IMG/VR virus record: IMGVR_UViG_3300019776_000324
Coordinates: 280,245 to 344,244 of that record
Length of the DNA: 64,000 bases
Direction: 5' to 3' (one strand)
Within the stretch, counting starts at the first letter, position 1. Each line of letters starts with the position of its first letter. The notes beneath the pieces were generated by a model. That model made no database searches and was not told the DNA's origin. It worked only from the letters and a program-made list of their open reading frames with translations. The translations under genes were made by a program, and so were the position numbers. Positions 1-64,000 of the stretch are shown piece after piece.

Positions 1-1
1 A

Positions 2-1141
2 TATTATACTCGCGAAGCGCCTGGTAGTATCATTATTTACATTGTGGATCCTAACAAGCCAGCTGAGCAACGAGATAATAAAAATGATATTATTGTAGCC
101 ATGTTAAGTTTAGATAAATGTCAATGGATTCCTGGTGCCTATACAGTTAATTCAGTCACTACAGACGAGGCGTATCGAGGTCGTGGACTTGGACATAGTT
201 TGTATGGTATAGCATTATCAATCTTAGGTCTTACATTAGTTTCTGGAACCGAACAAACATCTAGTGGTAGAAGTATGTGGAAAACAATAAGCAATTTTCC
301 TGGAGTAGACATTAAAGGTTATACCAAAGCAACAGATAATCAAGCAAAACAACTATTAAAACAAAATGGTGCTCAACCACTTACCGGAGACTATTGGACT
401 TTTCCTATCAAACAAGGTAAACACGAACTTAAAAGCACCATACCGGATGTGCCAACATATCATACTCAATTTGCTAAAGATGTGCCGTACCACAAAATCT
501 ATAGAACTGGTCTAATTGCCAAGTGGAATCCAGGTCGAACTAATACTGTAAATGAAATAGCCCGCATACCACAAAGCGAACTAGGTGACTGGGGAGAAGA
601 AGGAACTATTGTTCCACCAGAACATCCAGTAGAAAAGAAGCCATTGCCTGGCGGCAGTAAGTTTACCTATGCTGTAGATAAAAACAGCCAGGGCAATCTA
701 GAAATACTAATATTCGATGGCGAAAAGTTAGCTGCCGAATTAGACTTGTTTGAAACAGGTGATGTGCTGAACACTTGGGGTGTAGAAACTATTGTAGTTG
801 AACGCCCATATCGTGGACAGGGGTTGGGCAAAGCCTTATATGGTATTGCCTTAAGCATACTAAAACTTACCATAGAAGCTGGCTCAACACAAACACGACA
901 TGGCCAACAGATGTGGTTAATGCTTAACAGTATTCCAGGAGTAGAAGTCAAAGGCTACACTATGGTTCCTACTGCCAAGTATCAACCTAACAAGAATGAT
1001 ACCATTGTCAAGCAAGACAAAGACTGGACTCGTTATACATTCCCGGTTCATCCAGGAAAACAAAGTATGCGTAGTGGTCGCCCAGGTGCTGGACTTTATA
1101 CTAGTCAAGCAACTATGATAGCTAAATGGACAGGTAAATGA
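2..1141 (+). CDS. Tandem GNAT-like acetyltransferase domain protein (5' partial; frame open from window start)
   Basis: Two copies of an acetyl-CoA-binding motif A (YRGRGLGHSLY and YRGQGLGKALY), each followed by GIALSIL..G..QT..G..MW; no stop between position 2 and the GTG at 44. Confidence 0.7.
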   Translation, partial: YYTREAPGSIIIYIVDPNKPAEQRDNKNDIIVAMLSLDKCQWIPGAYTVNSVTTDEAYRGRGLGHSLYGIALSILGLTLVSGTEQTSSGRSMWKTISNFPGVDIKGYTKATDNQAKQLLKQNGAQPLTGDYWTFPIKQGKHELKSTIPDVPTYHTQFAKDVPYHKIYRTGLIAKWNPGRTNTVNEIARIPQSELGDWGEEGTIVPPEHPVEKKPLPGGSKFTYAVDKNSQGNLEILIFDGEKLAAELDLFETGDVLNTWGVETIVVERPYRGQGLGKALYGIALSILKLTIEAGSTQTRHGQQMWLMLNSIPGVEVKGYTMVPTAKYQPNKNDTIVKQDKDWTRYTFPVHPGKQSMRSGRPGAGLYTSQATMIAKWTGK

Positions 1142-1869
1142 CAACAGTTACCGGTGGCGTAGTAACAACTGATGGTGCATATACTGTACGCACTTTTGAA
1201 ACCTCTGGCACATTAACTGTGTCTGGCGGAACATTAACTGATGTGCAATACTTGTTGATTGCTGGCGGCGGTCGTGCCGCAGTTCCAACTAGTTCCTATG
1301 TGGCCGGTGGAGGTGCTGGTGGTGCTCTAACAGGCAACATTACTCTTAATGCTGGTACATATCCTGTAGTCATAGGTGAAGCTACAATAAGTAGTGCTTT
1401 TAATGATCTTGTAACTATACCCGGCGGCACAGGAGGATTTTATGGTAATGGATTCTCAGGTGGTTCAGGTGGTGGTGGTGGAGTAATAGGTGTTACTCAT
1501 ATAAATTTTCAGAACTTTGTTGCTGGCAATGGCACACCCGGACAAGGACATGCAGGGGGCAATCCCTATGGTGGTGGATATCCACCATTTGGCCCAGGTG
1601 GCGGTGGTGGTGCATCAGGACCCGGTGGACAAGGCAGTGCTGACGGAGTTGGTGGTGCAGGTGGCCCAGGCTTAGCCAGCGATATAACTGGTAATACTGT
1701 TTATTATGCAGGTGGCGGTGCTGGCAAAGGACCCAAAGGTATTGGGAATAATAGCCCCGGATACGACAACTACGGAGCTGGCGGTGGTTACTCAAGCACG
1801 GTAAATAATAACTACGGAGAGTTACTATCTCCACAACCCGGAGTGTTGATTTTAAGGTACCTAACATGA
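1138..1869 (+). CDS. Glycine-rich virion/tail-fibre-associated domain protein
   Basis: YTVRTF..SGT / YLLIAGGG / GGSGGG / YYAGGGAG / GVLILRY pattern typical of phage Gly-rich domains. Confidence 0.6.
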   Translation: MTTVTGGVVTTDGAYTVRTFETSGTLTVSGGTLTDVQYLLIAGGGRAAVPTSSYVAGGGAGGALTGNITLNAGTYPVVIGEATISSAFNDLVTIPGGTGGFYGNGFSGGSGGGGGVIGVTHINFQNFVAGNGTPGQGHAGGNPYGGGYPPFGPGGGGGASGPGGQGSADGVGGAGGPGLASDITGNTVYYAGGGAGKGPKGIGNNSPGYDNYGAGGGYSSTVNNNYGELLSPQPGVLILRYLT

Positions 1870-2078
1870 GATTTCAAGAAATAGTCGAAGCTAAAAACAC
1901 AAATCCTATTGTAAATTACAATTTGTGGACAGCACAGGTACAGATCAAACAACCTAACTATGTTGGCCGTATTGATGTTACTGTAACTGCTGCCAACGCA
2001 CAAGATGCTCGCTTGTTAATGAAATCACAGTATGGTGTTGAATTTTGGCAAATTGGCAGTGTTAAACAAGTAAAATGA
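1866..2078 (+). CDS. Small hypothetical protein with MRFQEIVE N-terminus (capsid-targeting-like)
   Basis: ORF with ATGA coupling on both sides. Confidence 0.6.
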   Translation: MRFQEIVEAKNTNPIVNYNLWTAQVQIKQPNYVGRIDVTVTAANAQDARLLMKSQYGVEFWQIGSVKQVK

Positions 2079-2437
2079 GACTCAAAGAATTCGAACAAAA
2101 AGGCACTGATGCTGAACATGTGCTTGCTTATGTAAACAGCATACATCACGGCTTCAATATTCCTGATACTATTTTAAATCACCCACAATGGCGCAAGACT
2201 CGTGTGCCACTAAACAAGCTACATATTCCCGACGAAGAAGGCGAAGACCTAGAAGATCCGTACAATCGAGTACAGTGGATTGACTATGATCAAGTTAAAA
2301 GCGTTGATCGCCAATACATTGAAACACATCCTATTGTAGTAGACACCAATGGGCATATTATCGACGGTAATCACCGTGCTATAGCCGCTAAACTAGGCGG
2401 CATGTTTGACATTCCGGCATACATACCCACCAAATAA
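2075..2437 (+). CDS. ParB/Srx N-terminal-like domain protein
   Basis: PIVVD..GHIIDGNHR motif; MRLKEF N-terminus. Confidence 0.65.
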   Translation: MRLKEFEQKGTDAEHVLAYVNSIHHGFNIPDTILNHPQWRKTRVPLNKLHIPDEEGEDLEDPYNRVQWIDYDQVKSVDRQYIETHPIVVDTNGHIIDGNHRAIAAKLGGMFDIPAYIPTK

Positions 2438-2455
2438 TATACAGCTAAATACAGC

Positions 2456-2749
2456 ATGGATAAGAAATTTGTGCGAGTATTAGCTGATGTACATTGCGAA
2501 TGGGAAGGCCTAGATCCTATCTATCGTTTGTATGTTAATGACGAACTATTTGCCGAGCGCACATGGACATGGGCCAGTGCTTATCTTGAAGAAAATCTAC
2601 AAATTGAAGCTGAACCCGGCGAATATACTATACGCTACGAATTAGTACAGCCGCATCTAGCTGAATTAAAAGTAGAAAATATCCGTGTTGATTTTGGACC
2701 CGGAGTTATAGAAAATAATGTACTAAGGATTACCAATGAGACTGTATGA
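2456..2749 (+). CDS. Hypothetical protein
   Basis: ORF preceded by the late-promoter motif CTAAATA at about 2445. Confidence 0.6.
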   Translation: MDKKFVRVLADVHCEWEGLDPIYRLYVNDELFAERTWTWASAYLEENLQIEAEPGEYTIRYELVQPHLAELKVENIRVDFGPGVIENNVLRITNETV

Positions 2750-2936
2750 ATTTGTTAACTTGACTGAAGAAGCAAGTGCTTGTAGCACCACAGCAGGCAG
2801 TATTGCTCCGGTAAGTTCACCCATTGGTGGAATGGTCGCAAGAAATGCAGGATCTTTCTTTGCTGGTAAATACACTACTGACGATGCAACGCCTAATACG
2901 CCTGCAGAGTACAAAAAGTATAAACGGAAGAAATAA
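2736..2936 (+). CDS. Small hypothetical head-associated protein (MRLYEF..LTEE)
   Basis: ORF overlapping both neighbours; capsid-targeting-like N-terminus. Confidence 0.55.
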   Translation: MRLYEFVNLTEEASACSTTAGSIAPVSSPIGGMVARNAGSFFAGKYTTDDATPNTPAEYKKYKRKK

Positions 2937-3376
2937 TGTTAGCTGATTTATTAAAAACTTACTTGGCCAGTACATTTTCGTACTATTTAAAAGCCCACAT
3001 GTTCCATTGGAATGTGGAAGGTCCAGACTTTGGCGAACTACATGGTTTCTTTTCACAAATTTATGAAGATGCGTTTGATGCAGTAGATCCTATTGCTGAA
3101 TTTATCCGTACTGCAGAAGAATATGCCCCAGGAAGCCTAACCCGCTTTCATGAATTAACACAAATACAGGACCAAACCAAGGTCCCTCGTGCCCGATTAA
3201 TGTTAGAAGAATTACTCGCAGATACACAGACCATGAAAGATCTAAGCAAACAAGTGTTTGATGTTTCAACCCAAGAAGGTCGTGATGATGTTGCAAACTT
3301 TGCCGCAGATAGACTAAGCCAACACGGCAAGTACATGTGGCAACTTAAGAGTTATTTGAAAGACGCTAGGGCATGA
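2936..3376 (+). CDS. dps: Dps/ferritin-like protein
   Basis: KAHMFHWNVEGPDFGELHGFFSQIYED..D.IAE.IR ferroxidase signature. Confidence 0.9.
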   Translation: MLADLLKTYLASTFSYYLKAHMFHWNVEGPDFGELHGFFSQIYEDAFDAVDPIAEFIRTAEEYAPGSLTRFHELTQIQDQTKVPRARLMLEELLADTQTMKDLSKQVFDVSTQEGRDDVANFAADRLSQHGKYMWQLKSYLKDARA

Positions 3377-3379
3377 TCA

Positions 3380-4000
3380 ATGCAAGACCATAACGATATA
3401 TACTCCATTGTAGAACGCCTCCGTATGTTGGAGGAAGGTCTTGACAAGAATCAAAAGAGTGTCAATCAACTCAGTGCCACATTTAAACCAAAAACAGTAG
3501 CAGTACTCACAGCCAAAACAGATCCTAAAAATCCTCTAGCCGGCAAGCTGGTTGGTGGCGCAGAAGAAAGCGTAGAGTCCGACGAAGAGCCATTGGAAGA
3601 AGCTATTACTAGCGAAGATGTGCTGGACAAAGTTAAAAAATCATTTGCTGATTATCTAAGTAATATAGCAGATGAAATCAAACAAGATTCCGATCTCAAA
3701 GACAAGAAAAAAGAAGATACTGATCTAAAGCAAAAAGAAAAGAAGGATCGTGATCTTGTTTCTAAACAAATCGATGAACATGGTACTAATCTTCCAGAAG
3801 CAGTCAAATGTGTCACTATGGAAGATGGTCGCGTTTGTGAAATACACGGCGATGACAACTCTGGGTTTGAGATCCACCACGGTAACCGTAGTTTACCAAC
3901 AAGATTTAAAGATTTAGCTGAAGCCGAAATGGCTTTAGAAATGTTTATGAGTCGTCGTCGTAAGACTGACGAAGCACAAGATTATATTGAAGAAGCTTAA
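3380..4000 (+). CDS. Hypothetical acidic/charged protein, probably virion-associated
   Basis: 206-aa ORF with LEE/xEE motifs. Confidence 0.6.
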   Translation: MQDHNDIYSIVERLRMLEEGLDKNQKSVNQLSATFKPKTVAVLTAKTDPKNPLAGKLVGGAEESVESDEEPLEEAITSEDVLDKVKKSFADYLSNIADEIKQDSDLKDKKKEDTDLKQKEKKDRDLVSKQIDEHGTNLPEAVKCVTMEDGRVCEIHGDDNSGFEIHHGNRSLPTRFKDLAEAEMALEMFMSRRRKTDEAQDYIEEA

Positions 4001-4012
4001 GGAAAAAAAGAA

Positions 4013-6514
4013 ATGAATTTGTTAAACCTATTTGAAGGACGCGAACCGCATCAACAAGCTATTGACAAGCTGGAACAGGCTCGTATTGATCACTTAAAAG
4101 AAAAAATGGATTACTATGCTAAACACGGCATGGTAGAACAATTCAAAAAAGCCAAAGCTGAACACGACAGTTATTTTAAAGTTCAAGATGAGTGCATGGG
4201 ATATGGTAGTGTTGTTGGCGAACAAGGCATTCCTGGTTCAGTACCAACAGAAAAGATTCCTGGCAAAGAAGACTTACTCCGAGGCAAGGGTCGTAGCTAC
4301 TACGAATCAGTCGAAGAAGTTAATCCAAGTAAAAAAGTATTCAAAGACAAAGCTGGTAAACCAGTAGGAGAGATTGGTATTGATCCTGAATCAAGTCCTG
4401 GCAATAGCGAATGGTATGTATATCATTACGGCACAGGTTATAGTGTTGTTGGATTCGATAGTGCCGCAGAAGCTAAACGCGAATTAATGTATGTTCACAA
4501 GCATCCAGAAGCGGTCGAAGGGCACGAATCAACATTTGACGAAGCTGGTATTCCTGGTAATGTTCCAGTTGAAAAGATTCCAGGTAAAGAAGATTTGCTA
4601 AAGGGCAAGGGTCGTAGCTACTACGAAGCCCAAGACCAAAAAAAAAATTCTGAAGAAGTAGATAAGCTACAAACAGCTGCAAGAGAGTTTATAGAATTAA
4701 TAAACGATCGCACTGGTCCTATCTATAAAGCATATTATCGTAGTTTTCCAAAAGGTTCTGCACTAGAAGCAGAACTGCGTAAACGCATTGCCGCCAAGTA
4801 TGGCGTTGCAGAAAAAGAACTTGCTAACGCCGAAGCTGGCGATCGTGCTCGTCGCATGTTTGGTAATAAACTCAATGAAGATCAAAAGTTACATGTAGGT
4901 GATCCTATCATTGTTACAGCTCCTAATGAGTTTGAAGGCAAGACTGGTGAGATTGCAGAGTTCAGCCCAAGTGGCGCATTTGTTGTTGTAAACTTATACA
5001 ACCACGGTGAACACAGCATGCACCTGAGTGATGTTGAGTTTAATCAATATGCCGCAGATCAAGAAGATGAAGATGACTGGTACGACGACGGTGCAGAAGA
5101 TACATTAGAAGAAGAACAAAAAGAATTCCTGTACACAGTTGAATGCGATGGCTACAACAAAGGTAACTTTGTTAATAAAAACGACGCAATCTTTAGTGCT
5201 CAGTACATGATCTACTATGGCGAAAAAGAATATAACAAGATTGAAGTTATTGAACTTAAAACAGGTGATGTAATCTGGGAATGGCATGGCAAGAAAGCAG
5301 ACAACGATGTTGCTCCTACAGAAGTAGAAGTAGGTGAAGGTTGGAGCAACAAGATGGTTGCTCAAAGAACCGGTCAAGCTCCAACACCATATTCAGTTTA
5401 TATCAAAGGTAAAGAATGGAAGAGCTTTGCTGACGATGATCATGCTGAAAATGTAGCTAACAAGTTAAGAGCTAAATTCAAAGCAGAAGGTAAAGATCCT
5501 AGTGTTATTACTATTGCACCTACTGACTACGATAAAGATCTTAAAGAATTCGCACCAGGTGGCGGATATCAAGAACCACCTCCACCAGTATTAAAGAAAA
5601 AAGATCCGTTTGATGACGATGATCGTAGTATCTATCCACGCAAGATTCAACAACTATTAACCAGTGGTGCTAAAGTAGATAGCCGTGTTCCTGGTGCTAT
5701 GGGACACATTATTGCAGCTAATGGCGAAATGATTAGAATGAAGCCATTGAACAAGCCATACAGCCAAAAGAAATATGCTTGGTATATTGATCAAGAGCGT
5801 GATGATAAACTTTTATTAAAGCAAGTTGAACCTAACCATTATGTATTGTATGATCGTGATTGGTTGCCACAAGGCACAACAGAGGCTGCTAATCCAGCAC
5901 AACAGGCCGCTATTGCCGTTGCTATGAAGAAGGCTGGCAAGAAACCTAAGAGTGTTGATGAAGGTATCATGGATGTTGTTAAACAAACATTCAACGACAA
6001 TGTAGTAGGTTGGCCAATGGGCACTTCTACTGAACAGTTTATACAAGGTTGGGCTAGAGATATTAAAAATCGCACAGGAAAAAATGTTCCAGTAGAAAAG
6101 TTAACACAGTTGTACAATAACTATGTTAAGCGTTCTGGTGAACTTATGCAATCACATGGCACCACTAACGAAGCTGAAACAGATTATTCTAAGCGTCGCC
6201 AGCGTGAGCGTGATGTAGATGCAGGTAAGCCCGTAGCAAAACAGCGCCAACCCAAGATGACTGATTATCAAAAGCGCCGTGCTCAGCAGAAGAAAGAAAT
6301 GGAACTAGGCGAGGATCAAGACACTAGTGGTGTTGAGAGCGCAATTATTCGTCGTATTATGGTAGCACACACAGACTTGTTACAACAGTTTGGCCCAGAA
6401 AAAGTCATGCAGGCCGCAGAAGAAGTTGCTTACAATGTAGGCGATGTTGACGAAATTGGTACCAGTGATGTCAGTGCTTGGGTACACGAAGTCAAACAAA
6501 TCCTTGGTGCCTAA
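4013..6514 (+). CDS. Modular polyprotein-like head protein (modules bounded by x-x-E sites; includes a KOW-like module)
   Basis: 833 aa; SD AAGGA; internal repeat; GDPIIVTAPNEFEGKTGEI resembles a KOW motif. Confidence 0.6.
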   Translation: MNLLNLFEGREPHQQAIDKLEQARIDHLKEKMDYYAKHGMVEQFKKAKAEHDSYFKVQDECMGYGSVVGEQGIPGSVPTEKIPGKEDLLRGKGRSYYESVEEVNPSKKVFKDKAGKPVGEIGIDPESSPGNSEWYVYHYGTGYSVVGFDSAAEAKRELMYVHKHPEAVEGHESTFDEAGIPGNVPVEKIPGKEDLLKGKGRSYYEAQDQKKNSEEVDKLQTAAREFIELINDRTGPIYKAYYRSFPKGSALEAELRKRIAAKYGVAEKELANAEAGDRARRMFGNKLNEDQKLHVGDPIIVTAPNEFEGKTGEIAEFSPSGAFVVVNLYNHGEHSMHLSDVEFNQYAADQEDEDDWYDDGAEDTLEEEQKEFLYTVECDGYNKGNFVNKNDAIFSAQYMIYYGEKEYNKIEVIELKTGDVIWEWHGKKADNDVAPTEVEVGEGWSNKMVAQRTGQAPTPYSVYIKGKEWKSFADDDHAENVANKLRAKFKAEGKDPSVITIAPTDYDKDLKEFAPGGGYQEPPPPVLKKKDPFDDDDRSIYPRKIQQLLTSGAKVDSRVPGAMGHIIAANGEMIRMKPLNKPYSQKKYAWYIDQERDDKLLLKQVEPNHYVLYDRDWLPQGTTEAANPAQQAAIAVAMKKAGKKPKSVDEGIMDVVKQTFNDNVVGWPMGTSTEQFIQGWARDIKNRTGKNVPVEKLTQLYNNYVKRSGELMQSHGTTNEAETDYSKRRQRERDVDAGKPVAKQRQPKMTDYQKRRAQQKKEMELGEDQDTSGVESAIIRRIMVAHTDLLQQFGPEKVMQAAEEVAYNVGDVDEIGTSDVSAWVHEVKQILGA
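4220..4627 (+). repeat. Two 87-nt in-frame direct repeats (4220-4306 and 4541-4627)
   Basis: EQGIPGSVPTEKIPGKEDLLRGKGRSYYE versus EAGIPGNVPVEKIPGKEDLLKGKGRSYYE. Confidence 0.9.
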
Positions 6515-7134
6515 TGAGAGCAGAAGAGTTCACAGTTAGTCTAGACGAAAAATTAGATGAAATTCTAGTTCGTCTCTGTGAACTTGTAGTTCAAGGTCAA
6601 AAAGAAAATCAAGACCTAGGCATGGTGGCTGCCGCTGTATTAGATCCCGATGATAATTGTGTAACAGGTATTAACTATCCTGCACGAGATGGTAAGCGTG
6701 TTCATGCCGAGCGTGCCGCTATAAACAACTATATTGATCGTTTTGGCCCTGTTCCTCCTGGCAGTATTGTTATTACAACATTAAGTCCATGCAATCAAGA
6801 TATGGATAGTCGAGCAGGAGAAAGTTGTCAAGCGTTATTAGATCAACACGGCATTGATTCAGTTTACTGTGGTTATGTTGATCCTACACAAGATAAGCAT
6901 CAAGTCGGCTTAACTGCTAATAAAAAAATACAAGCATTGTGTAAAGCATTCGCTGACACTTTTCTTAAAGACAAACTAGACGAACTTGAATTTTTAGGTA
7001 GCCCTTGCACCAAAGACTGTTCAGGTCATCGTGCCGGATATGCATGGGCACAAAGCAAAGGCGGTCGTGTTGCTAACAGTCCATTTAGTCCTAGCTTTAA
7101 TAACGGCAGTCAGCTTTATGTTGATGGTAAGTAA
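6514..7134 (+). CDS. Zn-dependent cytidine/RibD-type deaminase domain with a C-terminal Cys-containing module
   Basis: HAE..(TTLSPC)..C motif; likely start is the ATG at 6514 in a TAATG overlap (MRAEEF). Confidence 0.75.
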   Translation: MRAEEFTVSLDEKLDEILVRLCELVVQGQKENQDLGMVAAAVLDPDDNCVTGINYPARDGKRVHAERAAINNYIDRFGPVPPGSIVITTLSPCNQDMDSRAGESCQALLDQHGIDSVYCGYVDPTQDKHQVGLTANKKIQALCKAFADTFLKDKLDELEFLGSPCTKDCSGHRAGYAWAQSKGGRVANSPFSPSFNNGSQLYVDGK

Positions 7135-7139
7135 TAAAA

Positions 7140-7319
7140 ATGATTACAACTTTAATAAAACAAAAATATTTAACAATCGTACAGACACTTGACAGGAAAG
7201 GTCCGTGGATTAAGGAAAATTTTGATCGTAAAGCATTTATTCGACAAATGGCTGACGATCATAATACTACCACAGACATGATTGAGAAGTTACTTGAAAA
7301 TTGCGAATGGTTTAAATAA
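7140..7319 (+). CDS. Hypothetical protein, 59 aa (below ORF-track cutoff)
   Basis: MITTLIKQKY...ENCEWFK*, read manually. Confidence 0.5.
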   Translation: MITTLIKQKYLTIVQTLDRKGPWIKENFDRKAFIRQMADDHNTTTDMIEKLLENCEWFK

Positions 7320-7320
7320 A

Positions 7321-7395
7321 ATGAACGACTATCCGATTATTCCAGAACAACAAGGTGACGAGGATTATAAACTTAATCCTTACGCACCAGTATAG
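7321..7395 (+). CDS. Possible 24-aa peptide MNDYPIIPEQQGDEDYKLNPYAPV
   Basis: ATG directly after a TAAATAAA late-promoter-like motif. Confidence 0.3.
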   Translation: MNDYPIIPEQQGDEDYKLNPYAPV

Positions 7396-7396
7396 A

Positions 7397-7497
7397 ACAC
7401 CCCTTAGGATCGTTTAGTTACGGTTTGGTGTAGGCGGCTGCTGCCTGCAAAACATTTCGGAGTCGTGCCCGATCGCGTGTTTGGCCAAGTGAGCATT
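7397..7497 (+). ncRNA. Candidate structured RNA with a possible loop-loop interaction
   Basis: GC-rich intergenic region; three hairpins, loop GGCU complementary to loop AGUC. Confidence 0.4.
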
Positions 7498-7507
7498 ACC
7501 AAATTAC

Positions 7508-7535
7508 TTGCATTGTCTAGATAAACCTGTATAAT
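7508..7535 (+). promoter_or_regulatory. sigma70-type promoter
   Basis: TTGCAT-16-TATAAT. Confidence 0.55.
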
Positions 7536-7561
7536 TAATACATTACTAACAGGAGATTTAA

Positions 7562-7822
7562 ATGTCAGATCGCGTTTTTACATCAGAGCAAACCAACAAA
7601 CTTACACAAATTATCAATGAAGGCATTAGTGTAATGTCCGAAATTGAAACACTCACAGGCGGCCTCAACGACACAGTCAAAGCCATTGCTGAAGAATTAG
7701 AAATCAAACCAAGCATCTTGAAAAAAGCTATCAAGTTAGCACACAAAGCTGAGTTCGGTCGTGAACAACAGGATCACGAATTGCTTGAGCAAATTTTAGT
7801 ACAAGTAGGAAAAACACTGTAA
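7562..7822 (+). CDS. T4 DsbA/GapR-like small dsDNA-binding protein
   Basis: 86-aa helical protein (VKAIAEELEIKPSILKKAIKLAHK); SD AGGAG; upstream of the polymerase. Confidence 0.55.
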   Translation: MSDRVFTSEQTNKLTQIINEGISVMSEIETLTGGLNDTVKAIAEELEIKPSILKKAIKLAHKAEFGREQQDHELLEQILVQVGKTL

Positions 7823-8695
7823 TTGCAAGCAGATTTTAAATTTTTAAATACGAACGGCGAGATTGTAGATACAGTCAGTGTAGAGTTACTTGATACACCT
7901 GCATCACTAGCATGGCAGTACGCCGTTCATTTAAATAATAAAAATCGTAAGATCAGTTCTCGTAGTACCATAGGTGGTTATTCTAATATTATTAATCAAG
8001 CACATGTTGATTCTACCTTTGAAAAAATATGTGCTTGTATCGATCAACTAGCCGACACAGAGTTTCCATATACAGGGTCGTTGCCAGAAACTGCGTTAGA
8101 TATTGATCAGCAGTTTCTTAATCAATTACACAGATACTTTACTGATAGTTGTTTAGAAATTTGGAATTATAAATTTAGTGACTTTGCACTACAGATCACA
8201 CTAAATGAAATTTTTCAGCAACTAAACATTCTAATACACGCAATCGAAAATTACTTTCCAACTCCTCAAAAACAACAATGGCAAGGATGCGGAAAAGAAA
8301 TACACTTACACAGCAACGGTGACTCAACTAGCTACGATATAGCACCATTTCGTGGATGCCACAGTTACGAAAGAGCAGATCTAGTATTAGACTCTCATAT
8401 TTTAGGTAAAACTTTAATTGAAAGTTTCATGTGCAATGACAATCCTGCGCATTGGGATACTTCAGGGCATGTGCGTACCAGTGGTGGATGTGTGTTTTTA
8501 TTAACTGATCACCGCCAGCAAATTTACAACAGCAATGAATTCATTGAATGGTTATCTAGCCATCAAACTAGTAAACAAAAACAGTTTGCTGATTTGCCCT
8601 TGGGAAATTTAATTGCAGGGCACCGAGACCGCCTAGATACATTGTTAACTGACAACATGTTTAACAAGTATACATGTGAAATTGCCTTATTGTGA
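7823..8695 (+). CDS. Hypothetical protein (TTG start)
   Basis: 290-aa ORF coupled to the radical SAM gene. Confidence 0.55.
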   Translation: MQADFKFLNTNGEIVDTVSVELLDTPASLAWQYAVHLNNKNRKISSRSTIGGYSNIINQAHVDSTFEKICACIDQLADTEFPYTGSLPETALDIDQQFLNQLHRYFTDSCLEIWNYKFSDFALQITLNEIFQQLNILIHAIENYFPTPQKQQWQGCGKEIHLHSNGDSTSYDIAPFRGCHSYERADLVLDSHILGKTLIESFMCNDNPAHWDTSGHVRTSGGCVFLLTDHRQQIYNSNEFIEWLSSHQTSKQKQFADLPLGNLIAGHRDRLDTLLTDNMFNKYTCEIALL

Positions 8696-9741
8696 TTATA
8701 AAACCTCAATTCTTTGGTCACAAACAATATCAAGGCAAATATTGTCTAAGCCCTTTTTGTATGATACAAATAGAAACCAATGGACAAGTTCGTCTCTGCG
8801 GTTGTGCTGCATGGATGCCAGCTACTATCGGCAACATACTTGAAACGCCACTTTCTGAGTTGTTAGCTACACCGCTGGCGCAATCTATTCGTCAAAGTAT
8901 TATCAACGGCACTTATCAATTTTGTAATGAAAAAGTTTGCGGGGTCATTCAGAATAACGGTTTAAACACTATAGATACTGTTCCGGAAAATATCAAATAC
9001 CTACTAGAAGATTCAGCTAGATTTCAACTGCCATATGAAATCAGTATTCATGGCGACTTTACTTGTAATCTAAGTTGTCCTAGTTGTAGAACTAAAGTTA
9101 TTAAAGTTGACGACGACAAAGTTGAACAACAAAACAAGGTTGGCGAGATAATTTTTAATAATTTGTTAGGAGAGCCAACAGATCGCCGCATGCATTTGAT
9201 GTTAAGCGGCACCGGAGAAGTGTTTGCTAGCCCGATGTTATTAAATTTCATGAATAAAATAACACTTGATAAGTTTCCTAATGTAGCTTTTAGTATCGGC
9301 ACCAATGGGTTATTATGCGAAAAGCGATGGGAACGAATTGAGCACTTAGAATCAGCCATTGAAAAAATTACAGTAAGCATTGATGCTACTTGTGCAGATA
9401 CCTACGAAAAAATTCGACGAGGTGGCAACTGGGATCAACTATTAACAAATATGAATTTCTTAAAAAATAAGAAACAGTTAACTGGTATGAAGTTACACAC
9501 TCGCATGATTGTTCAAGATGGTAACTACTCTGAGATATTAAAATTTTATGAGTTTTCTAAACAGTTTGATGCAGATGTTGTTGAGTATTCTCGATTGATC
9601 AATTGGGGCACTTGGACTAACGATGAATTTAAATTGCATAATGTTTTTGATGTTGCTCACCCCAACAGAGATCAAGCACTAGAGTCAATAACAGAATTAA
9701 AAAGGTTAACCGATGTGTGGTTTGAAGGAAATTTTAGTTGA
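8692..9741 (+). CDS. Radical SAM protein with an N-terminal SPASM/twitch-like Cys cluster
   Basis: CNLSCPSC motif; SGTGEVF; N-terminal C..P....GQVRLC.C. Confidence 0.85.
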   Translation: MIIKPQFFGHKQYQGKYCLSPFCMIQIETNGQVRLCGCAAWMPATIGNILETPLSELLATPLAQSIRQSIINGTYQFCNEKVCGVIQNNGLNTIDTVPENIKYLLEDSARFQLPYEISIHGDFTCNLSCPSCRTKVIKVDDDKVEQQNKVGEIIFNNLLGEPTDRRMHLMLSGTGEVFASPMLLNFMNKITLDKFPNVAFSIGTNGLLCEKRWERIEHLESAIEKITVSIDATCADTYEKIRRGGNWDQLLTNMNFLKNKKQLTGMKLHTRMIVQDGNYSEILKFYEFSKQFDADVVEYSRLINWGTWTNDEFKLHNVFDVAHPNRDQALESITELKRLTDVWFEGNFS

Positions 9742-9778
9742 TTTTTAAACAAAATAAGTATATCATAAACAATGAATC

Positions 9779-9825
9779 GCTCACATTACGAGCATGAATC
9801 ATGGCTTACCGGCCATAAACGGAGA
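9779..9825 (+). promoter_or_regulatory. Tandem hairpins abutting the polymerase RBS (putative translational operator)
   Basis: GCUC-ACAUUAC-GAGC and AUGGC-UUACCG-GCCAU, then AAAC GGAGA. Confidence 0.45.
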
Positions 9826-9830
9826 AAAAT

Positions 9831-12488
9831 TTGAGTTATATAGATGCACTATTTGATCGTGAACACGATCGTATTCATGTTGTAGAACGACGAGATGGAA
9901 AGAGATGTTATCAAGAATATCCAGCCAACTATGTGTTCTACTACGAAGACCCTCGCGGTAAATTCCAAAGTATTTTTAACACACCTGTAAGTAGATTCTC
10001 TACTCGCAACAACAAAGAATTTCGCAAAGAGATTCGCATACAGTCAGGCAAGCAATTATACGAGTCGGATATCAATCCAATCTTTCGTTGCCTAGAAGAA
10101 AACTACAAAGGACAAGACGGTCCTAAATTAAATGTAGCGTTCTTCGACATTGAGGTGGACTTTGATCCTGATCGCGGATTTAGTCCACCAAGTGATCCGT
10201 TCAATGCTATCACTGCTATTTCAGTTTACTTGCAGTGGTTAGATCAGCTAGTCACTCTAGTAGTTCCACCCAAACATATGAGCACAGAAACTGCTCAGGA
10301 AATTGCCAGCGAGTTTGAAAACACCATTATCTTCCAAGACGAAGGTGAAATGTTAAAAACATTCCTGGACTTGATTGAAGATGCTGATGCACTGTCAGGT
10401 TGGAACAGTGAAGGCTTCGATATTCCGTACACAGTTAATCGTGTTACTCGTGTGTTAAGCAAAGACGACACACGGCGCTTCTGCTTGTGGAATCAATATC
10501 CTAAAAAGCGTATGTTTGAACGCTTTGGTAACGAACAAGAAACATATGACTTGATTGGCCGTGTGCATATGGACTATATGCAACTGTATCGCAAATACAC
10601 ATATGAAGAGCGTCATAGTTATAGCTTGGATGCTATTCTTGAATACGAAGGTCTGGAAGGCAAGACCAAGTTTGAAGGCACACTGGATCAGCTTTACAAT
10701 CAAAACTTCAAGACATTTATTGAGTATAACCGACAAGACGTTAACGGGTTGGCACAGATGGATAAGAAGTTAAAGTTCTTGGATCTTGCCAATACACTGG
10801 CGCATGAAAACACAGTGTTGCTACAGACTACCATGGGTGCTGTGGCTGTAACAGAACAGGCTATTATTAATGAAGCACACGAGCGTGGCATGGTTGTTCC
10901 AAACCGTAAGGAACGCTATTCGGATGAAGACACTCAAGCGGCGGGTGCGTATGTTGCGTATCCACGCAAGGGCGTTCATGAATATGTCGGGTCGATAGAC
11001 ATTAACTCACTGTACCCTAGTGCGATTCGTGCGCTTAACATGGGACCTGAAACTATTGTTGGTCAACTTCGACCAGTAATGACTGATCGCTATATTGCTG
11101 ACAAGATGCGTAGCGGTAGTAGTTTTGCTGCGGCATGGGAAGGCTTGTTTGGTTCATTGGAATTCACAGCAGTAATGGAAATGCAAACAGGCACAGAAAT
11201 TACTATTGATTGGCAAGGCGGAGAAGAATCAGTTCACAGTGCCGCAGAAGTATGGAAGATTATCTTTGACAGTAATCAACCTTGGATGATCAGTGCCAAC
11301 GGAACAATCTTTACCTATGAGCGTGAAGGTGTTATTCCCGGACTATTAAAACGCTGGTATGCCGAGCGTAAAGAAATGCAGGCTAAACTTAAACAATGTA
11401 CAACGGCAGAAGATGAAGAATACTGGGATAAACGACAACTCGTTAAAAAGATTAACCTTAATAGTTTGTATGGCGCAATTCTTAACCCTGGTTGCCGCTT
11501 TTTTGATAAGCGCATTGGACAATCTACCACACTAACTGGTCGTGCTATTGCCAAGCATATGGATGCGTATGTAAACGAATGTATTACAGGCAAGTATGAC
11601 CATGTGGGCGAATCAATCATCTATGGTGATACTGACTCTTGTTACTTTACTGCTTGGCCTGCTGTCAAGGAAGCAGTAGAGAAGGGCGAGATGGAATGGT
11701 CTAAAGATATTGCTGTCCAACTTTACAACAGTATAGCTGATCAAGTCAATGCTAGTTTCCCAGGATTTATGGAACAGTCATTCCATGTGCCTAGAGAGAT
11801 GGGCAGTGTGATTAAAGGTGGCCGCGAGATTGTAGCAAGCAAAGGCTTGTTTATTACCAAGAAGCGTTATGCTGTCCTGTATTATGACAAAGAAAACAAG
11901 CGTGTGGACACACATGGCGAACCAGGCAAAGTAAAAGCCATGGGCTTGGACTTGAAGCGTAGTGATACTCCTAAGGTTATTCAAGAATTCTTAAGCGAGA
12001 TCTTAAACGATGTACTGACTGGTAAAACTCGTGAAGAAATCATTGAAAAGATTCGAAACTTTAAATATGAATTCAAAGAGCGACCAGGTTGGGAGAAGGG
12101 TAGTCCCAAGCGTGTAAACAACTTGACCAAGTATGGCAAGGAAGAAGAACGCCTAGGTAAAGCCAATATGCCAGGACATGTCCGTGCTGCACTTAACTGG
12201 AATAATTTGCGTAGAATGAACAGCGACAAGTATAGTTTACAAATTGTTGATGGAATGAAAACTATTGTATGTAAACTAAAGCAAAATCCCCTGGGTTGGA
12301 CCAGCATAGGCTATCCTACAGATGAATTGCATTTACCACAGTGGTTCAAAGAATTACCATTTGACGATAGTGAAATGGAAGCAACAGTGGTTGATCAAAA
12401 ATTAGACAACTTATTAGGTGTGCTAGAATGGGATTTAAAGTCGGCCACTAATACTGAAAACACCTTCCAAAGTTTATTCGAGTTCTAA
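9831..12488 (+). CDS. Family B DNA polymerase (T4 gp43-like), TTG start
   Basis: ExoI FDIEVD; DINSLYPS; KINLNSLYG; YGDTDS; KKRYA. Confidence 0.97.
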   Translation: MSYIDALFDREHDRIHVVERRDGKRCYQEYPANYVFYYEDPRGKFQSIFNTPVSRFSTRNNKEFRKEIRIQSGKQLYESDINPIFRCLEENYKGQDGPKLNVAFFDIEVDFDPDRGFSPPSDPFNAITAISVYLQWLDQLVTLVVPPKHMSTETAQEIASEFENTIIFQDEGEMLKTFLDLIEDADALSGWNSEGFDIPYTVNRVTRVLSKDDTRRFCLWNQYPKKRMFERFGNEQETYDLIGRVHMDYMQLYRKYTYEERHSYSLDAILEYEGLEGKTKFEGTLDQLYNQNFKTFIEYNRQDVNGLAQMDKKLKFLDLANTLAHENTVLLQTTMGAVAVTEQAIINEAHERGMVVPNRKERYSDEDTQAAGAYVAYPRKGVHEYVGSIDINSLYPSAIRALNMGPETIVGQLRPVMTDRYIADKMRSGSSFAAAWEGLFGSLEFTAVMEMQTGTEITIDWQGGEESVHSAAEVWKIIFDSNQPWMISANGTIFTYEREGVIPGLLKRWYAERKEMQAKLKQCTTAEDEEYWDKRQLVKKINLNSLYGAILNPGCRFFDKRIGQSTTLTGRAIAKHMDAYVNECITGKYDHVGESIIYGDTDSCYFTAWPAVKEAVEKGEMEWSKDIAVQLYNSIADQVNASFPGFMEQSFHVPREMGSVIKGGREIVASKGLFITKKRYAVLYYDKENKRVDTHGEPGKVKAMGLDLKRSDTPKVIQEFLSEILNDVLTGKTREEIIEKIRNFKYEFKERPGWEKGSPKRVNNLTKYGKEEERLGKANMPGHVRAALNWNNLRRMNSDKYSLQIVDGMKTIVCKLKQNPLGWTSIGYPTDELHLPQWFKELPFDDSEMEATVVDQKLDNLLGVLEWDLKSATNTENTFQSLFEF

Positions 12489-12489
12489 C

Positions 12490-13425
12490 ATGAAATTAAG
12501 TCAACTTGTCTCTTTTAAAAACGAACTTGAAAAACTTTCAGCAATACCAGCACATCAAACAGCTGATCTGGAAGTTAAAAAAATTACACATTTGGTTGAA
12601 TCGTTTCCAACAACAGCTTCTCAATTTGATAAATTTGAACAGGCTAGACTTTCTATTACAGAAAAATTTGTTGAACTCGAATCTCAACTTGATGAATTAA
12701 AGCAATCGATTAAGAAACAAATTGAAGATGCTGAGCGTCCTTGGTTTGCTGAAAGTTATCGTTTGTACGAGAAGGAGATGGTCTTTGAATCAGTTGACTA
12801 CATTTTAAATCGTCAACCTGCTATATTAGATGAAACCAACGAGTTCTATAAAACTCGTATCACAAGATATACAAACTGGAAATATCCAGCTATGATTATT
12901 CGTCCTGGACTAGAAACACATAGCAACTATATGGTTGACTGCGATCCATTATATCTAGTTGATGAACAATACGATTTATTAACTCCGGTTATAAATCAAC
13001 ACAGCGAAGTTTACCAAAAAAGATTGCGCCCTTATGTTATCAACGAAAGACAGGATGGCGAAATACTTACTCGTTTGCCCAACAACCAATTTGGATTAAT
13101 ACTTGCTTATAACTTTTTTAATTTTAGACCGTTAGAAGTTATTCGAAAATATCTTACTGAACTTTATGAAAAATTAAGAACAGGCGGAGTATTGATCATG
13201 ACCATAAATGACTGTGATCGGGACAAAGGTGTAATGCTAGTAGAACAACATTTTGCTTGTTATACTCCTGGAAACATGATCATCGATCTGGCAAAGAGTA
13301 TCGGGTATGAAGTAGAGTTTGTTTGGGACGACCAAGGACCATCTACCTGGATCGAATTCCGCAAACCGGGCGAGTTGATTAGTCTTAGAGGCGGTCAAAC
13401 TTTGGCAACAATTGTACCAAAATAA
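12490..13425 (+). CDS. Class I SAM-methyltransferase-like protein with N-terminal coiled coil
   Basis: C-terminal LILAYNFFNF..LYEKLRTGGVLI pattern. Confidence 0.5.
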   Translation: MKLSQLVSFKNELEKLSAIPAHQTADLEVKKITHLVESFPTTASQFDKFEQARLSITEKFVELESQLDELKQSIKKQIEDAERPWFAESYRLYEKEMVFESVDYILNRQPAILDETNEFYKTRITRYTNWKYPAMIIRPGLETHSNYMVDCDPLYLVDEQYDLLTPVINQHSEVYQKRLRPYVINERQDGEILTRLPNNQFGLILAYNFFNFRPLEVIRKYLTELYEKLRTGGVLIMTINDCDRDKGVMLVEQHFACYTPGNMIIDLAKSIGYEVEFVWDDQGPSTWIEFRKPGELISLRGGQTLATIVPK

Positions 13426-13436
13426 ATCAAAAACAG

Positions 13437-13465
13437 TTGCAAAATCTAAATAAACCAGTTATAAT
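13437..13465 (+). promoter_or_regulatory. sigma70 promoter with an embedded late TAAATA motif
   Basis: TTGCAA-17-TATAAT. Confidence 0.6.
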
Positions 13466-13484
13466 CAACAACAAGGAGAATTAC

Positions 13485-14207
13485 ATGAGAGATCACTTAT
13501 TAGACTTAGTAGAACACACGCACGACTTAGGTTGCATTGACCTAGTTAAAATTACAGGAACTGCCCAAGAGACAGATATCTTTGGTATTGCCGAAGATCG
13601 TAGCGTTATTGTAGAAGGCAAGTATGCTGGCCCAGTGGGAGAATTTGTTGGCTTATTTGGTATGCCAAACTTGGCAAAACTTAAGGTATTGTTAAACTTG
13701 CAAGAGTACAAAGAAGATGCCAAACTCAGTATCACTAACAAAGCTGATGGCACATTAGATGGCATCAACTTTGAAAACAAATCAGGCGACTTTAAAAACA
13801 ACTATCGTTTCATGACAGCGGCTGCAGTTAACGAAAAGGCTAAGACAGCTAAGATGCGCCCAGTTACATGGCAAGTTGAGTTTACTCCTACTGTAGGATC
13901 AATCCAGCGTTTAAAAATGCAAGCACAGGCCAATGCCGAGGAACCAACATTCCAAGTTAGCACTGATGGTAGTGATTTAAAATTTGCATTTGGTGATCAT
14001 TCAACTCACAGTGGTAACTTTGTATTCCAATCTGGTGTAGGCGGACAACTCAAACGAGCATGGTCATATCCAATTGCTCATGTCATTAGTATTTTAAATT
14101 TAACTGGTGACAAGACTATGCGTTTCAGTGATGACGGTGTTGCAGAGATTACTGTTGATTCTGGCTTGGCTGTTTATAGTTACAAGATTCCAGCGCAGTC
14201 TAAATAA
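13485..14207 (+). CDS. DNA polymerase sliding clamp (gp45-like)
   Basis: SD AAGGAG before ATG 13485; about 240 aa; clamp-like alternating beta/alpha pattern; near the polymerase. Confidence 0.7.
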   Translation: MRDHLLDLVEHTHDLGCIDLVKITGTAQETDIFGIAEDRSVIVEGKYAGPVGEFVGLFGMPNLAKLKVLLNLQEYKEDAKLSITNKADGTLDGINFENKSGDFKNNYRFMTAAAVNEKAKTAKMRPVTWQVEFTPTVGSIQRLKMQAQANAEEPTFQVSTDGSDLKFAFGDHSTHSGNFVFQSGVGGQLKRAWSYPIAHVISILNLTGDKTMRFSDDGVAEITVDSGLAVYSYKIPAQSK

Positions 14208-14210
14208 TCA

Positions 14211-14831
14211 ATGGGGGCTCCTTATACTATCCTGGATCACATTCAACTTGACTGTGATTCAGCTACTGACATTGTTGTTGAAATTGGTAGCGAAAATGGA
14301 GAGGGGAGCAGTCGATGGTTATATCAGTGGTCTAGTAACCGTGATGTAAAATTTTATAGTATAGATGTAGAGCACAGTGAAAGAGAAATAAGTTATCCAG
14401 AAATACCTTGGGTAGTATCGGAATCTGGATCATTGTGGTGTAAAAACATATTACCAACTCTAAATAAAGCTATTAAAGTATTATACTTAGATAATTTTGA
14501 TTACATGTACAACACTAACAACCCATCGGTATTGGAACAGTATGCTCGTCAAGTAACCTTGTATGCGCAACGAGGAGTAGTTATGAATAATCAAAATTGC
14601 ATGGAAGAACATCGATTACAAGTTGAATATTGTTTACCGTACATGGCAGAACAATCTGTAATTATAATGGATGATACTTATTATGACCCAGCATTAGAAT
14701 TTCAACCAGCAAACGAACTTCCACAATGGTATGGTAAATGTGCTACTGCTATGCCACTAATGATCGAAGCTGGATATTCTATAATTAGAGACCAAGAACA
14801 CAATATAAATTATGCCATTAAATCAAGATAA
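14211..14831 (+). CDS. SAM-dependent methyltransferase-like protein
   Basis: VVEIG, YSIDVE, LYLD and IIMDD motifs. Confidence 0.55.
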   Translation: MGAPYTILDHIQLDCDSATDIVVEIGSENGEGSSRWLYQWSSNRDVKFYSIDVEHSEREISYPEIPWVVSESGSLWCKNILPTLNKAIKVLYLDNFDYMYNTNNPSVLEQYARQVTLYAQRGVVMNNQNCMEEHRLQVEYCLPYMAEQSVIIMDDTYYDPALEFQPANELPQWYGKCATAMPLMIEAGYSIIRDQEHNINYAIKSR

Positions 14832-16449
14832 CTTAACAGCCAAACAAAACGATTACGCTGTATTCTTACCAGCTATCAGTGGCTTCTATGCTACTTTTGT
14901 CGGTAAACAACGAGATCCAGTAAATGGACCTTATGTAGATCCAGCTCGCTTGCCAGCTGGCATTCCGGACATGGAAATGCTTAACTGGCTTAATCCACAG
15001 AAAGGTATGTTTCCGTACAAGTGGTCTTTGTACTCAGGCGGACATGCTAACTTAGATCTTAACAAACAAGACTGGTCCGAAGACATGGTTCGCAATCGCG
15101 ATCCGGGTTCAGTTATCCTTGGCGACTCGGGTGGATTCCAGATTGCTAAAGGCTTGTGGGAAGGTGACTGGAAGGCTAACAGTGGTTGTCCTAAAGCGCA
15201 GAAGAAGCGTGATGCTGTACTTAAATGGTTAGATGGTGTTGCTGACTATGGCATGATTCTTGATATTCCAACTTGGGTTATCCACGATAAGAAAGCCAGT
15301 GCCGCTTGTCAAATTACCACACTTCAAGAAGCTGTGGACGCTACCAAGTACAACAACGACTACTTTATGAAGCATCGCAAAGGTGTTAAGAATGGTGGTG
15401 CCAAGTTCTTAAATGTTTTACAAGGTGCTAATCATGCTGACGCAGATCGTTGGTATGAAACAATGAAACACTATTGTGATCCTAAAGTATATCCAGACAC
15501 ACATTTTAATGGCTGGTCCATGGGTGGTCAGAACATGTGTGATGTACACTTGGTACTTCGTCGGTTGGTAGCACTTAGACACGATGGCTTGCTACAAGAA
15601 GGTGTTCACGATTGGATGCACTTCTTGGGCACAAGCAAACTAGAGTGGGCAGTATTATTAACAGACATTCAACGAGCTGTTCGCAAATATGTTAATCCTG
15701 CATTTACTATTAGTTTTGACTGCGCTAGTCCATTCTTAGCCACAGCTAACGGACAAGTATATCATCATATTGACTTGCCACACAATGACAAGTGGTGTTA
15801 TCGAATGAGTCCTATTGTGGACGATAAGAAATATGCCACAGACACTCGTCCATATGGTCCTACAGTAGTTCAAGAAGGCTATGTTGATCACTTTGATGAA
15901 AGTCCAATCAGCCGAGAGCTTAAGATGAAAGACATTTGCATCTATAAAGCAGGTGTTCGTAAAACTGATGCTGAACTAAACGGAGAAACATTTGATCCCA
16001 ACAACATGAATCATTTCCATGTTGCTCCAGACTTAAACAAAATTGGTAAGAATGGCAAGACATCATGGGATAGTTTCAGTTATGCATTGTTAATGGGCCA
16101 TAATGTTTGGATGCACTTGGAAGCAGTACAACGAGCCAACCGTGAATACGATGCTGGATCTTGGCCCAAGATGATGTGGAACGAAAACGGTGACCATGCC
16201 CGCTTTAAAGACATTGTGGATGCTATCTTTGCCACATCTGATCGTGCAGAAGCTGAAGCTATCATTGAACACTATGATCGCTATTGGATGGACATTGTTG
16301 GTACTCGTGGATTCAAAGGCAAGAAAGCCAAGAACGCACACAGTCAGTTTAATGCCTTGTTTGAAGTTGATGACAATGACGGAGTCGACGGCGACGAAGT
16401 GGAATTTGATGAGTCAAAACTGGATCACTTGGGAGACCAAATTGTTTAA
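14812..16449 (+). CDS. tRNA-guanine transglycosylase fold protein (DpdA/TGT-like base-exchange enzyme)
   Basis: DSGGFQ, ILDIP, VLQG, MGG, HFLG and FDCASP align with TGT catalytic residues; no CxCxxC zinc motif seen. Confidence 0.8.
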   Translation: MPLNQDNLTAKQNDYAVFLPAISGFYATFVGKQRDPVNGPYVDPARLPAGIPDMEMLNWLNPQKGMFPYKWSLYSGGHANLDLNKQDWSEDMVRNRDPGSVILGDSGGFQIAKGLWEGDWKANSGCPKAQKKRDAVLKWLDGVADYGMILDIPTWVIHDKKASAACQITTLQEAVDATKYNNDYFMKHRKGVKNGGAKFLNVLQGANHADADRWYETMKHYCDPKVYPDTHFNGWSMGGQNMCDVHLVLRRLVALRHDGLLQEGVHDWMHFLGTSKLEWAVLLTDIQRAVRKYVNPAFTISFDCASPFLATANGQVYHHIDLPHNDKWCYRMSPIVDDKKYATDTRPYGPTVVQEGYVDHFDESPISRELKMKDICIYKAGVRKTDAELNGETFDPNNMNHFHVAPDLNKIGKNGKTSWDSFSYALLMGHNVWMHLEAVQRANREYDAGSWPKMMWNENGDHARFKDIVDAIFATSDRAEAEAIIEHYDRYWMDIVGTRGFKGKKAKNAHSQFNALFEVDDNDGVDGDEVEFDESKLDHLGDQIV

Positions 16450-16804
16450 TCCAATTTTTATTCCGTTGGTGTTGTTGTTTATTAAACATTGGTATGTTGA
16501 TTTTGTCAATCAAACACAGGACGAAATTGACAGCAAAGGTACCTACGGTGGACTGGATGGCATGTCACACAGTGCCAAACACGGATTAGGAACTATATTT
16601 GTATTTTTATTAGTAGGATTAGATCCAGCACTATCTGTAACACTAGGTGCAATTGATATGGTTGTACACTATCACATCGATTGGATCAAAATGCGGTTTG
16701 GTACTCGTGATGTTGCTACTAAGGAATTTTGGAACCAATTAGGGTTAGATCAGTTAGCACACGCTCTAACCTATATTGGACTTGTTTGGTTATTATGGAT
16801 ATAA
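16442..16804 (+). CDS. DUF3307-like membrane protein (TTG start)
   Basis: KHWYVDF..Q, HSAKHG, HYHIDW.K and LDQLAH motifs; hydrophobic segments. Confidence 0.65.
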   Translation: MFNPIFIPLVLLFIKHWYVDFVNQTQDEIDSKGTYGGLDGMSHSAKHGLGTIFVFLLVGLDPALSVTLGAIDMVVHYHIDWIKMRFGTRDVATKEFWNQLGLDQLAHALTYIGLVWLLWI

Positions 16805-16806
16805 AA

Positions 16807-17013
16807 ATGATTGATAAATTACAGCACAGACTCAACCACTTAGAAAACGATCATGCTGCACTTAACAAGCGTATTGACGGAATGGAATCAACTGGTGTCT
16901 TTGAAGATGCTACCTTAGAGGTTTTGAAGAAGCAAAGGTTGCATTTGAAGGACGAAATCTCTAAAATAAAACTTCAACTTGCATACGAAGCTGGACAACA
17001 GGAAAACGATTAA
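16807..17013 (+). CDS. DUF465/YdcH-like small coiled-coil protein
   Basis: H..L...I.......LKKQRLHLKDEI. Confidence 0.7.
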   Translation: MIDKLQHRLNHLENDHAALNKRIDGMESTGVFEDATLEVLKKQRLHLKDEISKIKLQLAYEAGQQEND

Positions 17014-17546
17014 TGATTAGAGATGGGCACGATGATGTAAGTTTCTTTGTAGGAACTGAAGTAGAACACACTCCTGCATTTGGACAAATTACATTATTTG
17101 TAGTAGGCTTACAGTCTATAGCAGATATTAAGAACGCACTTAAGACACACCGTGCTCTAGGCGGATACCTTGTTACCCATATATATTTTGGTGCTAACCA
17201 AAGTTTTCCTAACCCAGAATATAGTGATGCTCCTACCTGGCGTGATTGGGAAGGAATGATTAATACATTCTTGCAAGACGGATACTTATGCACACTTGAT
17301 ATTGATGTAAAGTGTGTAGAAGGCCTGCTTGAATCTCCGTTGGTGGAATACCACAACTTTATTCCAATGATTTCTATTAAACTCCCTTATATTAACCAAC
17401 TTGGATACAATGCAACTATTAAACTTGATGACAAAGATTTTAAAGCAACCAACCCGGGCGTCTGGTGCCACTCGCTACACAGCTTACAAAAGCGCGAGGT
17501 GTTTACTGACTGGTCTAAATACACAAAGGACGAAGTAATTAAATGA
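17013..17546 (+). CDS. Hypothetical protein in the TGT-like block
   Basis: 177-aa ORF coupled to both neighbours. Confidence 0.65.
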   Translation: MIRDGHDDVSFFVGTEVEHTPAFGQITLFVVGLQSIADIKNALKTHRALGGYLVTHIYFGANQSFPNPEYSDAPTWRDWEGMINTFLQDGYLCTLDIDVKCVEGLLESPLVEYHNFIPMISIKLPYINQLGYNATIKLDDKDFKATNPGVWCHSLHSLQKREVFTDWSKYTKDEVIK

Positions 17547-18007
17547 TACAAGAACAACGAGAAACAATAGAGAGAATTAAATCCGCAGCCAATCGTAAGA
17601 TATGGGTTACTTTCCAGCGAGAAGGTATTCACTGCTATCCTGCGGCAGCAACAGATCCTGCGTTAAATACTAACGATGAATACAATGTTGCGTTCCTTGC
17701 TAGCCCTCACCGTCATATCTTTCACTTTAGGGTGTCAATCAATGTCTTCCACAATGACCGAGACATTGAGTTCATCCAGTTCAAACGCTGGCTCGAGAAC
17801 TTATACAGTGGGACCGGTCCCTATAATGAAAATCGAGTTTTAGAACTCAACTACAAGTCCTGCGAAATGATTGCAGACGACTTGTACTTACAAATTGCAG
17901 GCCGCTATCCTGGTCGTGCTGTAGAAATCGAAGTGTCCGAAGACGGCGAGAACGGATGCTTGATTAGTTATAACCTTACTCGTCCAACACAATCAATTGT
18001 AATTTAA
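17543..18007 (+). CDS. QueD/PTPS-like T-fold protein (second, divergent copy)
   Basis: H.Y..A...HRHIFHFRV..DRDIEF..K..L and C-terminal SCEMIA..EV.EDGE pattern. Confidence 0.6.
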   Translation: MIQEQRETIERIKSAANRKIWVTFQREGIHCYPAAATDPALNTNDEYNVAFLASPHRHIFHFRVSINVFHNDRDIEFIQFKRWLENLYSGTGPYNENRVLELNYKSCEMIADDLYLQIAGRYPGRAVEIEVSEDGENGCLISYNLTRPTQSIVI

Positions 18008-18019
18008 AAAGGAAATAAA

Positions 18020-18247
18020 ATGGGAAAGCCACAACATCGTGTAAACCCTAGAGCTTTGCAAGCATTGGAAGATTTGTCAAACTATTTGGAATTCTGTGTA
18101 GACTACGGTTACAGATATCGCGAAGAAGATTTGTATAACTTCAAAGCGTATGCTTGGCAACAGTACAACAAGTTTAGCCAGGGTAAAAATGCCAAGAACA
18201 TGTGGGATGAAGATTCACGCAGATTCTCAGGATATCGCCGTGCGTAA
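18020..18247 (+). CDS. Hypothetical protein
   Basis: SD AAGGA; 75 aa. Confidence 0.6.
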   Translation: MGKPQHRVNPRALQALEDLSNYLEFCVDYGYRYREEDLYNFKAYAWQQYNKFSQGKNAKNMWDEDSRRFSGYRRA

Positions 18248-19445
18248 GTTATTCTACATGGGCTTAGAGAGTTATGAGGCTCGCTATACCTTACAACTAA
18301 CTGAATGGAATCGGCGTGTGTTTGATCGTCGCGGACTAGATGTGGTATATGTTCCAGGCCAAACCATTGACGACACTCAGGCTATCTGTGTAGGACAAGT
18401 ATTAGATGCACATGGTCGTAGTTACTTTGGTATGAGTCAGATGATGAATCTGGTTCAAATGATGCGTAACGGAGAAGTTACCAGTGAAGATGTTATCTAC
18501 TTCGAAGACATGTTCCAGCCTGGCATTGAAAGTTTGCCATACATCATGGATCAAGTTCCAGTAACACATCGTCCGCGTGTGTATGTACGCTGTCTAGCAC
18601 AAGCTATTGACCCAGATGACTTTGTTCATGTATGGGGCATGCAAAAGTGGATGGACTTGTACGAAAAGATGGTCAATGAGTTTGTTACAGGCGTACTAGC
18701 TACTAACGAAGAGATGGTAGCTCATATGCGTATTGCAGGCTGGTCGGCTCCAATTTACAATATTAGTGGACTAGCATTTGGCAAAGAAGAAGTTCTAGAG
18801 CGTATAGGTGGCTCGCAAAATATTAAACCGTTTGACCAACGCAAGATGCGTGTGGGCTTTGCCGCTAGGTTTGACCAAGAGAAGCAACCAGACTTCTTTA
18901 TGGACTTGATTGATATGTATCACGATCAGGGCAAACACAAGGATGTAGAGTTTGCTATATTCCAAGGTGGCCCGTTGCGTAGTAACAATCAAAAGTATAT
19001 CGATCGTGCTCGTCAGTTAGAGCGTGAAGGTAAACTTAAAATTTATGAGAACCTAAAGAAAAATGATTATTATAATCTCCTTAATGATACTCGTGTGCTT
19101 TTCAATTGCGCTTTACAAGACTGGGTATCAAACACAGTATCCGAAGCAGATACACTTGGATCGAATGTTCTATTTCCTGCTTATCGTTCTTTTCCTGAAA
19201 CTTTCGCAGATGATCCTAACAGGCTTTACATTCCTTGGTCAATAGATGATGCTTATCACAAGTTAGAAAACTTGCTAGGTGAACTACATCATAACACAGG
19301 ACTTATTAGTGACTGGACCGATGGTACTGTGGATCGTGTTGTAGACATTTTAGAAGGCAAAGGCGAACAATGGAATCGTGCAGGTAATCGCTATCGTGAT
19401 CATGTAAGCCAAGCCAAGTATCATGTAAGAAAGATCGAAGGATGA
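18240..19445 (+). CDS. GT-B glycosyltransferase (GT4-like), GTG start
   Basis: FAARFDQEKQP and SNTVSEA..LG..VLFP..SFPE donor-binding motif. Confidence 0.75.
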   Translation: MRKLFYMGLESYEARYTLQLTEWNRRVFDRRGLDVVYVPGQTIDDTQAICVGQVLDAHGRSYFGMSQMMNLVQMMRNGEVTSEDVIYFEDMFQPGIESLPYIMDQVPVTHRPRVYVRCLAQAIDPDDFVHVWGMQKWMDLYEKMVNEFVTGVLATNEEMVAHMRIAGWSAPIYNISGLAFGKEEVLERIGGSQNIKPFDQRKMRVGFAARFDQEKQPDFFMDLIDMYHDQGKHKDVEFAIFQGGPLRSNNQKYIDRARQLEREGKLKIYENLKKNDYYNLLNDTRVLFNCALQDWVSNTVSEADTLGSNVLFPAYRSFPETFADDPNRLYIPWSIDDAYHKLENLLGELHHNTGLISDWTDGTVDRVVDILEGKGEQWNRAGNRYRDHVSQAKYHVRKIEG

Positions 19446-20392
19446 GAGTAATAGTAACTGGTGGTGCCGGCTATATTGGCGGCACAACTGTTCTTAAATT
19501 GCTTGATGCTGGACACAGTGTTTTGGCAATTGATCGTCAAATGCCTCCAAAACATTTAGTTGACTGTGGTGCTAAATGGCATACTGGTGACTTTTCTAGT
19601 GAAATTGGATTAGACTGTATAAGATTGTTTGCACCAGATGCTATTATACATTGTGCTGGTACTAGTTTAGTTGGACCCAGTATGACAAATCCTGGCGAGT
19701 ACTACGACAATAATTTTGTTAAGACTTTAAGTATGGTTAACTATTTGGTTAACAACAAGATGACTAACATTAGAGTTATTTTCAGTAGTAGTGCTGCAAC
19801 TTATGGCAATCCAGTAATGACGCCTATACAAGAAGTTGATCCAACTGAACCAATCAGTCCATATGGTCAGAGCAAGCTCATGATTGACTGGATGTTGAGT
19901 AGCTATCGCAATGCTTACGGTCTGGACTTTGTAAGTTTTAGATACTTTAATGCTTGTGGTGCAGAGAGTCAAGCTAGAAATGGACAACTTCCTGGTGCCA
20001 CGCATATTATTGCTAGAGTATTAGAAGCCATGCGAGATAAAAAACCATTTACTCTTAATGGCACAGACTATCCTACCAAAGACGGTACCTGTGTTCGAGA
20101 CTACATTCATGTTGAAGATTTAGCATTGGCACATATTTTAGCAATTGATAAATCTATTCCTAGTGACATTTATAATCTTGGCACTTCTGAGGGAACAAGC
20201 AATGCCGAAATTATTGACACAGCTAGAATTGTCACAGGACAGAAAATAGAAGTTGTAGTTGGACCGCAACGCCCAGGTGATCCTGCTATCCTTACTGCTG
20301 ATGCTGGCAAGTTTATCAAGGTCAGCAATTGGCAACCACAATTCAAGTTAAATGATATTATTCAACATGCATGGGCTTGGTATAATAGATGA
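19442..20392 (+). CDS. galE: UDP-glucose 4-epimerase
   Basis: TGGAGYIG; FSSSAATYG; YGQSK; RYFNACG; VRDYIHVEDLA. Confidence 0.88.
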   Translation: MRVIVTGGAGYIGGTTVLKLLDAGHSVLAIDRQMPPKHLVDCGAKWHTGDFSSEIGLDCIRLFAPDAIIHCAGTSLVGPSMTNPGEYYDNNFVKTLSMVNYLVNNKMTNIRVIFSSSAATYGNPVMTPIQEVDPTEPISPYGQSKLMIDWMLSSYRNAYGLDFVSFRYFNACGAESQARNGQLPGATHIIARVLEAMRDKKPFTLNGTDYPTKDGTCVRDYIHVEDLALAHILAIDKSIPSDIYNLGTSEGTSNAEIIDTARIVTGQKIEVVVGPQRPGDPAILTADAGKFIKVSNWQPQFKLNDIIQHAWAWYNR

Positions 20393-20979
20393 GCTTTCAA
20401 GCCTTATTTGATTTTGAATCTACTCTAGCTGAATATACCGGTGCACCATATGTTGTATTAACAGATGGTTGCACCCATGCTCTTGAACTTTGTTTTAGAC
20501 ACGACAATATCAAACAAACAGCGTTTACTCCATATACCTATCTGAGTGTTCCTATGCTTATGCATCACTTGGGAATCAAATACGATTATCACACTCAAGA
20601 ACATAGACAACAATGGGTCGGGGAATACAAGTTTGAAGGTACTCGTATTTGGGACAGTGCCCGCAGACTTGAGCGCAATATGTATCGCCCAGGACAGTTT
20701 CAATGTTTAAGTTTTGGTTGGTCTAAACCTTTGCAACTAGGCAAGGTTGGTGCTATACTGTTAGACGATGAGCTAGCATACAAAAAGTTCAGTCGACAAC
20801 GAGCAGACGGTCGCGATCTACATGTTGCTTGGGAAACTGAAACAGACCTAATACTAGGTTATCATTACTGCCCAACATTAGAATTGTGTGCTAAGGGATT
20901 AGAATTGTTACCAACTGTAGAACCAAAATCACAACCTGGAGTTTATCCTGATTGCAGAAATATTTCATTTGCCTCTTGA
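20389..20979 (+). CDS. Short DegT/DnrJ/EryC1/StrS-like PLP aminotransferase
   Basis: LTDGCTHAL, WDSA, SFGWSKPL..G..GAI; only 196 aa. Confidence 0.65.
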   Translation: MSFQALFDFESTLAEYTGAPYVVLTDGCTHALELCFRHDNIKQTAFTPYTYLSVPMLMHHLGIKYDYHTQEHRQQWVGEYKFEGTRIWDSARRLERNMYRPGQFQCLSFGWSKPLQLGKVGAILLDDELAYKKFSRQRADGRDLHVAWETETDLILGYHYCPTLELCAKGLELLPTVEPKSQPGVYPDCRNISFAS

Positions 20980-21004
20980 TAAAACTCTAAATAACTGTTA
21001 CAAT
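20976..21004 (+). promoter_or_regulatory. sigma70-like promoter with an embedded CTAAATA
   Basis: TTGATA-17-TACAAT upstream of folE. Confidence 0.5.
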
Positions 21005-21049
21005 AGAAGTAAGACTGGTCATCCACGACTATAACTCGGAGAAAAAGAA

Positions 21050-21847
21050 TTGACAACATTTACATCAGAAGATCGAAACAACGCTACTAAACTAGTAGAT
21101 GAAGCACCGTTCCATCCTGGATACGAAGATGCCGCAGTAAATCCTAACGAAAGCGGTCGTCCACTTAGCGTGGTAATTCGCGAACAAATGAAGCTTAGAG
21201 GCAAACGCTTTTGGGCAGGTGATAATGTATCTGAATACATTACACAAGAATCAGACAAAGAAATGCTTATCAACGAAGCTACACAGGCTTTTGAAAAGGT
21301 ATTAGACACCTTGTTGATTGATCGTGAAAATGATCCTAACAGTAAGGGCACAGCTCGTCGTTTGGCTAAGATGTATTATAATGAAATTATGGCAGGTAGA
21401 TATGAGAAGGCACCAGATGCTACTGCTTTTCCAAATGATAGTGAGGATAGATATGAAGGTATGTTGGTTGTACGCAGTGAATTGCGTTCTATGTGTAGTC
21501 ATCATCATCAGCCAGTTAGCGGGGTGGCCTATATTGGCATCATCGCAGCAAACAAACTCATTGGTCTTAGCAAGTATACTCGCATTGCTCAATGGTGTGC
21601 TCGCCGTGGCACTTTACAAGAAGAGTTATGTAACGACATCGCAAGAGAAATAATGAAGGCTACAGATTCACAGAATGTTGGCGTGTATATTCAAGCAACA
21701 CATGGTTGCTGTGAGAATCGCGGCATTATGGCACACAGTAGTTTAACACAAACTACAGTACTTAAAGGTGTGTTCAACACAGATCCAGCAACTAAGAAAG
21801 AGTTTATGGACAATATTAAATTACAACAGGAGTTTGCCCCAAGATGA
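21050..21847 (+). CDS. folE: GTP cyclohydrolase I (TTG start)
   Basis: SMCSHH, GLSK..R, LQE, HGC..RG motifs. Confidence 0.95.
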   Translation: MTTFTSEDRNNATKLVDEAPFHPGYEDAAVNPNESGRPLSVVIREQMKLRGKRFWAGDNVSEYITQESDKEMLINEATQAFEKVLDTLLIDRENDPNSKGTARRLAKMYYNEIMAGRYEKAPDATAFPNDSEDRYEGMLVVRSELRSMCSHHHQPVSGVAYIGIIAANKLIGLSKYTRIAQWCARRGTLQEELCNDIAREIMKATDSQNVGVYIQATHGCCENRGIMAHSSLTQTTVLKGVFNTDPATKKEFMDNIKLQQEFAPR

Positions 21848-22173
21848 GAACATGGTTAAGACAACGATTAATTAACTTATTAGTAAACGACGATAATAGC
21901 GGTAATAAAGTATCTCGTTCGACGCCCTCTGTAGGAAGCATAAGTGTTAGGTTAGCTCGAGAACAAGATATTTGCGTTAGTGACGGCAATATCGATCTTC
22001 CAGATCCTATCAACTTCCGTGTGCAGACAGTGTCGGGTGGCACAGTGGTCGAATCACGCTGGTATGATCACAAGAAGGATGAACATCGCACTAAGCTACA
22101 CATCATTACTCCAGATGAAAGTTTATCCGAGTCTATCGGTAAAATTGTAACTATGGAATTGTTACAACGATGA
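21844..22173 (+). CDS. Hypothetical protein
   Basis: Coupled ORF. Confidence 0.55.
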   Translation: MRTWLRQRLINLLVNDDNSGNKVSRSTPSVGSISVRLAREQDICVSDGNIDLPDPINFRVQTVSGGTVVESRWYDHKKDEHRTKLHIITPDESLSESIGKIVTMELLQR

Positions 22174-22535
22174 TCAAGACCATCAGCACCGGACATTCAC
22201 AGTGGCTTAATATAAATTCGCCACCACCACCGTCAGTTTATGGCAATATGACAAATGGTGTAGATGGTCAAATAAGATTTAATGCTTCCACACAACAGTA
22301 TGAAGTATTTGCCAGTGGTGTGTGGAACCCTACAGGAGCATTTGCTACAGTGGATCCAAGTCAAAGAATGATTCAAATATTAGAGTGGGCAGAAAGTAAA
22401 ATGCACATGGAACGAGAGGTTATGGAATTGCTTGCAAAGAATCCCACTGTAGCTGACTCGTACAACAACTATAAACAAGCTGAAGCCCAGCTTAAAATGG
22501 TAATGACCCTGGTGAAAAAAGATTCTGTAGCATAA
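22170..22535 (+). CDS. Hypothetical protein
   Basis: Coupled ORF; GQIRFN..Q.YEV motif. Confidence 0.55.
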   Translation: MIKTISTGHSQWLNINSPPPPSVYGNMTNGVDGQIRFNASTQQYEVFASGVWNPTGAFATVDPSQRMIQILEWAESKMHMEREVMELLAKNPTVADSYNNYKQAEAQLKMVMTLVKKDSVA

Positions 22536-22554
22536 AAACAACACTTTTTACCGT

Positions 22555-22584
22555 TTGACCTAAAAATCCGTTTCGCTGTATAAT
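22555..22584 (+). promoter_or_regulatory. sigma70 promoter
   Basis: TTGACC-18-TATAAT. Confidence 0.5.
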
Positions 22585-22615
22585 ACTAGTATTGTTAATT
22601 AATCTAGGTTATACG

Positions 22616-25030
22616 ATGAAGCGGATTTTGCTTTTAGCAACAGTAGTTCTACAACTAGCGGCCTGTGCTGGTGGAGGTGGTGGAGGTGGCGCAAATAATC
22701 CTGGCGGTAGTGCTCCACCAACCCCAAGCAGTGGGCCAACTTATCTTCGATCAGAAGTACCCTTTTCAACTCCGACCAAGGTAGCTACAGTTGATCCATT
22801 GGTAGCTATTACAACTTCAGCCGCAGTGGTTGATACCTTTACTGCAAATATTTCTGGGTCAGGCGAAGATGTTATTATTGCCGGCCGTCAAACTCAACCA
22901 ACTAGTATTGCCAATTGGAGCAATAGTAAAATTAGTATGCTAAGTTGGTCAAATGGTACATTGGTTGATCGAACAGCGCAATGGTTCACAGGAGACTCTA
23001 ATGTAATACTAGGAGCAGATCCTAATATTAAATTTGCTGACTTCTTTAAGAGCGGGCGCACTGATATGTTTGTGGCACCTAGTACCGATGCACAAAATTA
23101 TGGTCCAGCATACCTTTATCAAAATACAGGAACTACATTCAATCGCATTACAATTCCGTTGTCCAATGTATGGGGACACGATACTGCTGTAGCTGATTTA
23201 AATGGCGATGGATATAAGGATTTTGTAATTACCGACTATGGTCCTAATATGACTGTCGGTATCAATAACCGAGTTAACGGTTTTAAAACTTATACCTCTG
23301 CGTTTGGGCCTGGGCCTAGTGCCGCATCAGTTGCAGTTGCAGATTTTATGGGCAACGGAACTACCACTATGGTATTAACTGATACCGACACTAATATTGC
23401 TAACAGCACAAAATTATACAAGTGGGCTATTGACGGCGCAGATCAATTAAAGTTTGACATGGTCAGTGTATTGCCTGCTCCTAGGCCTGGTATTAATCAT
23501 AATATTAGAAGTTTGGTGTATGACTTTGATTCAAGTGGCGCCAACAGCTTGTTAATCTTTGGAACCAACACCGCAACAAAATATTCTGACATACAATTTT
23601 TAAAAAATAACGGAAGCGGAGCATTTACAGATGTTACAGATACTACTCTAGTAGGGTATAATCACAACACATACAGTAGCTACAATCCAAAAATTGTTGA
23701 TGTCAATGGAGATGGATTAACTGACATTTTAGTTAGTGGACAGGACTTTTCTGGTAATAACAACAGCACTCAAGTCTTGTTGCGTAGTCGAGATAACAAA
23801 TATGTGGCGGCCTATCAAAATTTATTAACTGATTTTGCCACACAATCAAATCAAATACAAGGAACAGACAATTCCTCCAACACCGTAAATGTTGTAAAGG
23901 GGCCTAACGGAAAAATGTATCTGGTTACTGCTACTAGTTTTATGAATGGTGCAGACCGTCAACTAGCAGTATATCTTAGTAATATCAGTGACTCAACTAG
24001 TGTAGTGACTCCAAAGTTGGCCTTGGACTTGATTAAATCCAAATGGCCATACATGACTGATATTCAAGCCAACACTGCACTGGCCATGACTTCGTCTACA
24101 TACATGACTAATGCAGGCACTGGGCTAGTAATCAATCCAGATTCATTGCTACAACCAATTGGGTCGTTGTCCTTGATGACACAAAATGGATTAACACCGA
24201 TCAAAGGATATATTGCAGGTGCAGACATTGGTGACGGTAATACACTAGTGCTAGATAGCATAGGGCGTGGGTTTACTACTAGTCTTAAAGCAATGAATGT
24301 ATCTGGATTAAACAGTTTTGGTTATAACACCGAGCATGTTGACCAACACAACTTAACTAGTCATGCAGAATATCTAGTCAACGGTAGTCCAATGACCTAT
24401 GGTAACATGCGTATTGCTACTGAAAATCGTAATGCCTTGTTTGGTAACGATCAAGGTCCGGGTATGTTGCAGAAACCCACACAATATTCCATAGGTATTC
24501 CCGAAGCATACAGAAATGGTAAGTTTAGTTATGGTATGCAGTACACCAACTTGAACACCAATCCGTGGATAGCATTTGGTGGAGCATGGGGTAGCATTAC
24601 TAATTCTGGTATTATGGATAATGTGGCCACTTACAAAGATGGTGGATTTAGTGCCCAGGCCAGCATGATGCATGTTACCACTAATGTTACTCCTGGATTG
24701 ATTACTAAAGTTAATAATATAGTTGGTGGCTGGGCCGAAAGTGGTTATCGTTATACTGAAGATCAGTTTGGTGATATTGGAGTTTATGCTGGTGTTAAGC
24801 CCGTGGTACTGTCAGGCAATGTTGAAGCAAGAATGCCAACTAGTGTTGACAGCGCAGGCAATATAGTGTACACTAACAAGAAATTAGCGATACAAAATCA
24901 AGTCACCCCTTATGTTAGAGCACTATATACTAACATGATCGATAAGAAGACCATGTATCGTTTTAGTGTAATGGGTACACAGCAAGGTCAATATCGACTC
25001 ATGCACGAACTTAGATTTTGGATAGATTAA
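22616..25030 (+). CDS. Lipoprotein with FG-GAP-like repeats and a C-terminal beta-barrel-like region
   Basis: MKR-hydrophobic-LAAC lipobox; DLNGDGYKD and DVNGDGLTD; amphipathic beta-strand C-terminus ending LRFWID. Confidence 0.65.
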   Translation: MKRILLLATVVLQLAACAGGGGGGGANNPGGSAPPTPSSGPTYLRSEVPFSTPTKVATVDPLVAITTSAAVVDTFTANISGSGEDVIIAGRQTQPTSIANWSNSKISMLSWSNGTLVDRTAQWFTGDSNVILGADPNIKFADFFKSGRTDMFVAPSTDAQNYGPAYLYQNTGTTFNRITIPLSNVWGHDTAVADLNGDGYKDFVITDYGPNMTVGINNRVNGFKTYTSAFGPGPSAASVAVADFMGNGTTTMVLTDTDTNIANSTKLYKWAIDGADQLKFDMVSVLPAPRPGINHNIRSLVYDFDSSGANSLLIFGTNTATKYSDIQFLKNNGSGAFTDVTDTTLVGYNHNTYSSYNPKIVDVNGDGLTDILVSGQDFSGNNNSTQVLLRSRDNKYVAAYQNLLTDFATQSNQIQGTDNSSNTVNVVKGPNGKMYLVTATSFMNGADRQLAVYLSNISDSTSVVTPKLALDLIKSKWPYMTDIQANTALAMTSSTYMTNAGTGLVINPDSLLQPIGSLSLMTQNGLTPIKGYIAGADIGDGNTLVLDSIGRGFTTSLKAMNVSGLNSFGYNTEHVDQHNLTSHAEYLVNGSPMTYGNMRIATENRNALFGNDQGPGMLQKPTQYSIGIPEAYRNGKFSYGMQYTNLNTNPWIAFGGAWGSITNSGIMDNVATYKDGGFSAQASMMHVTTNVTPGLITKVNNIVGGWAESGYRYTEDQFGDIGVYAGVKPVVLSGNVEARMPTSVDSAGNIVYTNKKLAIQNQVTPYVRALYTNMIDKKTMYRFSVMGTQQGQYRLMHELRFWID

Positions 25031-25031
25031 A

Positions 25032-25214
25032 ATGTTAGCACTTACCGCACTGATGTGTGCCTTGTTAGGATACCAGGTAACTATGCCTGCTGTAGACAAT
25101 GCCAAGTACACCTTTACTGTTCACAAAGAACAAATTGTTCGCATGAATACTCAAAATGGTTCATTTGAAGTGTGCGATGAGCATCTGAAGTGTACACCAG
25201 TTGAGAATAAATAG
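25032..25214 (+). CDS. Small secreted/membrane hypothetical protein
   Basis: Hydrophobic N-terminus. Confidence 0.5.
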   Translation: MLALTALMCALLGYQVTMPAVDNAKYTFTVHKEQIVRMNTQNGSFEVCDEHLKCTPVENK

Positions 25215-25218
25215 TAGT

Positions 25219-25290
25219 CCAGCGGCCTTTCGGCGTCATCCCGCTTTACAAATTCTGCCGCCTATGCTATAATCTAACATAGGAGAATAA
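25219..25290 (+). promoter_or_regulatory. Candidate riboswitch-like leader (pseudoknot competing with an SD-sequestering hairpin)
   Basis: AGCGG/CCGCU stem; loop GGCG pairs with CGCC; CCUAUG/CAUAGG hides the SD; follows ATAAATA. Confidence 0.45.
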
Positions 25291-25292
25291 TC

Positions 25293-25430
25293 ATGGCAAA
25301 ACAAATTTATGTATTTCATATCTTACACGAAGGTAAGAATCGTATCGAATTCCTTAGAGCCGAAACCGAAGACCAAGCTCGTGCTCAATTACCAGACGGT
25401 TGTACAGTAAACAAGGTTGAGGTGAAATAA
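25293..25430 (+). CDS. Hypothetical 45-aa protein
   Basis: SD AGGAG; MAKQIYVF...KVEVK*. Confidence 0.55.
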   Translation: MAKQIYVFHILHEGKNRIEFLRAETEDQARAQLPDGCTVNKVEVK

Positions 25431-25937
25431 ATGAACTACACCGGATCAAGACCTTACAAATATACAAGTACTAAAGAATATCACGATGCATTTCCTTGCG
25501 CTTATCGTCAATGGAGAGCAGATAGTCACTGCAACTTGATTCATGGCTACTCATTTAGCATGAAGTTTTACTTTGGCACAGACGACTTAGATGTGCGTAA
25601 CTGGGCTGCTGACTACGGCGGACTCAAAGAACTCAAAGGTATCCTTGAAAGTCAATTTGATCATACCTTACTAGTAGCAGAAGATGATCCTGAACTAGAA
25701 ACATACAAGTTATTACAAGAAAAGAATCTTGCTAAACTAACTATACTACCTAAGCTAGGTTGCGAAGGTCTAGCAGATCAATTGTACAAGTTTGTAAATG
25801 GTGTTTATATTCCAGACATGTGGGGTCAATCAGAAGCAGATCGCTTGTGGTGCTATCGTGTGGAAGTTCGCGAAACAATGTCTAACATGGCATATCGCGA
25901 AGGACATCGTGAATGGAATGAAGATCTCTTCGAATAA
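25431..25937 (+). CDS. queD: 6-carboxytetrahydropterin synthase
   Basis: HCNLIHGYS, DYGGLK, FDHTLL motifs. Confidence 0.85.
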   Translation: MNYTGSRPYKYTSTKEYHDAFPCAYRQWRADSHCNLIHGYSFSMKFYFGTDDLDVRNWAADYGGLKELKGILESQFDHTLLVAEDDPELETYKLLQEKNLAKLTILPKLGCEGLADQLYKFVNGVYIPDMWGQSEADRLWCYRVEVRETMSNMAYREGHREWNEDLFE

Positions 25938-26199
25938 AGTTAACGAAATCCTTGACATACTTCAGGAGGAGTGTGGAGAGGTTATTGTTGCTATCAGCAA
26001 GTGTCGTCGCTTTGGTATGGATAACTCCTACAAAGACGGCGGCACACAACGCGAACATTTAATCCAAGAACTTGGCGATGTTACCTTGTTGATCGAATTA
26101 CTTCACGCACATCAAGTTTTTACTGAACAAGAATTACATCAAGCACAAGTAAGAAAAAGTCAAAAGTTAGTCAAGTGGTCAAAAATCTATGAAGAATAG
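25918..26199 (+). CDS. MazG-like NTP pyrophosphohydrolase
   Basis: LQEECGEV..K..RFG..ELGDV. Confidence 0.75.
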   Translation: MKISSNKVNEILDILQEECGEVIVAISKCRRFGMDNSYKDGGTQREHLIQELGDVTLLIELLHAHQVFTEQELHQAQVRKSQKLVKWSKIYEE

Positions 26200-26243
26200 A
26201 AATTTATTTTGACTAATAATATACGCATATAAATATTCGCACT

Positions 26244-27062
26244 ATGTCAAATGAATACAAAATATCTATTTTATTGCCCACACGAGGGCGCACAAAAGCA
26301 CTGGATCGAAGCCTAATAGGTTTATTAGAAAAAGCCTCGGACCTCAGCAGTATCCAGTTACTGTTAGGATTGGATTCCGACGACTCTATAGGAGTTGAAC
26401 ATTTTCAAAATGAACTACAACCTAAATTAGATGACATGGGCATTGATTACACTGCCATGTTGTTTAGTCCAATGGGTTATGGTCGCCTGAATGAATACAT
26501 TAACAAACTAGCTGAAAATTCTTCTGCTGATTGGTTATTCTTTTGGAATGACGATGCAATCATGGAAACCACGGATTGGGATCTAGAGATTACCAAGCAC
26601 ACTGGCGAATTTAAATTATTAGCTGTACATACTCACAATGATCATCCATACAGCATTTTCCCAATCGTACCTAAAGAGTGGTTGGATGTCATTGGTCATT
26701 TAAGTTTACACTCAATGACTGATGCTTGGTTGAGCCAAATTGCATACTGTGTGGATATTTGGGAACGAATTGATATTGATGTATTACACGACCGTGCAGA
26801 CTTAACTGGCAACAATCAAGATGCTACCTACAAACAAAGAGAACTGCTCGAAGGCAATCCTAATAATCCTAGAGACTTCCATCACCCTGCACAGACCATG
26901 TTGCGTATGAAAGAATGCGATATACTAGACAACTATCTTAAAAGCATCGGAAAAGGTAGCGATTGGTGGGATCGTGTTAAATCAGGAGATCAAGATCCTT
27001 GGGACCGATTGAAAGAAAACGACATTAATAAACAAATGGTTCAGTTCCAATTAAAAAAATAA
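26244..27062 (+). CDS. Glycosyltransferase family 2 (GT-A)
   Basis: ISILLPTRGR, DSDD, FFWNDD. Confidence 0.8.
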   Translation: MSNEYKISILLPTRGRTKALDRSLIGLLEKASDLSSIQLLLGLDSDDSIGVEHFQNELQPKLDDMGIDYTAMLFSPMGYGRLNEYINKLAENSSADWLFFWNDDAIMETTDWDLEITKHTGEFKLLAVHTHNDHPYSIFPIVPKEWLDVIGHLSLHSMTDAWLSQIAYCVDIWERIDIDVLHDRADLTGNNQDATYKQRELLEGNPNNPRDFHHPAQTMLRMKECDILDNYLKSIGKGSDWWDRVKSGDQDPWDRLKENDINKQMVQFQLKK

Positions 27063-27065
27063 CTT

Positions 27066-28115
27066 ATGACTAACAAACAAAAAACTATACTTGTAACAGG
27101 CGGTGCTGGATTTATCGGACACCATATGATTCGTCGTTTACTCAAGCACGAAGAATATCGAATTATCTCAATGGATCGACTAGACTTTTCTGGCAATCTT
27201 AATCGCTTGCACGAACTAAGTCAAGAGTTTGGCACCGATGCAATGAGTCGTTTGCGTGTGATTTTTCACGATCTTCGTGCAGAAATTAATCCACAACTAG
27301 CACATCAGATTGGTCCTGTGGATTACATTATTCATATGGCCGCTGGTAGTCATGTCACACGATCAATTGAGAATCCCATGTTGTTTGTACAGGACAATGT
27401 GGTTGGTACTTGTAACCTATTAGAATATGCTCGTAAGTATTTGCCCAACTTGGAAAAGTTTATTAACTTTGGCACCGACGAAGTGTTTGGATCGGCTCCA
27501 GAAGGTGTAGAATACAAAGAATACGATCGTTACAACAGTCGTAGTCCTTACAGTGCTACTAAAGCTGGCGCAGAAGAATTATGTGTATGCTACGAAAATA
27601 CCTATAACATGCCTATCTACTGTACACACACAATGAATGTGTTTGGTGAGCGTCAATTACCGGAGAAGTTTATTGGTATTGCTATGCGCAAGATACTTGC
27701 TGGGGAAGAAGTTACTATCCACTGTGATGAAGAAACAGGAACCAAGAGTGGATTGCGTCACTGGGTTCATGCTGCCGATGTTGCTGATGCTACTATGTTT
27801 ATCATGGACTTGCCTCATAAAGGCTTTCCACTTGCTGATGACTTTGGCGGTGCTACATGTCCTAAGTTCAACATTGTAGGGCAACAAGAAGTTTCTAACT
27901 TTGATGTAGCACAAAAGATTGCCGACATCCTGGGCAAGGAATTAAAGCACACAATGATTGGCTACGATACACAACGCCCAGGGCATGATTTCCGTTATGC
28001 ACTCAGCGGAGAGTATATGAAGAAGTTAGGTTGGGAACCCAAGTACGACTTTGAAACACGCATTGAACAAATGGTTCTTTGGACATTGAAGAATGATCGC
28101 TGGTTAAAAATATGA
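27066..28115 (+). CDS. NDP-hexose 4,6-dehydratase (RmlB-like)
   Basis: TGGAGFIG, AAGSHV.RS, TDEVFG, YSATK, RPGHD.RY. Confidence 0.85.
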   Translation: MTNKQKTILVTGGAGFIGHHMIRRLLKHEEYRIISMDRLDFSGNLNRLHELSQEFGTDAMSRLRVIFHDLRAEINPQLAHQIGPVDYIIHMAAGSHVTRSIENPMLFVQDNVVGTCNLLEYARKYLPNLEKFINFGTDEVFGSAPEGVEYKEYDRYNSRSPYSATKAGAEELCVCYENTYNMPIYCTHTMNVFGERQLPEKFIGIAMRKILAGEEVTIHCDEETGTKSGLRHWVHAADVADATMFIMDLPHKGFPLADDFGGATCPKFNIVGQQEVSNFDVAQKIADILGKELKHTMIGYDTQRPGHDFRYALSGEYMKKLGWEPKYDFETRIEQMVLWTLKNDRWLKI

Positions 28116-29323
28116 AACATGTAACAGAAAATACACATTGCCTAGCGTGTGGGTCAGGCGACATACACACAGCACTAGATTTAGGCAAGCAACCTTTAGC
28201 AAACAGTTATAAAGATTCAGCAGACGAGCCAGAAGCACGATACCCACTGGGTGTTAGGCTATGTCGTAAGTGCTATCACTTGCAACTGAGTCACACTGTG
28301 GATCCCGAAATCATTTATAAAAACTACCTGTATGCTACTGGTACTAATCAAACTATCAAAGATTACTCAGCGTGGTTTGCTAACTTTTGTTTAGAGTCAT
28401 GTAATCGTGCCGGTACAGTGTTAGACATTGGTTGTAATGATGGTACTCAACTTGATTACTTCAAAGCACTTGGTGTCAAGACATATGGAATTGATCCTGC
28501 GGAAAATTTGCACTCTAGAAGTGGTGCCAATCACAATGTAGTATGCGATTTCTTTGGCCCGCAGGCTGTGGAAAAATTAAACACGGTCTACTATGATCTT
28601 ATCATAGCACAAAATGTATGTGCTCATAATCCAGATCCACGGGCATTTTTAGAATCATGCTATCAATTAATGGCCGATCATACTGTGTTGTTTGTACAGA
28701 CTAGCCAGGCTGACATGGTTCTACACAATGAATTTGATACTATCTATCACGAACATGTAAACTTTTTCAATGCTAATAGCATGAACGAACTGGCCAAACG
28801 AGTTGGTTTGCATCTGATTGATGTTATTAAAGCTCCTATTCATGGCAACAGTTATATTTTTATTTTAAGTAAACAGCCGTTTAACAAAAATCGTATTAGC
28901 AACATTATCGGACTTGAAGCGGCCTATGGACTGCTTGATGTAGAAACATATATCAAGTGGGAAAAGTATGTGCAGTCACTTGTTCGTAAATTAAAAGCAC
29001 AGATTAATGCTTATCGCAAAGATGGTTACGCTATTGCAGGTTATGGTGCTGCGGCCAAGGGTAATACCTTGCTGAATTTTACTGATATCAAACTTGATTT
29101 TATCATTGACGACAATCCGCTCAAGCAAGGAAAGTTTACGCCAGGTACTAGTTGTCCTATTGTTAGTATTGATCATCTTACAAAGTTTAAAAAGAAAGAC
29201 AAGATTTTGTTTATGCCCTTGGCTTGGAACTTCTTTCCAGAGATCAAGTCAAAAATTCAATCTGCTAGAAGCAATCCTAACGATCTCTTTATTCGTTATT
29301 TTCCACAGGTTGATGTACAATAA
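28112..29323 (+). CDS. NDP-hexose C-methyltransferase family protein
   Basis: N-terminal CxxC..CxxC zinc site; DIGCNDG; YHEH; GYGAAAKG.TL; DDNPLKQG. Confidence 0.85.
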   Translation: MKHVTENTHCLACGSGDIHTALDLGKQPLANSYKDSADEPEARYPLGVRLCRKCYHLQLSHTVDPEIIYKNYLYATGTNQTIKDYSAWFANFCLESCNRAGTVLDIGCNDGTQLDYFKALGVKTYGIDPAENLHSRSGANHNVVCDFFGPQAVEKLNTVYYDLIIAQNVCAHNPDPRAFLESCYQLMADHTVLFVQTSQADMVLHNEFDTIYHEHVNFFNANSMNELAKRVGLHLIDVIKAPIHGNSYIFILSKQPFNKNRISNIIGLEAAYGLLDVETYIKWEKYVQSLVRKLKAQINAYRKDGYAIAGYGAAAKGNTLLNFTDIKLDFIIDDNPLKQGKFTPGTSCPIVSIDHLTKFKKKDKILFMPLAWNFFPEIKSKIQSARSNPNDLFIRYFPQVDVQ

Positions 29324-30090
29324 TGAAAAATTATCTAATCAAAGGCCTGCATCGTATTGGTAGTACTCAGTGGTGGCCTGGGCGTGATCGTGCCGACGAA
29401 GGTGACTTATTTTATTACTATACAAAGATGGCCGAACTAAGCGAAGCCAGCTTCTTTCACAACTTACAAGGCGATTGGGAATACATCAAGCTAGAGTCTG
29501 AAGCTACCGATGTAAACCATGTGTTCCGTCAGCAATTTGCTGCCATTTGGGATATTTGGAAATCAGAACCTTGTAACATTTATTACTGCGGCAGTGATGT
29601 ACAAGTGTTAAAACCTGTGGAAGTGTTTGGTCGATACAAGCATTTCTTGATGTTTAATTATACCGATCCAAAGAGTTTGGATGAGCATGCTCATTTCTTG
29701 AACGCTGACATACGCTATTATCCTGCCGAAATGGATCGAGACATGTTTGAACAAGCAACTCGAGATGTTGCTCAAGCTACAGAATGGAACAATGATCAAA
29801 AGCTGTATAATCGCATGGTGTGGTCGCAAGGGCTCGCTCCAGACGAAGTAATCGATCCAACAATGGCCTATCAGGGTCCTTGGTTGCCAGGGCCGCAAGA
29901 AGCCAGAGACTTTACAGATAAGTGGAACGGATGCCGATTAGAAGATGCCAACATTGTACACTGGCATGGTAGCCGAAATGCCAATGGTAAATTACAACTT
30001 ATGCAATCGGTAAATGATCAATTGGGCATACCAGCTGTTCCGGTTAATCCTAGACCAACAAAGACCTTAGATATCTCACATTATCCTTGA
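29323..30090 (+). CDS. Nucleotide-diphospho-sugar transferase-like (GT8-like) protein
   Basis: YCGSD, FLNADI, DQ.LYN, IVHWHG. Confidence 0.5.
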   Translation: MKNYLIKGLHRIGSTQWWPGRDRADEGDLFYYYTKMAELSEASFFHNLQGDWEYIKLESEATDVNHVFRQQFAAIWDIWKSEPCNIYYCGSDVQVLKPVEVFGRYKHFLMFNYTDPKSLDEHAHFLNADIRYYPAEMDRDMFEQATRDVAQATEWNNDQKLYNRMVWSQGLAPDEVIDPTMAYQGPWLPGPQEARDFTDKWNGCRLEDANIVHWHGSRNANGKLQLMQSVNDQLGIPAVPVNPRPTKTLDISHYP

Positions 30091-30115
30091 CAAGACTGCT
30101 AATAAGTGTTAAAAT
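30087..30115 (+). promoter_or_regulatory. sigma70 promoter
   Basis: TTGACA-17-TAAAAT. Confidence 0.6.
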
Positions 30116-30121
30116 AGTAAT

Positions 30122-30658
30122 ATGAAAAAAGTATATTACACTTGGCAGGATGTTGAAAATCAAACACAAGAAATTCTGCGTCAACTACAGCGTGATGCAT
30201 GGATGCCCGATTATGTTGTAGGGCTTACTAGAGGCGGACTTGTTCCAGCTAATCTTATTAGCCAATACTTAGAAGTGCCAATGGAAACACTCAAAGTAAG
30301 CCTGCGTGACGATGCTAGCCAACCCGAATCAAACTTATGGATGGCCGAAGATGCATACGGTCATGTAGATTATGATCCAATGTCAGGTGGTGATGGGCGT
30401 CAAAAGATTCTTATTGTAGACGACATCAATGATTCGGGTGCTACACTTAATTGGATTAAACAAGACTGGATGAGTAGTTGTATGCCTGGCGATCTAGAAC
30501 GCTGGAATCATGTATGGAACGATAATGTTCGTGTTGCTGTACTAGTTGATAACGAAGCCAGCGCCAGTGAATTAAATGTTAGATATTCAGCCATTGACCT
30601 AAATAAAGCTGAAGAAGATTGTTGGATTGTGTTTCCTTGGGAAGATTGGTGGAAGTGA
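30122..30658 (+). CDS. Type I phosphoribosyltransferase (purine PRTase-like)
   Basis: VVGLTRGGLVPA; ILIVDDINDSGATL PRPP loop. Confidence 0.85.
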   Translation: MKKVYYTWQDVENQTQEILRQLQRDAWMPDYVVGLTRGGLVPANLISQYLEVPMETLKVSLRDDASQPESNLWMAEDAYGHVDYDPMSGGDGRQKILIVDDINDSGATLNWIKQDWMSSCMPGDLERWNHVWNDNVRVAVLVDNEASASELNVRYSAIDLNKAEEDCWIVFPWEDWWK

Positions 30659-31335
30659 AAAGTATAGTATCTTTTGGCGATAGCTTTGTATTTGGCAGTG
30701 AACTAGCTGACAACAACGATGGCTCCAAGGCCTGGCCTGCGCTGGTGGCCAAAGAACTAGGATATTCTTATAATACATCTGCGGTTCCAGGGTGCGGCAA
30801 TGATCATATTGCTAGACAAATTTATACATGGTTTTCTAATAACTCACCTGAAAATACTCTAGCAGTGATCAACTGGACTTGGATGAGTCGTTGGGACTTT
30901 TATATTGTTGAGCACGAAACATGGATTACCTTAGGACCAACTTGTGTTCCAGAAAAACTCAAAGATTTAGTTGATCGTACACAAGCCGAAGACATGATTG
31001 ATTTTTATAAGACTCGAGCCAATAGTAGCTTGCTATGGAACAAGTTTAGAAACTTACAAACCATTTGGGCTGTGCAACAATACATGAATCACAAGGGTAT
31101 CAAGTCTGTACAAACTTACATGGACTATGAGTTGTTTGATCAAACCTTTCACGCACCGGATTATATTAAAGAACTACAACAATTAGTGTTACCAAAATTA
31201 CAATTATTTGATGATAAAAACTTTGTTGATTGGTCGCATGAACATGAATATCCTGTTACAATACAAGGGTGGCATCCGCTGGAACAAGCACATCAAGCGG
31301 CAGCAGAATATTGGAAAGATATTTACAAAATCTAA
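30655..31335 (+). CDS. SGNH/GDSL-like hydrolase paralog 1
   Basis: FGDSF..G; WP; A.PGCGND.I.R; HP...H. Confidence 0.55.
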   Translation: MKSIVSFGDSFVFGSELADNNDGSKAWPALVAKELGYSYNTSAVPGCGNDHIARQIYTWFSNNSPENTLAVINWTWMSRWDFYIVEHETWITLGPTCVPEKLKDLVDRTQAEDMIDFYKTRANSSLLWNKFRNLQTIWAVQQYMNHKGIKSVQTYMDYELFDQTFHAPDYIKELQQLVLPKLQLFDDKNFVDWSHEHEYPVTIQGWHPLEQAHQAAAEYWKDIYKI

Positions 31336-31343
31336 ATACTATT

Positions 31344-31550
31344 ATGAACATATACTATAGAGAATCAACATTGTTAGAACAAATAAATGATGCTATTAGC
31401 GACTGCGCTACTAGTAAAAAGCACATTGACTATTTTGAATTAACCAGCGAAGAACTTGCTTCTAATTGGACCAGTTTTGATAGAACCACAAATAATGGTA
31501 TCGATGTTAGATATTCCTATAAAGGTATTCCTATAAAGGTTAAAGAATGA
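31344..31550 (+). CDS. Hypothetical protein
   Basis: ATG after a CTAAATA motif. Confidence 0.5.
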   Translation: MNIYYRESTLLEQINDAISDCATSKKHIDYFELTSEELASNWTSFDRTTNNGIDVRYSYKGIPIKVKE

Positions 31551-32404
31551 AAATTAAAGTATCAGAATTATTTTATAGTTTACAAGGCGAAGGTCGCTTT
31601 GTTGGTGTGCCAAGTGTGTTCTTGCGTACATATGGATGTAACTTTAAGTGTGCAGGCTTTGGTTGCAAGCCAGGCGAAAAGTCAACAGGCGCAGATGAAG
31701 TTGCTAAAGAAGTCAGCAAGTATGATACATTCTTAAGTTTGCCATTGGTTGAAACTGGCTGCGATAGCTATGCTAGTTGGCATCCTGCATTTAAACATTT
31801 GAGTCCTACTGTTACTACAGAAGATCTAGTGGACCAGATGTTAGCATTAACTCCAAACAATTGTTGGGTACAGAACAACGGCAACGATGTACACTTGGTT
31901 ATCACAGGAGGCGAACCATTGCTAGGCTGGCAACGAGCTTACAAAGAGTTATTAGAGCATCCACGCATGGCAGACTTAAAGAACATTACATTCGAAACCA
32001 ATGGCACTCAAGAATTGCACGAAGATTTTAGACTGTATTTAGACTATTGGGCAAGCGATGGCGGACGAGAAGTTACATTTAGTGTTAGTGCTAAACTAAG
32101 TGCAAGTGGTGAAAAAGAAGAAGAAGCTATTCGCCCAGAGATTGTGCGTGTATATCAAGACTATGGACACACATATCTTAAGTTTGTTGTTGAAACCGAA
32201 GATCATGTCAACGAAGCTGTTCGTGCTGTAGATAAATTTCGTGCAGGCGGATTCGAAGGTGTTGTATATTTGATGCCACAAGGTGGAGTTGTTACTCCAT
32301 ATGATGCAAACAAATTAAACATTGCCAATATCTGTTGCGAGCGTGGATTCAACTATAGTCCTAGATTGCATGTGGATCTTTGGGGCAATGGCTGGGGCAA
32401 GTAA
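31547..32404 (+). CDS. queE: 7-carboxy-7-deazaguanine synthase (radical SAM)
   Basis: SELFYSLQGEG..G.PSVFLR..GCNFKC; CD; ITGGEPL; FETNG; PRLH..LWG. Confidence 0.85.
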   Translation: MKIKVSELFYSLQGEGRFVGVPSVFLRTYGCNFKCAGFGCKPGEKSTGADEVAKEVSKYDTFLSLPLVETGCDSYASWHPAFKHLSPTVTTEDLVDQMLALTPNNCWVQNNGNDVHLVITGGEPLLGWQRAYKELLEHPRMADLKNITFETNGTQELHEDFRLYLDYWASDGGREVTFSVSAKLSASGEKEEEAIRPEIVRVYQDYGHTYLKFVVETEDHVNEAVRAVDKFRAGGFEGVVYLMPQGGVVTPYDANKLNIANICCERGFNYSPRLHVDLWGNGWGK

Positions 32405-32661
32405 TGTTCCCACAAGGTTTATACGGAATGAACATAACAGGAATGTGGATGGACGAACAATACGACCCGTTTAATACTCGTGCAGAGTTTAAATCAGTTT
32501 ACTTAGTATGGCCAAGGCGTTGCCACATAACAGGTCGGCGATTATGGTTAACTCGCGCTTACAAAGGTACCGCAGTATGGACTGGTCCTGGCACACCTGT
32601 AGAAGAACATCGTTACTACGACGAAGTAGAATACTTAATAGAAAAGTTAAAAGGAAACTAA
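32404..32661 (+). CDS. Hypothetical protein
   Basis: TAATG-coupled ORF. Confidence 0.5.
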   Translation: MFPQGLYGMNITGMWMDEQYDPFNTRAEFKSVYLVWPRRCHITGRRLWLTRAYKGTAVWTGPGTPVEEHRYYDEVEYLIEKLKGN

Positions 32662-33414
32662 ATGTCATTGCAAGATCAAATTACAGCATGGATTAAAGAA
32701 TACGCCCACAAGGCTAATATGAAAACACTAGTAGTAGGCATTAGTGGTGGCATTGATAGTGCTGTAGTTAGTGCATTATGCGCACGAACTGGTCTGGATG
32801 TTGTTGCAGTGACCATGCCTATTCGTCAGCGTCCAGACTTGCACGATCTTAGTTTGCGTCAAGGATACTGGTTAAAGGCAAACTTTACCAATGTAAAACA
32901 CGAAGTGATTGATCTCACTGATGTGTTTGATACATTTGAAAATCGCATGGGCGAGTATAATGACCTGTTGGGATTTGCCAACAGTCGCAGTCGTTTGCGT
33001 ATGGTTACCTTGTATCAGATTGCACAAAGTACCGCAGGACTAGTAGTAGGTACAGGCAACAAGGTAGAAGATTTTGGTGTAGGATTTTATACCAAGTACG
33101 GCGATGGTGGTGTAGATATCAGTCCTATCGCTGACTGCTATAAAACTGAAGTATGGCAAATGGGCCGTGAGATGGGTGTGTTAGACGACATTATCAATGC
33201 CGCTCCTACAGATGGATTATGGGACGACGGACGCACAGATGAGGATCAAATTGGCATGAGCTATGCTGACTTAGAAATGGCCATGCGTATGTGTAACGGT
33301 GAAATGACTCCGTTAGGTGAGCCAACCGTAGTGGCAAAAATCAACAAGTTCCTTGAATTAAATGCCCGTAATGCACATAAAATGAATCCTATTCCTGTGT
33401 TTAAAAAATCTTGA
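32662..33414 (+). CDS. nadE: NH3-dependent NAD+ synthetase family protein
   Basis: SGGIDS; N.RSRLRM; GTGNK.E; GFYTKYGDG; DISPIAD.YKTEV; PTDGL. Confidence 0.85.
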   Translation: MSLQDQITAWIKEYAHKANMKTLVVGISGGIDSAVVSALCARTGLDVVAVTMPIRQRPDLHDLSLRQGYWLKANFTNVKHEVIDLTDVFDTFENRMGEYNDLLGFANSRSRLRMVTLYQIAQSTAGLVVGTGNKVEDFGVGFYTKYGDGGVDISPIADCYKTEVWQMGREMGVLDDIINAAPTDGLWDDGRTDEDQIGMSYADLEMAMRMCNGEMTPLGEPTVVAKINKFLELNARNAHKMNPIPVFKKS

Positions 33415-33475
33415 GGCCAGGCTAAAAACCAGATAAATTAGTCTGTAGCACTCAAATATTATTCCAAGGATTAAA

Positions 33476-34732
33476 ATGAAAAAAATAGGATTTATCGGTA
33501 TTGGCAAACTCGGTCTTGATTGTGCCGAAGTGTTTGCAGAAAAACATGAAGTACGCGGTTACGACATTTACCCACGCACCAGCGACACAGTAAAAGTATG
33601 CAGTATCGAAGAATTAGTCAATGAAAGTGAGTGGATCTTTATTGCTGTTCCTACTCCACACTCAGAAGGCTATGATGGATCAGTTCCAAGCAGTCACATG
33701 ACTCCTAAGGACTTTGGCCACGATGCTGTTATTGATGCTATTAAAAATGTAAACAAATATGCAACCACACCTAAAAAGATAGTACTTATTAGTACAGTGT
33801 TGCCAGGAACTACTCGTAAGAAGTTTATTCCTTTGTTAGATACTAAACACGAATTCGTTTACAATCCTTATTTGATTGCTATGGGCTCAGTTAAGTGGGA
33901 CATGGTTAATCCAGAAATGATTATGTTGGGCACTGAAGACGGCAGCTTGACTGGTGTTGCTGGAGAACTCAAATCATTGTATGAAACAATCATGCAGAAC
34001 AATCCACGCTATGAAGTTGGCACATGGGACGAGTGCGAAGCAATTAAGATCTTCTATAACACATTTATCAGTGCCAAAGTTGGCATGGTAAACATGATTC
34101 AAGACTTTGCTCTTAAGATTGGCAATATCAATGTTGATGTGGTCACAAACGCATTGGCTCGTAGTACCATGCGTATCATGGGACCTAAGTACATGACAGC
34201 AGGTATGGGCGATGCCGGTGCTTGCCATCCACGCGATAATATTGCGTTGCGTTGGTTAGCTAGTGAATATGATATTGGTTACGACTTGTTTGATACTATC
34301 ATGCATGCTCGTGAAATCCAAGCAAAGAACTTAGCCGAGTTCCTGGTAAAGCAAGCAGAAAGTCAAATTACAGGCCGTAGTGTTCCTATTGCTATTCATG
34401 GTAAAGCATACAAACCAGATGTGCCTTACTGCATTGGGTCATACTCGACCTTGGTAGGACATTATGTTAAAGAGATGGGTCACAATGTAGTCTATCTTGA
34501 TCCGCTTGCTGATGATCAAACTGATGTAGTTGAAAAACTCAACGACGAATGCTATGTTGTATTGTGGGCACACAATCGTAAGATCACTTACGAATACACG
34601 GGTGACCAACAAGATACACAACCATACTGTGAAATTCCACAGGGTAGTGTAATCGTTGATCCTTGGCGTCAACTTGGCCTAACAGGCAAGCATACAATTA
34701 TTCACTACGGTAATACTAGAAACAATAGATAA
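33476..34732 (+). CDS. UDP-glucose/GDP-mannose dehydrogenase family protein
   Basis: GIGKLG; IAVPTP; STVLPGT; IKIFYN; GACHPRD; AYKPD. Confidence 0.85.
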   Translation: MKKIGFIGIGKLGLDCAEVFAEKHEVRGYDIYPRTSDTVKVCSIEELVNESEWIFIAVPTPHSEGYDGSVPSSHMTPKDFGHDAVIDAIKNVNKYATTPKKIVLISTVLPGTTRKKFIPLLDTKHEFVYNPYLIAMGSVKWDMVNPEMIMLGTEDGSLTGVAGELKSLYETIMQNNPRYEVGTWDECEAIKIFYNTFISAKVGMVNMIQDFALKIGNINVDVVTNALARSTMRIMGPKYMTAGMGDAGACHPRDNIALRWLASEYDIGYDLFDTIMHAREIQAKNLAEFLVKQAESQITGRSVPIAIHGKAYKPDVPYCIGSYSTLVGHYVKEMGHNVVYLDPLADDQTDVVEKLNDECYVVLWAHNRKITYEYTGDQQDTQPYCEIPQGSVIVDPWRQLGLTGKHTIIHYGNTRNNR

Positions 34733-34742
34733 GGAAATAGAT

Positions 34743-35123
34743 ATGGGAATGTTTGATTTTTTAAAGAAGAAAAAGGAACCGGTCAAGAAAGAAGCACCGA
34801 AGCCTAAGAAATCTGAAAAGGAAATTGCTACAGAAAAGGGCGAGCCTTATATCAATGTTCTCAGTATGGAGTTAGATCCTACAGACCTAAGTCAAGGTGC
34901 ATTTGAATTAGATTGGAATGATAAGTTTATATCCAATCTAATTCGTGCCGGCTACAAGATGAAAGATACCGACACAGATGCTGACTTGGTTGATCGTTGG
35001 TTTCAAAATGTTTGTCGTAATGTAGTGCTTGAAACTTGGGAACAAGAACAAGCCATGCATCCAGAGCGTGACCGTGTTATTAAGAGCCGCAATATTGGTG
35101 ACGGTCGTTCTGAGGTTAGCTGA
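34743..35123 (+). CDS. Hypothetical protein
   Basis: SD AAGGA; 126 aa. Confidence 0.6.
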   Translation: MGMFDFLKKKKEPVKKEAPKPKKSEKEIATEKGEPYINVLSMELDPTDLSQGAFELDWNDKFISNLIRAGYKMKDTDTDADLVDRWFQNVCRNVVLETWEQEQAMHPERDRVIKSRNIGDGRSEVS

Positions 35124-35362
35124 TGGCTAAACCGTTATTAGTCGAACCATTTATCAAAGTCTACATGTTGTTAAAGCAAGATGGACTTTATTTGTATCCA
35201 GCTGGGTTCGATGCTAATAACAACATGGGCAGTGGTTTCTTTCCTACTCAAAATGTTGCAGAACTGATGCGTACAAAAGAGCTACTAGCACAAAAGCCAG
35301 ATAGTACAACACAGTATCACATATTTGAATTAGAGATCCCGAATCCAGCATATACACAATGA
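35123..35362 (+). CDS. Hypothetical protein
   Basis: Coupled ORF. Confidence 0.55.
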   Translation: MAKPLLVEPFIKVYMLLKQDGLYLYPAGFDANNNMGSGFFPTQNVAELMRTKELLAQKPDSTTQYHIFELEIPNPAYTQ

Positions 35363-35997
35363 TATTGTATGTAAACGGTGATAGCAACAGTTGTGGTGTA
35401 GAGCTAACTGATAAAAACTTGTCGTGGCCTGTTGTTCTTTCAAATCAACTTGATTTAAAATTAATCAATCAAGCTAAAACTGGTGCTAGTAATCCTAGAA
35501 TACTTAGAGTAACACAAGAATTTATTGAACAAAACTATAACAACTTGCAAGATTACTTTATAGTAATAGGGTGGACTGGTTGGGAACGAGAAGAGTGGCT
35601 ACACAATGGTGTATATTATGATGTTAATTCCAGCGGTCGTAGTGCGGTACCCAAAGAACTAGTAGATCAATACAAGGAATGGGTTGTAAATCAAAATCAA
35701 GAGTTGCGAGAATATAAATCTCTCGTGCTACAAGAAAACATTTTTAAATTACACCAAGAGCTTTGTAGTTTAAAAGTAAAACATTTATTTTTTAATGCAT
35801 TGATGCCGTTTTTACACAATACTAAAGTTTCGTGGGAGAAAAATTATCTAGGTCCATACACTAACGAATTAAGTTATTATTGGTATCTAAAAAATCACGG
35901 ATGGCATCCAACAAAAAACAATCACTATTTAGAAGATGCACAAATTATTTGGGCCAGCGTGTTAAAAAATTATATAGGAGATAACAAGTTACTATGA
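35359..35997 (+). CDS. SGNH/GDSL-like hydrolase paralog 2
   Basis: MILYVNGDS; ASN.RI.R; HP....H. Confidence 0.55.
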   Translation: MILYVNGDSNSCGVELTDKNLSWPVVLSNQLDLKLINQAKTGASNPRILRVTQEFIEQNYNNLQDYFIVIGWTGWEREEWLHNGVYYDVNSSGRSAVPKELVDQYKEWVVNQNQELREYKSLVLQENIFKLHQELCSLKVKHLFFNALMPFLHNTKVSWEKNYLGPYTNELSYYWYLKNHGWHPTKNNHYLEDAQIIWASVLKNYIGDNKLL

Positions 35998-36695
35998 TAT
36001 TATATGTAAACGGCGACAGCCATTCTGCTGCTGCAGAAGCAGTAAATCCACATGCGTTTGCCGAAGACGATGGGCAATTGTTTTACATGGGCCGTGCACC
36101 ACACCCAGAAAATTTAGCAGTAAGCTGGGGTAAGTTGCTGGGACTGGCACTAAACTGTGGATTCCATTGTGCTGCCGAAAGTGCAAGCAGTAACACTAGA
36201 ATACTTAGAACCACACGAGAATATATCAACACATCAACTGGCTACGACGATTCATTGATTATTATTCAATGGTCAACTTGGGAGCGTGAAGAGTGGTTGC
36301 ACAACGGCACATACTATCAAGTTGGCAGTAGTGGCATTGATGATGTTCCACAAGAGTTACAAGAAAAGTATCGACACTTTGTAATCGGCACTGACTGGGA
36401 ACTAAAAACCCAACAAGCTCACACGGAAATTTGGGAGTTCCATAAAGAGCTAGAAGCAAAAGGTATCAAACACATTTTCTTCAATGGTAATAACCATTTT
36501 AGTTCTATACAAGATCAAAAGGACTGGGGTCGTAGTTATATCGGCCCATATGATCCTGCCCTAACCTATGATTCGGTAATTCGGGCCAAAGGTATCAACA
36601 CAGTAGCACCCAATTCATGGCATTTTGGTAAAGATGGCCATAGCTATTTCCACCGTTTTATGTTACAATACATTATTGACAACAAATTTATCTAA
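35994..36695 (+). CDS. SGNH/GDSL-like hydrolase paralog 3
   Basis: MILYVNGDS; SSN.RI.R; WEREEWLHNG shared with paralog 2. Confidence 0.55.
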   Translation: MILYVNGDSHSAAAEAVNPHAFAEDDGQLFYMGRAPHPENLAVSWGKLLGLALNCGFHCAAESASSNTRILRTTREYINTSTGYDDSLIIIQWSTWEREEWLHNGTYYQVGSSGIDDVPQELQEKYRHFVIGTDWELKTQQAHTEIWEFHKELEAKGIKHIFFNGNNHFSSIQDQKDWGRSYIGPYDPALTYDSVIRAKGINTVAPNSWHFGKDGHSYFHRFMLQYIIDNKFI

Positions 36696-36704
36696 GGCGG
36701 TTAT

Positions 36705-37706
36705 ATGAAGTATGTACTGATTGATACGGCAAATATGTTTTTCCGTGCAAGGCATGGTGCTTTCCGTGCTAGCGACACTTGGGAAAAGATTGGCTTTGCA
36801 CTACATATTACATTGATGGCTGCCAATAAAGTAGCCCGCAGATTTGAAGCAGATCATGTGGTATTTGCCCTAGAAGGTCGTAGCTGGCGCAAGGACTACT
36901 ACAAGCCATATAAAAATAACCGTGCTGTAGCCCGTGCGGCATTGACTGAAGCAGAACAAGATGAAGATAAAATGTTCTGGGAAACCTATGATAATCTGAC
37001 TAAATACTTGGCTGAAAGAACTAACTGTAGTGTTGTTAGATGTCCTACAGCAGAAGGCGACGATATCATAGCTCGCTGGATTGCACTTCACCCACAAGAC
37101 GAACATATTATTATCAGCAGTGACACTGACTTTGTACAATTGCTTGCAGAAAATGTTAAACAATACAATGGTATCACTGACGAATTACACACTATAGAAG
37201 GAATATTCGATGCGAAAGGTAAACCGGTTCTCGACAAGAAAACAAAGGAACCTAAAACAATTCCGGACCCACAGTGGTTACTTTTTGAGAAGTGCATGCG
37301 AGGCGACTCGTCTGACAATGTTTTTTCAGCGTTTCCGGGTGTTAGGACAAAAGGGACAAAGAATAAAGTTGGCTTACAAGAGGCGTATGCTGACAAGGAC
37401 AAAAAAGGATATAACTGGAACAATATGATGTTGCAACGCTGGACTGATCCAGATGGTGTTGAACATCGTGTGTTGGATGATTATGAACGCAACCGCGAGT
37501 TAATTGACTTAACAGCACAGCCAGAAGATATTAAAGCAGTAGTCGATGCTTGCATCCGCGAACAAATTAGTCACAAAGATATTGGACAAGTAGGTGTGCG
37601 CTTTATGCAGTTCTGTGGCAAGTATGAATTAAACAAGTGTAGCGAATCAGCTGACAGCTTTGGTCGTTGGTTGAATGAAACTTATAAAGGTGTACTCAAT
37701 GGCTAA
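36705..37706 (+). CDS. rnh: T4-type RNase H / 5'-3' exonuclease
   Basis: LIDTAN; YK.NR; EGDDII; SSDTDF.QL; GDSSDNV. Confidence 0.88.
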   Translation: MKYVLIDTANMFFRARHGAFRASDTWEKIGFALHITLMAANKVARRFEADHVVFALEGRSWRKDYYKPYKNNRAVARAALTEAEQDEDKMFWETYDNLTKYLAERTNCSVVRCPTAEGDDIIARWIALHPQDEHIIISSDTDFVQLLAENVKQYNGITDELHTIEGIFDAKGKPVLDKKTKEPKTIPDPQWLLFEKCMRGDSSDNVFSAFPGVRTKGTKNKVGLQEAYADKDKKGYNWNNMMLQRWTDPDGVEHRVLDDYERNRELIDLTAQPEDIKAVVDACIREQISHKDIGQVGVRFMQFCGKYELNKCSESADSFGRWLNETYKGVLNG

Positions 37707-37878
37707 AGATATGTTTTGGACCACTGTAACATTTGTTATTATTTTTAGTGTTTTGATTTTGGCCTTTTGGCCTACGACACCTCATGTAACAGTAGTATAT
37801 GATTGTCGTATAGCAGAGATTAGTCCAGACTATCCTGTAGCAGTAAAAGAAGCATGTAGAAAAAGGAGTGTTAAATGA
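37699..37878 (+). CDS. Small membrane protein
   Basis: One hydrophobic helix; YDC..AEISPD.P..VKEACR. Confidence 0.5.
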   Translation: MAKDMFWTTVTFVIIFSVLILAFWPTTPHVTVVYDCRIAEISPDYPVAVKEACRKRSVK

Positions 37879-38327
37879 CACTAGTAGCTAAACCCGTAGT
37901 AGATAAACAATATTGGATTTTACAAAAAGACAATCAAAAAGTTGGCAATGTAGAAGCATGTGCAGGTGGTTATCAAGTTAAAATTAATAATCAAGTTGCA
38001 CAGTTTAAAACTATTAAAATGGTTGAACAAAGAGTCAACATTCAGTTCCAACATTTTCCCAAGCCTATCAAAACAAAGCCCGCAGTAAATTTAGTACACG
38101 GATATCCAACTAGTGGTCGTGTGTACAATCCCATGTGGGACCTGCAACAAAAGCTACCTATCTATACAAAGACAAACAAATCAAAATCATGGTTTGCCGC
38201 TGGCTGGTATCGTGTCAAGAAAGGTCGCAATTGGGCCACAGTTCAAGATCCAAAATTAATTGTAGTTCAACGATATCCATACCAAGGCCCATACTATACC
38301 CGAGAGGAAGCAGAAAACAATGACTAA
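37875..38327 (+). CDS. Hypothetical protein
   Basis: Coupled ORF. Confidence 0.6.
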   Translation: MTLVAKPVVDKQYWILQKDNQKVGNVEACAGGYQVKINNQVAQFKTIKMVEQRVNIQFQHFPKPIKTKPAVNLVHGYPTSGRVYNPMWDLQQKLPIYTKTNKSKSWFAAGWYRVKKGRNWATVQDPKLIVVQRYPYQGPYYTREEAENND

Positions 38328-38682
38328 CCCATTTCGCGATCAAGAGAAGTTTATGAAGGCCTGTGATCAATCAGTAGGCAACATAAATCTAGAACAGTAT
38401 CAACTTTATTGTAATTTGATCAAAGAAGAATTTGACGAACTATGTGCCAGCGACAACATTGTTGATGACCTGGATGCACTAATTGATATCTTAGTTGTTA
38501 CTATTGGTGCTATTCATAGCTTGGGTGCAGATGGCGAAGGCGCATGGAAAGAAGTAATGCGTACCAACTTTGCCAAGATCGACAGCGAAACTGGCAAGGT
38601 GCGCAAGCGTGAAGATGGCAAGGTCTTAAAGCCTGTAGGCTGGACACCACCTAACCTGGAACCGTTTACCAAGATCAAATGA
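38320..38682 (+). CDS. All-alpha NTP pyrophosphohydrolase (MazG/PRA-PH-like)
   Basis: LIKEE..E; DALID; N.AK; DGKVLKP. Confidence 0.75.
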   Translation: MTNPFRDQEKFMKACDQSVGNINLEQYQLYCNLIKEEFDELCASDNIVDDLDALIDILVVTIGAIHSLGADGEGAWKEVMRTNFAKIDSETGKVRKREDGKVLKPVGWTPPNLEPFTKIK

Positions 38683-38891
38683 GTTTACACTTACAAAAAT
38701 TTGTAGATCGTGTTCGCGGACATGAAGCTCGTGGGTCTAAAGACTTTATTATGAGCATGGCTGATGCCAAGGACTTGCATGCAGATATCACAAGATTGCT
38801 CATAGACCTACAAAATCTTCGCGAACAAGCTGCTAATACCGCCACAGAACAGGCGATTACTGTACGAATGGACGGCGGATCCTTTAAATAA
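38679..38891 (+). CDS. Hypothetical protein
   Basis: Coupled ORF. Confidence 0.55.
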   Translation: MSLHLQKFVDRVRGHEARGSKDFIMSMADAKDLHADITRLLIDLQNLREQAANTATEQAITVRMDGGSFK

Positions 38892-38922
38892 TATAGGTAT
38901 ATTTTGGCATAAATAATATACC

Positions 38923-39210
38923 ATGAGTAGACCTAAACCAACGGTACTTGCCGAGCTCACTAACAAATCCACATACAAAACTGAACAAGTATTAGCGTCA
39001 GAAGGTATTTGGGCAGTGTTCTATGACAGCAAACCAATCAACCTTAAAACCTCTAATTTATTAGTTCAGTATCCTGGACCAAAATATAAAAAGGTTAGTT
39101 TCTCTAATCCAGGGCATGCTAAGAATTTAGCTAAAAAACTTAATACACAATTCAAGACTGACAAGTTTACAGTTGTGTTATTGAATGCCGGCGATCGAGT
39201 CTATCCTTGA
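38923..39210 (+). CDS. Hypothetical basic protein
   Basis: Follows a CATAAATA late motif. Confidence 0.6.
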   Translation: MSRPKPTVLAELTNKSTYKTEQVLASEGIWAVFYDSKPINLKTSNLLVQYPGPKYKKVSFSNPGHAKNLAKKLNTQFKTDKFTVVLLNAGDRVYP

Positions 39211-39574
39211 TGTGCGAAACAAAAAGAAACTCACTGAGGTACTAGTTCAACAGTTAGATCCTGAGCTGGGCATCACTGTGGAAACAGCACTTAATCTATG
39301 GTGGCATAATTTACGATCCGGTGGTGGCATGCGACTTACTCGTGCAGGATACGAAACATTTACACAGCTACTAAAGCTCGAACACTACGATTACAATTTA
39401 AAACCATTTGATTTGGATTCAAAATTAATTATTCAGATGGATCGTAGATTGCAACACCCTTATTATATTGTAACTAAAAAAATGATGCCGGTACAAGTTA
39501 TATTTTTTAATAGTAAGGAAGCAATGATGGTTAATTTATACGGGAATTTAAAAAAATTTATTGAGAGTTATTAG
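39185..39574 (+). CDS. Hypothetical protein (start may be the GTG at 39212)
   Basis: ORF overlapping the previous stop. Confidence 0.55.
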   Translation: MPAIESILDVRNKKKLTEVLVQQLDPELGITVETALNLWWHNLRSGGGMRLTRAGYETFTQLLKLEHYDYNLKPFDLDSKLIIQMDRRLQHPYYIVTKKMMPVQVIFFNSKEAMMVNLYGNLKKFIESY

Positions 39575-39596
39575 AATTTCAATAAATATTGTTAAC

Positions 39597-39752
39597 ATGG
39601 AAAAGTCCACAAATCCAGTAAAAATTTTCTACTATTCAGAAAAAGAATGGGATCGCTTAGGGTGCGGTGCACTGCCTCCAGAGCGAGATTTATCCCGTAT
39701 GATTACTGAAAATCAGAGTAATACCCCTAACACACCCAACGCTGATAAATAA
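39597..39752 (+). CDS. Hypothetical 51-aa protein
   Basis: ATG after an ATAAATA motif. Confidence 0.4.
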   Translation: MEKSTNPVKIFYYSEKEWDRLGCGALPPERDLSRMITENQSNTPNTPNADK

Positions 39753-39818
39753 TAACATCAGTCGTGCTTCCTGCACTAATATTTGATAAATATACTTTAA
39801 GAAATCCGGAGATTCTAA

Positions 39819-40817
39819 ATGTCTAAACGCACAGTAAAATGGCTTATCGCGCATCAACCAGAAGAGTTGTTTGTTCGTACAGCTACAGCCTTCTCACAAG
39901 AATTAAACAAACTTATTGGAGATGAGCTTGAGATTGAAATTTTAACTTATCCTAGTTACGCCGCAAAATACGGCGAAATCAAAGATCTAGAAAAATTGGC
40001 TTATTTTGATGAGCCAGAATACACTAATCACACAGCCGAAGGTAGTCTATGGGCCAAAGGCATTGATGCTTTTTGGAACGCTATGACAACCGGCGAGATC
40101 GAAATGAGCCAAATGCAAGTTGGACAGATCAGCAAATTTAACTATGACTTTGCTGCTTTAGATTTGCCATTCTTATTTGACGACCACGAGCATGTTAGCC
40201 GTGTTGTTGATGGAGAAATTGGTGCTGAACTTTGCCGTCAATTAGGCGAAAAGAGTTCTATCAAAGGCCTAGCATTTACATACTCAGGTGGATATCGTGT
40301 TATTGGTAGTAACGAATCTATCTGCTCATTAGAAGAGTTAGAAGGTCGTAAAGTTATTATTGAACAACCATTGAGTCTTGGTTATGCAATTGAAAAAATT
40401 GGAGCTGAAACTGTAGAGTTGGCACCAAACTTATGGCGTAAACTAGATCCAGTTGGCAATGGCCAAGCTGACGCAGTTGAAACTACCTATTTGCGTTTTA
40501 ATGGTAGCCATGTTCTCAAGACAAACCACAGCGTGTTTATGACTACTATTGTTGTAAGTAACCAGTTCTGGAATACATTGACAGAAGTACAACAAGCTGC
40601 ATTCCAAGCTGCTGCTCGTGTTGCTAGTCAAACTGAAAGACAGTGGGCATTGGATGATGCAGATCGTTATGAAGCTGAAGCTCAAGCTAAAGGTATTACT
40701 ATTACTGACATCAGTGAACAAGATGCTGCTCGTTTAAAGAAAGCTAGTCAACAAACTTATCTTCGCGTAAACGATATGTTTAGCAAGGGCTTGTTGGGTC
40801 GTATTCGTAAAGCCTAA
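39819..40817 (+). CDS. TRAP transporter solute-binding protein (DctP-like)
   Basis: DLPFLFDD.EH; G.R.I; LEGRK; H; VS..FW..L...QQ; no obvious signal peptide. Confidence 0.75.
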   Translation: MSKRTVKWLIAHQPEELFVRTATAFSQELNKLIGDELEIEILTYPSYAAKYGEIKDLEKLAYFDEPEYTNHTAEGSLWAKGIDAFWNAMTTGEIEMSQMQVGQISKFNYDFAALDLPFLFDDHEHVSRVVDGEIGAELCRQLGEKSSIKGLAFTYSGGYRVIGSNESICSLEELEGRKVIIEQPLSLGYAIEKIGAETVELAPNLWRKLDPVGNGQADAVETTYLRFNGSHVLKTNHSVFMTTIVVSNQFWNTLTEVQQAAFQAAARVASQTERQWALDDADRYEAEAQAKGITITDISEQDAARLKKASQQTYLRVNDMFSKGLLGRIRKA

Positions 40818-41974
40818 GGTTCTAAACAGTAAGCATTAACGGCCCCGAGTACCCCTCGGGACCAATCATTATTATTATTCAACCAGCCAAGTTTAGCGTA
40901 TCGTGAATATACTTCAGTTACACCATTCTTGGCATTCTTCAAATTAACATCATCACCTGGTGTCTTTTTCCAAAACCAATCATCTCGTTCACTTAGCATT
41001 AAATTAATTGGTTTGGCTGCTACCAAGGTTGATGGGTTCCATCCAGGATAAATGGTTGTGTGATAGATATCATTGTTAAGATATCTTCCATGTGTTTTAC
41101 TTTTCACAGCATGACTATATTGTTTCTGATCTGTGAACCAGGGTTGATCAGCAGTACCTTTTAGTTTGTTCATCAATAGATGACATTGTTTGATTATTAT
41201 TTGTGCAGAGTCCGGGCCCCAGAAGAACCATTCATCGTAGTAACCTTGATTGGCCAGCTCTTGAATACGAATATTTGTTTCACTGAATGCGTCAATTAGA
41301 TATGTGTGATATTTGCCGTCTTTGTCAAATATGCGTGGCTTGTCTGTACCCCAGATAAAACATAATTTTTTACCAGCATTGATAAGGTCTTGGTAATCTT
41401 GAATGTAGTCGCGCATGTATGCTCGAGCAAAACTGTTGGCACTTGCAATACCTTTAATGTTGTAAATAAAATCAAATTTAACATCGGGTCGTAAATATAC
41501 CTTAGGAATGATGTCGCTAAGATCTACTGTACGATGTTTTATATGTGGATGTTGTTCTAGAATTTTTTTAGTTTCAGGAACAGCAGTGAAGAATATTTCT
41601 TCATTCATGTTGTTGTGTTTGTCGCCATCGGCACCGTAAGAGTGGAATTGAGCAATTTCATCAACTTTAATGTTGTTATCGATAAAACTATCAAGTACGC
41701 ACCACGAGTCTGGACCGCCTGAATACCAAACAACAATGTAATCATAGTTGTCTCGTATTTGTTGTGCTCGTTGGCGATATAGTTCTTTTAAATTGGCACT
41801 GGGTTCTTGAGTCCAATTGTGTGATTGGTATTGTGGTTGATTAAAGTGCCACTCTAATTGTATGCCAGTACGATGCATTTCTTCTACAGCAAGCAATTTA
41901 CTGTAGGTTTTGAAAGTAGGACCAACGGTGTAATAGCCAAATTGGTCCCCAGAGTAGGGAGTAGTAGTAATCAT
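40814..41974 (-). CDS. PP-loop (adenine nucleotide alpha-hydrolase-like) protein
   Basis: VWYSGGPDS; likely start MITTTPY at 41974. Confidence 0.55.
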   Translation of the reverse strand: MITTTPYSGDQFGYYTVGPTFKTYSKLLAVEEMHRTGIQLEWHFNQPQYQSHNWTQEPSANLKELYRQRAQQIRDNYDYIVVWYSGGPDSWCVLDSFIDNNIKVDEIAQFHSYGADGDKHNNMNEEIFFTAVPETKKILEQHPHIKHRTVDLSDIIPKVYLRPDVKFDFIYNIKGIASANSFARAYMRDYIQDYQDLINAGKKLCFIWGTDKPRIFDKDGKYHTYLIDAFSETNIRIQELANQGYYDEWFFWGPDSAQIIIKQCHLLMNKLKGTADQPWFTDQKQYSHAVKSKTHGRYLNNDIYHTTIYPGWNPSTLVAAKPINLMLSERDDWFWKKTPGDDVNLKNAKNGVTEVYSRYAKLGWLNNNNDWSRGVLGAVNAYCLEP

Positions 41975-42080
41975 GTATGTGTAGTGAAATGGAAAATATT
42001 GTTTATAAAAGTATTGTAACACAGATAGTTTTATAGTACAATAGTGAAAGTAATATTTATTAACCAAGGAAAAACAACTT

Positions 42081-42971
42081 ATGAAACGAGTATTAATAGC
42101 GTTAGGCATTGTCCTAGCTTCTAACACAGTATCAGCCGATACTATTAAAATTACATGGCCATTTGGTCCTGATGTGGCTAGTCAACCCATGCGACTCATG
42201 GCTGATCAAGCCAACAAGCTACAAAAAAATGATACCTATGTTTTAGAATTTAAAACTGGGGCCGCAGGAGTCGTAGCCGTAAATGCAGTATCAAGCGATA
42301 AAAACGATGCAATCTTGGCACATTCTGGATCATTCTTTATTGTACCAGAAGCAATCGATCCTCCTGGATACAATGTTAACGACTGGCAGATGATTGATGC
42401 ATTATGCGATCTTCCGTTTGTTATTGCTAGTAAAAAGTACAAGTCTTTCAAAGACATTCCTCGTAACGAGATCGTAAGTATTGGCCACGCTGGTAATGGC
42501 ACAACTACGCATCTAATTGCTGAAGCAATAAGAAAAAAATATCCTAACTTGTTACTTGTTCCTTACAAGTCAGTTAGTGCTGCAGGGCTTGATTTAATGG
42601 GCGGACATGTTGACCTTATCGTAAGTTTACCAGGCGACACATTCACACACGAAAAAGATGGCAAGATGACTGTACTAGCAGTTACAGGAACAAACAAAGT
42701 CAATGGCGTTCCTAGCTTGGGCAGTCTAGGCGTACCGGCAGGCGATCAACTGATCACTGGATATTTCTATTTTGCTTCAAAGTCAGCTAACGAACAAAAA
42801 GTTAAGAACTGGATGAATGTACTTGGCCAAACCAAGACCAAAGAAGTAACCGACTTAATGAATCAAAATTATTGCAAGCCTTCAACACTAAAGCCAAGTC
42901 AATATGATGCAAGATTCAATGAATTGCGTGACTTCTGGAAGAAGGAAGTTTCTGCCATCAAGCCAAAATAA
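42081..42971 (+). CDS. Bug/TctC tripartite tricarboxylate transporter solute-binding protein
   Basis: Signal peptide; PF.P; GAAG; S.GHAG.G...HL; VPYK; DLMGGHVD. Confidence 0.8.
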   Translation: MKRVLIALGIVLASNTVSADTIKITWPFGPDVASQPMRLMADQANKLQKNDTYVLEFKTGAAGVVAVNAVSSDKNDAILAHSGSFFIVPEAIDPPGYNVNDWQMIDALCDLPFVIASKKYKSFKDIPRNEIVSIGHAGNGTTTHLIAEAIRKKYPNLLLVPYKSVSAAGLDLMGGHVDLIVSLPGDTFTHEKDGKMTVLAVTGTNKVNGVPSLGSLGVPAGDQLITGYFYFASKSANEQKVKNWMNVLGQTKTKEVTDLMNQNYCKPSTLKPSQYDARFNELRDFWKKEVSAIKPK

Positions 42972-42987
42972 CTTATAAGTAATTATA

Positions 42988-43340
42988 GTTTCGCATTTTA
43001 GTAAAAATGCGTGGTGGGTCGGGCTTTAAAGAATTGTTGTAATTCCTTCGTAGGGAAGGCGCTGTGGACCCGGGTTCGATACCCGGCATCTCCACCGAAA
43101 GGTATTAGGTTAGTATTTTTCGGTGGGGATGAAATGGATTCGACATGGTGAGATACTGAAAGAGGCAACACGGTAGGCGATGACCGTAAATCAAGCAAAT
43201 CTCGTAAATGCAAAAGCATCTACAGGCGAAGTAACTGTTTCAGGCAAGAGCGTTAAGTTCTCTGCTCGTACAGCGAAAGCTTCTTTAGCAGTTTAATCAC
43301 TGCTTAGGGTAGGAAATACCTCGTAACAGAAACAACCTAA
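42988..43340 (+). ncRNA. ssrA: Circularly permuted (two-piece) tmRNA; tag AKASTGEVTVSGKSVKFSARTAKASLAV* at 43210-43296
   Basis: T-arm and CAUCUCCA (43070-43094) lie before the 5' end GGGGAUG (43125); acceptor stem with G3-U70; GGAUUCGAC; UAAAU-GCA resume context. Confidence 0.88.
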
Positions 43341-43366
43341 AACGGCACTTAATTGTGCCGTTTTTC
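43339..43366 (+). terminator. Intrinsic terminator after tmRNA
   Basis: AAAACGGCAC-TTAATT-GTGCCGTTTTT. Confidence 0.8.
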
Positions 43367-43411
43367 TTGACAAAAACATTTTATAGTATATACTTAGACA
43401 GTATAAATAAT
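43367..43411 (+). promoter_or_regulatory. sigma70 promoter followed by a TATAAATA late promoter
   Basis: TTGACA-16-TATACT; TATAAATA at about 43403. Confidence 0.5.
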
Positions 43412-43602
43412 ATCTAGCAACGCCAGCGGAGTTCTAGCTGACGTCGGTTTCTTAGGACGCTTTGGGTTCCCCCATTTATCAGTTTACTGTAACGCCCTTC
43501 CGTGTGTGAATCCTTCACTAGCATATTTTTTACGCATACAGTTTACTTCACTAAGTAGTTTACTGTATTATGTCACAATTTTTATATAAGGAAAAATCAA
43601 GC

Positions 43603-44772
43603 ATGAAAAAGCTATTATTAGCATTAACCGCAGTACTGGGAGTGAGTGTTGCTCATGCCCAATCTAGCGTTACCATTTACGGTCTATTAGATGTAGGCTA
43701 TATTGGTACTAGCTACAAAGGTGTTGGAACTTCAGCAACCAATAAACAAACTACTAACACATTTGGCCAGAGTGCTGAAAGTCCAAGTCGTTTAGGTTTT
43801 AAAGGTAGTGAAGATTTAGGTGGCGGCAAGTCTGCTTTCTTTACAATTGAAACAGGTTTAACTCCGTCCAACTCAACAGCATCAACTTGGAACAACCGTC
43901 AAAGTTTTGTCGGTCTTAAACAAAATGGCCTCGGCGAAGCTGCTATCGGTACTCAGTATACTCCAATTTTTAGTGCTGTAGCTAGAACAGGTGCTAACCA
44001 AGCAAACGACCTAGTAGGCGATGTAATCATGGGTGGTAATCCTCAGTTGTTCGGCAACAATGGATCTGGAACTTATGGTACTACTGCTTCTGCTAACGGT
44101 ACAGATTCTGGTTTCACTGTTCGTACATCAAACACTTTAACTGTTAAATCCGAAGACTTCAAAGGATTTGTAGGTAAAGGTTTTGTAGCAATGAACAACC
44201 AAAATACTACACAAACTAACTCAACCACAGGTGGCACAAATAATGCGTCCGGTTGGGGCTTAGGTGTTGATTACACTTGGAACAAGTTGTTAGTAACAGC
44301 AAACTACCAAGCATTGAAGAGCTTGCAAACAGCTGCTACTCCTACTAACCCTGCTCCAGCTTACTGGAACACTGCTAGTGGTGGTACAAACACACAAGAC
44401 AATCAAACATACATCGGTGGTGTATATGACTTTGGTATCTTGAAGGGCTATGCTCAGTATATCAACCGTAAAGCAACTGATACATTGAACACTGGCTACT
44501 TTGCTCAGCGCCGTGCTGAACAGATTGGTGTTCGTGGATTCTTTACTCCAACTATCGAAGGTTGGGCAAGTGCTGGTGTTGGTAAAGTAACAGCATTCGG
44601 TGCTGGTCAACCAACAGCTAACTTCACTGGCTATCAGTTAGGTTCAAACTACTGGTTAAGCAAGCGTACAAACTTGTATGCTATGTACGGTCAGACACAA
44701 ACTGCAAGCACTTCTGCTGCTCCAGCGTTAGCTGCTAGCAACTATGCAGTAGGTCTTCGTCACACATTCTAA
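43603..44772 (+). CDS. Gram-negative trimeric porin (betaproteobacterial type)
   Basis: Signal peptide; SSVTIYGLLD; SRLGFKGSEDLG; WNNRQSFVGL; LSKRTNLY; C-terminal GLRHTF. Confidence 0.92.
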   Translation: MKKLLLALTAVLGVSVAHAQSSVTIYGLLDVGYIGTSYKGVGTSATNKQTTNTFGQSAESPSRLGFKGSEDLGGGKSAFFTIETGLTPSNSTASTWNNRQSFVGLKQNGLGEAAIGTQYTPIFSAVARTGANQANDLVGDVIMGGNPQLFGNNGSGTYGTTASANGTDSGFTVRTSNTLTVKSEDFKGFVGKGFVAMNNQNTTQTNSTTGGTNNASGWGLGVDYTWNKLLVTANYQALKSLQTAATPTNPAPAYWNTASGGTNTQDNQTYIGGVYDFGILKGYAQYINRKATDTLNTGYFAQRRAEQIGVRGFFTPTIEGWASAGVGKVTAFGAGQPTANFTGYQLGSNYWLSKRTNLYAMYGQTQTASTSAAPALAASNYAVGLRHTF

Positions 44773-44788
44773 TTTTAAATTAGAGTTC

Positions 44789-44813
44789 AACAAAAGGGCT
44801 TAGGCCCTTTTGT
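44789..44813 (+). terminator. Intrinsic terminator
   Basis: AAAAGGGC-TTAG-GCCCTTTT. Confidence 0.75.
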
Positions 44814-44830
44814 GTTTTAAGGATATTAAA

Positions 44831-45394
44831 TTGAAAAAATTATTAATTATTTTATTAGCAACTATGTCATCTGCGGTGTTTGCTAGCGATAACTGGCAAA
44901 GCGGCGATGGCCAGTTGCAATGGCGTAACGGAGATGGTACACTATGTTGGCGTGATGCTAATTGGACACCAGCTACTGCCGCTAAAGGTTGTGATGGCGC
45001 ATTAGTTGCTTCTCCAGCAAAACCTTCAGTATCACAAAGCAAAATCACTTTGCAAGCTGACACACTTTATGACTTCAACAAGTCTGACTTGAAACCAGAA
45101 GGTAAAGCTACATTGGACAAGATTGCCAAAGAGTTGAGTAAAATCAAATTGGAAGTAATCGTTGCCGTTGGTAATACTGACAGCATTGGTACTGATGCTT
45201 ACAATATGGCTTTGGGTCAGCGTCGTGCGCAGTCTGTTAAGACCTACTTGGTAAGCAAGGGTGTTGACGGTAGCCGCATCTACACAGAATCAAAAGGCAA
45301 ATCTAATCCTGTAGCGTCTAACGCTACAGCAGATGGTCGTGCCCAGAATCGTCGTACCGACATTGAAGTTGTTGGCATGGTTGATTCTAAGTAA
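44831..45394 (+). CDS. ompA: OmpA family peptidoglycan-binding protein (TTG start)
   Basis: CWRD..WTP..A..GCD; FDF/YDFNKS; GNTDSIG; N..L.QRRA; NRR.DIEV. Confidence 0.9.
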   Translation: MKKLLIILLATMSSAVFASDNWQSGDGQLQWRNGDGTLCWRDANWTPATAAKGCDGALVASPAKPSVSQSKITLQADTLYDFNKSDLKPEGKATLDKIAKELSKIKLEVIVAVGNTDSIGTDAYNMALGQRRAQSVKTYLVSKGVDGSRIYTESKGKSNPVASNATADGRAQNRRTDIEVVGMVDSK

Positions 45395-45409
45395 TTGAAC
45401 AACACGCAT

Positions 45410-45435
45410 AAAAAGCTCCTGCGGGGGCTTTTTTT
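45410..45435 (+). terminator. Intrinsic terminator
   Basis: AAAAAGCTCC-TGCG-GGGGCTTTTTTT. Confidence 0.75.
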
Positions 45436-45449
45436 GTGGTAAGTAAATC

Positions 45450-46262
45450 ATGACAGATATTATCACTGTAGCATTTCGAGAAGAACTTCCGGTATTAAAA
45501 TTACAAGCAAAAAGTATAGAACTTTATTGTCAAGACTTGGATATTGGCAACATCATTGTTGTTGTCAATGATGACAACTTGGATCCGTCCGAACTTGATC
45601 GTAGTTGGTGGGGTCAACTCAGTGACCGAGTTGTATTTGTTCATCGCAGAGCATGGAATATTGACTACGCAGAAAATGGATGGTTAACTCAACAACTATT
45701 AAAAATTTTAGCCACCGGTATGGGCAAAGGTGAATGGTCAATTGTACTTGATGCTAAAACAATATTTGTTCGTCCAGTAAAAAACCTTGCTCAACGGCCT
45801 GTTGTTGGTGATTTACAAATAGATTCTGTGTTTGGCCCTAGCCGACAAATAGTTAATAATCTGTTTAACATTGACTTACAAAGACAGTTAGGCCCGGGTG
45901 GTGTACCATTCATATTTAACAATCAACTAGTTCAAGAGATGATCAGTGAAGTTGAAAAACTAACTAACTGTTCTTCGTTTAGTAAGTGGTTTCAAGATCA
46001 AGGAATGATTACAGAATTTATTTTATACTCTGGATATGTAGTGTATAAATTTGGATCATATAATACCATGTACAATACTGATACTTCAATTGAGATTAGT
46101 CCGTGTAACTTATGTCATAGTGAAGTTGCTATCTTTGATCGTAAATTTGCAGAGATGGCTGATACACATACAGTCAGTGTACATAGACGAGCATGGAGTC
46201 AACTAAGCAACGAACAACAGTCCAAATATACAAATTTTTTAAAAAGCAGAGGTATTGAGTGA
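45450..46262 (+). CDS. Putative nucleotide-sugar transferase-like protein (DUF6492-like)
   Basis: GW..QQL.K; VLDAKT.F; TEF.LY. Confidence 0.45.
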   Translation: MTDIITVAFREELPVLKLQAKSIELYCQDLDIGNIIVVVNDDNLDPSELDRSWWGQLSDRVVFVHRRAWNIDYAENGWLTQQLLKILATGMGKGEWSIVLDAKTIFVRPVKNLAQRPVVGDLQIDSVFGPSRQIVNNLFNIDLQRQLGPGGVPFIFNNQLVQEMISEVEKLTNCSSFSKWFQDQGMITEFILYSGYVVYKFGSYNTMYNTDTSIEISPCNLCHSEVAIFDRKFAEMADTHTVSVHRRAWSQLSNEQQSKYTNFLKSRGIE

Positions 46263-46792
46263 AGGCTATGGCTCTAGTTGCTCACCCTGACGATTGTGTT
46301 ATCTTTGCATATAGTTTCATGCATCATTATAAACACTTGGACTGGACAGTATGCTATCTTACACACACTGCTGAAGATGCTAGAGGGAACGAATTTGCTA
46401 ATTTTTGGAGCAAGAGAAACATCTCTACTAAATTTTTAGGATTCAACGATGATTGGAATTATGTCAAGGAAGGTCAACTAGGGTTTGATCCTGTTGATGC
46501 TGAACAGGCAATTAAAGATGCAATACTTGGACAAGATTTAATTTTAACACACGATCATAACGGCGATTATGGTCATATACATCATAAATTTATACACCAA
46601 GTAGTCTGCAATAATCATACACACACGGTATGTTTTGCAGGGCGTGGTCAAGGAAATGTTAAGTATAGTATAGACGCAAGTGTATATGATCTTAATGAAT
46701 TCCCATTGCATCAAGATGTTGTTTCTAGTTTTCATCAACAACAACATTCAAATGAATATACTGTATCTGTGAGAGTAGAAAATATATTATGA
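46259..46792 (+). CDS. PIG-L/LmbE family deacetylase
   Basis: AHPDD; THD..GDYGH.HH. Confidence 0.75.
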   Translation: MKAMALVAHPDDCVIFAYSFMHHYKHLDWTVCYLTHTAEDARGNEFANFWSKRNISTKFLGFNDDWNYVKEGQLGFDPVDAEQAIKDAILGQDLILTHDHNGDYGHIHHKFIHQVVCNNHTHTVCFAGRGQGNVKYSIDASVYDLNEFPLHQDVVSSFHQQQHSNEYTVSVRVENIL

Positions 46793-47610
46793 CAAAACAT
46801 TTAATGATAGCTGGTTGCAGCTTTTCAGCACCAAGTAAAACATTGCCTGGTACTAGTTGGAGCGAGGTTATGGCCGATCAGTTGGGTTGGCGATTAACTA
46901 ATCTTGCTAGACAAGGTTGCAGTAACGGCGGTGTAAGAATTCAAATTGATGAAATACTTCGTCAACGACCAGACTTTGCAATAGTCAGTGGCACTTTCTG
47001 GGATCGTATGGAAATACCTGCTAGAGCAGCTCCGTATGTTGCTCCTAAAAATGAAAACAAAGGTTGGAACAGTGATTTACAACAGCATTTACAAGATCGT
47101 ACTATCAAGAATGGTTATGATCGTGCTGACGGAATCAACAATGTCAATTACGGCGACAACAACTACAATATGATATGTGAAACTATTTTTAGTTTAGCAG
47201 AAAACTATGATCATCCATATCGTTCAACTAAAATTGACAAACACACTCAACAAGGCATTAAATCATTTATTGATACCATATATGATAGCGAGTGGAAAAA
47301 GCAACAAGACGAGTGGATCATCAGAGAAGGTGTATTACAATTATACTTGAATGGTATTAAGTTTTTATTTTTGCCTAACTTACTATGGCCATTCGATCCA
47401 AACCATCCTACTCAATGGAGAGATGCGTTTCCTAGTTTAATACCTGACCATTACTTACAACTAGATCCAGTAAAGACTCCTCAGGTTGCCTGTGGTGAAC
47501 ATCCGTGCGATCCTAAAAACGATCCTGGGTATCATGGAGACAACGAAAGTCAAAAACTAATTGCCAAGTGGCACTTAGAATATATGAAAAATGGATTTGA
47601 TTTAGAGTAA
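46789..47610 (+). CDS. SGNH/GDSL-like hydrolase paralog 4
   Basis: AGCSF; W; LARQGCSN; GYH. Confidence 0.5.
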   Translation: MTKHLMIAGCSFSAPSKTLPGTSWSEVMADQLGWRLTNLARQGCSNGGVRIQIDEILRQRPDFAIVSGTFWDRMEIPARAAPYVAPKNENKGWNSDLQQHLQDRTIKNGYDRADGINNVNYGDNNYNMICETIFSLAENYDHPYRSTKIDKHTQQGIKSFIDTIYDSEWKKQQDEWIIREGVLQLYLNGIKFLFLPNLLWPFDPNHPTQWRDAFPSLIPDHYLQLDPVKTPQVACGEHPCDPKNDPGYHGDNESQKLIAKWHLEYMKNGFDLE

Positions 47611-48210
47611 CTGCGTTCTATGCCACAACGCAAGTTTTCTATTATTGCCTTGTTCAGACTCTAATAGTACATCAGTGGGCTCAGGAAAATTCCAAGGCGA
47701 AACTCTCCAATTTACTTGAGACTCTGGAAACTCTGAAAAATTGTATTTGAAATCAATGTTTTCTATTCTGTCATCTTGAGTTGTGAGAATCCACGGTATG
47801 CCGCTGGATAACCAATTTGAAATCAATCGTTGTTTGTCCTCTTCAATCAAGTGTATAGCAACATCTCTCACAAACAACAAGTCCACTGCAGGCAAAGGAT
47901 CTGTAGTAACATCGTGCCAAATAATATCAAGTGTAGGATTGTGTTTTTGTAAATGTTCAACTATATTGCGACTAATGTCGCCGCCTTGATATTTAAAATT
48001 TTCTACTAAGGTAGACATCCAATGACAGTCACAACAGCCTGCATCAAAAATACTAGTAATATTGTGTTTTTTAAAAAACGCAGGCAAGTTTTTTCTTAGA
48101 TAGTCTGTACCCTGCATAGTACTGCCAGGGCCAGCAATAGTACCAAGCTCAGGTAACAAATATTCAATCTGGTATGCTTCTGAAAATATATCAGCTAGGT
48201 TATTATTCAT
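47602..48210 (-). CDS. Class I SAM-dependent methyltransferase
   Basis: GPGS; SIFDAGCCD; GGDIS; DLLFVRDV.IHL. Confidence 0.7.
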   Translation of the reverse strand: MNNNLADIFSEAYQIEYLLPELGTIAGPGSTMQGTDYLRKNLPAFFKKHNITSIFDAGCCDCHWMSTLVENFKYQGGDISRNIVEHLQKHNPTLDIIWHDVTTDPLPAVDLLFVRDVAIHLIEEDKQRLISNWLSSGIPWILTTQDDRIENIDFKYNFSEFPESQVNWRVSPWNFPEPTDVLLESEQGNNRKLALWHRTQLL

Positions 48211-48211
48211 G

Positions 48212-49243
48212 TTACAATGTTTGTGGAGTTTTAGACATTTCCCAGTTGCCACAAGTATCTACACAAGTGTAAATTCGACCATCAGCAATTGAATCTTTGC
48301 TCCAAGACTCTTCAACTTGATTAAACCATGCAATACAATGTTCTAAGCTGTAGTCAAGTGCATTGTTTTCTTTAACAATATCTACTAGTTGTTCATTGCC
48401 AGGATGATGCATTGTAGTAGGATAAAATCCAAGATAACAACAAGGGTAAACTGTACCATCTGCGGCCAGATATAGTTCTTTCTGTCGCTTATGATTACAT
48501 CCGATGGTAAGTGTTGGTGTGTCTTTTGCATGTTTAATAGTGTTTTTATCAAACCAAGTTATATGGCTTTCTAACATGGCACTAACTGGAGGTGGTGACA
48601 AATGTTCTTCCGGAGTTCTATTACCAATCCAGTGACTAAATGTTCCATCTCGATTGTACACTGGTCCACGATCTCGCCCTTCATTGATATTATCAAATGC
48701 CCAGAAGCCTAATTCTTTGGCCAGTCTGCGGCACTCTTGTTCTTGATGTCGATTGTGATCAAATGGAATCCAACGCCATATTGCCTGGCCACCTGCACGA
48801 ATAAATGCCTGTGCGTTTTCAATGATGGTATGCCAGTTGGTGTCTTGTCTGTACAAATGATGAGTGTCGGCTAGTCCATCCAAAGCAAACCCTACTTTAA
48901 CTCCAGGTAATGCTAGCTGAGCCCACCAATCTGGTGTACGCATACTACCATTGGTGCAAATGTTTATTGTTGGAACTTGGTTTTCGACCAGATACTTGAC
49001 AATCTCAACCCCATCTTTGGCCAGACCAAAATCTCCTAGGTTACCATTGAACAATATTCTTTTAATTTGTTTTAAAAATTCTGGAGTTAATATTTTTTTA
49101 ATGTTGTCTAAGCTAAGTTCAGTTACAGGATAGCCACTGTTATAGTCTATTCCTCGGTAGTTCCGCATACACATCGGGCAACGGGCATTACATCTTGTAG
49201 TTAATTCTATTTGTAGTTGTTCTATTTCTGGCAATGTAAGCAT
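48212..49243 (-). CDS. Radical SAM protein
   Basis: CNARCPMC; C-terminal PCCYLG..C.DTC SPASM-like motif; likely start MLTLPE. Confidence 0.85.
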   Translation of the reverse strand: MLTLPEIEQLQIELTTRCNARCPMCMRNYRGIDYNSGYPVTELSLDNIKKILTPEFLKQIKRILFNGNLGDFGLAKDGVEIVKYLVENQVPTINICTNGSMRTPDWWAQLALPGVKVGFALDGLADTHHLYRQDTNWHTIIENAQAFIRAGGQAIWRWIPFDHNRHQEQECRRLAKELGFWAFDNINEGRDRGPVYNRDGTFSHWIGNRTPEEHLSPPPVSAMLESHITWFDKNTIKHAKDTPTLTIGCNHKRQKELYLAADGTVYPCCYLGFYPTTMHHPGNEQLVDIVKENNALDYSLEHCIAWFNQVEESWSKDSIADGRIYTCVDTCGNWEMSKTPQTL

Positions 49244-49354
49244 GGAATATTTATAGGTCATAAACAGGTTGACTAAGTATTGTGCCTTTGTTATACTTAG
49301 ATCATAAGTTAAAAAATATTTTAAGAAAAAGGCAAAAATTAGTAAAACTAGGGG

Positions 49355-49383
49355 TTGACAAGGTATAAATAAACCTATACAAT
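49355..49383 (+). promoter_or_regulatory. sigma70 promoter with an embedded TATAAATA late promoter at the head of the tRNA region
   Basis: TTGACA-17-TACAAT. Confidence 0.7.
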
Positions 49384-49394
49384 AATACTTTATT

Positions 49395-49529
49395 ATGATA
49401 CATTTAAACACATATTCTTATTGCGTAGCAAATTCAGGGAAACAGCCCGTGCCAGCCAATTGGCTCCACACAGCGGCATCCTTTAGCATTCGCGGCAATA
49501 TGGATTTATCAGAGGGTTGGGATGATTAG
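49395..49529 (+). CDS. Putative 44-aa attenuator leader peptide
   Basis: MIHLNTYSYCVANSGKQPVPANWLHTAASFSIRGNMDLSEGWDD*; its 3' end overlaps the antiterminator 5' strand. Confidence 0.5.
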   Translation: MIHLNTYSYCVANSGKQPVPANWLHTAASFSIRGNMDLSEGWDD

Positions 49530-49589
49530 ACAGTAATATTATTATAGTTTAATCATACAACCCTGGAACTAAACACTCCGGGGTTTTTT
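49513..49589 (+). terminator. Mutually exclusive antiterminator/terminator (attenuator-like)
   Basis: AGGGUUG/CAACCCU plus AUGAUUA/UAAUCAU competes with CCCUGGA/UCCGGGG-U6. Confidence 0.7.
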
Positions 49590-49607
49590 ATTTAGAGAAA
49601 AGGATTT

Positions 49608-49784
49608 ATGCAGACAGATTATACAAAATTGAACGATCGTATTGTAAAACAGGCTTACGAAGTTAGTAACTTAATATTAACAGAAGCCATGAAAACAAGA
49701 CTGTTTCAGAATAAGATTGATCGAGCTCGTGAAATGATTGAAGCAAGGAAACTTAGCCCAGCATTTTTTAACGATAGCTTCTAA
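49608..49784 (+). CDS. Hypothetical 58-aa protein
   Basis: SD AAGGA; MQTDYTKL...FNDSF*. Confidence 0.5.
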   Translation: MQTDYTKLNDRIVKQAYEVSNLILTEAMKTRLFQNKIDRAREMIEARKLSPAFFNDSF

Positions 49785-49892
49785 GATCAAGTAGCAAGTG
49801 TTATAGGAAACGAGATCCTGTACTACACTATAACTAGTACAAATGGGCGGCCTATCGGATGAAACTCCTTGTGTGGAGCGAAAAATGGTAGC

Positions 49893-49959
49893 GTAATAAA
49901 GCACACTGACTATAGGCGTGCCTAACTGTTTTGATCAAACAGATAGTGTGCTTTATTAC
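49893..49959 (+). repeat. Long-stem hairpin element A
   Basis: GTAATAAAGCACACT...AGTGTGCTTTATTAC. Confidence 0.6.
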
Positions 49960-50017
49960 ACGCATTCAGGAACCAAATGGGAGTGAAACATCCGTGGCAG
50001 AGTGCGTAACAAATAAT

Positions 50018-50101
50018 GGAGTGGAAGCATCAATGGTGATGCACTGGACTGTAAATCCGGCGCCTACGGCACGACTGGTTCGATCCCAGTACACTCCACC
50101 A
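50018..50101 (+). tRNA. tRNA-Tyr(GTA)
   Basis: Cloverleaf with long variable arm; CCA. Confidence 0.9.
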
Positions 50102-50109
50102 ACAGATAA

Positions 50110-50188
50110 CTCGGTGTAGGAAAGTCTGGTTTAATCCGCCTGCTTTGGGAGCAGGAGAGCGAAGGTTCGAATCCTTCTACCGAGACCA
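50110..50188 (+). tRNA. tRNA-Pro(TGG)
   Basis: Cloverleaf; CCA. Confidence 0.9.
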
Positions 50189-50194
50189 AAATTT

Positions 50195-50270
50195 GGGGTT
50201 GTAGCTCAGCTGGGAGAGCAACTGCTTTGCAAGCAGAAGGTCAGGGGTTCGATCCCCCTCTTCTCCACCA
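50195..50270 (+). tRNA. tRNA-Ala(TGC), two U-U mismatches in the acceptor stem
   Basis: G3-U70; CCA. Confidence 0.85.
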
Positions 50271-50393
50271 AATTGTAGTTGTGACGATGGTACTAAGTTG
50301 CTAGAAGCTTAGTCTGACGGCTGGTTAGGGATACACGGTGTCCGCGGTATAAGTGAACCAGAACTTCGAGTGCTGATAGGTAAGCTATCTACT

Positions 50394-50496
50394 ATATTGA
50401 AATACATTATTAAAGAGTGCTCTTGTCGGAGACACACTCTTATCTGGACCGACAACTTCCGGGCGTAGCGCCGTTACGTTTAGTGTGTTTCAATAT
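50394..50496 (+). repeat. Long-stem hairpin element B
   Basis: ATATTGAAATACATTA...TAGTGTGTTTCAATAT, 16 bp with G-U pairs. Confidence 0.6.
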
Positions 50497-50504
50497 GGTA
50501 ATAT

Positions 50505-50581
50505 GTATCGCATCGTCTAAGGAAGGATACGGGACAGCACGAGCCCTAGATGTAGGTTCAAGTCCTACTGTAGATACACCA
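50505..50581 (+). pseudogene. Degenerate tRNA-like element (anticodon unclear, possibly Arg ACG)
   Basis: Intact T-arm and ACCA end; disrupted anticodon and acceptor stems. Confidence 0.5.
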
Positions 50582-50752
50582 TACACATAAACATTCCAAC
50601 AACAAACGGTAAGAGCAAATTAAAATTCCGTTGAGTTGTGCGAGGTCAATGTATTTGCTCTCCGATACCTCTGAGTGTTTAGTTGTATGGTATGACTCTG
50701 CTGGGTATGAATCAGATTCTCCGGTGGGTAAGTTACTGCCATACAATATTAT

Positions 50753-50830
50753 GCAACGGTGGCAGAGAGGCCCAATGCAAGGGACTGCAAATCCCTAAAA
50801 CCGTAGGTTCAAATCCTACCCGTTGCTCCA
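50753..50830 (+). tRNA. tRNA-Cys(GCA)
   Basis: Cloverleaf; U73; CCA. Confidence 0.9.
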
Positions 50831-50832
50831 GG

Positions 50833-50861
50833 TTGACATAGACACTAAAAGTCTATATAAT
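50833..50861 (+). promoter_or_regulatory. Consensus sigma70 promoter within the tRNA array
   Basis: TTGACA-17-TATAAT. Confidence 0.8.
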
Positions 50862-50870
50862 AGTTTTATT

Positions 50871-50947
50871 GGTTTGTTAGATCAGTTGGTTAGATTGCCG
50901 CACTGTCACTGCGGAGGCCACGGGTTCGAGTCCCGTACAGACCGCCA
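50871..50947 (+). tRNA. tRNA-Asp(GTC)
   Basis: Cloverleaf; CCA. Confidence 0.92.
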
Positions 50948-50954
50948 AGTTTTT

Positions 50955-51030
50955 GCTCTCATCGTCTAGAGGCCTAGGACACCGCCCTTTCACGGCGGGT
51001 ACACGAGTTCGAATCTCGTTGAGAGCGCCA
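50955..51030 (+). tRNA. tRNA-Glu(TTC)
   Basis: Cloverleaf; CCA. Confidence 0.92.
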
Positions 51031-51037
51031 GTACTAT

Positions 51038-51111
51038 CGCGGGTTGGAGAAGGAGTATCTCGAGGGTCTCATAAGCCCTAGTCTCTGGTGCGATTCCAGA
51101 ACCCGCAACCA
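51038..51111 (+). tRNA. tRNA-fMet(CAT), initiator-type
   Basis: C1:A72 mismatch; CAU anticodon. Confidence 0.85.
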
Positions 51112-51119
51112 GTATCAAT

Positions 51120-51194
51120 TCCCCGTTAGCTCAGCGGTAGAGCAGCAGACTGTTAATCTGTTGGTCCCTGGTTCGATCCCAGGATGGGGAGCCA
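51120..51194 (+). tRNA. tRNA-Asn(GTT)
   Basis: Cloverleaf; CCA. Confidence 0.92.
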
Positions 51195-51201
51195 GTATTA
51201 C

Positions 51202-51291
51202 GGAAATGTGGCAGAGCCCGGTTGATTGCAACAGTCTTGAAAACTGTCGACTGTAAAAGGTCCGTGAGTTCGAATCTCACCGTTTCCGCCA
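51202..51291 (+). tRNA. tRNA-Ser(TGA)
   Basis: Long variable arm; G73. Confidence 0.9.
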
Positions 51292-51380
51292 AGTTTCGCC
51301 CATAACGGATTTGACTAACTCGCCTCTCTAGCCTTGTGCAATATGATTGGAAGTGATCGAAGGAGTAAGTCACAGAATTT

Positions 51381-51468
51381 GGAAAATTGGCCGAGCGGTT
51401 AAGGCATCAGTTTGCTAAACTGACACTGAGTAATCGGTGGATAGGTTCGACTCCTATATTTTCCGCCA
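51381..51468 (+). tRNA. tRNA-Ser(GCT)
   Basis: Long variable arm; G73. Confidence 0.9.
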
Positions 51469-51474
51469 AACAAT

Positions 51475-51549
51475 GCAGGATTAATTCAGTGGTAGAATGT
51501 TTCGTTGCCAACGAAAATGTCATCGGTTCGAACCCGATATCCTGCTCCA
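51475..51549 (+). tRNA. tRNA-Gly(GCC)
   Basis: Cloverleaf; U73. Confidence 0.9.
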
Positions 51550-51553
51550 ATTT

Positions 51554-51629
51554 GGGTCTTTAGTGAAATGGATATCATATCGGTCTTCGAAACCGTAAGT
51601 TAGGGGTTCGAATCCTCTAGGACCCACCA
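51554..51629 (+). tRNA. tRNA-Arg(TCG)
   Basis: Cloverleaf; CCA. Confidence 0.88.
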
Positions 51630-51645
51630 TAACATAAGTAAAGGT

Positions 51646-52266
51646 ATGAAACAAGCACTAATATTAGGTTGTAGCCACGCTGCCGGAACCGAGATATTCC
51701 CAGATCCTGTTGATACTAAAAATCATAGTTATCCTGCAATAATAGCACAACACCTAGGATACACTGTCAACAATCAAGGAATAGCAGGTGGTAGTAACGA
51801 TGCTATGTTTCGTATCTTCGAAGAACAAAGATTAACACTCAACGAAAATGATATTGTTATAGCCTGCTGGTCTGGTTATACCCGAACAGAAATTTGGAAT
51901 GACGCAACTAATCGTTGGCAAGCTATTGCTCCTGGTAAGTCTGATGTTTATCCCGAGGAATACTTGAAGTATCAAGAACAATGGATAGTATATCATACCG
52001 ATTACCGTATTGGAAGATTGAATAAAATTAAAAATATTCTAGCGTTAAACTGCTTGGCCAATCAACAAAATATCAAAGTTATTAACATTGATAGTTTTTG
52101 GCCAGTTACAGATATGGTTTGGCCAGACGACATTTATTGGCCAGTTACAGATAACTTTTATAATTGGTGCAGTGAACAAAATTACCCTCACACAGACTGG
52201 GGACATTATTTTGAATCAGCACATGAAGAATTTGCAAAATTTGTAGTTAAGCATTTGCCCCGATAG
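51646..52266 (+). CDS. SGNH/GDSL-like hydrolase paralog 5
   Basis: LGCSH..G; YP; GIAGGSND...R; GHY. Confidence 0.55.
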   Translation: MKQALILGCSHAAGTEIFPDPVDTKNHSYPAIIAQHLGYTVNNQGIAGGSNDAMFRIFEEQRLTLNENDIVIACWSGYTRTEIWNDATNRWQAIAPGKSDVYPEEYLKYQEQWIVYHTDYRIGRLNKIKNILALNCLANQQNIKVINIDSFWPVTDMVWPDDIYWPVTDNFYNWCSEQNYPHTDWGHYFESAHEEFAKFVVKHLPR

Positions 52267-52283
52267 CTCAGTTGGTTAGAGCA
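52257..52283 (+). pseudogene. 5' fragment of a tRNA truncated at the HNH gene
   Basis: GCCCCGA-TA-GCTCAGTTGGTTAGAGC-A, then TAAATA; no 3' half found. Confidence 0.65.
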
Positions 52284-52310
52284 TAAATACATGCATACGG
52301 AGGTCTTACC

Positions 52311-52694
52311 ATGCCAATATCAACTTGTAAAAATTGTAGTGAAGAATTTAAGCACGGCTACACAAGCACAGGAGTCTATTGTTCTATAAAATGCACTAAA
52401 GAAGGACAACGCAAAGACAGACGACAAAATTTTCTCGAAGGGAAAATGGTTAATCGTGGACTAATGAAAGCGCATCTAGTAGACATATACGGATGGCAAT
52501 GTGCATGCTGTAAGGGGAAGACCTGGCAAGGTCAACTAATTCCACTAGAGCTAGATCATATTGACGGAAATGCTGGTGATAACAGGCCTGAAAATTTGAG
52601 ATTGTTATGTCCAAATTGCCATTCGCAGACGCCAACACATAAAGCAAAAAATAAAGGAAACGGAAGAGGCAGTAGAGGACTTCCGTGGTATTAA
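52311..52694 (+). mobile_element. Free-standing HNH homing-type endonuclease gene
   Basis: C..C zinc motifs; LELDHIDG...DN..ENLRLLCPNCH; SD GGAGG. Confidence 0.85.
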
Positions 52695-52695
52695 C

Positions 52696-52769
52696 AGCCG
52701 GTTAGTTAAATGGTATAACGGACGCTTGATAAGCGTTTATTACAAGTTCAATTCTTGTACTGGCTACCA
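52696..52769 (+). tRNA. tRNA-Ile(GAT)
   Basis: Cloverleaf; CCA. Confidence 0.85.
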
Positions 52770-52786
52770 GTAGTAAACAGCAATAT

Positions 52787-52860
52787 GAGTCTCTGGTATA
52801 ATGGCATTACATCGGTCTCCAAAACCGCAGATCGGGGTTCGATTCCCTGGAGATTCGCCA
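52787..52860 (+). tRNA. tRNA-Trp(CCA)
   Basis: Cloverleaf; G73. Confidence 0.88.
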
Positions 52861-52878
52861 ACTTAAAGAAAGAAGAAA

Positions 52879-53352
52879 ATGAAGTTCAATATTCCACACA
52901 TTAAACAATTTATAGAAGCGCAAGGTCCAAACACTCGTATCTATATTGGTGTGGATAGTGAACGAGTTCGAGGCGCTGACAAGCAATGGTATGCTGTATA
53001 TACTGCCGCTATTGTTGTACACATCAATGGTAACAATGGTTGTAAGTTATTTGGCGAAGTATCTCGTGAGCGTGACTATGATCGTGTAGATCGTCCTAAC
53101 ACTCGCTTGATGACCGAAGTGTATAAAGTAAGCGAACTATACTTGAAACTAGCAGAAGTATTGGAAGGCCGTGCTGTGGAAGTTCACTTGGATATTAACC
53201 CAGATGATCATCACGCTAGTAGCAATGTAGTGGCGCAGGCTATCGGTTATATTCGTGGCACTTGTAATGTAGAACCTTTGGTTAAGCCTCGTGCATTTGC
53301 CGCAAGTTATGCCGCAGACAGAATGAGAAGTTTGAAGGTTGCTAACGGCTAG
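52879..53352 (+). CDS. RNase H-like protein (YkuK/DUF458-like)
   Basis: IYIGVDS; RLMTEV; VEVHLDIN; AASYAAD. Confidence 0.7.
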   Translation: MKFNIPHIKQFIEAQGPNTRIYIGVDSERVRGADKQWYAVYTAAIVVHINGNNGCKLFGEVSRERDYDRVDRPNTRLMTEVYKVSELYLKLAEVLEGRAVEVHLDINPDDHHASSNVVAQAIGYIRGTCNVEPLVKPRAFAASYAADRMRSLKVANG

Positions 53353-53375
53353 CAACAGTGTTATAATAGTAGCAC

Positions 53376-53452
53376 GGGCCGGTAGCTCATTCGGTTAGAG
53401 CAGAGGACTCATAATCCTTTGGTGGAGTGTTCGAATCACTCTCGGCCCACCA
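53376..53452 (+). tRNA. tRNA(CAT), probably Ile2 (lysidine type)
   Basis: Body resembles bacterial Ile2 (GAGCAG..ACUCAUAAU..UUGGU). Confidence 0.8.
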
Positions 53453-53459
53453 GTATTAT

Positions 53460-53542
53460 GCCCCGTTGGTGGAATTGGTAGACACGCTGGTCTTAGAAGC
53501 CAGTGCTTAGGCGTGCGAGTTCGAGTCTCGCATGGGGCACCA
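53460..53542 (+). tRNA. tRNA-Leu(TAG)
   Basis: Leu-type D loop; variable arm. Confidence 0.9.
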
Positions 53543-53549
53543 GTAGCAT

Positions 53550-53635
53550 GCGAGTGTGGTGAAATAGGTAGACACGACAGACTTAAAATCTGTTCCTATA
53601 ACGGGGTGCCAGTTCGATTCTGGCCATTCGCACCA
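53550..53635 (+). tRNA. tRNA-Leu(TAA)
   Basis: Leu-type D loop; variable arm. Confidence 0.9.
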
Positions 53636-53703
53636 ATAATTTAGGAGTTGTTATGTACAAAAATGAAAAGGCCTTCCATCGATCGTAAATGATCGGAGGA
53701 AGT

Positions 53704-54030
53704 ATGAGCAGAACAAAAAGATTTAAACATGATAAATGGTTAATTAAAGAAAATCGTTTATTACAGGATTTTGAAAGAGTGAGCGGCACTTACACTTGGG
53801 TTTATGTTGACATAGATCCTACTAGTAAGGAAGCTCGTAAGCGTATAGCAAAACTACACAGTGATGCTAAAAAGGGAGTGATGCGTTGGCGTGGGCCAGG
53901 TTGGTTTGTCCACGAATATCATCAAGTTCCTTATCGCCAACAAGCTCGGCGTGAACTACATAAGTTCATGAAAAATCCTGATTATGAAGTACAAATACCG
54001 CGTAAGCCACATTTGACTTACTGGTATTAA
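53704..54030 (+). CDS. Hypothetical basic protein
   Basis: SD GGAGG before MSRTKRF. Confidence 0.6.
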   Translation: MSRTKRFKHDKWLIKENRLLQDFERVSGTYTWVYVDIDPTSKEARKRIAKLHSDAKKGVMRWRGPGWFVHEYHQVPYRQQARRELHKFMKNPDYEVQIPRKPHLTYWY

Positions 54031-54040
54031 CAGTTTCAAA

Positions 54041-54114
54041 GCGGGATTCGTAAAATGGTATTACCTTAGATTTCCAATCTAAAGTCAGGAGTTCGATTCT
54101 CCTATCCCGCTCCA
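54041..54114 (+). tRNA. tRNA-Gly(TCC)
   Basis: Cloverleaf; CCA. Confidence 0.9.
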
Positions 54115-54152
54115 CTACTCCGTCTTAAGGTTGGACGAAAACTAACCCCTAT

Positions 54153-54226
54153 TGAGCTATGGTGTAATGGCAACACTACGGATTTTGATTCCGTCATTCT
54201 AGGTTCGAGTCCTAGTAGCTCTGCCA
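54153..54226 (+). tRNA. tRNA-Gln(TTG)
   Basis: Cloverleaf; G73. Confidence 0.88.
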
Positions 54227-54279
54227 AACAACACGGCTCCCTTCTGTTGCTTAATTGAACAGCTAGGGAGTTCTTTTAT

Positions 54280-54354
54280 GCCTCGTTAGCTCAGGAGTAG
54301 AGCAGGACTCTTACAAAGTCAAGGTCGGTGGTGCGAAACCATCACGAGGCACCA
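54280..54354 (+). tRNA. tRNA-Val(TAC)
   Basis: Cloverleaf; atypical T loop UGCGAAA. Confidence 0.85.
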
Positions 54355-54370
54355 CTTATAAAGGAACTAT

Positions 54371-54601
54371 ATGTTTAAAGTATATTGGACGGATCACAGT
54401 AACACACCGCAGGGTATTTACACAAATACCTTAACAGGTGCGTTGCGACTTACTGAAGAAAAGCGTCAAGCTGGTTATACTTTTGTAACAATGGTTTCAG
54501 AAGATCCTAACAGTGTAGGTAAATCTGGAGTTGATAGTGTAGTAGATGGTAAGTTGCCCGATGGCGAAGATTATACTTGGATGATGAGGAGAACACAATG
54601 A
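54371..54601 (+). CDS. Hypothetical protein
   Basis: SD AAGGA. Confidence 0.6.
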   Translation: MFKVYWTDHSNTPQGIYTNTLTGALRLTEEKRQAGYTFVTMVSEDPNSVGKSGVDSVVDGKLPDGEDYTWMMRRTQ

Positions 54602-54978
54602 AGATAACTGAAGATCAATTTAGATACGAATGGTTTTCTGGCACCGGTAAAGGAGGACAGCATCGTAACAAGCATCAAAATTGTTGTCGTTGCGTTCATG
54701 TGCCTACTGGAATTACTGCCAACGGCACTAATAGTCGCAGTCGCGAAGACAATAAGGCAAATGCCCGAGCAGTATGTCTAGCTCGTGTTGGGCGCTACTT
54801 CCACAAAGATACAGAACGATTCCGTGCTACAAACGAAAGAGTGAGAACTTATCATGCTGTTGACAACATAGTATATGATCATGCCAGTGGCGAGAAAGAT
54901 ACCTATCAAAATGTTGTTACCAAAGGCAACATTGATCACTTAATCGAGGCAAGAGCAAAGACCGTAGGAGGCAAATAA
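54598..54978 (+). CDS. GGQ peptidyl-tRNA hydrolysis domain protein (ArfB/PrfH-like)
   Basis: FSGTGKGGQHRNK..C.R..HVPTGI....SRS..DN; no codon-recognition domain. Confidence 0.85.
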   Translation: MKITEDQFRYEWFSGTGKGGQHRNKHQNCCRCVHVPTGITANGTNSRSREDNKANARAVCLARVGRYFHKDTERFRATNERVRTYHAVDNIVYDHASGEKDTYQNVVTKGNIDHLIEARAKTVGGK

Positions 54979-55370
54979 TGAGATTTTATGCGGTAGGTAA
55001 CATGTACCTAAGTTCAATACAACAAGGAATACAGGCTGCACACTGCGTGGGCGAAATGGCCTTGAAGATTCTTGGCAACAAGTTAGTCAGTGAATGGTTA
55101 CATACACACAAGACATTAATTTGTCTTAACGGTGGCAATAACAAATCACTAAATGACTTTTATGATTTAGTAAGATATCAAAGTCAATTCCCTGTGGCTA
55201 AGTTTCATGAAGATGAAGAAAGTCTTGGCGGTGTATTGACTTGTGTTGGTATTATTGTACCCAAAGAGATTTATGAAGCAGATTTAGATGATCCTTATCT
55301 TGTAGATAGACTAGGATCAGATGGATTTGAAATTGCTAGAGCACTGAAATCAATGCCCTTAGCAAGATAA
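54978..55370 (+). CDS. Peptidyl-tRNA hydrolase 2 (Pth2)-like protein
   Basis: QQGIQAAH; W....K.LICL.G; F.ED...L....T.VG. Confidence 0.65.
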   Translation: MRFYAVGNMYLSSIQQGIQAAHCVGEMALKILGNKLVSEWLHTHKTLICLNGGNNKSLNDFYDLVRYQSQFPVAKFHEDEESLGGVLTCVGIIVPKEIYEADLDDPYLVDRLGSDGFEIARALKSMPLAR

Positions 55371-55446
55371 GCACCCTAAGCTAACCTGGTGGAAGCGTAT
55401 GCCTGAAGAGCATGAGGGCTTGGTTCGAAACCAAGAGGGTGCACCA
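55371..55446 (+). tRNA. tRNA-Phe(GAA)
   Basis: Cloverleaf; CCA. Confidence 0.88.
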
Positions 55447-55448
55447 AA

Positions 55449-55538
55449 GCCCGGGTGGCGAAATCGGTAGACGCACTTCTCTCAAAAGGAAGAAGGAAAA
55501 ACACCTAGTTGTGAGTTCGAATCTCATCCCGGGCACCA
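55449..55538 (+). tRNA. tRNA-Leu(CAA)
   Basis: Leu-type D loop; variable arm. Confidence 0.88.
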
Positions 55539-55539
55539 C

Positions 55540-55613
55540 GCTCTCATAGTATAATGGCATTACACTACATTGGTAATGTAGAAACTCTGGATCGTAACCA
55601 GGTGAGAGCACCA
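55540..55613 (+). tRNA. tRNA-Thr(GGT)
   Basis: Cloverleaf; atypical T loop AUCGUAA. Confidence 0.8.
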
Positions 55614-55619
55614 AACAAT

Positions 55620-55695
55620 GGTGCAGTTAGTGTAGAGGTTAGCACCCCGGATTGTGATTCCGTTAGCATGGGTTCGAATCCCATACAGCACCCCA
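55620..55695 (+). tRNA. tRNA-His(GTG)
   Basis: Encoded G-1 opposite C73. Confidence 0.88.
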
Positions 55696-55697
55696 GA

Positions 55698-55726
55698 TTG
55701 ACAAATAAACCCATTTCGGGTATAAT
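55698..55726 (+). promoter_or_regulatory. Consensus sigma70 promoter (copy 1)
   Basis: TTGACA-17-TATAAT; near-identical to 57361. Confidence 0.85.
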
Positions 55727-55754
55727 GTAGTATAAACTAAGAAAGGAGCAAGCA

Positions 55755-56054
55755 ATGAAAGTAGTCAAATTAGACAAGCGTCATCGCTTGTTTCGTCGAG
55801 GTATGACCCATGCTTTTCGATTTGAAAACGATTGGATTAACCAACGCCTAGTAGAAAATACTCTAACTGATATGTATGGCTGGGGATATGGTAATCGTAA
55901 CTGGGATACCTTCCGCGGTAAAGTTAAAATCAATCGCGATAGTCGTGGATTGTACGACAGCCGTGTTCATACCTATTGGATAGGTGTTCGTAATGAAGCA
56001 GATCTAACCATGATCATGCTTCGAGTTAATTTACAAGACAAGGAGATATCGTGA
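55755..56054 (+). CDS. Hypothetical protein
   Basis: SD AAGGAG. Confidence 0.6.
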   Translation: MKVVKLDKRHRLFRRGMTHAFRFENDWINQRLVENTLTDMYGWGYGNRNWDTFRGKVKINRDSRGLYDSRVHTYWIGVRNEADLTMIMLRVNLQDKEIS

Positions 56055-56497
56055 GTGAGTTGAATAAACTTATTGGAAAACGCATTAACGGCATTTTCCT
56101 AAACGAAGACAATACTGTGGTAGTGTTTCGCACTATTGAAGACGAACGCATTGCCTTCTATACTCACGGTGATTGTTGCAACACTGTGTACATCAATCAC
56201 TTTCAAGGGCGTGATGTAGTCGGTGAAGGCAATGCTTTTGATTTGTTGCGTGGTGCTCTTGTTACTGCGGTAGAAGAAAAAGAGTGGGTAGCAATTGATG
56301 ACGACGAAACTGAGTATGACGATGATTCATATGGTGGTGGTTGTGTAGAGGATGGTTTCTTTACCATACGCACTAACCGCGGCTACATTGATTTTGAAGT
56401 GCGTAACGAGCACAATGGCTACTACAGTGGTCACTTGAGTGATTGGGATGATGAGATAGATTTGGCTACTCTGCGTCCATTAACAGAAGATTTTTAA
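56051..56497 (+). CDS. Hypothetical acidic protein
   Basis: SD AAGGAG; DCC..YI; EHNGYYSG. Confidence 0.6.
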   Translation: MSELNKLIGKRINGIFLNEDNTVVVFRTIEDERIAFYTHGDCCNTVYINHFQGRDVVGEGNAFDLLRGALVTAVEEKEWVAIDDDETEYDDDSYGGGCVEDGFFTIRTNRGYIDFEVRNEHNGYYSGHLSDWDDEIDLATLRPLTEDF

Positions 56498-56507
56498 GGA
56501 GATAACG

Positions 56508-56858
56508 ATGTCATTATATAATATGTTGTTTGGTATGAATCCAGACGCAGACAAGCTATTGTCTCTTTTGGATGCTACACAGGAGGACTTTGGTCGCTTT
56601 CGTAATGTTTACATGGAAGATGGTTATATCGTTGTTCACACTCGTTGTGGTGGTGGCAATCGAGAAGATTACTTTCCAGACTGGGTCGAGGACCATCCGT
56701 GGTATAGTCATGACGCAGATCAAGATTTTGACTGCACTTATGCAGACATCTACTTCAAGTTGCCCGAGGACAAGTATAAGACTTTTGCGTCTTTGCTTGA
56801 CCCAGGTGCTAATCCAGAAGAGCAATGGAGTAGTTTGCTAAAAGAGTTGAAGACTTAA
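56508..56858 (+). CDS. Hypothetical protein
   Basis: SD AAGGAG; HTRCGGGNRE. Confidence 0.6.
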   Translation: MSLYNMLFGMNPDADKLLSLLDATQEDFGRFRNVYMEDGYIVVHTRCGGGNREDYFPDWVEDHPWYSHDADQDFDCTYADIYFKLPEDKYKTFASLLDPGANPEEQWSSLLKELKT

Positions 56859-56920
56859 AACAGACCCCGCTTTGTCTAGTGTGCGATAACACTAGCACCA
56901 ACTAACTAAGGAGAAGTAAA

Positions 56921-57103
56921 ATGAAGCAAAGAAACATATATGCCGTATTGGCAAGTAAGAGGAAGGCGGGCTCGCACCGCAAGAGCAATAAAGCTCTAAG
57001 AAAATTAGCTAAACAGACGGGGTATGGTGAAAAGGTATCACATGGCACTTTTAATGCTTCGTTCAAGGTTCAAGTCCTTGTGCCCCGACCAAGTTTATAT
57101 TAA
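56921..57103 (+). CDS. Small basic peptide whose frame runs through tRNA-Lys
   Basis: SD AAGGAG; MKQRNIYAVLASKRKAGSHRKSNKALRKLAKQ; first stop lies after the tRNA. Confidence 0.55.
   Translation: MKQRNIYAVLASKRKAGSHRKSNKALRKLAKQTGYGEKVSHGTFNASFKVQVLVPRPSLY
57018..57091 (+). tRNA. tRNA-Lys(TTT)
   Basis: Cloverleaf; CCA. Confidence 0.85.
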
Positions 57104-57201
57104 AACACACTAAAATACATGGTCCGTCTTATTGGGCATCGCGGATCGAAGACATGGCATGTAAATGCAAAAATGGTTGCCTTAGTGTGTTTTAATATAA
57201 A
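57094..57201 (+). repeat. Long-stem hairpin element C
   Basis: TTTATATTAAAACACACTAA...TTAGTGTGTTTTAATATAAA, perfect 20-bp arms. Confidence 0.7.
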
Positions 57202-57276
57202 CTGCCCTTAGTACAACGGATAGTACAATCGGCTTCTACCCGATAAATGTGAGTTCGATTCTTGCAGGGCAGGCCA
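57202..57276 (+). tRNA. tRNA-Arg(TCT)
   Basis: Cloverleaf; CCA. Confidence 0.88.
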
Positions 57277-57281
57277 AATAC

Positions 57282-57358
57282 GGAAATGTAGCATAGTGGC
57301 TTAATGCAGTTGCTTCATACGCAACCTACCGTAGGTTCGAATCCTACCATTTCCACCA
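57282..57358 (+). tRNA. tRNA-Met(CAT), probably elongator
   Basis: Paired G1-C72; CAU anticodon. Confidence 0.82.
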
Positions 57359-57360
57359 GA

Positions 57361-57389
57361 TTGACAAATAAACCCATTTAGGGTATAAT
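57361..57389 (+). promoter_or_regulatory. Consensus sigma70 promoter (copy 2)
   Basis: TTGACA-17-TATAAT. Confidence 0.85.
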
Positions 57390-57419
57390 GTTTTATTAAC
57401 TTAGAGAAAGGAGCACGAT

Positions 57420-58607
57420 ATGGAAAATGTAAAAATGTGGGTAGGCGACATGGAAGTTGAGCGTGCTGCCTTGGATCAAATTCGCAATATTAGTCAATTA
57501 CCGATACTAGCCGGGCATATGGCTGTCATGCCAGATGTGCATATGGGCAAAGGTGCCACTGTGGGCTCGGTTATTCCTACTCGTGGTGCAATTATTCCTG
57601 CAGCAGTTGGTGTTGACATTGGGTGTGGTATGTGTGCTGTTATGACCAATTTGGTCGCCAGTGACCTGCCAGATTCTCTACACTCATTACGAAACTCTAT
57701 CGAGCGTGGTGTACCTGTTGGGTTTAACGAACACTCTCGTAGTTCTGTCAAGGTTAAAGGTGCAACTGCTGATAAATTGCGTCAAGCCGAAACCAAAATG
57801 TTTCAACGCTGGGAAAAACTGGCACTACGAGACAAATTGGGTCGTGCTGACCCATACAAAATTGCCAATCAAATTGGTACATTGGGCGGCGGCAATCATT
57901 TCATTGAAATCTGTTTAGATTTGGAAGATCGTGTTTGGGTTATGTTGCATTCGGGTTCGCGTGGTATCGGTAATCAAATCGGTACTGTGGCCATTAATAT
58001 GGCTAAAGAAATTGCTGTTCGCGAACAACGCAAGTTGGTTGACATGGACCTGGCATGGTTAGATGAAGGTACTGCTGAATTTAATGCTTATATCGAAGCC
58101 ATGCACTGGGCTCAGGATTATGCTATGCTTAATCGTGACACCATGATGCAGATTGTTTTACAAAACTTACGCCATATGTTTCCTAAGATGAAAACACTTG
58201 GTGAAATCGTAAATGCTCACCATAACTTTACTAACTTTGAGCAACACTTTGGTGAAGGTATGTGGATTACTCGTAAAGGTGCAGTATCTGCTCGTGAAGG
58301 ACAGATGGGTATTATTCCTGGTTCAATGGGTGCTAAATCATTCATTGTGCAAGGCAAGGGCAATGCTGACTCTTACTGTTCTTGTAGTCACGGTGCTGGT
58401 CGCAAGTACAGCCGCACAGGTGCTAAAAAGTTTTTCAACTTGGACGACTTAGCAACACAGACCGCCGGTGTTGAGTGTCGTAAAGATGAAGGCGTACTGG
58501 ACGAAATTCCGGGCGCTTACAAAGACATTGACCAAGTCATGGCAGCCCAGGCTGATCTAGTTAACATCGTACATACCTTGAAACAAGTTATGTGCATCAA
58601 AGGATAA
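57420..58607 (+). CDS. rtcB: RNA 3'-phosphate/5'-OH ligase RtcB
   Basis: MPDVH.G.G; VGVDIGCG; GTLGGGNHF; HSGSRG; HN; RKGA; PGSMG; HGAGR. Confidence 0.95.
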   Translation: MENVKMWVGDMEVERAALDQIRNISQLPILAGHMAVMPDVHMGKGATVGSVIPTRGAIIPAAVGVDIGCGMCAVMTNLVASDLPDSLHSLRNSIERGVPVGFNEHSRSSVKVKGATADKLRQAETKMFQRWEKLALRDKLGRADPYKIANQIGTLGGGNHFIEICLDLEDRVWVMLHSGSRGIGNQIGTVAINMAKEIAVREQRKLVDMDLAWLDEGTAEFNAYIEAMHWAQDYAMLNRDTMMQIVLQNLRHMFPKMKTLGEIVNAHHNFTNFEQHFGEGMWITRKGAVSAREGQMGIIPGSMGAKSFIVQGKGNADSYCSCSHGAGRKYSRTGAKKFFNLDDLATQTAGVECRKDEGVLDEIPGAYKDIDQVMAAQADLVNIVHTLKQVMCIKG

Positions 58608-58622
58608 TAGAAAGGAGGCACT

Positions 58623-59210
58623 ATGCCTAGTGTTTGGCTTACAAGCGATACGCACTTTGGTCACGAAGGTGTGTGCCGGTTTTTACAAGCAGATGGTGTG
58701 ACAAAACTTCGCCCGTGGACAGATCCAGCGGAGATGGATGAAGCCATGGTTGCGGCATGGAATGAACGGGTAGGACCAAAGGATAAAGTATATCACCTTG
58801 GTGATGTGGTTATTAATCGTCGGGCACTACCTATCCTAAACAGGCTTAACGGTGACAAAGTTCTTATCCGTGGTAATCACGATATTTTTAAGGACGAGGA
58901 TTACACTCCTTACTTTAGAAGTCTCAGAGCCTACCATGTCATGAATGGAATGATCCTCAGTCATATTCCTATTCATTCAGCTAGTCTCGGTCGTTTCGGA
59001 GTTAACATCCACGGACACTTACACGAAAAGCGTGTCATGCGTGATCTAGCTGTATGTGGGCGTTTGGATGTAGTTGATACCAGATACCATTGCGTATGCG
59101 TGGAGCAAACTCCAGACTTTGCACCTATCCTTTTTGAAGATGTTATCCAAAGAATCAAGGACGAAGGTGGTGTAGTTGGTTTTCAAAACGGTAATGGCCC
59201 TGCGATGTAG
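58623..59210 (+). CDS. Calcineurin-like metallophosphoesterase
   Basis: SDTHFGH; HLGD; GNHD; H.P; HGHLH. Confidence 0.9.
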   Translation: MPSVWLTSDTHFGHEGVCRFLQADGVTKLRPWTDPAEMDEAMVAAWNERVGPKDKVYHLGDVVINRRALPILNRLNGDKVLIRGNHDIFKDEDYTPYFRSLRAYHVMNGMILSHIPIHSASLGRFGVNIHGHLHEKRVMRDLAVCGRLDVVDTRYHCVCVEQTPDFAPILFEDVIQRIKDEGGVVGFQNGNGPAM

Positions 59211-59240
59211 TTGACAAACATGGCAGGGTCATGCTATAAT
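59211..59240 (+). promoter_or_regulatory. sigma70 promoter
   Basis: TTGACA-18-TATAAT. Confidence 0.65.
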
Positions 59241-59260
59241 ATACTTTTACAGGAGAAATC

Positions 59261-59485
59261 ATGAAACCAAGAATTGCAAGTCGTGGCCCAGGTATTGATA
59301 CTGAGGAATGTGTTCGACAAGCTGGTGGTGGCCGTTACGATCTAGTGTTAATTGGAGCCCAACGACTGCGCGAACTTAAACGCCAGCATCGCGAAAGTGG
59401 TCGCTATGTTACTCCTGTTGATGCGTTAATTGAGATTCAAGCAGGGCAAGTTAACCTAGCTGATTATCTAGCTAAAGTAAAATAA
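59261..59485 (+). CDS. RNA polymerase omega subunit-like protein
   Basis: RYDLVL.GAQR.REL..ALIEIQAG. Confidence 0.65.
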   Translation: MKPRIASRGPGIDTEECVRQAGGGRYDLVLIGAQRLRELKRQHRESGRYVTPVDALIEIQAGQVNLADYLAKVK

Positions 59486-59489
59486 GTTC

Positions 59490-60164
59490 ATGTACGATAT
59501 CTATGCTCTAGCTAGAGAGCGTAACGATTACTTAAAATTTACCACTACTGGCGATCATAAGATTGAAGTGTTTTATAAGATCGAACTAGACGGCGGTGGT
59601 ACTACTTTTGGGCAAGATTATTTGCCTGTAATTAAGGATCGTTACCCTGGCAGAGTTTTTGATAGAGCGTACGAGTGGTGTTCTGGTCCTGGATTCATTG
59701 GCTTTTCGTTACTGTCGCACGGAATATGTCGAACTGTTTGTTTGAGTGATTTGTATGATCCGTCAATCACAGCCGCAGAAGTTACTATTAACTTTGAACC
59801 AAACCAGTGCCAGGATCTAGCTACAGCGTATCTGTGTAAGGACCTGGGTCTTATACCCGAATATGAACAATTTGATTTAGTGGTCGCTAATCCGCCGCAC
59901 TTTAATGATGTTACTATGAATGACTACACTGGTATTAGAATTTCTAAAGATATCAACTGGACAGCGCATAGAAACTTTTTTAATAATATCAAGCGACATC
60001 TCGCCAAGGATGGTGTAATTTTATTACAAGAACATATCCATGGCGCTACAGTAGATGATTTGGCAGATATGATTAGTAACAATGGTTTAAAAATCACTGG
60101 CAATTTTCGTAGACCCAATGTTGACGAAACTGCTATGTATTATATTGAAATACAACATGCATAA
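59490..60164 (+). CDS. PrmC/HemK-like or N6-type methyltransferase
   Basis: EWCSGPGFIG; LSD; DLVVANPPHF. Confidence 0.7.
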   Translation: MYDIYALARERNDYLKFTTTGDHKIEVFYKIELDGGGTTFGQDYLPVIKDRYPGRVFDRAYEWCSGPGFIGFSLLSHGICRTVCLSDLYDPSITAAEVTINFEPNQCQDLATAYLCKDLGLIPEYEQFDLVVANPPHFNDVTMNDYTGIRISKDINWTAHRNFFNNIKRHLAKDGVILLQEHIHGATVDDLADMISNNGLKITGNFRRPNVDETAMYYIEIQHA

Positions 60165-60175
60165 GGAAAATTAAA

Positions 60176-60340
60176 ATGGCACAACCAAAACAAACAGCAA
60201 CAGAATTAAGTCGTACATTGGCAGGACAATGGTCTAAGAGTGAAAAGCGAGCAAAGGCAAGCCGTAGTATTATGGACTCTAATAAACGCACTCATGCCAT
60301 CAACAAGGCATTCAAACAGAATCAACTGTTAAATAAATAA
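60176..60340 (+). CDS. Hypothetical 54-aa basic protein
   Basis: SD AAGGA; MAQPKQTA...LLNK*. Confidence 0.5.
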   Translation: MAQPKQTATELSRTLAGQWSKSEKRAKASRSIMDSNKRTHAINKAFKQNQLLNK

Positions 60341-60347
60341 TGTAATA

Positions 60348-60440
60348 GGAGGGCTGGCCGAGCGGTCGAAGGCACCCGCCTACTAAGCGGGCATGGGTCT
60401 TAACAACTCATCTGGGGTTCGAATCCCTAGCCCTCCGCCA
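60348..60440 (+). tRNA. tRNA-Ser body with ACT anticodon
   Basis: CCCGC-CU-ACU-AA-GCGGG; long variable arm; G73; CCA. Confidence 0.85.
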
Positions 60441-60494
60441 AAATATTTCTTGTTGTAGCAGGCAAAATAAGTAGTAGACAACACAAGGAATATT

Positions 60495-60692
60495 ATGGCA
60501 ACCAAAAAAACATTACAAAGAAAAAAACCAGGCTTTACCAAAGCTGGTGTGGCTAAGATTGTTAGTATGAGCGTTAAACAACTAGTTACCGAATTAGATC
60601 GTACACAAAAGAACAAAGTCAAAGCCAAGATTCAACGCAGATTAAATCATTTTGGTTATGTAGCACCAGTAGTAGAAGCGGTAGCAGAATAA
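60495..60692 (+). CDS. Small basic hypothetical protein
   Basis: SD AAGGA. Confidence 0.55.
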   Translation: MATKKTLQRKKPGFTKAGVAKIVSMSVKQLVTELDRTQKNKVKAKIQRRLNHFGYVAPVVEAVAE

Positions 60693-60699
60693 GTTTCAA

Positions 60700-60775
60700 G
60701 CCCTTATAGCTCAGTTGGTAGAGCAACTGCTTTGTAAGCAGAAGGTCCGCGGTTCGAGTCCGTGTGAGGGCACCA
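60700..60775 (+). tRNA. tRNA-Thr(TGT)
   Basis: Cloverleaf; CCA. Confidence 0.92.
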
Positions 60776-60782
60776 CAAATAT

Positions 60783-61100
60783 ATGGCAACAAAGAAAAAC
60801 ATAGACCCAGGCAGGCCCATTAGTCGCCCAATGGCACCCATTAAAGCCGATACCACCTGGGGCAAGACTCTTAGTAAAGCAGAACTACTGGGTCTAATAG
60901 ATCGTATATACAAAAAACAAGAGGAAGAAAAAATGTCAAAACTTTCTGACACCCTAGCCAAAGCACTGGCAAAGAAACAAGGTAAAACTCATGTGGATGG
61001 CAACGATGCTGGTGCCACAGTAGAGAAGAAAGCTAAAGTTAAACCTTCAGCTGGGCCAGCTAAAAAGCCGCCAACTCGTAGTGCCGGCCGTGGCAGATGA
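60783..61100 (+). CDS. Basic hypothetical protein (possibly two fused ORFs; internal SD before MSKLSD)
   Basis: 105-aa Lys/Arg-rich ORF. Confidence 0.55.
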   Translation: MATKKNIDPGRPISRPMAPIKADTTWGKTLSKAELLGLIDRIYKKQEEEKMSKLSDTLAKALAKKQGKTHVDGNDAGATVEKKAKVKPSAGPAKKPPTRSAGRGR

Positions 61101-61195
61101 CCTTAATAGAATTTACCATAATGATAGTGCTGTACTGCATTTTGGTATGGGCCACTGCCTATGTGCATAAAAAATATTCTGATCCAGAAGAATGA
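61097..61195 (+). CDS. 32-aa single-TM peptide
   Basis: ATGA coupling on both sides; hydrophobic. Confidence 0.45.
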   Translation: MTLIEFTIMIVLYCILVWATAYVHKKYSDPEE

Positions 61196-61782
61196 GCTAT
61201 CAGCAAAAATACTTTCATTTATACAACGGTCCATATGGATTGGTTGACATAGCTCATCGCGGTATTTGGATCAACCTAGGCGAAGAGCAGTTGGTTCATC
61301 GCATCAAACAAGTTTTTAATTCAAAAATAACATCAGTAGTTGTTGATCTCTCAACATTCGTTAACTACTCTGAAAATTTAATAGATAGTGAAGTCTGTTT
61401 AAACTGGACAGTGCCGTACACTAAAAAACTATTATTATCAAGCCACTCACTAAACTATCACGATTTTAAAAAAACACAATTGGATTACAATTTAGTCGAC
61501 CCGTTGCTTAACACTCCTCCTAACATACTATTATCAAAAGATCAACAACTAGAATTGCAAGATCAAATTTTCTTTTATATAAAACTCAGTCGTTTTGACA
61601 CACAGTTTTCAGAAGATTCGTTGGCTACTAAATTTATAAAAATGCGAGATCATATTTTCTTAACGGAAATTGCAATTAGCGATATTGAAGAAAAAATGTA
61701 TAACTTATGTGATCAATATTTTTCAGTAGCGCCAATGGTTGCTAGTCAATACATATCAGTCATAGGTAAACTGTATGAATAA
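61192..61782 (+). CDS. Hypothetical protein
   Basis: Coupled ORF. Confidence 0.55.
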   Translation: MSYQQKYFHLYNGPYGLVDIAHRGIWINLGEEQLVHRIKQVFNSKITSVVVDLSTFVNYSENLIDSEVCLNWTVPYTKKLLLSSHSLNYHDFKKTQLDYNLVDPLLNTPPNILLSKDQQLELQDQIFFYIKLSRFDTQFSEDSLATKFIKMRDHIFLTEIAISDIEEKMYNLCDQYFSVAPMVASQYISVIGKLYE

Positions 61783-62887
61783 CTTAATTTTCTTTAATAG
61801 AATTTCTCTAGCAGCCTGGGATACATTTTTAAAACGCCCCGAGTACGAACTACACAAGTGGTTTAATCTTGAAGCTGACTTATGGCCGGCGCACACTACA
61901 TCTCGTGTACATCAACTTGAAACGCCGTGGAATTTAGCACCCACTGTTTGTCCTATACCAGAAATAACAAACAACAATTTAGATTTTGAACAAGTTATGG
62001 ATAGTATAGCACATCGACAGTGTAAGGAAATTGAAGAGTCTGGACTAACTCCATACTTGGCATGGTCTGGCGGTATTGACAGTACTTGTATATTGGCTAG
62101 TATTTTACGAAATGCCAGTAAGGAATTTTTAGAAAAACTAGTTATTCTACACGATGACAAGTCCATAAAAGAGAATGCATATTTTTTCTCTCGTTTCATT
62201 GATAAAAAATTAACTTGCCAAGACAACAATACCTTTGTACTTGACGCATCTAATTATGACAAGATTGTGTTGTTGGATGGTGAAGCCGGGAATCAAACCA
62301 TGGGCTTCAGAGCCATTAACATACTTCGCTACTATGATAGACTTGATTTGTTTGCCAAGCCTTGGAGAGCACAGCGCGATCTTAAAGAAACTATTCCAGG
62401 CAGTACTGATTTTACTATAGATCTCATCAAGGAATCTATACCACATGCGCCAATTGACATTACAACTTGTTACGATTTTATTTGGTGGGCTAATTTTAAC
62501 TACAAGATAGACGAAGTTCTTATAAGAAAAATTGTTGGGTTAACTAGAAATTTAACTCCAGCACAGTGTCGCACTTTTTGGAATCAAGGCCTAAGAAGAT
62601 TCTTTGTAGATCCAGAAATGCAGATATGGAGTATGAATAGTTCAGATCTGCGCAGAGAAAAAACTAAATTGTTTAGTAAATATTTTCCTAAAACATACAT
62701 TTTTAACTTTGATAAAAATGCGTTGTACTACAGTAACAAACGAGAAGAAGCTAGCAATAGCAACTCTACTCTTAAACATGGCGACAGTCTTTCGCCTGTG
62801 TTTGCAATCGACCAAGACTGGAACAAGTATAGCATGGCCAATCGAGCCGATCGAATCCAGCTAGGTAAAATTTTAAAAAGAGTTTAA
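61775..62887 (+). CDS. PP-loop / asparagine synthase C-terminal-like protein
   Basis: AWSGGIDST; LDGEAGNQ. Confidence 0.55.
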   Translation: MNNLIFFNRISLAAWDTFLKRPEYELHKWFNLEADLWPAHTTSRVHQLETPWNLAPTVCPIPEITNNNLDFEQVMDSIAHRQCKEIEESGLTPYLAWSGGIDSTCILASILRNASKEFLEKLVILHDDKSIKENAYFFSRFIDKKLTCQDNNTFVLDASNYDKIVLLDGEAGNQTMGFRAINILRYYDRLDLFAKPWRAQRDLKETIPGSTDFTIDLIKESIPHAPIDITTCYDFIWWANFNYKIDEVLIRKIVGLTRNLTPAQCRTFWNQGLRRFFVDPEMQIWSMNSSDLRREKTKLFSKYFPKTYIFNFDKNALYYSNKREEASNSNSTLKHGDSLSPVFAIDQDWNKYSMANRADRIQLGKILKRV

Positions 62888-62890
62888 CAT

Positions 62891-63577
62891 ATGAAAAAAT
62901 GGCTTGAGTATCAATTCAAAAATCAAATTAAAGAATGGGATTGGGATTATGCCCAACATCCTGTTGCCAATCTAGCAGACAAGTTGGCTCCGCACTTTGA
63001 TTATGTTATCAAAGGTTTCCATGACGAAACTTTGCCAGCATTTTTTGAAAATGTGTTTATACGGCCCGACTACATTGCTCGCACAGCCGCTACAACAGAT
63101 GGCGAAGTAAGTGAAACGCAGTTTAAGGCATGGTTAGCTGAATACTTTGATTTGGTCAGTGGACACGGGCACAAGTACATTCGCAGTTTTGGTGAAAGCA
63201 ATGATGCTATCCATGACATCATCAGTACAGAATTGGACTTGGATCCTGCAACTACAAGAATTCGTGTGCAGGTAGAAGAGCCTGGTCATTACTTTATGAT
63301 GCACTTGGATAGACACAAGTATCAAGAGTGGGAAGTAGATGATCCTAAAAAGTATGTCTACGATAAAAATACAGACTTTCACAAACACAGCATTTACATT
63401 ATTTTCTTCAAGGACTGGGCTCATGGGCAAGCATTCCAAATGGGCGATAACTTCTTAAAGTGGAAATCTGGAGATGTGTTTAATTGGAACTTCCGTAATG
63501 TACCACACGGAACAAGCAACTTTGGTTACGAAACTAATTTTGTCATGGTTATAACTGGAAACAAAAAGGGACAATAA
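62891..63577 (+). CDS. 2OG-Fe(II) oxygenase/cupin-like protein
   Basis: PG....HLD..distal HG motif; W.SGDV..W. Confidence 0.55.
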   Translation: MKKWLEYQFKNQIKEWDWDYAQHPVANLADKLAPHFDYVIKGFHDETLPAFFENVFIRPDYIARTAATTDGEVSETQFKAWLAEYFDLVSGHGHKYIRSFGESNDAIHDIISTELDLDPATTRIRVQVEEPGHYFMMHLDRHKYQEWEVDDPKKYVYDKNTDFHKHSIYIIFFKDWAHGQAFQMGDNFLKWKSGDVFNWNFRNVPHGTSNFGYETNFVMVITGNKKGQ

Positions 63578-64000
63578 TGTTAGAATTATCAACTGTAATA
63601 TTTTTAATGATCGCATACTTTGTGATCTGCGGCGGACTTACATACAAGTTTAGTGCAGGCGCAGACAAAAGCAAAGAAAATTATCTACTTGCCAATCGCA
63701 AATTTGAAACCTTTCGAGGTATGTTTAGTATCAGTGCTGCTTGGACCTGGGCCACAGCACTGTTCCTAGCGCCACAGCTGAGCTATCAATTCGGCTTTAC
63801 TGGGTTCTTCTGGATCCTGGGAATGAATACATTGACTCTGGCTATCTTTGGTTTTGCTGCTTATAAGATTCGACAGTTATACCCTGCTGGATTTACATTT
63901 GCCGAACATATCAAGAATCATTACGGACGCTGGGCACACAATACCTACATCCTGGCCTTTACACTTGTTACTATTACAGCACTAAGTTTAAATATCTACG
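63577..64000 (+). CDS. Sodium:solute symporter family permease (3' partial)
   Basis: YLLANR; SISAAWTWA..L; Y..G..G; TFAEHI...YG; multiple TM helices. Confidence 0.75.
   Translation, partial: MLELSTVIFLMIAYFVICGGLTYKFSAGADKSKENYLLANRKFETFRGMFSISAAWTWATALFLAPQLSYQFGFTGFFWILGMNTLTLAIFGFAAYKIRQLYPAGFTFAEHIKNHYGRWAHNTYILAFTLVTITALSLNIY

What the first reader, a model, noticed from the sequence alone, without database searches (positions are those of the whole stretch)
2..7134. Probable head-packaged enzyme cargo marked by a capsid-targeting-like N-terminus
Seen: four ORFs start MRFQEIVE (1866), MRLKEFE (2075), MRLYEF..LTEE (2736) and MRAEEF..LDE (6514), and another starts MNLLNLFE (4013). Known: T4 internal proteins carry an N-terminal capsid-targeting sequence (MKTYQEFIAE type) removed by the prohead protease after Glu. 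Inference: these proteins are packaged and injected with the DNA. The cargo includes a ParB-like domain and a deaminase, alongside a tandem GNAT protein whose two domains are split by a VNE site, so it could be an injected host-modification or anti-defence toolkit.
Basis: partly seen in the sequence, partly recalled or inferred. Interest (0 to 1): 0.65.

Follow-up and report, generated by a model that had tools for sequence, protein, structure and literature searches.

The report
Capsid-targeting tags on phage enzyme cargo
A 344-kb uncultivated T4-related jumbo phage, and many of its relatives, put the same short N-terminal peptide, very like phage T4's capsid-targeting sequence, on a changing set of unrelated enzymes, so these are probably loaded into the phage head and delivered with the DNA, though no virion data exist yet.

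Summary
All five ORF starts are as described. Genome-wide, M-[RK]-x-x-E-[FI] sits at 7 longest-ORF starts against 0.86 expected. It occurs at only 3 of 2039 internal Met. The sites cluster in two loci. The "tandem GNAT" protein is cut by the window edge: it is 663 aa, has three GNAT-like regions, and starts with the tag itself.

The genome encodes a T4-type S77 prohead protease and a gp23 capsid protein. The tag core (E-F-[IVL]-x-E) matches T4 IPII/IPIII. The second tag (MNLLNLFE type) resembles the N-terminus of T4 Alt.

In 52 related loci, 183 of 912 ORFs carry a tag, against 26 of 5227 internal Met. These ORFs have shuffled domain content: GNAT, ParB-like, deaminase, Pol-beta NTase-amidoligase and DUF6321. 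A DNA pattern for MRAxEFIxE hits at least 120 IMG/VR stretches, and 96 of 98 examined matches open ORFs of at least 50 aa. One 66-aa cargo copies the capsid protein's predicted cleavage region.

My best reading is T4-style head-targeted cargo that the prohead protease trims (confidence about 0.65). No cultured relative has the tags, so packaging and injection are inferred, not shown.

The parts
2..1141 (+). 3' two-thirds of a 663-aa protein with three GNAT-like regions. The gene starts 851 nt upstream of the window (genome 279394) with the class-1 tag MRFKEFVTEY. Internal module junctions lie at ISE|IARI (aa 245-247) and VNE|IARIPQ (aa 467-469, in the window).
1138..1869 (+). Untagged glycine-rich 243-aa protein (PHROG 2295, function unknown). 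It overlaps both neighbours by ATGA.
1866..2078 (+). 70-aa protein with the class-1 tag MRFQEIVE|A and no known domain. It is conserved in relatives.
2075..2437 (+). 120-aa ParB/Srx-like protein (DGNHR motif) with the class-1 tag MRLKEFE. In relatives L006 and L023 the same domain is fused to a GNAT module behind a single tag.
2456..2749 (+). Untagged 97-aa protein, conserved and of nearly constant length in relatives.
2736..2936 (+). 66-aa protein with tag MRLYEFVNLTE|E and a basic C-terminus. The stretch after the tag copies the capsid protein's predicted maturation-site region.
2936..3376 (+). Untagged Dps/ferritin-like protein, 83-89% identical in relatives.
3380..4000 (+). Untagged 206-aa protein, conserved in relatives, function unknown.
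4013..6514 (+). 833-aa protein with the class-2 (Alt-like) tag MNLLNLFE|G. It has no family match. Its modules are reshuffled in relatives into proteins of 264-1704 aa.
6514..7134 (+). 206-aa CDA-fold deaminase (HAE / PC..C zinc motifs) with tag MRAEEFTVSLDE|K. In relative L050 the domain is embedded in a 1074-aa NTase protein.

Best explanation
The window opens inside a late-expressed, hypervariable cargo operon of a 344-kb T4-related jumbo phage. Each variable gene begins with one of two short tags. Class 1 is M-[RK]-[AIL]-x-[ED]-F-[VIL]-x-E. Class 2 is M-N-[LI]-x-[DE]-L-F-E and sits on the large proteins.

By analogy with the T4 capsid-targeting sequence of IPII/IPIII and with the N-terminus of T4 Alt, the tag docks the newly made protein onto the scaffolding core while the prohead assembles. 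The S77 prohead protease then cuts after the Glu of [FY]-[LIV]-x-E. The trimmed protein stays in the head and leaves with the DNA at infection.

The cargo is a mix-and-match set of effector domains: GNAT, ParB/Srx-like, deaminase, Pol-beta NTase plus amidoligase, DUF6321, and in relatives a GH19 lysozyme-like domain. This is the repertoire described for phage 'polyvalent proteins'. It exists here either as separate tagged genes or as fusions behind one tag. Fusion junctions resemble protease sites.

Shown: the tag, its enrichment and distribution, its presence on unrelated proteins, the protease and capsid genes, and the sequence parallels. Inferred: docking, cleavage, packaging, injection and the anti-host role.
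For: 1. Enrichment and clustering in the genome.
2. Among the tagged proteins of this genome, only three 126-133-aa proteins are paralogues. The others share nothing beyond the first 12 aa.
3. In 52 related loci, 183 of 912 ORFs are tagged against 26 of 5227 internal Met.
4. Whole-genome pattern scans of relatives give 15+3, 9+4 and 11+2 hits against 0+0, 4+1 and 2+1 for the reversed control.
5. The DNA pattern for MRAxEFIxE finds at least 120 IMG/VR stretches. Of 98 matches examined, 96 open ORFs of 50 aa or more. They fall into 22 clusters.
6. All 5 large tag-bearing contigs tested encode Peptidase_S77.
7. T4 IPII and IPIII start MKTYQEFIAE and T4 Alt starts MELITELFDE. Alt is processed at ITE-6 (PMC5694885). 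T-even internal proteins share only the targeting sequence (PMC3012670, PMC9958956).
8. 69 of 102 class-1 tags have [LIV]-x-E within 13 aa, mostly ending at residue 9, against 69 of 459 untagged ORFs.
9. The same [FY]-[LI]-x-E occurs at the predicted capsid-protein site (YLKE|N) and at the protease's own N-terminus (YLQE|H).
10. The profile of the 66-aa cargo family picks the capsid protein, residues 40-58, as its best non-self hit among 476 ORFs (E 1.9e-4).
11. Synonymous codons at tag positions 3, 5 and 6 follow background usage, and the upstream DNA differs between genes, so selection acts on the peptide.
12. The operon starts after a terminator hairpin and an ATAAATA motif that also precedes sheath, head and fibre genes.
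13. Tagged genes are variable and reshuffled, while the untagged neighbours are conserved.
14. The domain repertoire matches that of packaged polyvalent proteins (PMC5512222).
15. In PA5oct, the proteins in the syntenic variable slots and the 73-aa head-module protein (which starts MKINDIITEG) were detected in virions by mass spectrometry.
Against: There is no virion proteomics, transcript data or experiment for any tagged protein.

The cultured relatives tested (PA5oct, Vibrio phage 2.275.O, Atu_ph07, Phosso) show no clear tag clusters. The cargo has no homologues in cultured phages.

About a third of class-1 tags lack [LIV]-x-E near the N-terminus. Most deaminase orthologues are among them. 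Their tag-like residues are also kept at an internal junction where the domain is fused, so for that protein the segment may be part of the fold.

Four untagged genes are interspersed in the operon.

Arg at position 2 is almost always AGA or CGA, and 5 of 9 tagged genes in this genome start in an ATGA overlap. Part of the motif therefore reflects nucleotide-level constraints.

The late-promoter assignment of ATAAATA is an inference. The capsid protein's cleavage site is predicted, not measured.
Confidence: 0.65

Rival explanations
1. The tag is a real, selected peptide signal, but for something other than head packaging. It could be recognised by the phage's own ClpA-like unfoldase or DnaJ chaperone encoded just upstream. 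Cleavage after Glu5 would expose Phe or Leu and so create an N-degron. It could also direct proteins to another virion compartment such as the tail or baseplate.
For: ClpA-like and DnaJ-like genes lie just upstream of the operon and are syntenic in relatives. Many tags have [AIL]-x-E at residues 3-5 followed by Phe or Leu. The second tagged locus lies between tail genes and the terminase gene.
Against: The tag core and the class-2 tag match the two known T4 head-cargo N-termini. The tag end matches the predicted capsid-protein and protease cleavage sites. No Clp adaptor or degron evidence was found.
Confidence: 0.15
2. The shared N-termini are a by-product of gene architecture. Genes in tightly packed arrays are translationally coupled through ATGA overlaps, favoured early codons add to the effect, and recombination spreads a common 5' end. 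No protein-targeting role is involved.
For: Position-2 Arg is AGA or CGA in 55 of 59 tags, against 33% in the background. Five of 9 tagged genes in this genome start in ATGA overlaps. Domain shuffling is rampant.
Against: Synonymous sites at positions 3, 5 and 6 follow background codon usage, and upstream DNA is unrelated between genes. The conserved residues extend to position 9. Untagged genes in the same overlapping array lack the motif. The motif is almost absent from the other roughly 470 ORFs, many of which also overlap.
Confidence: 0.07
3. The similarity is due to chance or to simple paralogy: the proteins are diverged copies of one family and the N-terminus is its best-kept part.
For: Three of the tagged proteins (126, 132 and 133 aa) are paralogues. 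The largest tagged group in IMG/VR is that same roughly 125-aa family.
Against: Binomial P is 3e-5 in this genome alone. The tagged proteins include GNAT, CDA deaminase, ParB/Srx, Pol-beta NTase, DUF6321 and GH19 folds. There are 22-24 blastp clusters.
Confidence: 0.02

Closest known systems
T4 capsid-targeting sequence of internal proteins IPI/IPII/IPIII (Mullaney and Black 1996; reviews PMC3012670, PMC9958956)
   Same: Both are N-terminal peptides of about 10 residues on otherwise unrelated proteins. They share the core E-F-I-x-E ending in a prohead-protease Glu site. The genes sit in variable loci. The genome has the same S77 protease, scaffold and gp23-type head machinery.
   Different: The consensus differs (M-R-A-x-E-F-I-x-E against M-K-T-Y-Q-E-F-I-A-E, one residue shorter before EF). 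The phage belongs to a distant jumbo clade related to PA5oct, not the T-evens. The cargo includes enzymes of 120-1400 aa as well as small proteins, and there are at least 11 tagged genes per genome. Nothing has been shown experimentally.
T4 Alt (packaged, injected ADP-ribosyltransferase; N-terminus MELITE|LFDE, PMC5694885)
   Same: The class-2 tags (MNLLNLFE, MNILELD and, in relatives, MNLYDLFNEE) resemble Alt's N-terminus. As in Alt, they sit on large enzymatic proteins.
   Different: No ADP-ribosyltransferase domain was found. The proteins carry a Pol-beta NTase plus amidoligase, or have no known domain. The resemblance is limited to about 8 residues.
Polyvalent proteins of phages and conjugative elements (Iyer et al. 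2017, PMC5512222)
   Same: The domain repertoire is the same: GNAT, Pol-beta NTase and ParB-like. Domains are shuffled and fused (ParB+GNAT; NTase+amidoligase+deaminase). Delivery with the DNA is predicted in both cases.
   Different: Here many domains are separate genes, each with its own short tag. No MuF/MPTase or ART hallmark domains were seen in the proteins scanned. Processing is proposed to be by the prohead protease rather than by an embedded peptidase.
Propeptide-bearing ejection and inner-body proteins of phiKZ/SPN3US-type giant phages (PMC5694885, PMC10052503)
   Same: These are also many head-internal proteins cut after Glu by a gp21-related protease.
   Different: Those phages use long, heterogeneous propeptides and A/S/G-x-E sites, not a short shared N-terminal tag. 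The phage lineage is also different.

Membership tests
T4-type capsid-targeting-sequence cargo | A short N-terminal peptide is shared by otherwise unrelated proteins of one phage. | tested here: met
   this genome; relatives.
T4-type capsid-targeting-sequence cargo | The genome encodes the T4-type head core machinery: S77 prohead protease, scaffold and gp23 capsid protein. | tested here: met
   Peptidase_S77 E 6e-24 and Gp23 E 1e-97. The gene order portal, small core proteins, protease, scaffold-like, MCP is the same as in T4 and PA5oct.
T4-type capsid-targeting-sequence cargo | The tag ends in a prohead-protease site ([LI]-x-E followed by the cut). | tested here: inconclusive
   69 of 102 class-1 and 18 of 26 class-2 tags have [LIV]-x-E within 13 aa, against 15% of untagged ORFs. 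The remainder, including most deaminase orthologues, do not. Cleavage itself is untested.
T4-type capsid-targeting-sequence cargo | Sequence resemblance to MKTYQEFIAE. | tested here: inconclusive
   The core E-F-I-A-E is identical in one gene of this genome (genome 127896), and the consensus E-F-[VIL]-x-E is shared. The peptide is too short to establish homology.
T4-type capsid-targeting-sequence cargo | Late expression together with the head genes. | tested here: inconclusive
   An ATAAATA motif lies upstream of the operon and of structural genes, a terminator hairpin precedes it, and there is no excess of sigma-70-like sites. No RNA data are available.
T4-type capsid-targeting-sequence cargo | The protein is present in virions with the tag removed, and the tag is sufficient to carry a foreign protein into heads. 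| not testable with these tools
   No cultured member exists. There is only indirect support from PA5oct virion mass-spectrometry flags on proteins in the syntenic slots.
Polyvalent proteins (Iyer et al. 2017) | Several effector domains of the typical repertoire occur in one polypeptide. | tested here: met
   NTP_transf_2 plus Amidoligase_2 in the 1399-aa protein. Three GNAT-like regions in the 663-aa protein. ParB+GNAT and NTase+deaminase fusions in relatives.
Polyvalent proteins (Iyer et al. 2017) | Hallmark MuF/MPTase or ART domains are present. | tested here: not met
   None appeared in the Pfam, PHROG or NCBIfam scans of the cargo proteins.
T4 Alt family | An ADP-ribosyltransferase catalytic domain is present. 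| tested here: not met
   The class-2-tagged proteins have no ART match. Only the N-terminal 8 or so residues resemble Alt.

The most novel reading that the evidence does not exclude
A large clade of uncultivated T4-related jumbo phages uses two portable N-terminal address tags, one IP-like and one Alt-like, to load an exchangeable arsenal of ten or more enzymes into the capsid. The arsenal includes acetyltransferases, a deaminase, ParB-type nucleases, an NTase-amidoligase and lysozyme-like hydrolases. Domain junctions double as prohead-protease sites, so polyvalent proteins are cut into separate effectors inside the head. One small cargo mimics the capsid protein's own cleavage region.
Probability: 0.45. 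Interest if true: 0.75.

Novelty: new variant of a known kind. Interest (0 to 1): 0.62.

Why it matters
If the tags do what the T4 sequence does, they give a simple sequence rule for listing the injected proteins of hundreds of uncultivated jumbo phages. Such first-minute effectors are otherwise almost impossible to recognise from sequence. The rule would show that capsid targeting by a short peptide is an old and general feature of the T4 superfamily, not a peculiarity of the T-evens. It would also connect that mechanism to the 'polyvalent protein' effector repertoire. The tagged set contains many families with no known fold or function, which are candidates for new anti-defence or host-takeover activities. 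The tag could also be used to load foreign proteins into large capsids.

Tried and rejected
- Cultured-phage searches found no homologues. Megablast of the region and tblastn of the 833-aa, 66-aa and 132-aa proteins against 50,697 phage records gave nothing. The GNAT protein gave only a short Campylobacter-phage match.
- Tag pattern scans of cultured relatives found no clusters to anchor the claim experimentally. This covers PA5oct, Vibrio phage 2.275.O, Atu_ph07 and Phosso.
- I began fetching the whole PA5oct record to test tag against virion-MS flags. I stopped after one 50-kb block, because PA5oct lacks the tag system and the test would have little power.
- The strict T4 late promoter TATAAATA occurs only 14 times and is not a general signal here. 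The shorter ATAAATA is more informative.
No verdict was obtained.
- An AlphaFold2 model of the roughly 125-aa tagged family had mean pLDDT 70.6. Residues 1-20 scored about 55. It gave no Foldseek match in BFVD or PDB at E <= 0.001.
- A PDB sequence search and NCBIfam added nothing specific for the deaminase.
- Chance, DNA repeats and simple paralogy were considered and rejected.
- The large protein searches, read mapping and sequencing-run tools were not used.
Full report
**Where the window lies.** The window is the last 64 kb of a 344,244-bp IMG/VR virus record. The record has direct terminal repeats and 40.5% G+C. The genome encodes a T4-type prohead protease (Peptidase_S77, E 6e-24) and a gp23-type major capsid protein (E 1e-97). 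These sit in a head module ordered portal, two small proteins, protease, scaffold-like protein, capsid protein. T4 and PA5oct have the same order. By capsid protein, the nearest cultured phages are only about 65% identical: Vibrio phage 2.275.O and Pseudomonas phage PA5oct.

**Checking the observation.** The deaminase starts at the ATG at 6514, which overlaps the stop of the preceding gene by one base, and its orthologues start at the same place. The first ORF is cut by the window edge. The whole gene (genome 279394-281385) encodes 663 aa with three GNAT-like regions and itself begins MRFKEFVTEY. Immediately upstream lie two further tagged genes:
- a 183-aa DUF6321 protein (MRASDFITEA);
- a 1399-aa protein with a Pol-beta nucleotidyltransferase domain and an amidoligase domain, starting MNILELD.

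A second locus at genome 127.9-129.9 kb holds three paralogous tagged proteins of 126-133 aa. It lies between tail genes and the gene that Atu_ph07 annotates as the large terminase.

**Is it more than chance?** The strict motif M[RK]..E[FI] sits at 7 longest-ORF starts, where positional composition predicts 0.86 (binomial 3e-5). It occurs at 3 of 2039 internal Met. A six-frame scan finds 10 matches in the whole genome, 8 of them within 18 codons of the preceding stop. Apart from the three paralogues, the tagged proteins share no detectable similarity beyond the first 12 residues.

**The tag in relatives.**
- 52 IMG/VR loci carrying the deaminase orthologue were fetched. In them, 183 of 912 ORFs begin with a class-1 or class-2 tag, against 26 of 5227 internal Met.
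- The class-1 profile from 102 distinct tags is M-[RK]-[AIL]-x-[ED]-F-[VIL]-x-E. Class 2 is M-[NF]-[LIA]-x-[DE]-L-[FY]-[EN].
- Whole-genome pattern scans of five relatives gave, in three of them, 15+3, 9+4 and 11+2 hits against 0+0, 4+1 and 2+1 for the reversed control. The other two gave 5+1 against 0+0 and 2+7 against 3+3. The same two loci recur in several of them.
My own rough estimate of the chance expectation is a handful. Of the 98 matches examined, 96 open ORFs of at least 50 aa and 89 lie within 25 codons of the preceding in-frame stop.
- Those ORFs form 22 blastp clusters. They include a GH19 lysozyme-like protein, ParB_N plus DUF6886, DUF6321 and GNAT.
- The contigs share many genes with this genome. 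All five large ones tested carry Peptidase_S77.

**Comparison with T4, using the T4 record itself.**
- IPII and IPIII begin MKTYQEFIAE followed by Ala. One tagged gene in this genome reads MRAREFIAE.
- Alt begins MELITELFDE and is known to be cut at ITE-6 (PMC5694885). The class-2 tags on the 833-aa and 1399-aa proteins resemble it.
- T4 gp23, gp24 and gp21 carry FLTE, LLRE and LLIE at the positions the review gives for their cleavages (PMC9958956).
- In this phage the same [FY]-[LI]-x-E occurs at the protease N-terminus (YLQE) and in the capsid protein at YLKE, directly before the conserved N-arm.
- The 66-aa cargo family aligns with that capsid stretch: tag, Glu, then NAS.G.T.SG.IAT. Its profile picks the capsid protein, residues 40-58, as the best non-self hit among 476 ORFs (E 1.9e-4).
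- 69 of 102 class-1 tags have [LIV]-x-E in the first 13 residues, most often ending at residue 9. The figure for untagged ORFs is 15%.

**The level at which selection acts.** Upstream DNA differs between tagged genes. Synonymous codon choice at positions 3, 5 and 6 follows background usage. Position 2 is the exception. Arg there is AGA or CGA in 55 of 59 cases, and five of the nine tagged genes in this genome start in an ATGA stop-start overlap. Part of the preference for R, K or N at position 2 is therefore probably a nucleotide-level effect.

**Architecture of the locus.**
- A terminator-like hairpin (genome 274606-274626) is followed by ATAAATA and then the 1399-aa gene. From there to the deaminase the genes overlap or nearly touch.
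- ATAAATA is under-represented in the genome: 39 and 7 copies on the two strands, against about 71 expected per strand. Of those 46 copies, 25 lie within 45 nt upstream of a start, including the sheath, head and fibre genes. I read it as a late-promoter candidate, but this is an inference.
- Tagged genes are the variable ones. ParB is fused to a GNAT module in L006 and L023. The DUF6321 module ends proteins of 245-487 aa. Pieces of the 833-aa and 1399-aa proteins are rearranged. In L050 the deaminase lies inside the NTase protein.
- The untagged 97-aa, Dps-like and 206-aa genes are conserved and of nearly constant length.
Relatives keep this boundary as [LIV]-x-E followed by IARIPQ, and it occurs twice in the 663-aa protein. 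That is consistent with a protease site, but it does not prove one.

**Indirect experimental support.** The PA5oct annotation flags proteins detected in virions by mass spectrometry. Three kinds of protein are flagged:
- the homologue of the 202-aa gene bordering the second locus;
- the genes occupying the equivalent variable slots, one of which starts MKLFEVF;
- the 73-aa head-module protein, which starts MKINDIITEG.

The scaffold-like protein is not flagged. However, PA5oct, Vibrio phage 2.275.O, Atu_ph07 and Phosso do not show the tag clusters. The cargo also has no homologues in cultured phages. No tagged protein has therefore been observed in a particle.

**Interpretation.** The best-supported reading is T4-style head targeting. 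The tag docks the protein on the scaffolding core. The S77 protease removes the tag after Glu. The protein stays with the DNA and enters the host with it. The cargo domains (GNAT, Pol-beta NTase, ParB-like) are the ones described for packaged polyvalent proteins (PMC5512222). I put this at about 0.65. The rivals are:
- a real signal with another purpose, such as a link to the upstream ClpA-like and DnaJ-like genes or targeting to the tail (0.15);
- a by-product of coupled, overlapping genes (0.07);
- chance or paralogy (0.02).

**Points against the interpretation.** There are no particle data. A third of the tags lack a nearby [LIV]-x-E. The deaminase's tag-like residues persist at an internal junction when the domain is fused. 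Untagged genes are interspersed in the operon. The codon bias at position 2 points to constraints other than the peptide.

**Novelty.** Capsid targeting by a short N-terminal peptide is known for the T-even internal proteins. I found no paper that extends it to this jumbo-phage clade. The consensus, the clade, the two tag classes and the size and enzymatic nature of the cargo differ from T4. I therefore rate it a new variant of a known kind.

Noticed in passing
window 42983-43387: The phage encodes a two-piece (permuted) tmRNA of the betaproteobacterial type (Rfam beta_tmRNA 129 bits, tmRNA_permuted 127 bits; also found by ARAGORN). This hints at a betaproteobacterial host.
   Followed up: partly
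window 50018-60775: A cluster of about 29 tRNA genes covers most amino acids and is interspersed with small ORFs.
   Followed up: no
outside the window, genome 268048-271191 (L057 covers part): DnaJ-like and ClpA-like genes lie just upstream of the cargo operon, in the same order in relatives L047 and L050. A link to handling of the tagged proteins is possible but untested.
   Followed up: no
window 2736-2936 and genome 90990-92186: After its tag, the 66-aa cargo copies the capsid protein's predicted maturation-site region and N-arm start. It then ends in a basic tail. It could be a substrate mimic or a capsid-binding peptide.
   Followed up: partly
genome 127896-129949 (L058 9896-11946) and loci L069-L147: A family of roughly 125-aa tagged proteins, often in tandem arrays of 2-4, is the commonest tagged cargo in IMG/VR. 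It has a conserved Y..YR.GVA core and an SPVK.FKGYKR end. The AF2 model has pLDDT 70.6 and no structural match was found.
   Followed up: partly
all tagged gene starts, e.g. window 1866, 2075; genome 278846, 279394, 129548: Arg at tag position 2 is AGA or CGA in 55 of 59 tags (33% in the background). Five of nine tagged genes in this genome start in ATGA overlaps. This is a nucleotide-level constraint layered on the peptide motif.
   Followed up: partly
whole genome; e.g. just upstream of genome 274650, 124735, 118149, 88050: ATAAATA is under-represented overall, but 25 of 46 copies lie within 45 nt upstream of starts, many of them structural genes. It is a candidate late promoter. The full T4 form TATAAATA is rare.
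   Followed up: partly
window about 4226-4310 and 4547-4631: The 833-aa protein contains a motif of about 28 residues twice (IPG..P.EKIPGKEDLL.GKGRSYYE). No family match was found.
   Followed up: no
window 2936-3376: A Dps/ferritin-like gene sits in the middle of the cargo operon. It is untagged and 83-89% identical in relatives. Its role there is unexplained.
   Followed up: no
window 6970-7134: The deaminase has a C-terminal Cys-rich extension (GSPCTKDCSGH.AGY.WA) outside the Pfam deaminase match. Its function is unknown.
   Followed up: no
L050 8135-11359: In this relative the deaminase domain is embedded in a 1074-aa NTase protein. The junction reads ..DIDE then SASDYQIHN, so a protease-like site precedes a tag-like stretch that lacks its Met-Arg.
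   Followed up: partly

Follow-up and report, generated by a model that had tools for sequence, protein, structure and literature searches.

Phages are known to substitute 7-deazaguanine for guanine in DNA, but could a phage also attach a sugar to the substituted base? The question is raised by a locus from a huge, uncultured phage, analyzed here within a window of 64,000 nucleotides, in which genes predicted to make and insert 7-deazaguanine are interleaved with a glycosyltransferase (GT) and NDP-sugar enzymes. A first-pass annotation, made from the sequence alone, had proposed on this basis a sugar-decorated deazaguanine in DNA, with modification of tRNA as the alternative. We asked whether the elements of the locus are real, whether the GT belongs with the deazaguanine genes, and which reading best accounts for the linkage.

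Organization of the locus

Every element listed by the first-pass annotation is present on the + strand (Table 1), although two assignments require refinement: the "QueD-fold" protein belongs to a named family, DpdL, and the "aminotransferase" is not a full-length enzyme, but a conserved mini DegT-like protein. Three small ORFs that had not been listed (DUF3307, DUF465 and a 75-aa ORF) also lie within the block. Gene junctions overlap by 1-20 nt, and no + strand terminator-like site lies between 13 and 23 kb. The arrangement is not chance: the same order recurs in hundreds of viral contigs. No QueC was found among the window ORFs scanned (the one weak QueC hit is a NAD synthase), and neither QueC, QueF nor Gat-QueC was found in any of the GT loci fetched.

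Table 1. Features of the locus, with positions in the window and the evidence for each assignment ("distant loci" are the set of 80 used for comparison).
Position	Strand	Assignment	Evidence and remarks
14211-14831	+	206-aa ORF with weak class-I methyltransferase (Methyltransf_24) similarity; membership in the module uncertain	Pfam E=1.4e-3, below cut-off; no PHROG or NCBIfam hit; overlaps the TGT-like gene by 20 nt; in only some relatives (a 230-aa ORF, possibly but not necessarily homologous, is in this position in two related loci and absent in two others)
14812-16449	+	TGT-fold, DpdA-like protein (545 aa); predicted transglycosylase	See text
16406-16804	+	DUF3307 small membrane protein; start uncertain (ATG 16406 or TTG 16442)	Pfam PF11750 29.5 bits; phrog_2470 membrane protein; in only part of the clade (21 ORFs of the locus set)
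16795-17013	+	DUF465 small coiled-coil protein; conserved member of the module, role unknown	Pfam PF04325 53.4 bits; between the TGT-like gene and DpdL in 44/80 distant loci
17013-17546	+	Conserved 177-aa protein (u177) of unknown fold and function; probably an enzyme of the pathway	No hit in Pfam, PHROG, NCBIfam or PDB; 15 invariant residues in 22 members at 60% dereplication; in 55/80 distant loci, just upstream of DpdL; directly upstream of DpdA3 in ACP17, and also present in PA5oct
17543-18007	+	DpdL, a QueD paralogue; predicted 7-carboxy-7-deazaguanine decarboxylase	See text
18020-18247	+	75-aa ORF between DpdL and the GT, conserved in position	Called as a 76-aa gene in relatives; in 56/80 distant loci, immediately before the GT; no family hit
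18240-19445	+	GT-B fold, GT4-like retaining glycosyltransferase (401 aa from the GTG at 18240)	See text; ORF opens at 18150, but relatives are about 400 aa, making the GTG the likely true start
19442-20392	+	UDP-glucose 4-epimerase (GalE), overlapping the GT stop by 4 nt	TIGR01179 302.9 bits (cut-off 262.3); Pfam Epimerase 6e-52; an epimerase-like ORF directly follows the GT in five distant loci
20389-20979	+	196-aa mini DegT/DnrJ-like (PLP sugar aminotransferase-like) protein, conserved at this short length	Pfam DegT matches only the N-terminal 55 residues; PDB aminotransferase alignment covers the SF..K motif; D89-S90-A91 and S108-F109..K113 invariant in 10 members
21050-21847	+	GTP cyclohydrolase I (FolE)	Pfam PF01227 139.7 bits; in 67/80 distant loci
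25431-25937	+	QueD (6-carboxytetrahydropterin synthase) with a CxxxHGY motif	Pfam PTPS 49.2 bits; aligns with the ACP17 and phiST QueD proteins
25798-26199	+	MazG-like nucleoside triphosphate pyrophosphohydrolase; true start probably after the QueD stop	Pfam MazG 26.2 bits; phrog_4856 E=8e-21
26244-29323	+	Second sugar block: 272-aa glycosyltransferase, dTDP-glucose 4,6-dehydratase-like enzyme and NDP-hexose C-methyltransferase; possibly part of the same glycan pathway, membership not shown	phrog_14945 glycosyltransferase; GDP_Man_Dehyd/Epimerase and TIGR01181 243 bits, below cut-off; Methyltransf_14/13/23; lies between QueD/MazG and PRT/QueE
30122-30658	+	6-oxopurine (xanthine-guanine type) phosphoribosyltransferase-like protein (PRTase)	Pfam Pribosyltran 58.4 bits; nearest NCBIfam model is Gpt-type XPRT, below cut-off; a PRTase is in 49/80 distant loci, and next to QueE in BUCT-ZZ01 and in PA5oct (EST35_0321)
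31547-32404	+	QueE (7-carboxy-7-deazaguanine synthase, radical SAM)	phrog_2076 E=1.3e-53; NCBIfam QueE models hit, all below cut-off; 32% identical to the annotated PA5oct QueE over the full length
33476-34732	+	Nucleotide-sugar dehydrogenase (UGDH-like); may supply a uronic-acid sugar	Pfam UDPG_MGDP_dh; TIGR03026 136 bits, below cut-off; UGDH genes inside the module in 3 of the distant loci sampled
50018-50098		tRNA-Tyr(GTA)	Rfam; anticodon read from the sequence

The TGT-like protein and DpdL

The 545-aa protein gave no hit in Pfam, PHROG, NCBIfam or PDB-sequence searches, and it lacks both the TGT zinc motif and any sequence-level match to PF01702. Structure prediction was more informative. 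The AF2 model (pLDDT 88.4) was compared to PDB using Foldseek, and the top 13 matches are all TGT, DpdA (7ui4), ArcTGT or QTRT. The protein contains GDSGGFQ and ISFDCASP motifs; D105, S106, G108, H270 and D303 – the two aspartates being the predicted catalytic residues – are invariant in 80 diverse members, with D151 conserved in 79 of 80. Profile–profile alignment (hhalign) against the DpdA3 type gave a probability of 97.3% (E=2e-11). Homologues sit beside QueE in PA5oct and beside QueF/QueC/FolE in Vibrio phage 2.275.O. Together these data point to a deeply divergent DpdA, the nearest named relative of which is DpdA3.

The assignment of the QueD-fold protein to DpdL rests on phrog_17812 (E=1e-33), on tblastn hits to the DpdL archetypes of ACP17 (52%) and phiST (32%), and on the sequence LASPHRHIF, which matches the LxxxHRHxF signature; the QueD Cys is lacking. 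The decarboxylation of 7-carboxy-7-deazaguanine (CDG) by DpdL was predicted by Cui et al. 2023, but has not been reconstituted.

Given that the TGT fold is primarily a tRNA enzyme fold, the substrate could instead be tRNA, with a deazaguanine inserted at position 34 of phage-encoded or host GUN-anticodon tRNAs and then glycosylated by the GT4 enzyme. Indeed, all four GUN tRNAs are encoded in the window: Asp, Asn and His were found by ARAGORN and Tyr by Rfam. There also appears to be a eukaryotic precedent in QTMAN, a GT4-family enzyme that would mannosylate queuosine. This alternative is not excluded, but is unlikely: DNA of PA5oct is reported to resist restriction at G-containing sites (PMC12191111), the gene sits among replication genes such as PolB, primase and helicase, DpdA3-type relatives occur in phages whose DNA is fully substituted, guanine-salvage and permease genes suggest bulk flux, and the zinc subdomain of the tRNA enzymes is absent.

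A further possibility concerns the timing of substitution. The PRTase could convert CDG or DG into a ribonucleotide, as TubE does in tubercidin synthesis, with kinases and ribonucleotide reductase then giving 7-deaza-dGTP, MazG removing dGTP, and the polymerase incorporating the analogue; the TGT-like and GT proteins would have auxiliary or repair-type roles. The recurrence of the PRTase, the presence of MazG both here and in the phiST cluster (which also contains a kinase-like ATPase), and the complete replacement seen with the DpdA3 class all fit such a pre-replicative route. However, the TGT-like protein is the best-conserved gene of the module and keeps both base-exchange aspartates invariant across relatives of about 30% identity, the PRTase is absent from many loci, and Cui et al. 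argue for post-replicative insertion wherever a DpdA is present. We thus consider this route improbable.

Linkage of the glycosyltransferase to DpdL

The GT scores below the Pfam cut-off (PF00534, 21.8 bits), although the X1 orthologue scores 45.5 bits. The AF2 model (pLDDT 75) nevertheless matches glycogen synthase, GlgM, BshA, MshA, SenB and PimB' in Foldseek searches, and the ACP17 orthologue is the second-best BFVD hit. The motifs E..RYT, R..EKQP and D/EX7E are conserved: the enzyme looks catalytically competent.

If the GT is part of the module, then its distribution should be correlated with that of the TGT-like gene. To test this hypothesis we collected 160 IMG/VR loci containing the GT family. 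DpdL is present in 152, at a median gap of 244-657 bp; in the remaining 8 the GT lies at the contig edge. Thus, in 152 of 152 informative loci the GT sits next to DpdL (within 2.4 kb) and a TGT-like gene. While the 160 loci collapse into two broad, probably related phage clades – independent support therefore rests on about 9 GT clusters (at 50% identity) – all 9 have DpdL. Among 50,697 isolate records the GT family was found only in DpdL phages (ACP17, Phosso, 11 PA5oct-like phages, X1/BUDD, BCSR5 and BUCT-ZZ01), with the exception of five BshA-context outgroup records. The linkage holds in seven isolate lineages, and adjacency survives four gene orders and three TGT-like subfamilies.

The converse is not true: DpdL occurs without the GT in several lineages, including Cellulophaga phage phiST, which has plain 7-deazaguanine (dDG). 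It is therefore possible, though we think it unlikely, that the module places plain dDG or dCDG in DNA, and that the GT and sugar genes – traveling with it only through shared regulation or ancestry – glycosylate another base, a virion or host-surface component, or a protein. The absence of an obvious acceptor group on dDG, and the further glycan-type genes in the second sugar block, are in keeping with this view. Against it stand the linkage itself, which persists through rearrangement and exchange of the TGT-like subfamily, the strong conservation of the catalytic motifs, and the fact that no pyrimidine hydroxymethylation genes (thymidylate-synthase- or TET-type) were seen in the neighborhoods sampled.

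A possible sugar-adding step

Sugar-nucleotide enzymes recur inside the module in different arrangements (UGDH, GFO/IDH/MocA, an epimerase and a class-III aminotransferase). Genes for purine handling (PRTase, xanthine/uracil permease, PnrA, IMPDH/GMPR and YhhQ) also recur inside it, and an ATP-grasp enzyme and zinc-type alcohol dehydrogenase-like proteins are among its accessory genes. The reading that best accounts for these data, and in which we place moderate confidence, is that the block is the core of a QueC-less 7-deazaguanine DNA-hypermodification module of a large jumbo-phage clade. According to this hypothesis FolE, QueD and QueE turn GTP into the free base CDG (chemistry established for these families, but here supported by homology only), DpdL converts CDG to 7-deazaguanine, and the TGT-fold protein is inferred to remove guanine from phage DNA through its two conserved aspartates and insert the deazapurine. 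The dedicated retaining GT4 enzyme would then attach a sugar to the deazaguanine, either as the free base before insertion or in DNA, from a phage-made UDP-sugar (GalE, the mini DegT-like protein and further sugar genes). This last step is inferred from gene linkage alone, and since 7-deazaguanine has no side-chain hydroxyl or amine, the acceptor atom is unclear. The guanine-type PRTase probably recycles the released guanine, while the MazG-like enzyme could clear dGTP or play another role in nucleotide pools. The product would shield the genome from restriction enzymes and other DNA-targeting defences. The interpretation given in the first-pass annotation is thus supported, its chemistry remaining an inference; we found no paper describing such a modification.

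Comparison with known systems

The nearest solved structures to the GT include enzymes with small-molecule acceptors as well as glycogen and sucrose-phosphate synthases, and none is a DNA enzyme; yet validated phage 5hmC-DNA GT-B enzymes also have BshA and MshA among their top PDB structural homologues. Glycosylated deazapurines are known as free metabolites: in huimycin, the GT HuiG puts GlcNAc on an O-methylated preQ0 base. That the present genes make a metabolite of this kind (like huimycin or dapiramicin), acting on the host or on competitors, might draw support from the small-molecule GTs among the structural neighbors and from the weak methyltransferase-like ORF preceding the TGT-like gene. 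This seems very unlikely, however, because a base-exchange (TGT-fold) enzyme is a constant member of the module, whereas characterised deazapurine metabolite clusters lack nucleic-acid insertion enzymes, and because of the restriction resistance reported for PA5oct DNA. In phiST, DpdL and MazG are present without the GT. PA5oct, in contrast, carries the same TGT-like, GT, DpdL, PRT and QueE set, and its DNA is reported to be sensed by nucleases specific for hypermodified DNA (PMC12191111).

Genomic context of the gene run

The 64-kb window has about 40% GC, carries nearly all of its genes on the + strand and belongs to a 344-kb contig of an uncultured jumbo phage. A megablast of the block against 50,697 phage records found nothing, and nothing in the isolate collection resembles the window at the nucleotide level. 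Neighboring genes of the run overlap by 1-20 nt, and no + strand terminator-like site lies between 13 and 23 kb. The first-pass annotation, which described a run of a TGT-fold protein, an unknown ORF, a divergent QueD-fold protein and a GT-B glycosyltransferase (GT), followed by galE, an aminotransferase and folE, with queD and queE downstream, is therefore correct in its observation. This includes the four Q-family (GUN) tRNAs: ARAGORN missed tRNA-Tyr(GTA), but Rfam found it. The alternative raised there, that the enzyme modifies these tRNAs, is considered unlikely. In all, the window holds about 30 tRNA genes – one an unusual 93-nt tRNA-Ser(ACT) – and a two-piece (permuted) tmRNA that fits the betaproteobacterial model; together with the tmRNA type, the phage-encoded DctP-type (TRAP) and TctC-type solute-binding proteins hint at a betaproteobacterial host.

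Features of the window and of related loci. Coordinates are those of the sequence named in the first column; L numbers denote fetched loci.
Sequence	Coordinates	Feature
Window	8692-9741	Radical SAM/SPASM protein with an N-terminal twitch-like domain, just upstream of the family-B DNA polymerase (a 355-aa radical-SAM/SPASM gene lies at the corresponding position in L004)
Window	9831-12488	PolB
Window	12490-14207	Two unknown ORFs, one a phrog_12062 protein
Window	14211-14831	Weak methyltransferase-like ORF
Window	14812-16449	545-aa TGT-like protein with no family hit
Window	about 16406-16804	DUF3307
Window	16795-17013	DUF465
Window	17013-17546	177-aa unknown
Window	17543-18007	154-aa phrog_17812 protein (DpdL)
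Window	18020-18247	75-aa ORF
Window	18240-19445	GT1/GT4-like protein (probable start the GTG at 18240)
Window	19442-20392	GalE
Window	20389-20979	196-aa DegT-like protein
Window	21050-21847	FolE
Window	22592-25030	812-aa FG-GAP repeat protein with a lipoprotein-type signal peptide, conserved at that position in related contigs
Window	25431-25937	QueD
Window	25798-26199	MazG
Window	26244-29323	Second GT, a 4,6-dehydratase and a sugar C-methyltransferase
Window	30122-30658	Gpt-like PRTase
Window	30619-31335, 35359-35997, 35994-36695	Three paralogous ORFs with weak DUF6071/GDSL-like similarity, one of them between the PRTase and QueE
Window	31547-32404	QueE
Window	32662-33414	NAD synthase (NadE), directly after QueE
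Window	33476-34732	Nucleotide-sugar dehydrogenase
Window	39819-40817 and 42081-42971	DctP-type (TRAP) and TctC-type solute-binding proteins
Window	42983-43387 and 50018-60775	Two-piece (permuted) tmRNA; tRNA genes
Window	50018-50098	tRNA-Tyr(GTA)
Window	60348-60440	tRNA-Ser(ACT), 93 nt
L001 (PA5oct)	8995-13380	EST35_0316-0321
L004 (relative whose TGT-like protein is 93% identical)	11640-16672	Three radical-SAM genes (516, 412 and 388 aa, one with a SPASM domain) inserted between the module genes
L014 (Vibrio phage Bakedbeans)	8251-9402	gp176, DpdL fused to an N-terminal domain of about 260 aa
L100; L133	7462-10007; 9385-9987	Nucleobase transport and salvage genes inside the module
L153 and L159 (metagenomic contigs)	5458-6950 and 6838-8370	TGT-like gene split into two ORFs

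A divergent TGT-like protein

Searches of the 545-aa protein against Pfam (including PF01702 TGT), PHROGs, NCBIfam and PDB chains found nothing, and a profile of 80 members reaches a TGT chain only at E=1.8. The family is nevertheless huge, comprising more than 7,400 clusters at 90% identity in a word-indexed search and 944 clusters at 50% identity at E<=1e-3. In 80 diverse members (27-63% identity) D105, S106, G108, H270 and D303 are invariant, D151 is conserved in 79 of 80, and Q204, G205, G234 and G273 are nearly invariant. D105 and D303 lie in the motifs GDSGGFQ and ISFDCASP, which appear to correspond to the two catalytic-aspartate motifs of TGT; on the basis of motif and fold match, rather than residue-level superposition, the three aspartates would be equivalent to TGT D102, D156 and D280. 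An AlphaFold2 model built on the alignment is confident (pLDDT 88.4), and its 13 best Foldseek matches in the PDB are all tRNA-guanine transglycosylases, the DNA preQ0 insertase DpdA (7ui4), archaeosine TGT or eukaryotic QTRT (E from 1e-6 to 8e-3, prob 1.0), although TM-scores are modest (0.3-0.5). The structural zinc site of TGT (CxCxxC...H) is missing: there is no CxCxxC motif, and no Cys is conserved above 59% in the 80 members.

Profile-profile comparison (hhalign) links the family to the DpdA3-type proteins of X1, ACP17 and BUCT-ZZ01 at 97.3% probability (E=2e-11 over 188 columns), whereas BLASTP against the ACP17, X1 and BUCT proteins gives E=0.004 to above 0.3. This indicates a superfamily relation and probably a separate subfamily. 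In isolates, homologues lie next to QueE in PA5oct-like phages, next to QueF, YhhQ, QueC, Gat-QueC and FolE in Vibrio phage 2.275.O, and next to primase and helicase genes in Phosso. The split gene of L153 and L159 could reflect a frameshift, an assembly error or an insertion. We infer that the protein is a divergent DpdA-type transglycosylase, probably of a subfamily of its own.

The QueD paralogue is DpdL

The protein that the first-pass annotation called a divergent QueD-fold protein is DpdL. Cui et al. (PMC10516641) define DpdL as a QueD paralogue in which CxxxHGH has become LxxxHRHxF – the catalytic Cys is lost while the metal-binding His residues are retained – and which is found with DpdA, FolE, QueD and QueE, but without QueC; it is proposed to decarboxylate CDG to 7-deazaguanine. 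The window protein reads LASPHRHIF, aligns with the ACP17 and phiST archetypes (52% and 32% identity, respectively, by tblastn) and differs from the three true QueD proteins in the same alignment. QueE is supported by phrog_2076 (E=1.3e-53) and by 32% identity over the full length to the annotated PA5oct QueE, although the hits to NCBIfam QueE models fall below their cut-offs. No QueC was found among the window ORFs scanned. The PP-loop protein directly after QueE was considered as a hidden QueC and rejected, since NAD_synthase scores 1e-48 and the QueC match covers only the PP-loop; it does, however, use the same carboxylate-amidating chemistry as QueC, and a role on CDG cannot be excluded. 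The fusion protein of Bakedbeans gave no Rosetta-stone clue: its N-terminal domain has no relative in our locus set.

The 177-aa protein has 15 invariant residues and is a constant neighbor of DpdL, and of DpdA3 in ACP17, yet no relative was detected in Pfam, PHROGs, NCBIfam or the PDB; a 22-member profile likewise gave none in the PDB or Pfam. It is a good candidate for a missing pathway enzyme.

Linkage of the glycosyltransferase to DpdL

Relatives of the GT are about 400 aa, so that translation probably begins at a GTG inside the ORF. The window protein scores 21.8 bits against Pfam PF00534 (cut-off 26.4), while orthologues score 45.5 bits (X1) and 26.5 bits (BUCT-ZZ01). The family keeps an N-terminal E..RYT motif, R..EKQP and a D/EX7E motif: R210, E214, K215 and E302 are conserved, and the first acid is Asp in the window clade (DX7E) and Glu elsewhere. 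The AlphaFold2 model (pLDDT 75) is a two-Rossmann GT-B fold with 276 PDB hits at E<=1e-3, the nearest being retaining GT4/GT5 enzymes: glycogen synthase, GlgM, sucrose-phosphate synthase (SPS), BshA, MshA, SenB and PimB'. Experimentally validated GT-B enzymes that glycosylate 5hmC in phage DNA also have BshA and MshA among their top PDB neighbors, and the profile is therefore compatible with a DNA acceptor as well as a small-molecule one.

To examine whether the GT is tied to the deazaguanine genes, its distribution was first determined among isolates. Three different GT queries recovered only ACP17, Phosso, eleven PA5oct-like phages, X1/BUDD, BCSR5 and BUCT-ZZ01 – all of which are also DpdL-positive – plus five PhiXhv/Ep032 records whose GT sits in a GlmS/BshB context and is an outgroup rather than a family member. 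In each of these DpdL-positive phages the GT lies inside the deazaguanine cluster, but in different positions: DpdL then GT in BUCT-ZZ01 and Phosso; GT, DpdA3, DpdL in X1; DpdA3, GT, DpdL in ACP17; and TGT-like, GT, DpdL in PA5oct. In BCSR5 the GT precedes a third kind of TGT-like protein.

IMG/VR was then scanned. Because a scan with the alignment of the window GT returned only 80-90% identical relatives, which are of no use for judging independence, the scan was repeated with an alignment led by the distant ACP17 GT, whose relatives are about 22% identical to the window GT; 80 loci were fetched around the relatives from each scan. DpdL was present in 152 of the 160, at a median distance of 244-657 bp, and in all 8 exceptions the GT lies within 1.5 kb of the contig start, where DpdL would be. 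The 160 loci fall into two broad and probably related clades, and independent support thus amounts to about nine GT clusters at 50% identity, every one with DpdL. The canonical order is TGT-like, DUF465, the 177-aa protein, DpdL, the roughly 76-aa ORF, GT, PRTase, FolE, QueE, and none of these loci holds QueC, QueF or Gat-QueC.

The relation is asymmetric. DpdL occurs without the GT in phiST-like phages, RHph_I1_18, Bakedbeans, D479 and Ahp1, as well as in MA9V-3 and Roos, which had DpdL hits but gave no hit to any of the three GT queries. This is what one expects if the GT acts downstream of, and depends on, the DpdL product. That the module yields plain dDG, with an unrelated role for the GT, appears unlikely.

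Accessory genes

Accessory genes support a purine-plus-sugar pathway. Inside the module in different distant loci we found UDP-glucose/GDP-mannose dehydrogenases, GFO/IDH/MocA and zinc-ADH oxidoreductase pairs, epimerases, an ATP-grasp enzyme next to the mini DegT-like protein, a class-III aminotransferase, a cytidylyltransferase, purine PRTases of Gpt or Apt type, a xanthine/uracil permease, a PnrA-type nucleoside-binding protein, IMPDH/GMP reductase and YhhQ. The nucleobase transport and salvage genes include an Apt-type PRTase between DpdL and the GT, and a YhhQ-type precursor transporter directly before the GT in 9 loci. No thymidylate-synthase-like or TET-like gene appeared in this sample. 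In the window itself QueD, MazG, the PRTase and QueE are interleaved with the second GT, the 4,6-dehydratase, the C-methyltransferase and the sugar dehydrogenase. Guanine salvage by the PRTase and pool control by MazG are plausible, while a nucleotide-level, pre-replicative route is considered improbable. The three radical-SAM genes inserted in L004 could be further tailoring enzymes or mobile insertions.

GalE exceeds the cut-off of the equivalog model TIGR01179 (302.9 bits against 262.3). The protein described in the first-pass annotation as an aminotransferase is not a full-length fold-type-I PLP enzyme of about 360 aa, as expected for DegT/DnrJ/EryC1 sugar aminotransferases; it lacks roughly half of the normal aminotransferase fold, and Pfam matches profile positions 28-85 only. 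Nor is it a pseudogene remnant: its length is conserved (192-201 aa) across relatives with 33-60% identity, and the PLP-binding residues (S108-F109..K113, the SFxxxK motif, and D89-S90-A91, the DxA motif) are invariant in 10 members, with the alignment to aminotransferase 9bgp covering the Lys motif. In some loci (L105 and L146) the gene sits next to an ATP-grasp enzyme and a UDP-sugar dehydrogenase.

A possible route to a glycosylated 7-deazaguanine

Synthesis of CDG from GTP by FolE, QueD and QueE is established for these families, although here it rests on homology alone, and conversion of CDG to 7-deazaguanine by DpdL is predicted in the literature. Exchange of DNA guanine by the TGT-like enzyme is inferred from its fold, catalytic residues and gene context, and from the phenotype of PA5oct, which carries the TGT-like, GT, DpdL, PRTase-like and QueE genes in one run. 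PA5oct DNA is reported to resist G-site restriction, and the phage is restricted by END nucleases that sense hypermodified DNA; that study named QueE and a PTPS but no transglycosylase, and did not determine the base (PMC12191111). Six PA5oct genes annotated as hypothetical (EST35_0316-0321), directly upstream of the annotated QueE (0322), can now be named: 0316 is the TGT-like transglycosylase, 0317 the GT4, 0318 DpdL, 0320 SDR-like and 0321 PRTase-like. The analysis names the likely missing transglycosylase of PA5oct-like therapeutic-candidate phages, whose G modification is still uncharacterized, and assigns a predicted function to a very large unannotated protein family.

Transfer of a phage-tailored sugar to the deazaguanine by the GT4 enzyme is inferred from linkage only. 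The sugar might be carried by N2, as in huimycin, by the electron-rich pyrrole carbon freed by decarboxylation (as a C-glycoside), or by O6, and might be added before or after insertion. We consider a deazaguanine DNA modification likely, and the whole model – including a sugar-deazaguanine link – about as probable as not; that the sugar ends up on the base in virion DNA is more tentative. It remains possible, though somewhat less likely than not, that an abundant, world-wide clade of jumbo phages, together with cultivable phages such as PA5oct, ACP17, X1, BCSR5, Phosso and BUCT-ZZ01, replaces genomic guanine with a glycosylated 7-deazaguanine by means of a new DpdA subfamily, DpdL and a dedicated GT4 enzyme, with decarboxylation by DpdL perhaps unmasking the pyrrole carbon or otherwise preparing the base for glycosylation. 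This would be the first sugar-decorated purine in any DNA: all known glycosylated DNA bases are pyrimidines (glucosyl-hmC, base J, glycosylated hmU and glycosylated 5-hydroxycytosine), and the 7-deazaguanine DNA modifications described so far carry small side chains. Such a base would be a new chemical class of genome modification, with consequences for restriction, CRISPR and type IV defense evasion.

Comparison with known systems

7-deazaguanine DNA modification with DpdA and DpdL is already known; what appears to be new is the conserved, dedicated GT4 and sugar-nucleotide add-on, the size and identity of the TGT-like subfamily, and the conserved 177-aa partner. Among the papers searched, none describes a glycosylated 7-deazaguanine in DNA or links a GT to DpdL. 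With the DpdL systems of Cui et al. (PMC10516641) the window shares FolE, QueD and QueE without QueC, a DpdL with the LxxxHRHxF signature, a distant TGT-fold transglycosylase and a nearby MazG, and with ACP17 it also shares the GT and the 177-aa protein. It differs in that its TGT-like protein probably belongs to a separate, much larger and unannotated subfamily. That paper does not mention a glycosyltransferase, and phiST, the only member with measured DNA, has no GT in the 16-kb stretch examined and gave no hit to any of the three GT queries. Cui et al. could not obtain dDG in E. coli from DpdL plus DpdA of phiST or ACP17, and suggested that other enzymes may be needed; our finding may explain the failure for ACP17, since the conserved GT, the 177-aa protein and the PRTase were not co-expressed there.

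The bacterial Dpd system (DpdA/DpdB/DpdC) and phage DpdA1/DpdA2 likewise use a TGT-fold DNA transglycosylase that exchanges G for a 7-deazaguanine, and the DpdA structure 7ui4 is among the top structural matches of the window protein. Those systems, however, insert preQ0 or its derivatives and need QueC, whereas here no QueC and no DpdB/DpdC partners were recognized among the window ORFs annotated, and the zinc motif and PF01702 match are absent.

Phage DNA glycosyltransferases acting on 5-hydroxymethylcytosine (T4 alpha/beta-GT; the metavirome GT-B enzymes GT53/66/94, bioRxiv 10.1101/2023.12.21.572611) are also GT-B fold enzymes encoded next to base-modifying genes and use UDP-sugars, but they act on a pyrimidine hydroxymethyl group and are linked to C5-methyltransferase/TET or thymidylate-synthase homologues; here the partners are purine and deazaguanine genes. 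In eukaryotic tRNA, queuosine appears to be decorated by a GT4-type enzyme (mannosyl-Q by QTMAN/GTDC1; galactosyl-Q is also known), that is, on a 7-deazaguanine derivative already in a nucleic acid. There the sugar goes on the cyclopentenediol, whereas here there is no queuosine side chain and the likely target is DNA.

[quoted passage not shown] A free metabolite as the product of the present module is nonetheless regarded as very unlikely. Huimycin and dapiramicin are free secondary metabolites of actinomycetes that start from preQ0 (QueC-dependent), and their clusters have no base-exchange enzyme.

What the first reader, a model, noticed from the sequence alone, without database searches (positions are those of the whole stretch)
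31547..33414. No QueC in view, but a NadE-family amidotransferase sits one ORF from queE
Seen: no QueC or QueF in this window; queE is followed by a small ORF and then nadE. Known: NadE converts a carboxylate to an amide through an acyl-adenylate, the same chemistry as the first QueC half-reaction (CDG to ADG). Inference: either NadE is repurposed to make ADG, or it restores NAD+ against NAD-depleting defences by a route distinct from known phage NAD salvage pathways.
Basis: inference. Interest (0 to 1): 0.6.

Follow-up and report, generated by a model that had tools for sequence, protein, structure and literature searches.

The report
Ordinary phage NAD synthetase beside queE
The gene next to queE in this 344-kb jumbo phage looks like a normal NAD+ synthetase that sits there only in this phage lineage, and the missing QueC is better explained by a CDG decarboxylase homologue (DpdL) 14 kb upstream.

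Summary
A QueE-like radical SAM gene (31547-32404), a 93-aa ORF (32380-32661) and a NadE gene (32662-33414) lie in a row. The complete 344,244-bp phage genome has no QueC or QueF.

The reading that NadE replaces QueC is not supported, for four reasons:
- The closest cellular relatives of this NadE (47-60% identity) are the only NAD synthetase gene in Pelagibacteraceae, Flavobacteriia and Neisseria genomes.
- All 27 published ATP, Mg and NaAD contact positions have the same residue, or the same small set of residues, in the phage and those housekeeping enzymes.
- The same NadE clade occurs in five other phage gene contexts without queE beside it. In sister jumbo phages the deazapurine backbone is intact and NadE lies 60-80 kb away.
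- Phages with the same QueC-less deazapurine module (Cellulophaga phiST, Synechococcus BUCT-ZZ01) have no NadE.

The window also encodes a DpdL homologue (17543-18007) with the LxxxHRHxF signature. DpdL is the proposed CDG decarboxylase of phiST-type 7-deazaguanine genomes, and it accounts for the absent QueC.

NadE is most likely an ordinary NAD+-making auxiliary gene. An anti-defence role is possible but untested. A side lead is a type I phosphoribosyltransferase that travels with the QueC-less module.

The parts
32662..33414 (+). nadE: single-domain NH3-dependent NAD(+) synthetase, 250 aa, PP-loop S28-G-G-I-D-S33
   Evidence: PF02540 at 1.1e-48; TIGR00552 at 176.7 bits (cut-off 63.65). PHROG 11189 'NAD synthetase' at 1.3e-83. 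Model pLDDT 92.3, and the top 50 PDB fold matches are all NAD or NMN synthetases. The 27 contact residues match housekeeping NadE.
31547..32404 (+). QueE-like radical SAM enzyme (CDG synthase type of phages), 285 aa, with an unusual cysteine spacing C31-x3-C35-x36-C72
   Evidence: PHROG 2076 at 1.3e-53. Best PDB sequence hits are QueE (6nhl, 4njg, 5tgs) but cover mainly the N-terminal ~40 residues, with weak second stretches at 115-157. C31, C35, C72, QGEG and GGEP are invariant in 38 homologues. 36-47% identical to the QueE genes of KVP40/nt-1-type Vibrio phages and BUCT-ZZ01.
32380..32661 (+). Small conserved ORF (93 aa by the TTG start), function unknown, between queE and nadE
   Evidence: No Pfam, NCBIfam or PHROG hit. 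Homologues occur in many related loci but at varying places, for example after the dehydrogenase in L073, L081, L083 and L085. It is therefore not a fixed partner of NadE.
33476..34732 (+). NDP-sugar 6-dehydrogenase-like gene (UDP-glucose/GDP-mannose dehydrogenase family), 418 aa
   Evidence: PF00984/PF03721; TIGR03026 at 136 bits, below its cut-off of 189.8. PHROG 9148 at 7.2e-88. It follows NadE in 62 of 78 lineage loci. It follows NadE directly in three T4-like marine phages and one gene later in Bellamy.
30122..30658 (+). Type I phosphoribosyltransferase (XPRT/HGPRT-like), 178 aa; a conserved companion of the deazapurine genes
   Evidence: PF00156 at 7e-16. This family is found in only 6 of 50,697 phage records: five records of phiST-group Cellulophaga phages and BUCT-ZZ01, where it abuts queE. 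It stays next to queE in sister jumbo phages that have NadE elsewhere.
17543..18007 (+). DpdL homologue (proposed 7-carboxy-7-deazaguanine decarboxylase), 154 aa, motif L52-ASP-H-R-H-I-F60
   Evidence: blastp 32% identity, E=7e-16 to phiST CGPG_00067, which is DpdL. The signature LxxxHRHxF is as defined in PMC10516641 and occurs only once in the six frames of the genome.
21050..21847 (+). folE, GTP cyclohydrolase I (start codon uncertain; the domain begins at residue 79)
   Evidence: PF01227 at 8.8e-41. Single copy in the genome.
25431..25937 (+). QueD-like T-fold enzyme (phage type, CxxxHGY), 168 aa
   Evidence: PF01242 at 6.2e-13. PHROG 2389 at 1.2e-34. The same HGY variant is seen in phiST and BUCT-ZZ01 QueD.
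38320..38682 (+). MazG/PRA-PH-like NTP pyrophosphohydrolase, 120 aa
   Evidence: PF01503 at 1.5e-5. In related loci it lies directly beside queE/PRT (L092, L093, L098, L216). phiST has a gene annotated MazG-like inside its deazaguanine cluster, but no homology between it and this gene was detected.

Best explanation
The 250-aa protein is an orthodox single-domain NH3-dependent NAD(+) synthetase. It adenylates the carboxylate of a nicotinate nucleotide with ATP and replaces AMP with ammonia. The substrate is most likely deamido-NAD, giving NAD+. The gene was taken from bacteria of the SAR11/Flavobacteriia type and now circulates among large aquatic phages as an auxiliary metabolic gene that tops up NAD+ in the infected cell.

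It is not part of the deazapurine pathway. Its place one ORF after queE is a rearrangement specific to this jumbo-phage lineage.

The absence of QueC is explained by a different route, like that of Cellulophaga phage phiST: FolE, QueD and QueE make CDG, and a DpdL homologue (17543-18007) is the candidate for decarboxylating it to 7-deazaguanine.

Shown here: family membership, residue identity with housekeeping enzymes, phylogeny, gene-context dissociation, presence of DpdL.
Inferred: the substrate, the benefit to the phage, and the final DNA base.
For: 1. Family: above the curated cut-offs of PF02540 and TIGR00552. The AlphaFold model has pLDDT 92.3, and its top 50 PDB fold matches are all NAD or NMN synthetases, with no QueC.

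2. Orthology: cellular relatives at 47-60% identity are found in Pelagibacteraceae, many Flavobacteriia and Neisseria. In five such genomes this is the only full-length NAD_synthase gene, so it is the housekeeping enzyme.

3. Tree: the jumbo-phage NadEs, phage HTVC008M and chromosomal SAR11 NadE form one clade (SH-aLRT 98) with no long branch.

4. Active site: at all 27 ATP, Mg and NaAD contact positions of De Ingeniis 2012 Table S4, the 34 phage sequences carry the same residue, or the same small set of residues, as the 73 SAR11/Flavobacteriia-type sequences. This includes the contacts to the adenylate half of NaAD (N107, R111, Y118, D152, H239, K240) and to the nicotinate ring (F142, Y143, T144, L186).

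5. Context:
- The same clade (57-71% identity) sits in four other contexts in metagenomic phage contigs: Bax1-I/cell-wall hydrolase/SOD; AAA-ATPase/VWA; a TPP-enzyme and aminotransferase sugar cluster; and a cytidylyltransferase-like neighbour.
- A fifth context is the sugar clusters of T4-like marine phages, whose NadEs are 52-56% identical.
- Outside the window's lineage, 0 of 21 loci have queE within 3 kb.
- In sister jumbo phages the backbone DpdL...FolE-QueD-PRT-QueE-o126-Exo is intact, with NadE 60-80 kb away.
- NadEs next to queE and remote from queE are interleaved in the tree.

6. Reverse dissociation: BUCT-ZZ01 and phiST carry FolE/QueD/QueE/DpdL/PRT with no NadE and no QueC. phiST DNA is reported as fully dDG-substituted (PMC10516641).

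7. The four T4-like phages with this NadE have no QueE-like gene.
Against: - No enzyme assay exists for this sub-clade, so NaAD against NaMN preference is open. The best fold match is the Francisella NMN synthetase 3fiu.
- NadE lies next to a NAD-dependent NDP-sugar dehydrogenase in this lineage and in four T4-like phages. This recurrent neighbourhood is not explained by a plain cofactor-supply role.
- The phage has no recognisable NaMN-forming enzyme: no NAPRTase/NAMPT family. Its two NadM-like nucleotidyltransferases are of unresolved specificity. It therefore depends on host supply of NaAD.
- Within the lineage the queE-nadE adjacency is perfectly conserved, with no terminator-like site between the genes, so co-expression is likely.
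- DpdL's decarboxylase activity is itself only proposed; the authors could not reconstitute it.
Confidence: 0.8

Rival explanations
1. NadE acts as an NMN synthetase (NaMN to NMN), as in Francisella tularensis, and feeds a phage NadM-like adenylyltransferase. It is still NAD+ biosynthesis, but by the amidated-mononucleotide order of steps.
For: The best fold match is Francisella NMN synthetase 3fiu (TM 0.83/0.87, rmsd 2.4), which is also the second best sequence match. The genome has two ORFs with the NadM-type GRFxPxHxGH motif (G000 272866-273624 and 264879-265718). The NMN synthetase/NadM pairing is described in PMC3376133.
Against: The residues that contact the AMP half of NaAD are all kept. 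However, N, R, Y and D at four of these six positions are also kept in the Francisella enzyme in the stretch aligned, so this does not discriminate. The closest relatives are sole NadEs of bacteria expected to use the NaAD route. The NadM-like ORFs score far below the NMNAT cut-offs.
Confidence: 0.12
2. NadE amidates the uronic acid made by the neighbouring NDP-sugar 6-dehydrogenase, giving an NDP-uronamide sugar for a phage-directed glycan.
For: A NadE-dehydrogenase pair is found in this lineage (62 of 78 loci). It is also found in HTVC008M, S-SSM7 and P-TIM68 (adjacent) and Bellamy (one gene apart), always inside sugar clusters, with dehydrogenases only 28-56% identical to each other. A further metagenomic contig has NadE, DegT, an acetyltransferase, GT2 and a dehydrogenase. 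The chemistry is the same (carboxylate to amide through an acyl-adenylate).
Against: There is no change at any nicotinate- or NaAD-contact position compared with housekeeping NadE. Sixteen lineage loci and all group B, C and E contexts keep NadE without a dehydrogenase nearby. Known uronamide pathways use AsnB-like amidotransferases, not NadE (my own knowledge, not tested here).
Confidence: 0.06
3. One reading: NadE replaces QueC's first half-reaction and converts CDG, or the CDG ribonucleotide made by the adjacent phosphoribosyltransferase, to the 7-amido derivative, giving dADG-type DNA.
For: There is no QueC in a complete genome. The adjacency is conserved within the lineage, with probable co-transcription with PRT and queE. 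NadE and QueC share the PP-loop fold and acyl-adenylate chemistry. A CDG ribonucleotide would resemble NaMN, being an aromatic carboxylate on ribose 5-phosphate (inference). Campylobacter phages are reported to stop at CDG yet carry dADG.
Against: A DpdL homologue supplies a published alternative fate for CDG. The module works without NadE in phiST and is present without it in BUCT-ZZ01. Sister jumbo phages keep the module with NadE 60-80 kb away. NadE occurs in phages with no queE. There are no active-site changes and no branch acceleration.
Confidence: 0.04

Closest known systems
Housekeeping single-domain NadE of Pelagibacteraceae and Flavobacteriia (archaeal-type short NADS; solved relatives P. 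horikoshii 2e18, H. pylori 1xng, F. tularensis 3fiu)
   Same: 47-60% identity, the same length of about 250 aa and the same fold. The same residues, or the same small sets of residues, are found at 27 ATP, Mg and NaAD contact positions, including the clade-specific D184 and Q196.
   Different: It is encoded by a phage and lies in a deazapurine and sugar gene island. No biochemical data exist for this sub-clade.
Phage NAD synthetases already annotated (PHROG 11189): Pelagibacter phage HTVC008M, Synechococcus phages S-SSM7, S-SSM6a, Bellamy, Sf-FS3 and S-SCSM2R, Prochlorococcus phage P-TIM68
   Same: 49-56% identity over the full length. The four whose surroundings were examined (HTVC008M, S-SSM7, P-TIM68, Bellamy) also have a nearby NDP-sugar dehydrogenase in a sugar cluster.
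   Different: Those are T4-like phages of 147-244 kb. The four examined have no QueE-like gene. Here the host genome is a 344-kb jumbo phage and queE is the upstream neighbour.
QueC and QueC* (preQ0 synthase and the proposed ADG synthase of phages)
   Same: PP-loop ATP pyrophosphatase superfamily, and activation of a carboxylate through an acyl-adenylate. The Pfam QueC model touches residues 24-86.
   Different: Only the PP-loop matches: TIGR00364 scores 27.5 bits against a cut-off of 150.3. There is no Cys-rich zinc site; the protein has only C40, C159 and C211. No QueC appears among the top 50 fold matches.
phiST-type 2'-deoxy-7-deazaguanine (dDG) system: FolE, QueD, QueE, DpdL, DpdA3, no QueC (Cui et al. 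2023, PMC10516641)
   Same: FolE, HGY-type QueD, a QueE-like enzyme, DpdL with LxxxHRHxF, no QueC, and a PRTase of the same family. Both also have a MazG-like pyrophosphatase gene (different Pfam/annotation basis; no mutual homology detected).
   Different: No DpdA3/TGT-like gene was detected. The genes are spread over about 21 kb and interleaved with sugar-nucleotide genes. The QueE is of the KVP40/BUCT-ZZ01 type, not detectably similar to phiST QueE by tblastn.
Phage NAD+ reconstitution pathways NARP1, NARP2 and NARP3
   Same: They would also raise NAD+ in the infected cell.
   Different: Different enzymes and substrates: NARP1 uses Adps and Namat on ADPR, NARP2 uses Nampt and Nmnat on nicotinamide, and NARP3 uses PnuC and a NadR-like enzyme on nicotinamide riboside. 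The genome has no NAPRTase/NAMPT-family gene and no PnuC. NadE acts on the deamidated branch and does not recycle the cleavage products of NADases. The term NadE does not occur in the NARP3 paper, the one NARP paper whose text I searched.

Membership tests
NH3-dependent NAD(+) synthetase (NadE; PF02540 / TIGR00552) | Scores above the curated family cut-offs over the full length | tested here: met
   PF02540 scores 166 bits (cut-off 21). TIGR00552 scores 176.7 bits (cut-off 63.65), residues 3-245 against model 5-241 of 251. The narrower equivalog NF010587 scores 190 bits, below its cut-off of 255.
NH3-dependent NAD(+) synthetase (NadE; PF02540 / TIGR00552) | PP-loop SGGxDS plus the ATP and Mg ligands (Bacillus subtilis numbering: D50, E162, K186, T208, R139, T157, D173) | tested here: met
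   S28-GGID-S33, D32, E136, K161, T183, R113, T131 and D148 are invariant in 34 phage and 73 closely related cellular sequences.
NH3-dependent NAD(+) synthetase (NadE; PF02540 / TIGR00552) | Residues that contact deamido-NAD (adenine, A-ribose, pyrophosphate, N-ribose, nicotinate ring) | tested here: met
   N107, R111, Y118, I/L127, F142, F/Y143, T144, D152, L186, H239 and K240 are kept. D184 and Q196 differ from P. horikoshii but are identical in the sole NadE of SAR11 and Flavobacteriia.
NH3-dependent NAD(+) synthetase (NadE; PF02540 / TIGR00552) | NadE fold | tested here: met
   Model pLDDT 92.3, pTM 0.91. TM-scores are 0.75-0.87 to 3fiu, 1xng, 2e18 and 1nsy.
NH3-dependent NAD(+) synthetase (NadE; PF02540 / TIGR00552) | Catalyses NaAD + ATP + NH3 to NAD+ | not testable with these tools
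   Needs an enzyme assay or complementation.
QueC (7-cyano-7-deazaguanine synthase; PF06508 / TIGR00364) | Full-length match above the curated cut-off | tested here: not met
   TIGR00364 scores 27.5 bits against 150.3. The Pfam QueC match covers only model positions 3-61 of 210, which is the shared PP-loop.
QueC (7-cyano-7-deazaguanine synthase; PF06508 / TIGR00364) | C-terminal cysteine cluster that binds zinc (feature recalled from the B. subtilis QueC structure, not looked up here) | tested here: not met
   The protein has only three scattered cysteines (C40, C159, C211) and no CxxC motif.
phiST-type QueC-less 7-deazaguanine system (PMC10516641) | FolE, QueD and QueE present, QueC absent | tested here: met
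phiST-type QueC-less 7-deazaguanine system (PMC10516641) | DpdL: a QueD-like T-fold protein with LxxxHRHxF in place of CxxxHGH | tested here: met
   Window 17543-18007 carries LASPHRHIF and matches phiST DpdL at E=7e-16.
phiST-type QueC-less 7-deazaguanine system (PMC10516641) | DpdA3 (a distant TGT homologue) to put the base into DNA | tested here: inconclusive
   No hit with PF01702 or PF20314 at E<=1, and none by tblastn with phiST DpdA3. DpdA3 was originally found only by HHpred, so a divergent copy may have been missed.
phiST-type QueC-less 7-deazaguanine system (PMC10516641) | dDG in virion DNA | not testable with these tools
   Needs nucleoside LC-MS/MS.
NARP1 / NARP2 / NARP3 phage NAD+ reconstitution | Marker genes: NAMPT/Namat-family transferase (NARP1 and NARP2); PnuC plus a NadR-like enzyme (NARP3) | tested here: not met
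   PF04095 gives no hit at E<=1. PF04973 gives no hit. The kinase-nucleotidyltransferase fusion has the opposite domain order to NadR and only weak NMNAT similarity.

The most novel reading that the evidence does not exclude
In the lineage where NadE lies between queE and the dehydrogenase, it may also accept the 7-carboxy-7-deazaguanine ribonucleotide made by the neighbouring phosphoribosyltransferase. That molecule is an aromatic carboxylate on ribose 5-phosphate, much like NaMN. NadE would then give a 7-amido-7-deazaguanine nucleotide at the nucleotide-pool level, without QueC and without a DpdA transglycosylase.
Probability: 0.04. Interest if true: 0.75.

Novelty: new member of a known kind. 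Interest (0 to 1): 0.2.

Why it matters
For the finding as given, little. NAD synthetase genes are already annotated in marine T4-like phages and have their own PHROG family, and this one shows no sign of a new function. Its value is as a caution: gene adjacency inside a phage island of auxiliary genes, even when conserved in dozens of metagenomic contigs, can reflect a single rearrangement.

Two things are worth keeping:
- No NadE-based route is among the three described phage NAD+ reconstitution pathways. A direct test against NAD-depleting defences would be cheap and new.
- The surrounding genes extend the QueC-less, DpdL-type 7-deazaguanine system to 344-kb freshwater jumbo phages and to a cultured cyanophage (BUCT-ZZ01). 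They also reveal a phosphoribosyltransferase that travels with the system. This bears on the open question of whether complete G replacement is made before or after replication.

Tried and rejected
- Megablast of the region against 50,697 phage records found no near relative.
- Domain fusions of NadE relatives, sought as Rosetta-stone evidence, were uninformative or probable gene-calling artefacts: GIY-YIG, CoaE, a Stealth fragment, unannotated extensions.
- The search for homologous proteins returned only members of the same lineage at over 75% identity. The 50%-representative search and the collection scans were needed to get further.
- Two encoding-contig look-ups gave contigs too short to be informative. 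One 2-kb contig has NadE-HIT-PTPS, a single instance that I could not extend.
- DpdA search: Pfam TGT, DUF6610 and tblastn with phiST DpdA3 were all negative. The 256-aa ORF 13437-14207, which has the same length as DpdA3, turned out to be a PCNA/gp45-like sliding clamp.
- DpdA3 has too few detectable relatives among the phage records to build a profile.
- The two NadM-like ORFs could not be assigned. NMNAT models score 16-25 bits and PDB hits are at E 0.005-0.2. The atlas places the fusion in a viral APS-kinase and cytidylyltransferase family of unknown role.
- I first thought the QueD-like protein was degenerate (CxxxHGY, and AAH changed to CAY). I rejected this because phiST and BUCT-ZZ01 QueD carry the same variant.
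- Literature: no paper in the library links CDG to a phosphoribosyltransferase in phages. The Francisella NMN synthetase paper (PMC2651253) and the Campylobacter phage paper (PMC6854489) are not held, so I could not check specificity-determining residues for NaMN against NaAD.
- The promoter and terminator scan gave counts no higher than shuffled sequence. Only one strong promoter-like site (11 of 12 matches) stands out, just upstream of the PRTase.
- Reads tools and the complex prediction were not used. Nothing in the argument depends on expression or on protein-protein binding.
Full report
WHAT IS THERE

The window is the last 64 kb of a single 344,244-bp contig with direct terminal repeats. 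The contig is a complete jumbo-phage genome of 40.5% G+C.

On the + strand lie three genes in a row:
- a 285-aa QueE-like radical SAM gene (31547-32404)
- a 93-aa ORF with no family match (32380-32661)
- a 250-aa NadE gene (32662-33414)

The QueE-like protein is far from the cellular QueE models (37-45 bits against cut-offs of 200-300). It matches PHROG 2076 'QueE-like radical SAM domain' over its full length at 1.3e-53. C31, C35, C72, QGEG and GGEP are invariant in 38 homologues, which gives an unusual CX3C-X36-C spacing.

The QueC model hits only the PP-loop of NadE itself, and QueF hits nothing.

IS NadE AN ORDINARY NadE?

It passes the curated cut-offs of PF02540 and TIGR00552. Its AlphaFold model (pLDDT 92.3) matches only NAD or NMN synthetases among the top 50 PDB chains.

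A scan of 185,579 species genomes found relatives at 47-60% identity in Pelagibacteraceae, many Flavobacteriia, Neisseria/Snodgrassella, Desulfobacteraceae and marine archaea. In five of these genomes the relative is the only full-length NAD_synthase gene. It must therefore be their housekeeping enzyme.

In a maximum-likelihood tree the jumbo-phage NadEs form one clade (SH-aLRT 98) with phage HTVC008M and chromosomal SAR11 NadE. No long branch separates them.

I mapped the ATP, Mg and NaAD contact residues listed for eleven NAD synthetases of known structure in Table S4 of De Ingeniis et al. 2012 onto the window protein, using the alignment to P. horikoshii 2e18. All 27 positions carry the same residue, or the same small set of residues, in 34 phage sequences and 73 SAR11/Flavobacteriia-type sequences. 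The two positions that differ from P. horikoshii (D184, Q196) are identical in those housekeeping enzymes. The contacts to the adenylate half of NaAD (N107, R111, Y118, D152, H239, K240) are invariant. A free base such as CDG would have no use for them. There is thus no sequence sign of a changed substrate.

IS NadE TIED TO queE?

In the window's own lineage, yes. All 51 related viral contigs with enough upstream sequence have queE directly before NadE. These loci share one synteny, however, so they count as one event.

The same NadE clade (57-71% identity) sits in quite different surroundings in other metagenomic phage contigs:
- between a Bax1-I-like membrane protein and a cell-wall hydrolase, with a superoxide dismutase nearby
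- between an AAA ATPase and a VWA/metallopeptidase protein, near thymidylate synthase
- ahead of a TPP-enzyme and aminotransferase sugar cluster
- beside a small cytidylyltransferase-like gene

In none of 21 such loci is queE within 3 kb.

Three large contigs of sister jumbo phages are the clearest case. They keep the backbone DpdL-GT-SDR-DegT-FolE-QueD-GT-PRT-(MazG)-QueE-o126-DUF6071-Exo. NadE and the dehydrogenase are missing from between QueE and o126, and NadE lies 60-80 kb away. In the tree, NadEs next to queE and NadEs remote from it are interleaved.

The closest cultured relatives (49-56% identity) are T4-like marine phages. The four whose regions I examined (HTVC008M, S-SSM7, P-TIM68, Bellamy) carry NadE in sugar clusters and have no QueE-like gene.

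WHAT REPLACES QueC?

Cui, Hutinet and colleagues (PMC10516641) described phages that encode FolE, QueD and QueE but not QueC. These phages carry DpdL, a QueD-like protein with LxxxHRHxF in place of CxxxHGH. The authors proposed that it decarboxylates CDG to 7-deazaguanine. Cellulophaga phage phiST, the type case, has all its G replaced by dDG.

The window ORF 17543-18007 is 32% identical to phiST DpdL (E=7e-16). It carries LASPHRHIF, the only occurrence of that motif in the six frames of the genome.

The freshwater cyanophage BUCT-ZZ01 has the closest cultured QueE (47% identity). It carries queE, a phosphoribosyltransferase, one hypothetical gene, queD and folE in a row, with two more hypothetical genes and then a DpdL homologue downstream. 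It has no QueC and no TGT, and it was not among the NadE hits.

The QueC-less module therefore exists, and in phiST works, without NadE. Together with NadE in phages that have no queE, this is a double dissociation.

MOST LIKELY MECHANISM

NadE makes NAD+ from host-supplied deamido-NAD, using ATP and ammonia. It is an auxiliary gene that large aquatic phages acquired from bacteria and pass among themselves.

The alternative order of steps (NaMN to NMN, as in Francisella, followed by a NadM-type adenylyltransferase) cannot be excluded. The Francisella enzyme is the best fold match, and the genome has two NadM-like ORFs of unresolved specificity.

The genome has no NAPRTase/NAMPT-family gene, no PnuC and no NAD-dependent ligase. 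It therefore has none of the markers I tested for the published phage pathways NARP1, NARP2 and NARP3. A role against NAD-depleting defence is conceivable, but nothing here bears on it. NadE also does not recycle ADPR or nicotinamide, the products of those defences.

ONE PATTERN NOT FULLY EXPLAINED

An NDP-sugar 6-dehydrogenase follows NadE in 62 of 78 lineage loci. It also follows NadE in four T4-like phages: directly in three, and one gene later in Bellamy. This suggests a rival, that NadE amidates a uronic acid. I rate it low for two reasons. The nicotinate and NaAD contacts are unchanged, and many phages keep NadE without any dehydrogenase nearby.

VERDICT

The ADG interpretation is not supported, and the NAD+ interpretation is supported only as ordinary enzymology. 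The finding is a new member of a known kind (phage NAD synthetase, PHROG 11189).

The more interesting material lies around it. This is a phiST-type, DpdL-bearing deazapurine module in a jumbo phage, without a detectable DpdA. It is accompanied by a type I phosphoribosyltransferase that occurs in only six of 50,697 phage records, all of them QueC-less DpdL phages.

Noticed in passing
window 17543-18007 (+): A DpdL homologue (proposed CDG decarboxylase) with the exact LxxxHRHxF signature. It extends the phiST-type QueC-less 7-deazaguanine system to 344-kb jumbo phages. The cultured Synechococcus phage BUCT-ZZ01 has one too (L130:14394-14726).
   Followed up: yes
window 30122-30658 (+); also L130:9855-10316 and L211:6995-7423: A type I phosphoribosyltransferase (XPRT-like) occurs in only 6 of 50,697 phage records: five records of phiST-group Cellulophaga phages and BUCT-ZZ01. 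All are QueC-less DpdL phages. It abuts queE in BUCT-ZZ01 and in the jumbo phages. No DpdA was detectable here. Together with the MazG-like gene, this hints that the deazapurine may enter DNA through the nucleotide pool, not by a transglycosylase. I found no paper on this.
   Followed up: partly
window 38320-38682 (+); L092, L093, L098, L216: A MazG/PRA-PH-like pyrophosphohydrolase moves around within the module and lies directly beside queE or the PRTase in several related contigs. phiST also has a gene annotated MazG-like in its deazaguanine cluster, though tblastn found no similarity between the two. It may clear dGTP or GTP.
   Followed up: partly
window 31547-32404 (+): The QueE-like enzyme has its three invariant cluster cysteines spaced CX3C-X36-C, with a roughly 35-residue insert between the second and third. 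This differs from the CX3CXfC and CX14CX2C spacings I recall for solved QueEs.
   Followed up: partly
window 25431-25937 (+): The QueD-like protein has CxxxHGY and CAY where E. coli QueD, as I recall it, has CxxxHGH and AAH. Two of the three presumed zinc histidines are therefore tyrosines. The same variant is in phiST and BUCT-ZZ01 QueD, so it is a phage QueD type, not a decayed gene.
   Followed up: partly
G000:C1:264879-265718 (+) and 272866-273624 (+), 7-15 kb upstream of the window: Two ORFs have a NadM-type GRFxPxHxGH nucleotidyltransferase motif. One is fused behind an APS-kinase-like P-loop domain, the reverse order to NadR. The fusion family is widespread in viruses and lies about 3 kb from NadE in another phage group (L113:6918-7721). 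Its function is unresolved and may be NAD-related.
   Followed up: partly
window 18150-20979, 26244-29323, 33476-34732: Sugar-nucleotide genes are interleaved with the deazapurine genes: a GT1-like gene, two SDR epimerase/dehydratases, a short DegT fragment of 196 aa, a GT-A glycosyltransferase, a sugar C-methyltransferase and an NDP-sugar dehydrogenase. Their content varies between related contigs. The target of the glycan (virion, host surface or DNA) is unknown.
   Followed up: no
window 30619-31335, 35359-35997, 35994-36695 (+): Three paralogous DUF6071/GDSL-like (SGNH hydrolase-like) ORFs flank the queE-nadE-dehydrogenase block. All score below the Pfam cut-off.
   Followed up: no
window 39819-40817 (+) and 42081-42971 (+): The phage encodes two periplasmic solute-binding proteins: a TRAP-type DctP family protein and a TctC tripartite tricarboxylate receptor family protein. 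These look like auxiliary nutrient-uptake genes.
   Followed up: no
window 8692-9741 (+) and many places in related contigs: A radical SAM/SPASM protein of about 350-450 aa belongs to a large paralogous set. Related jumbo contigs carry up to eight weak radical SAM matches each.
   Followed up: no
L072 (2,175-bp metagenomic contig): A NadE of 60% identity is followed by a HIT-family gene and a PTPS/QueD-like gene. This is the only case outside the window lineage where NadE lies near a deazapurine-type gene. The contig is too short to interpret.
   Followed up: no
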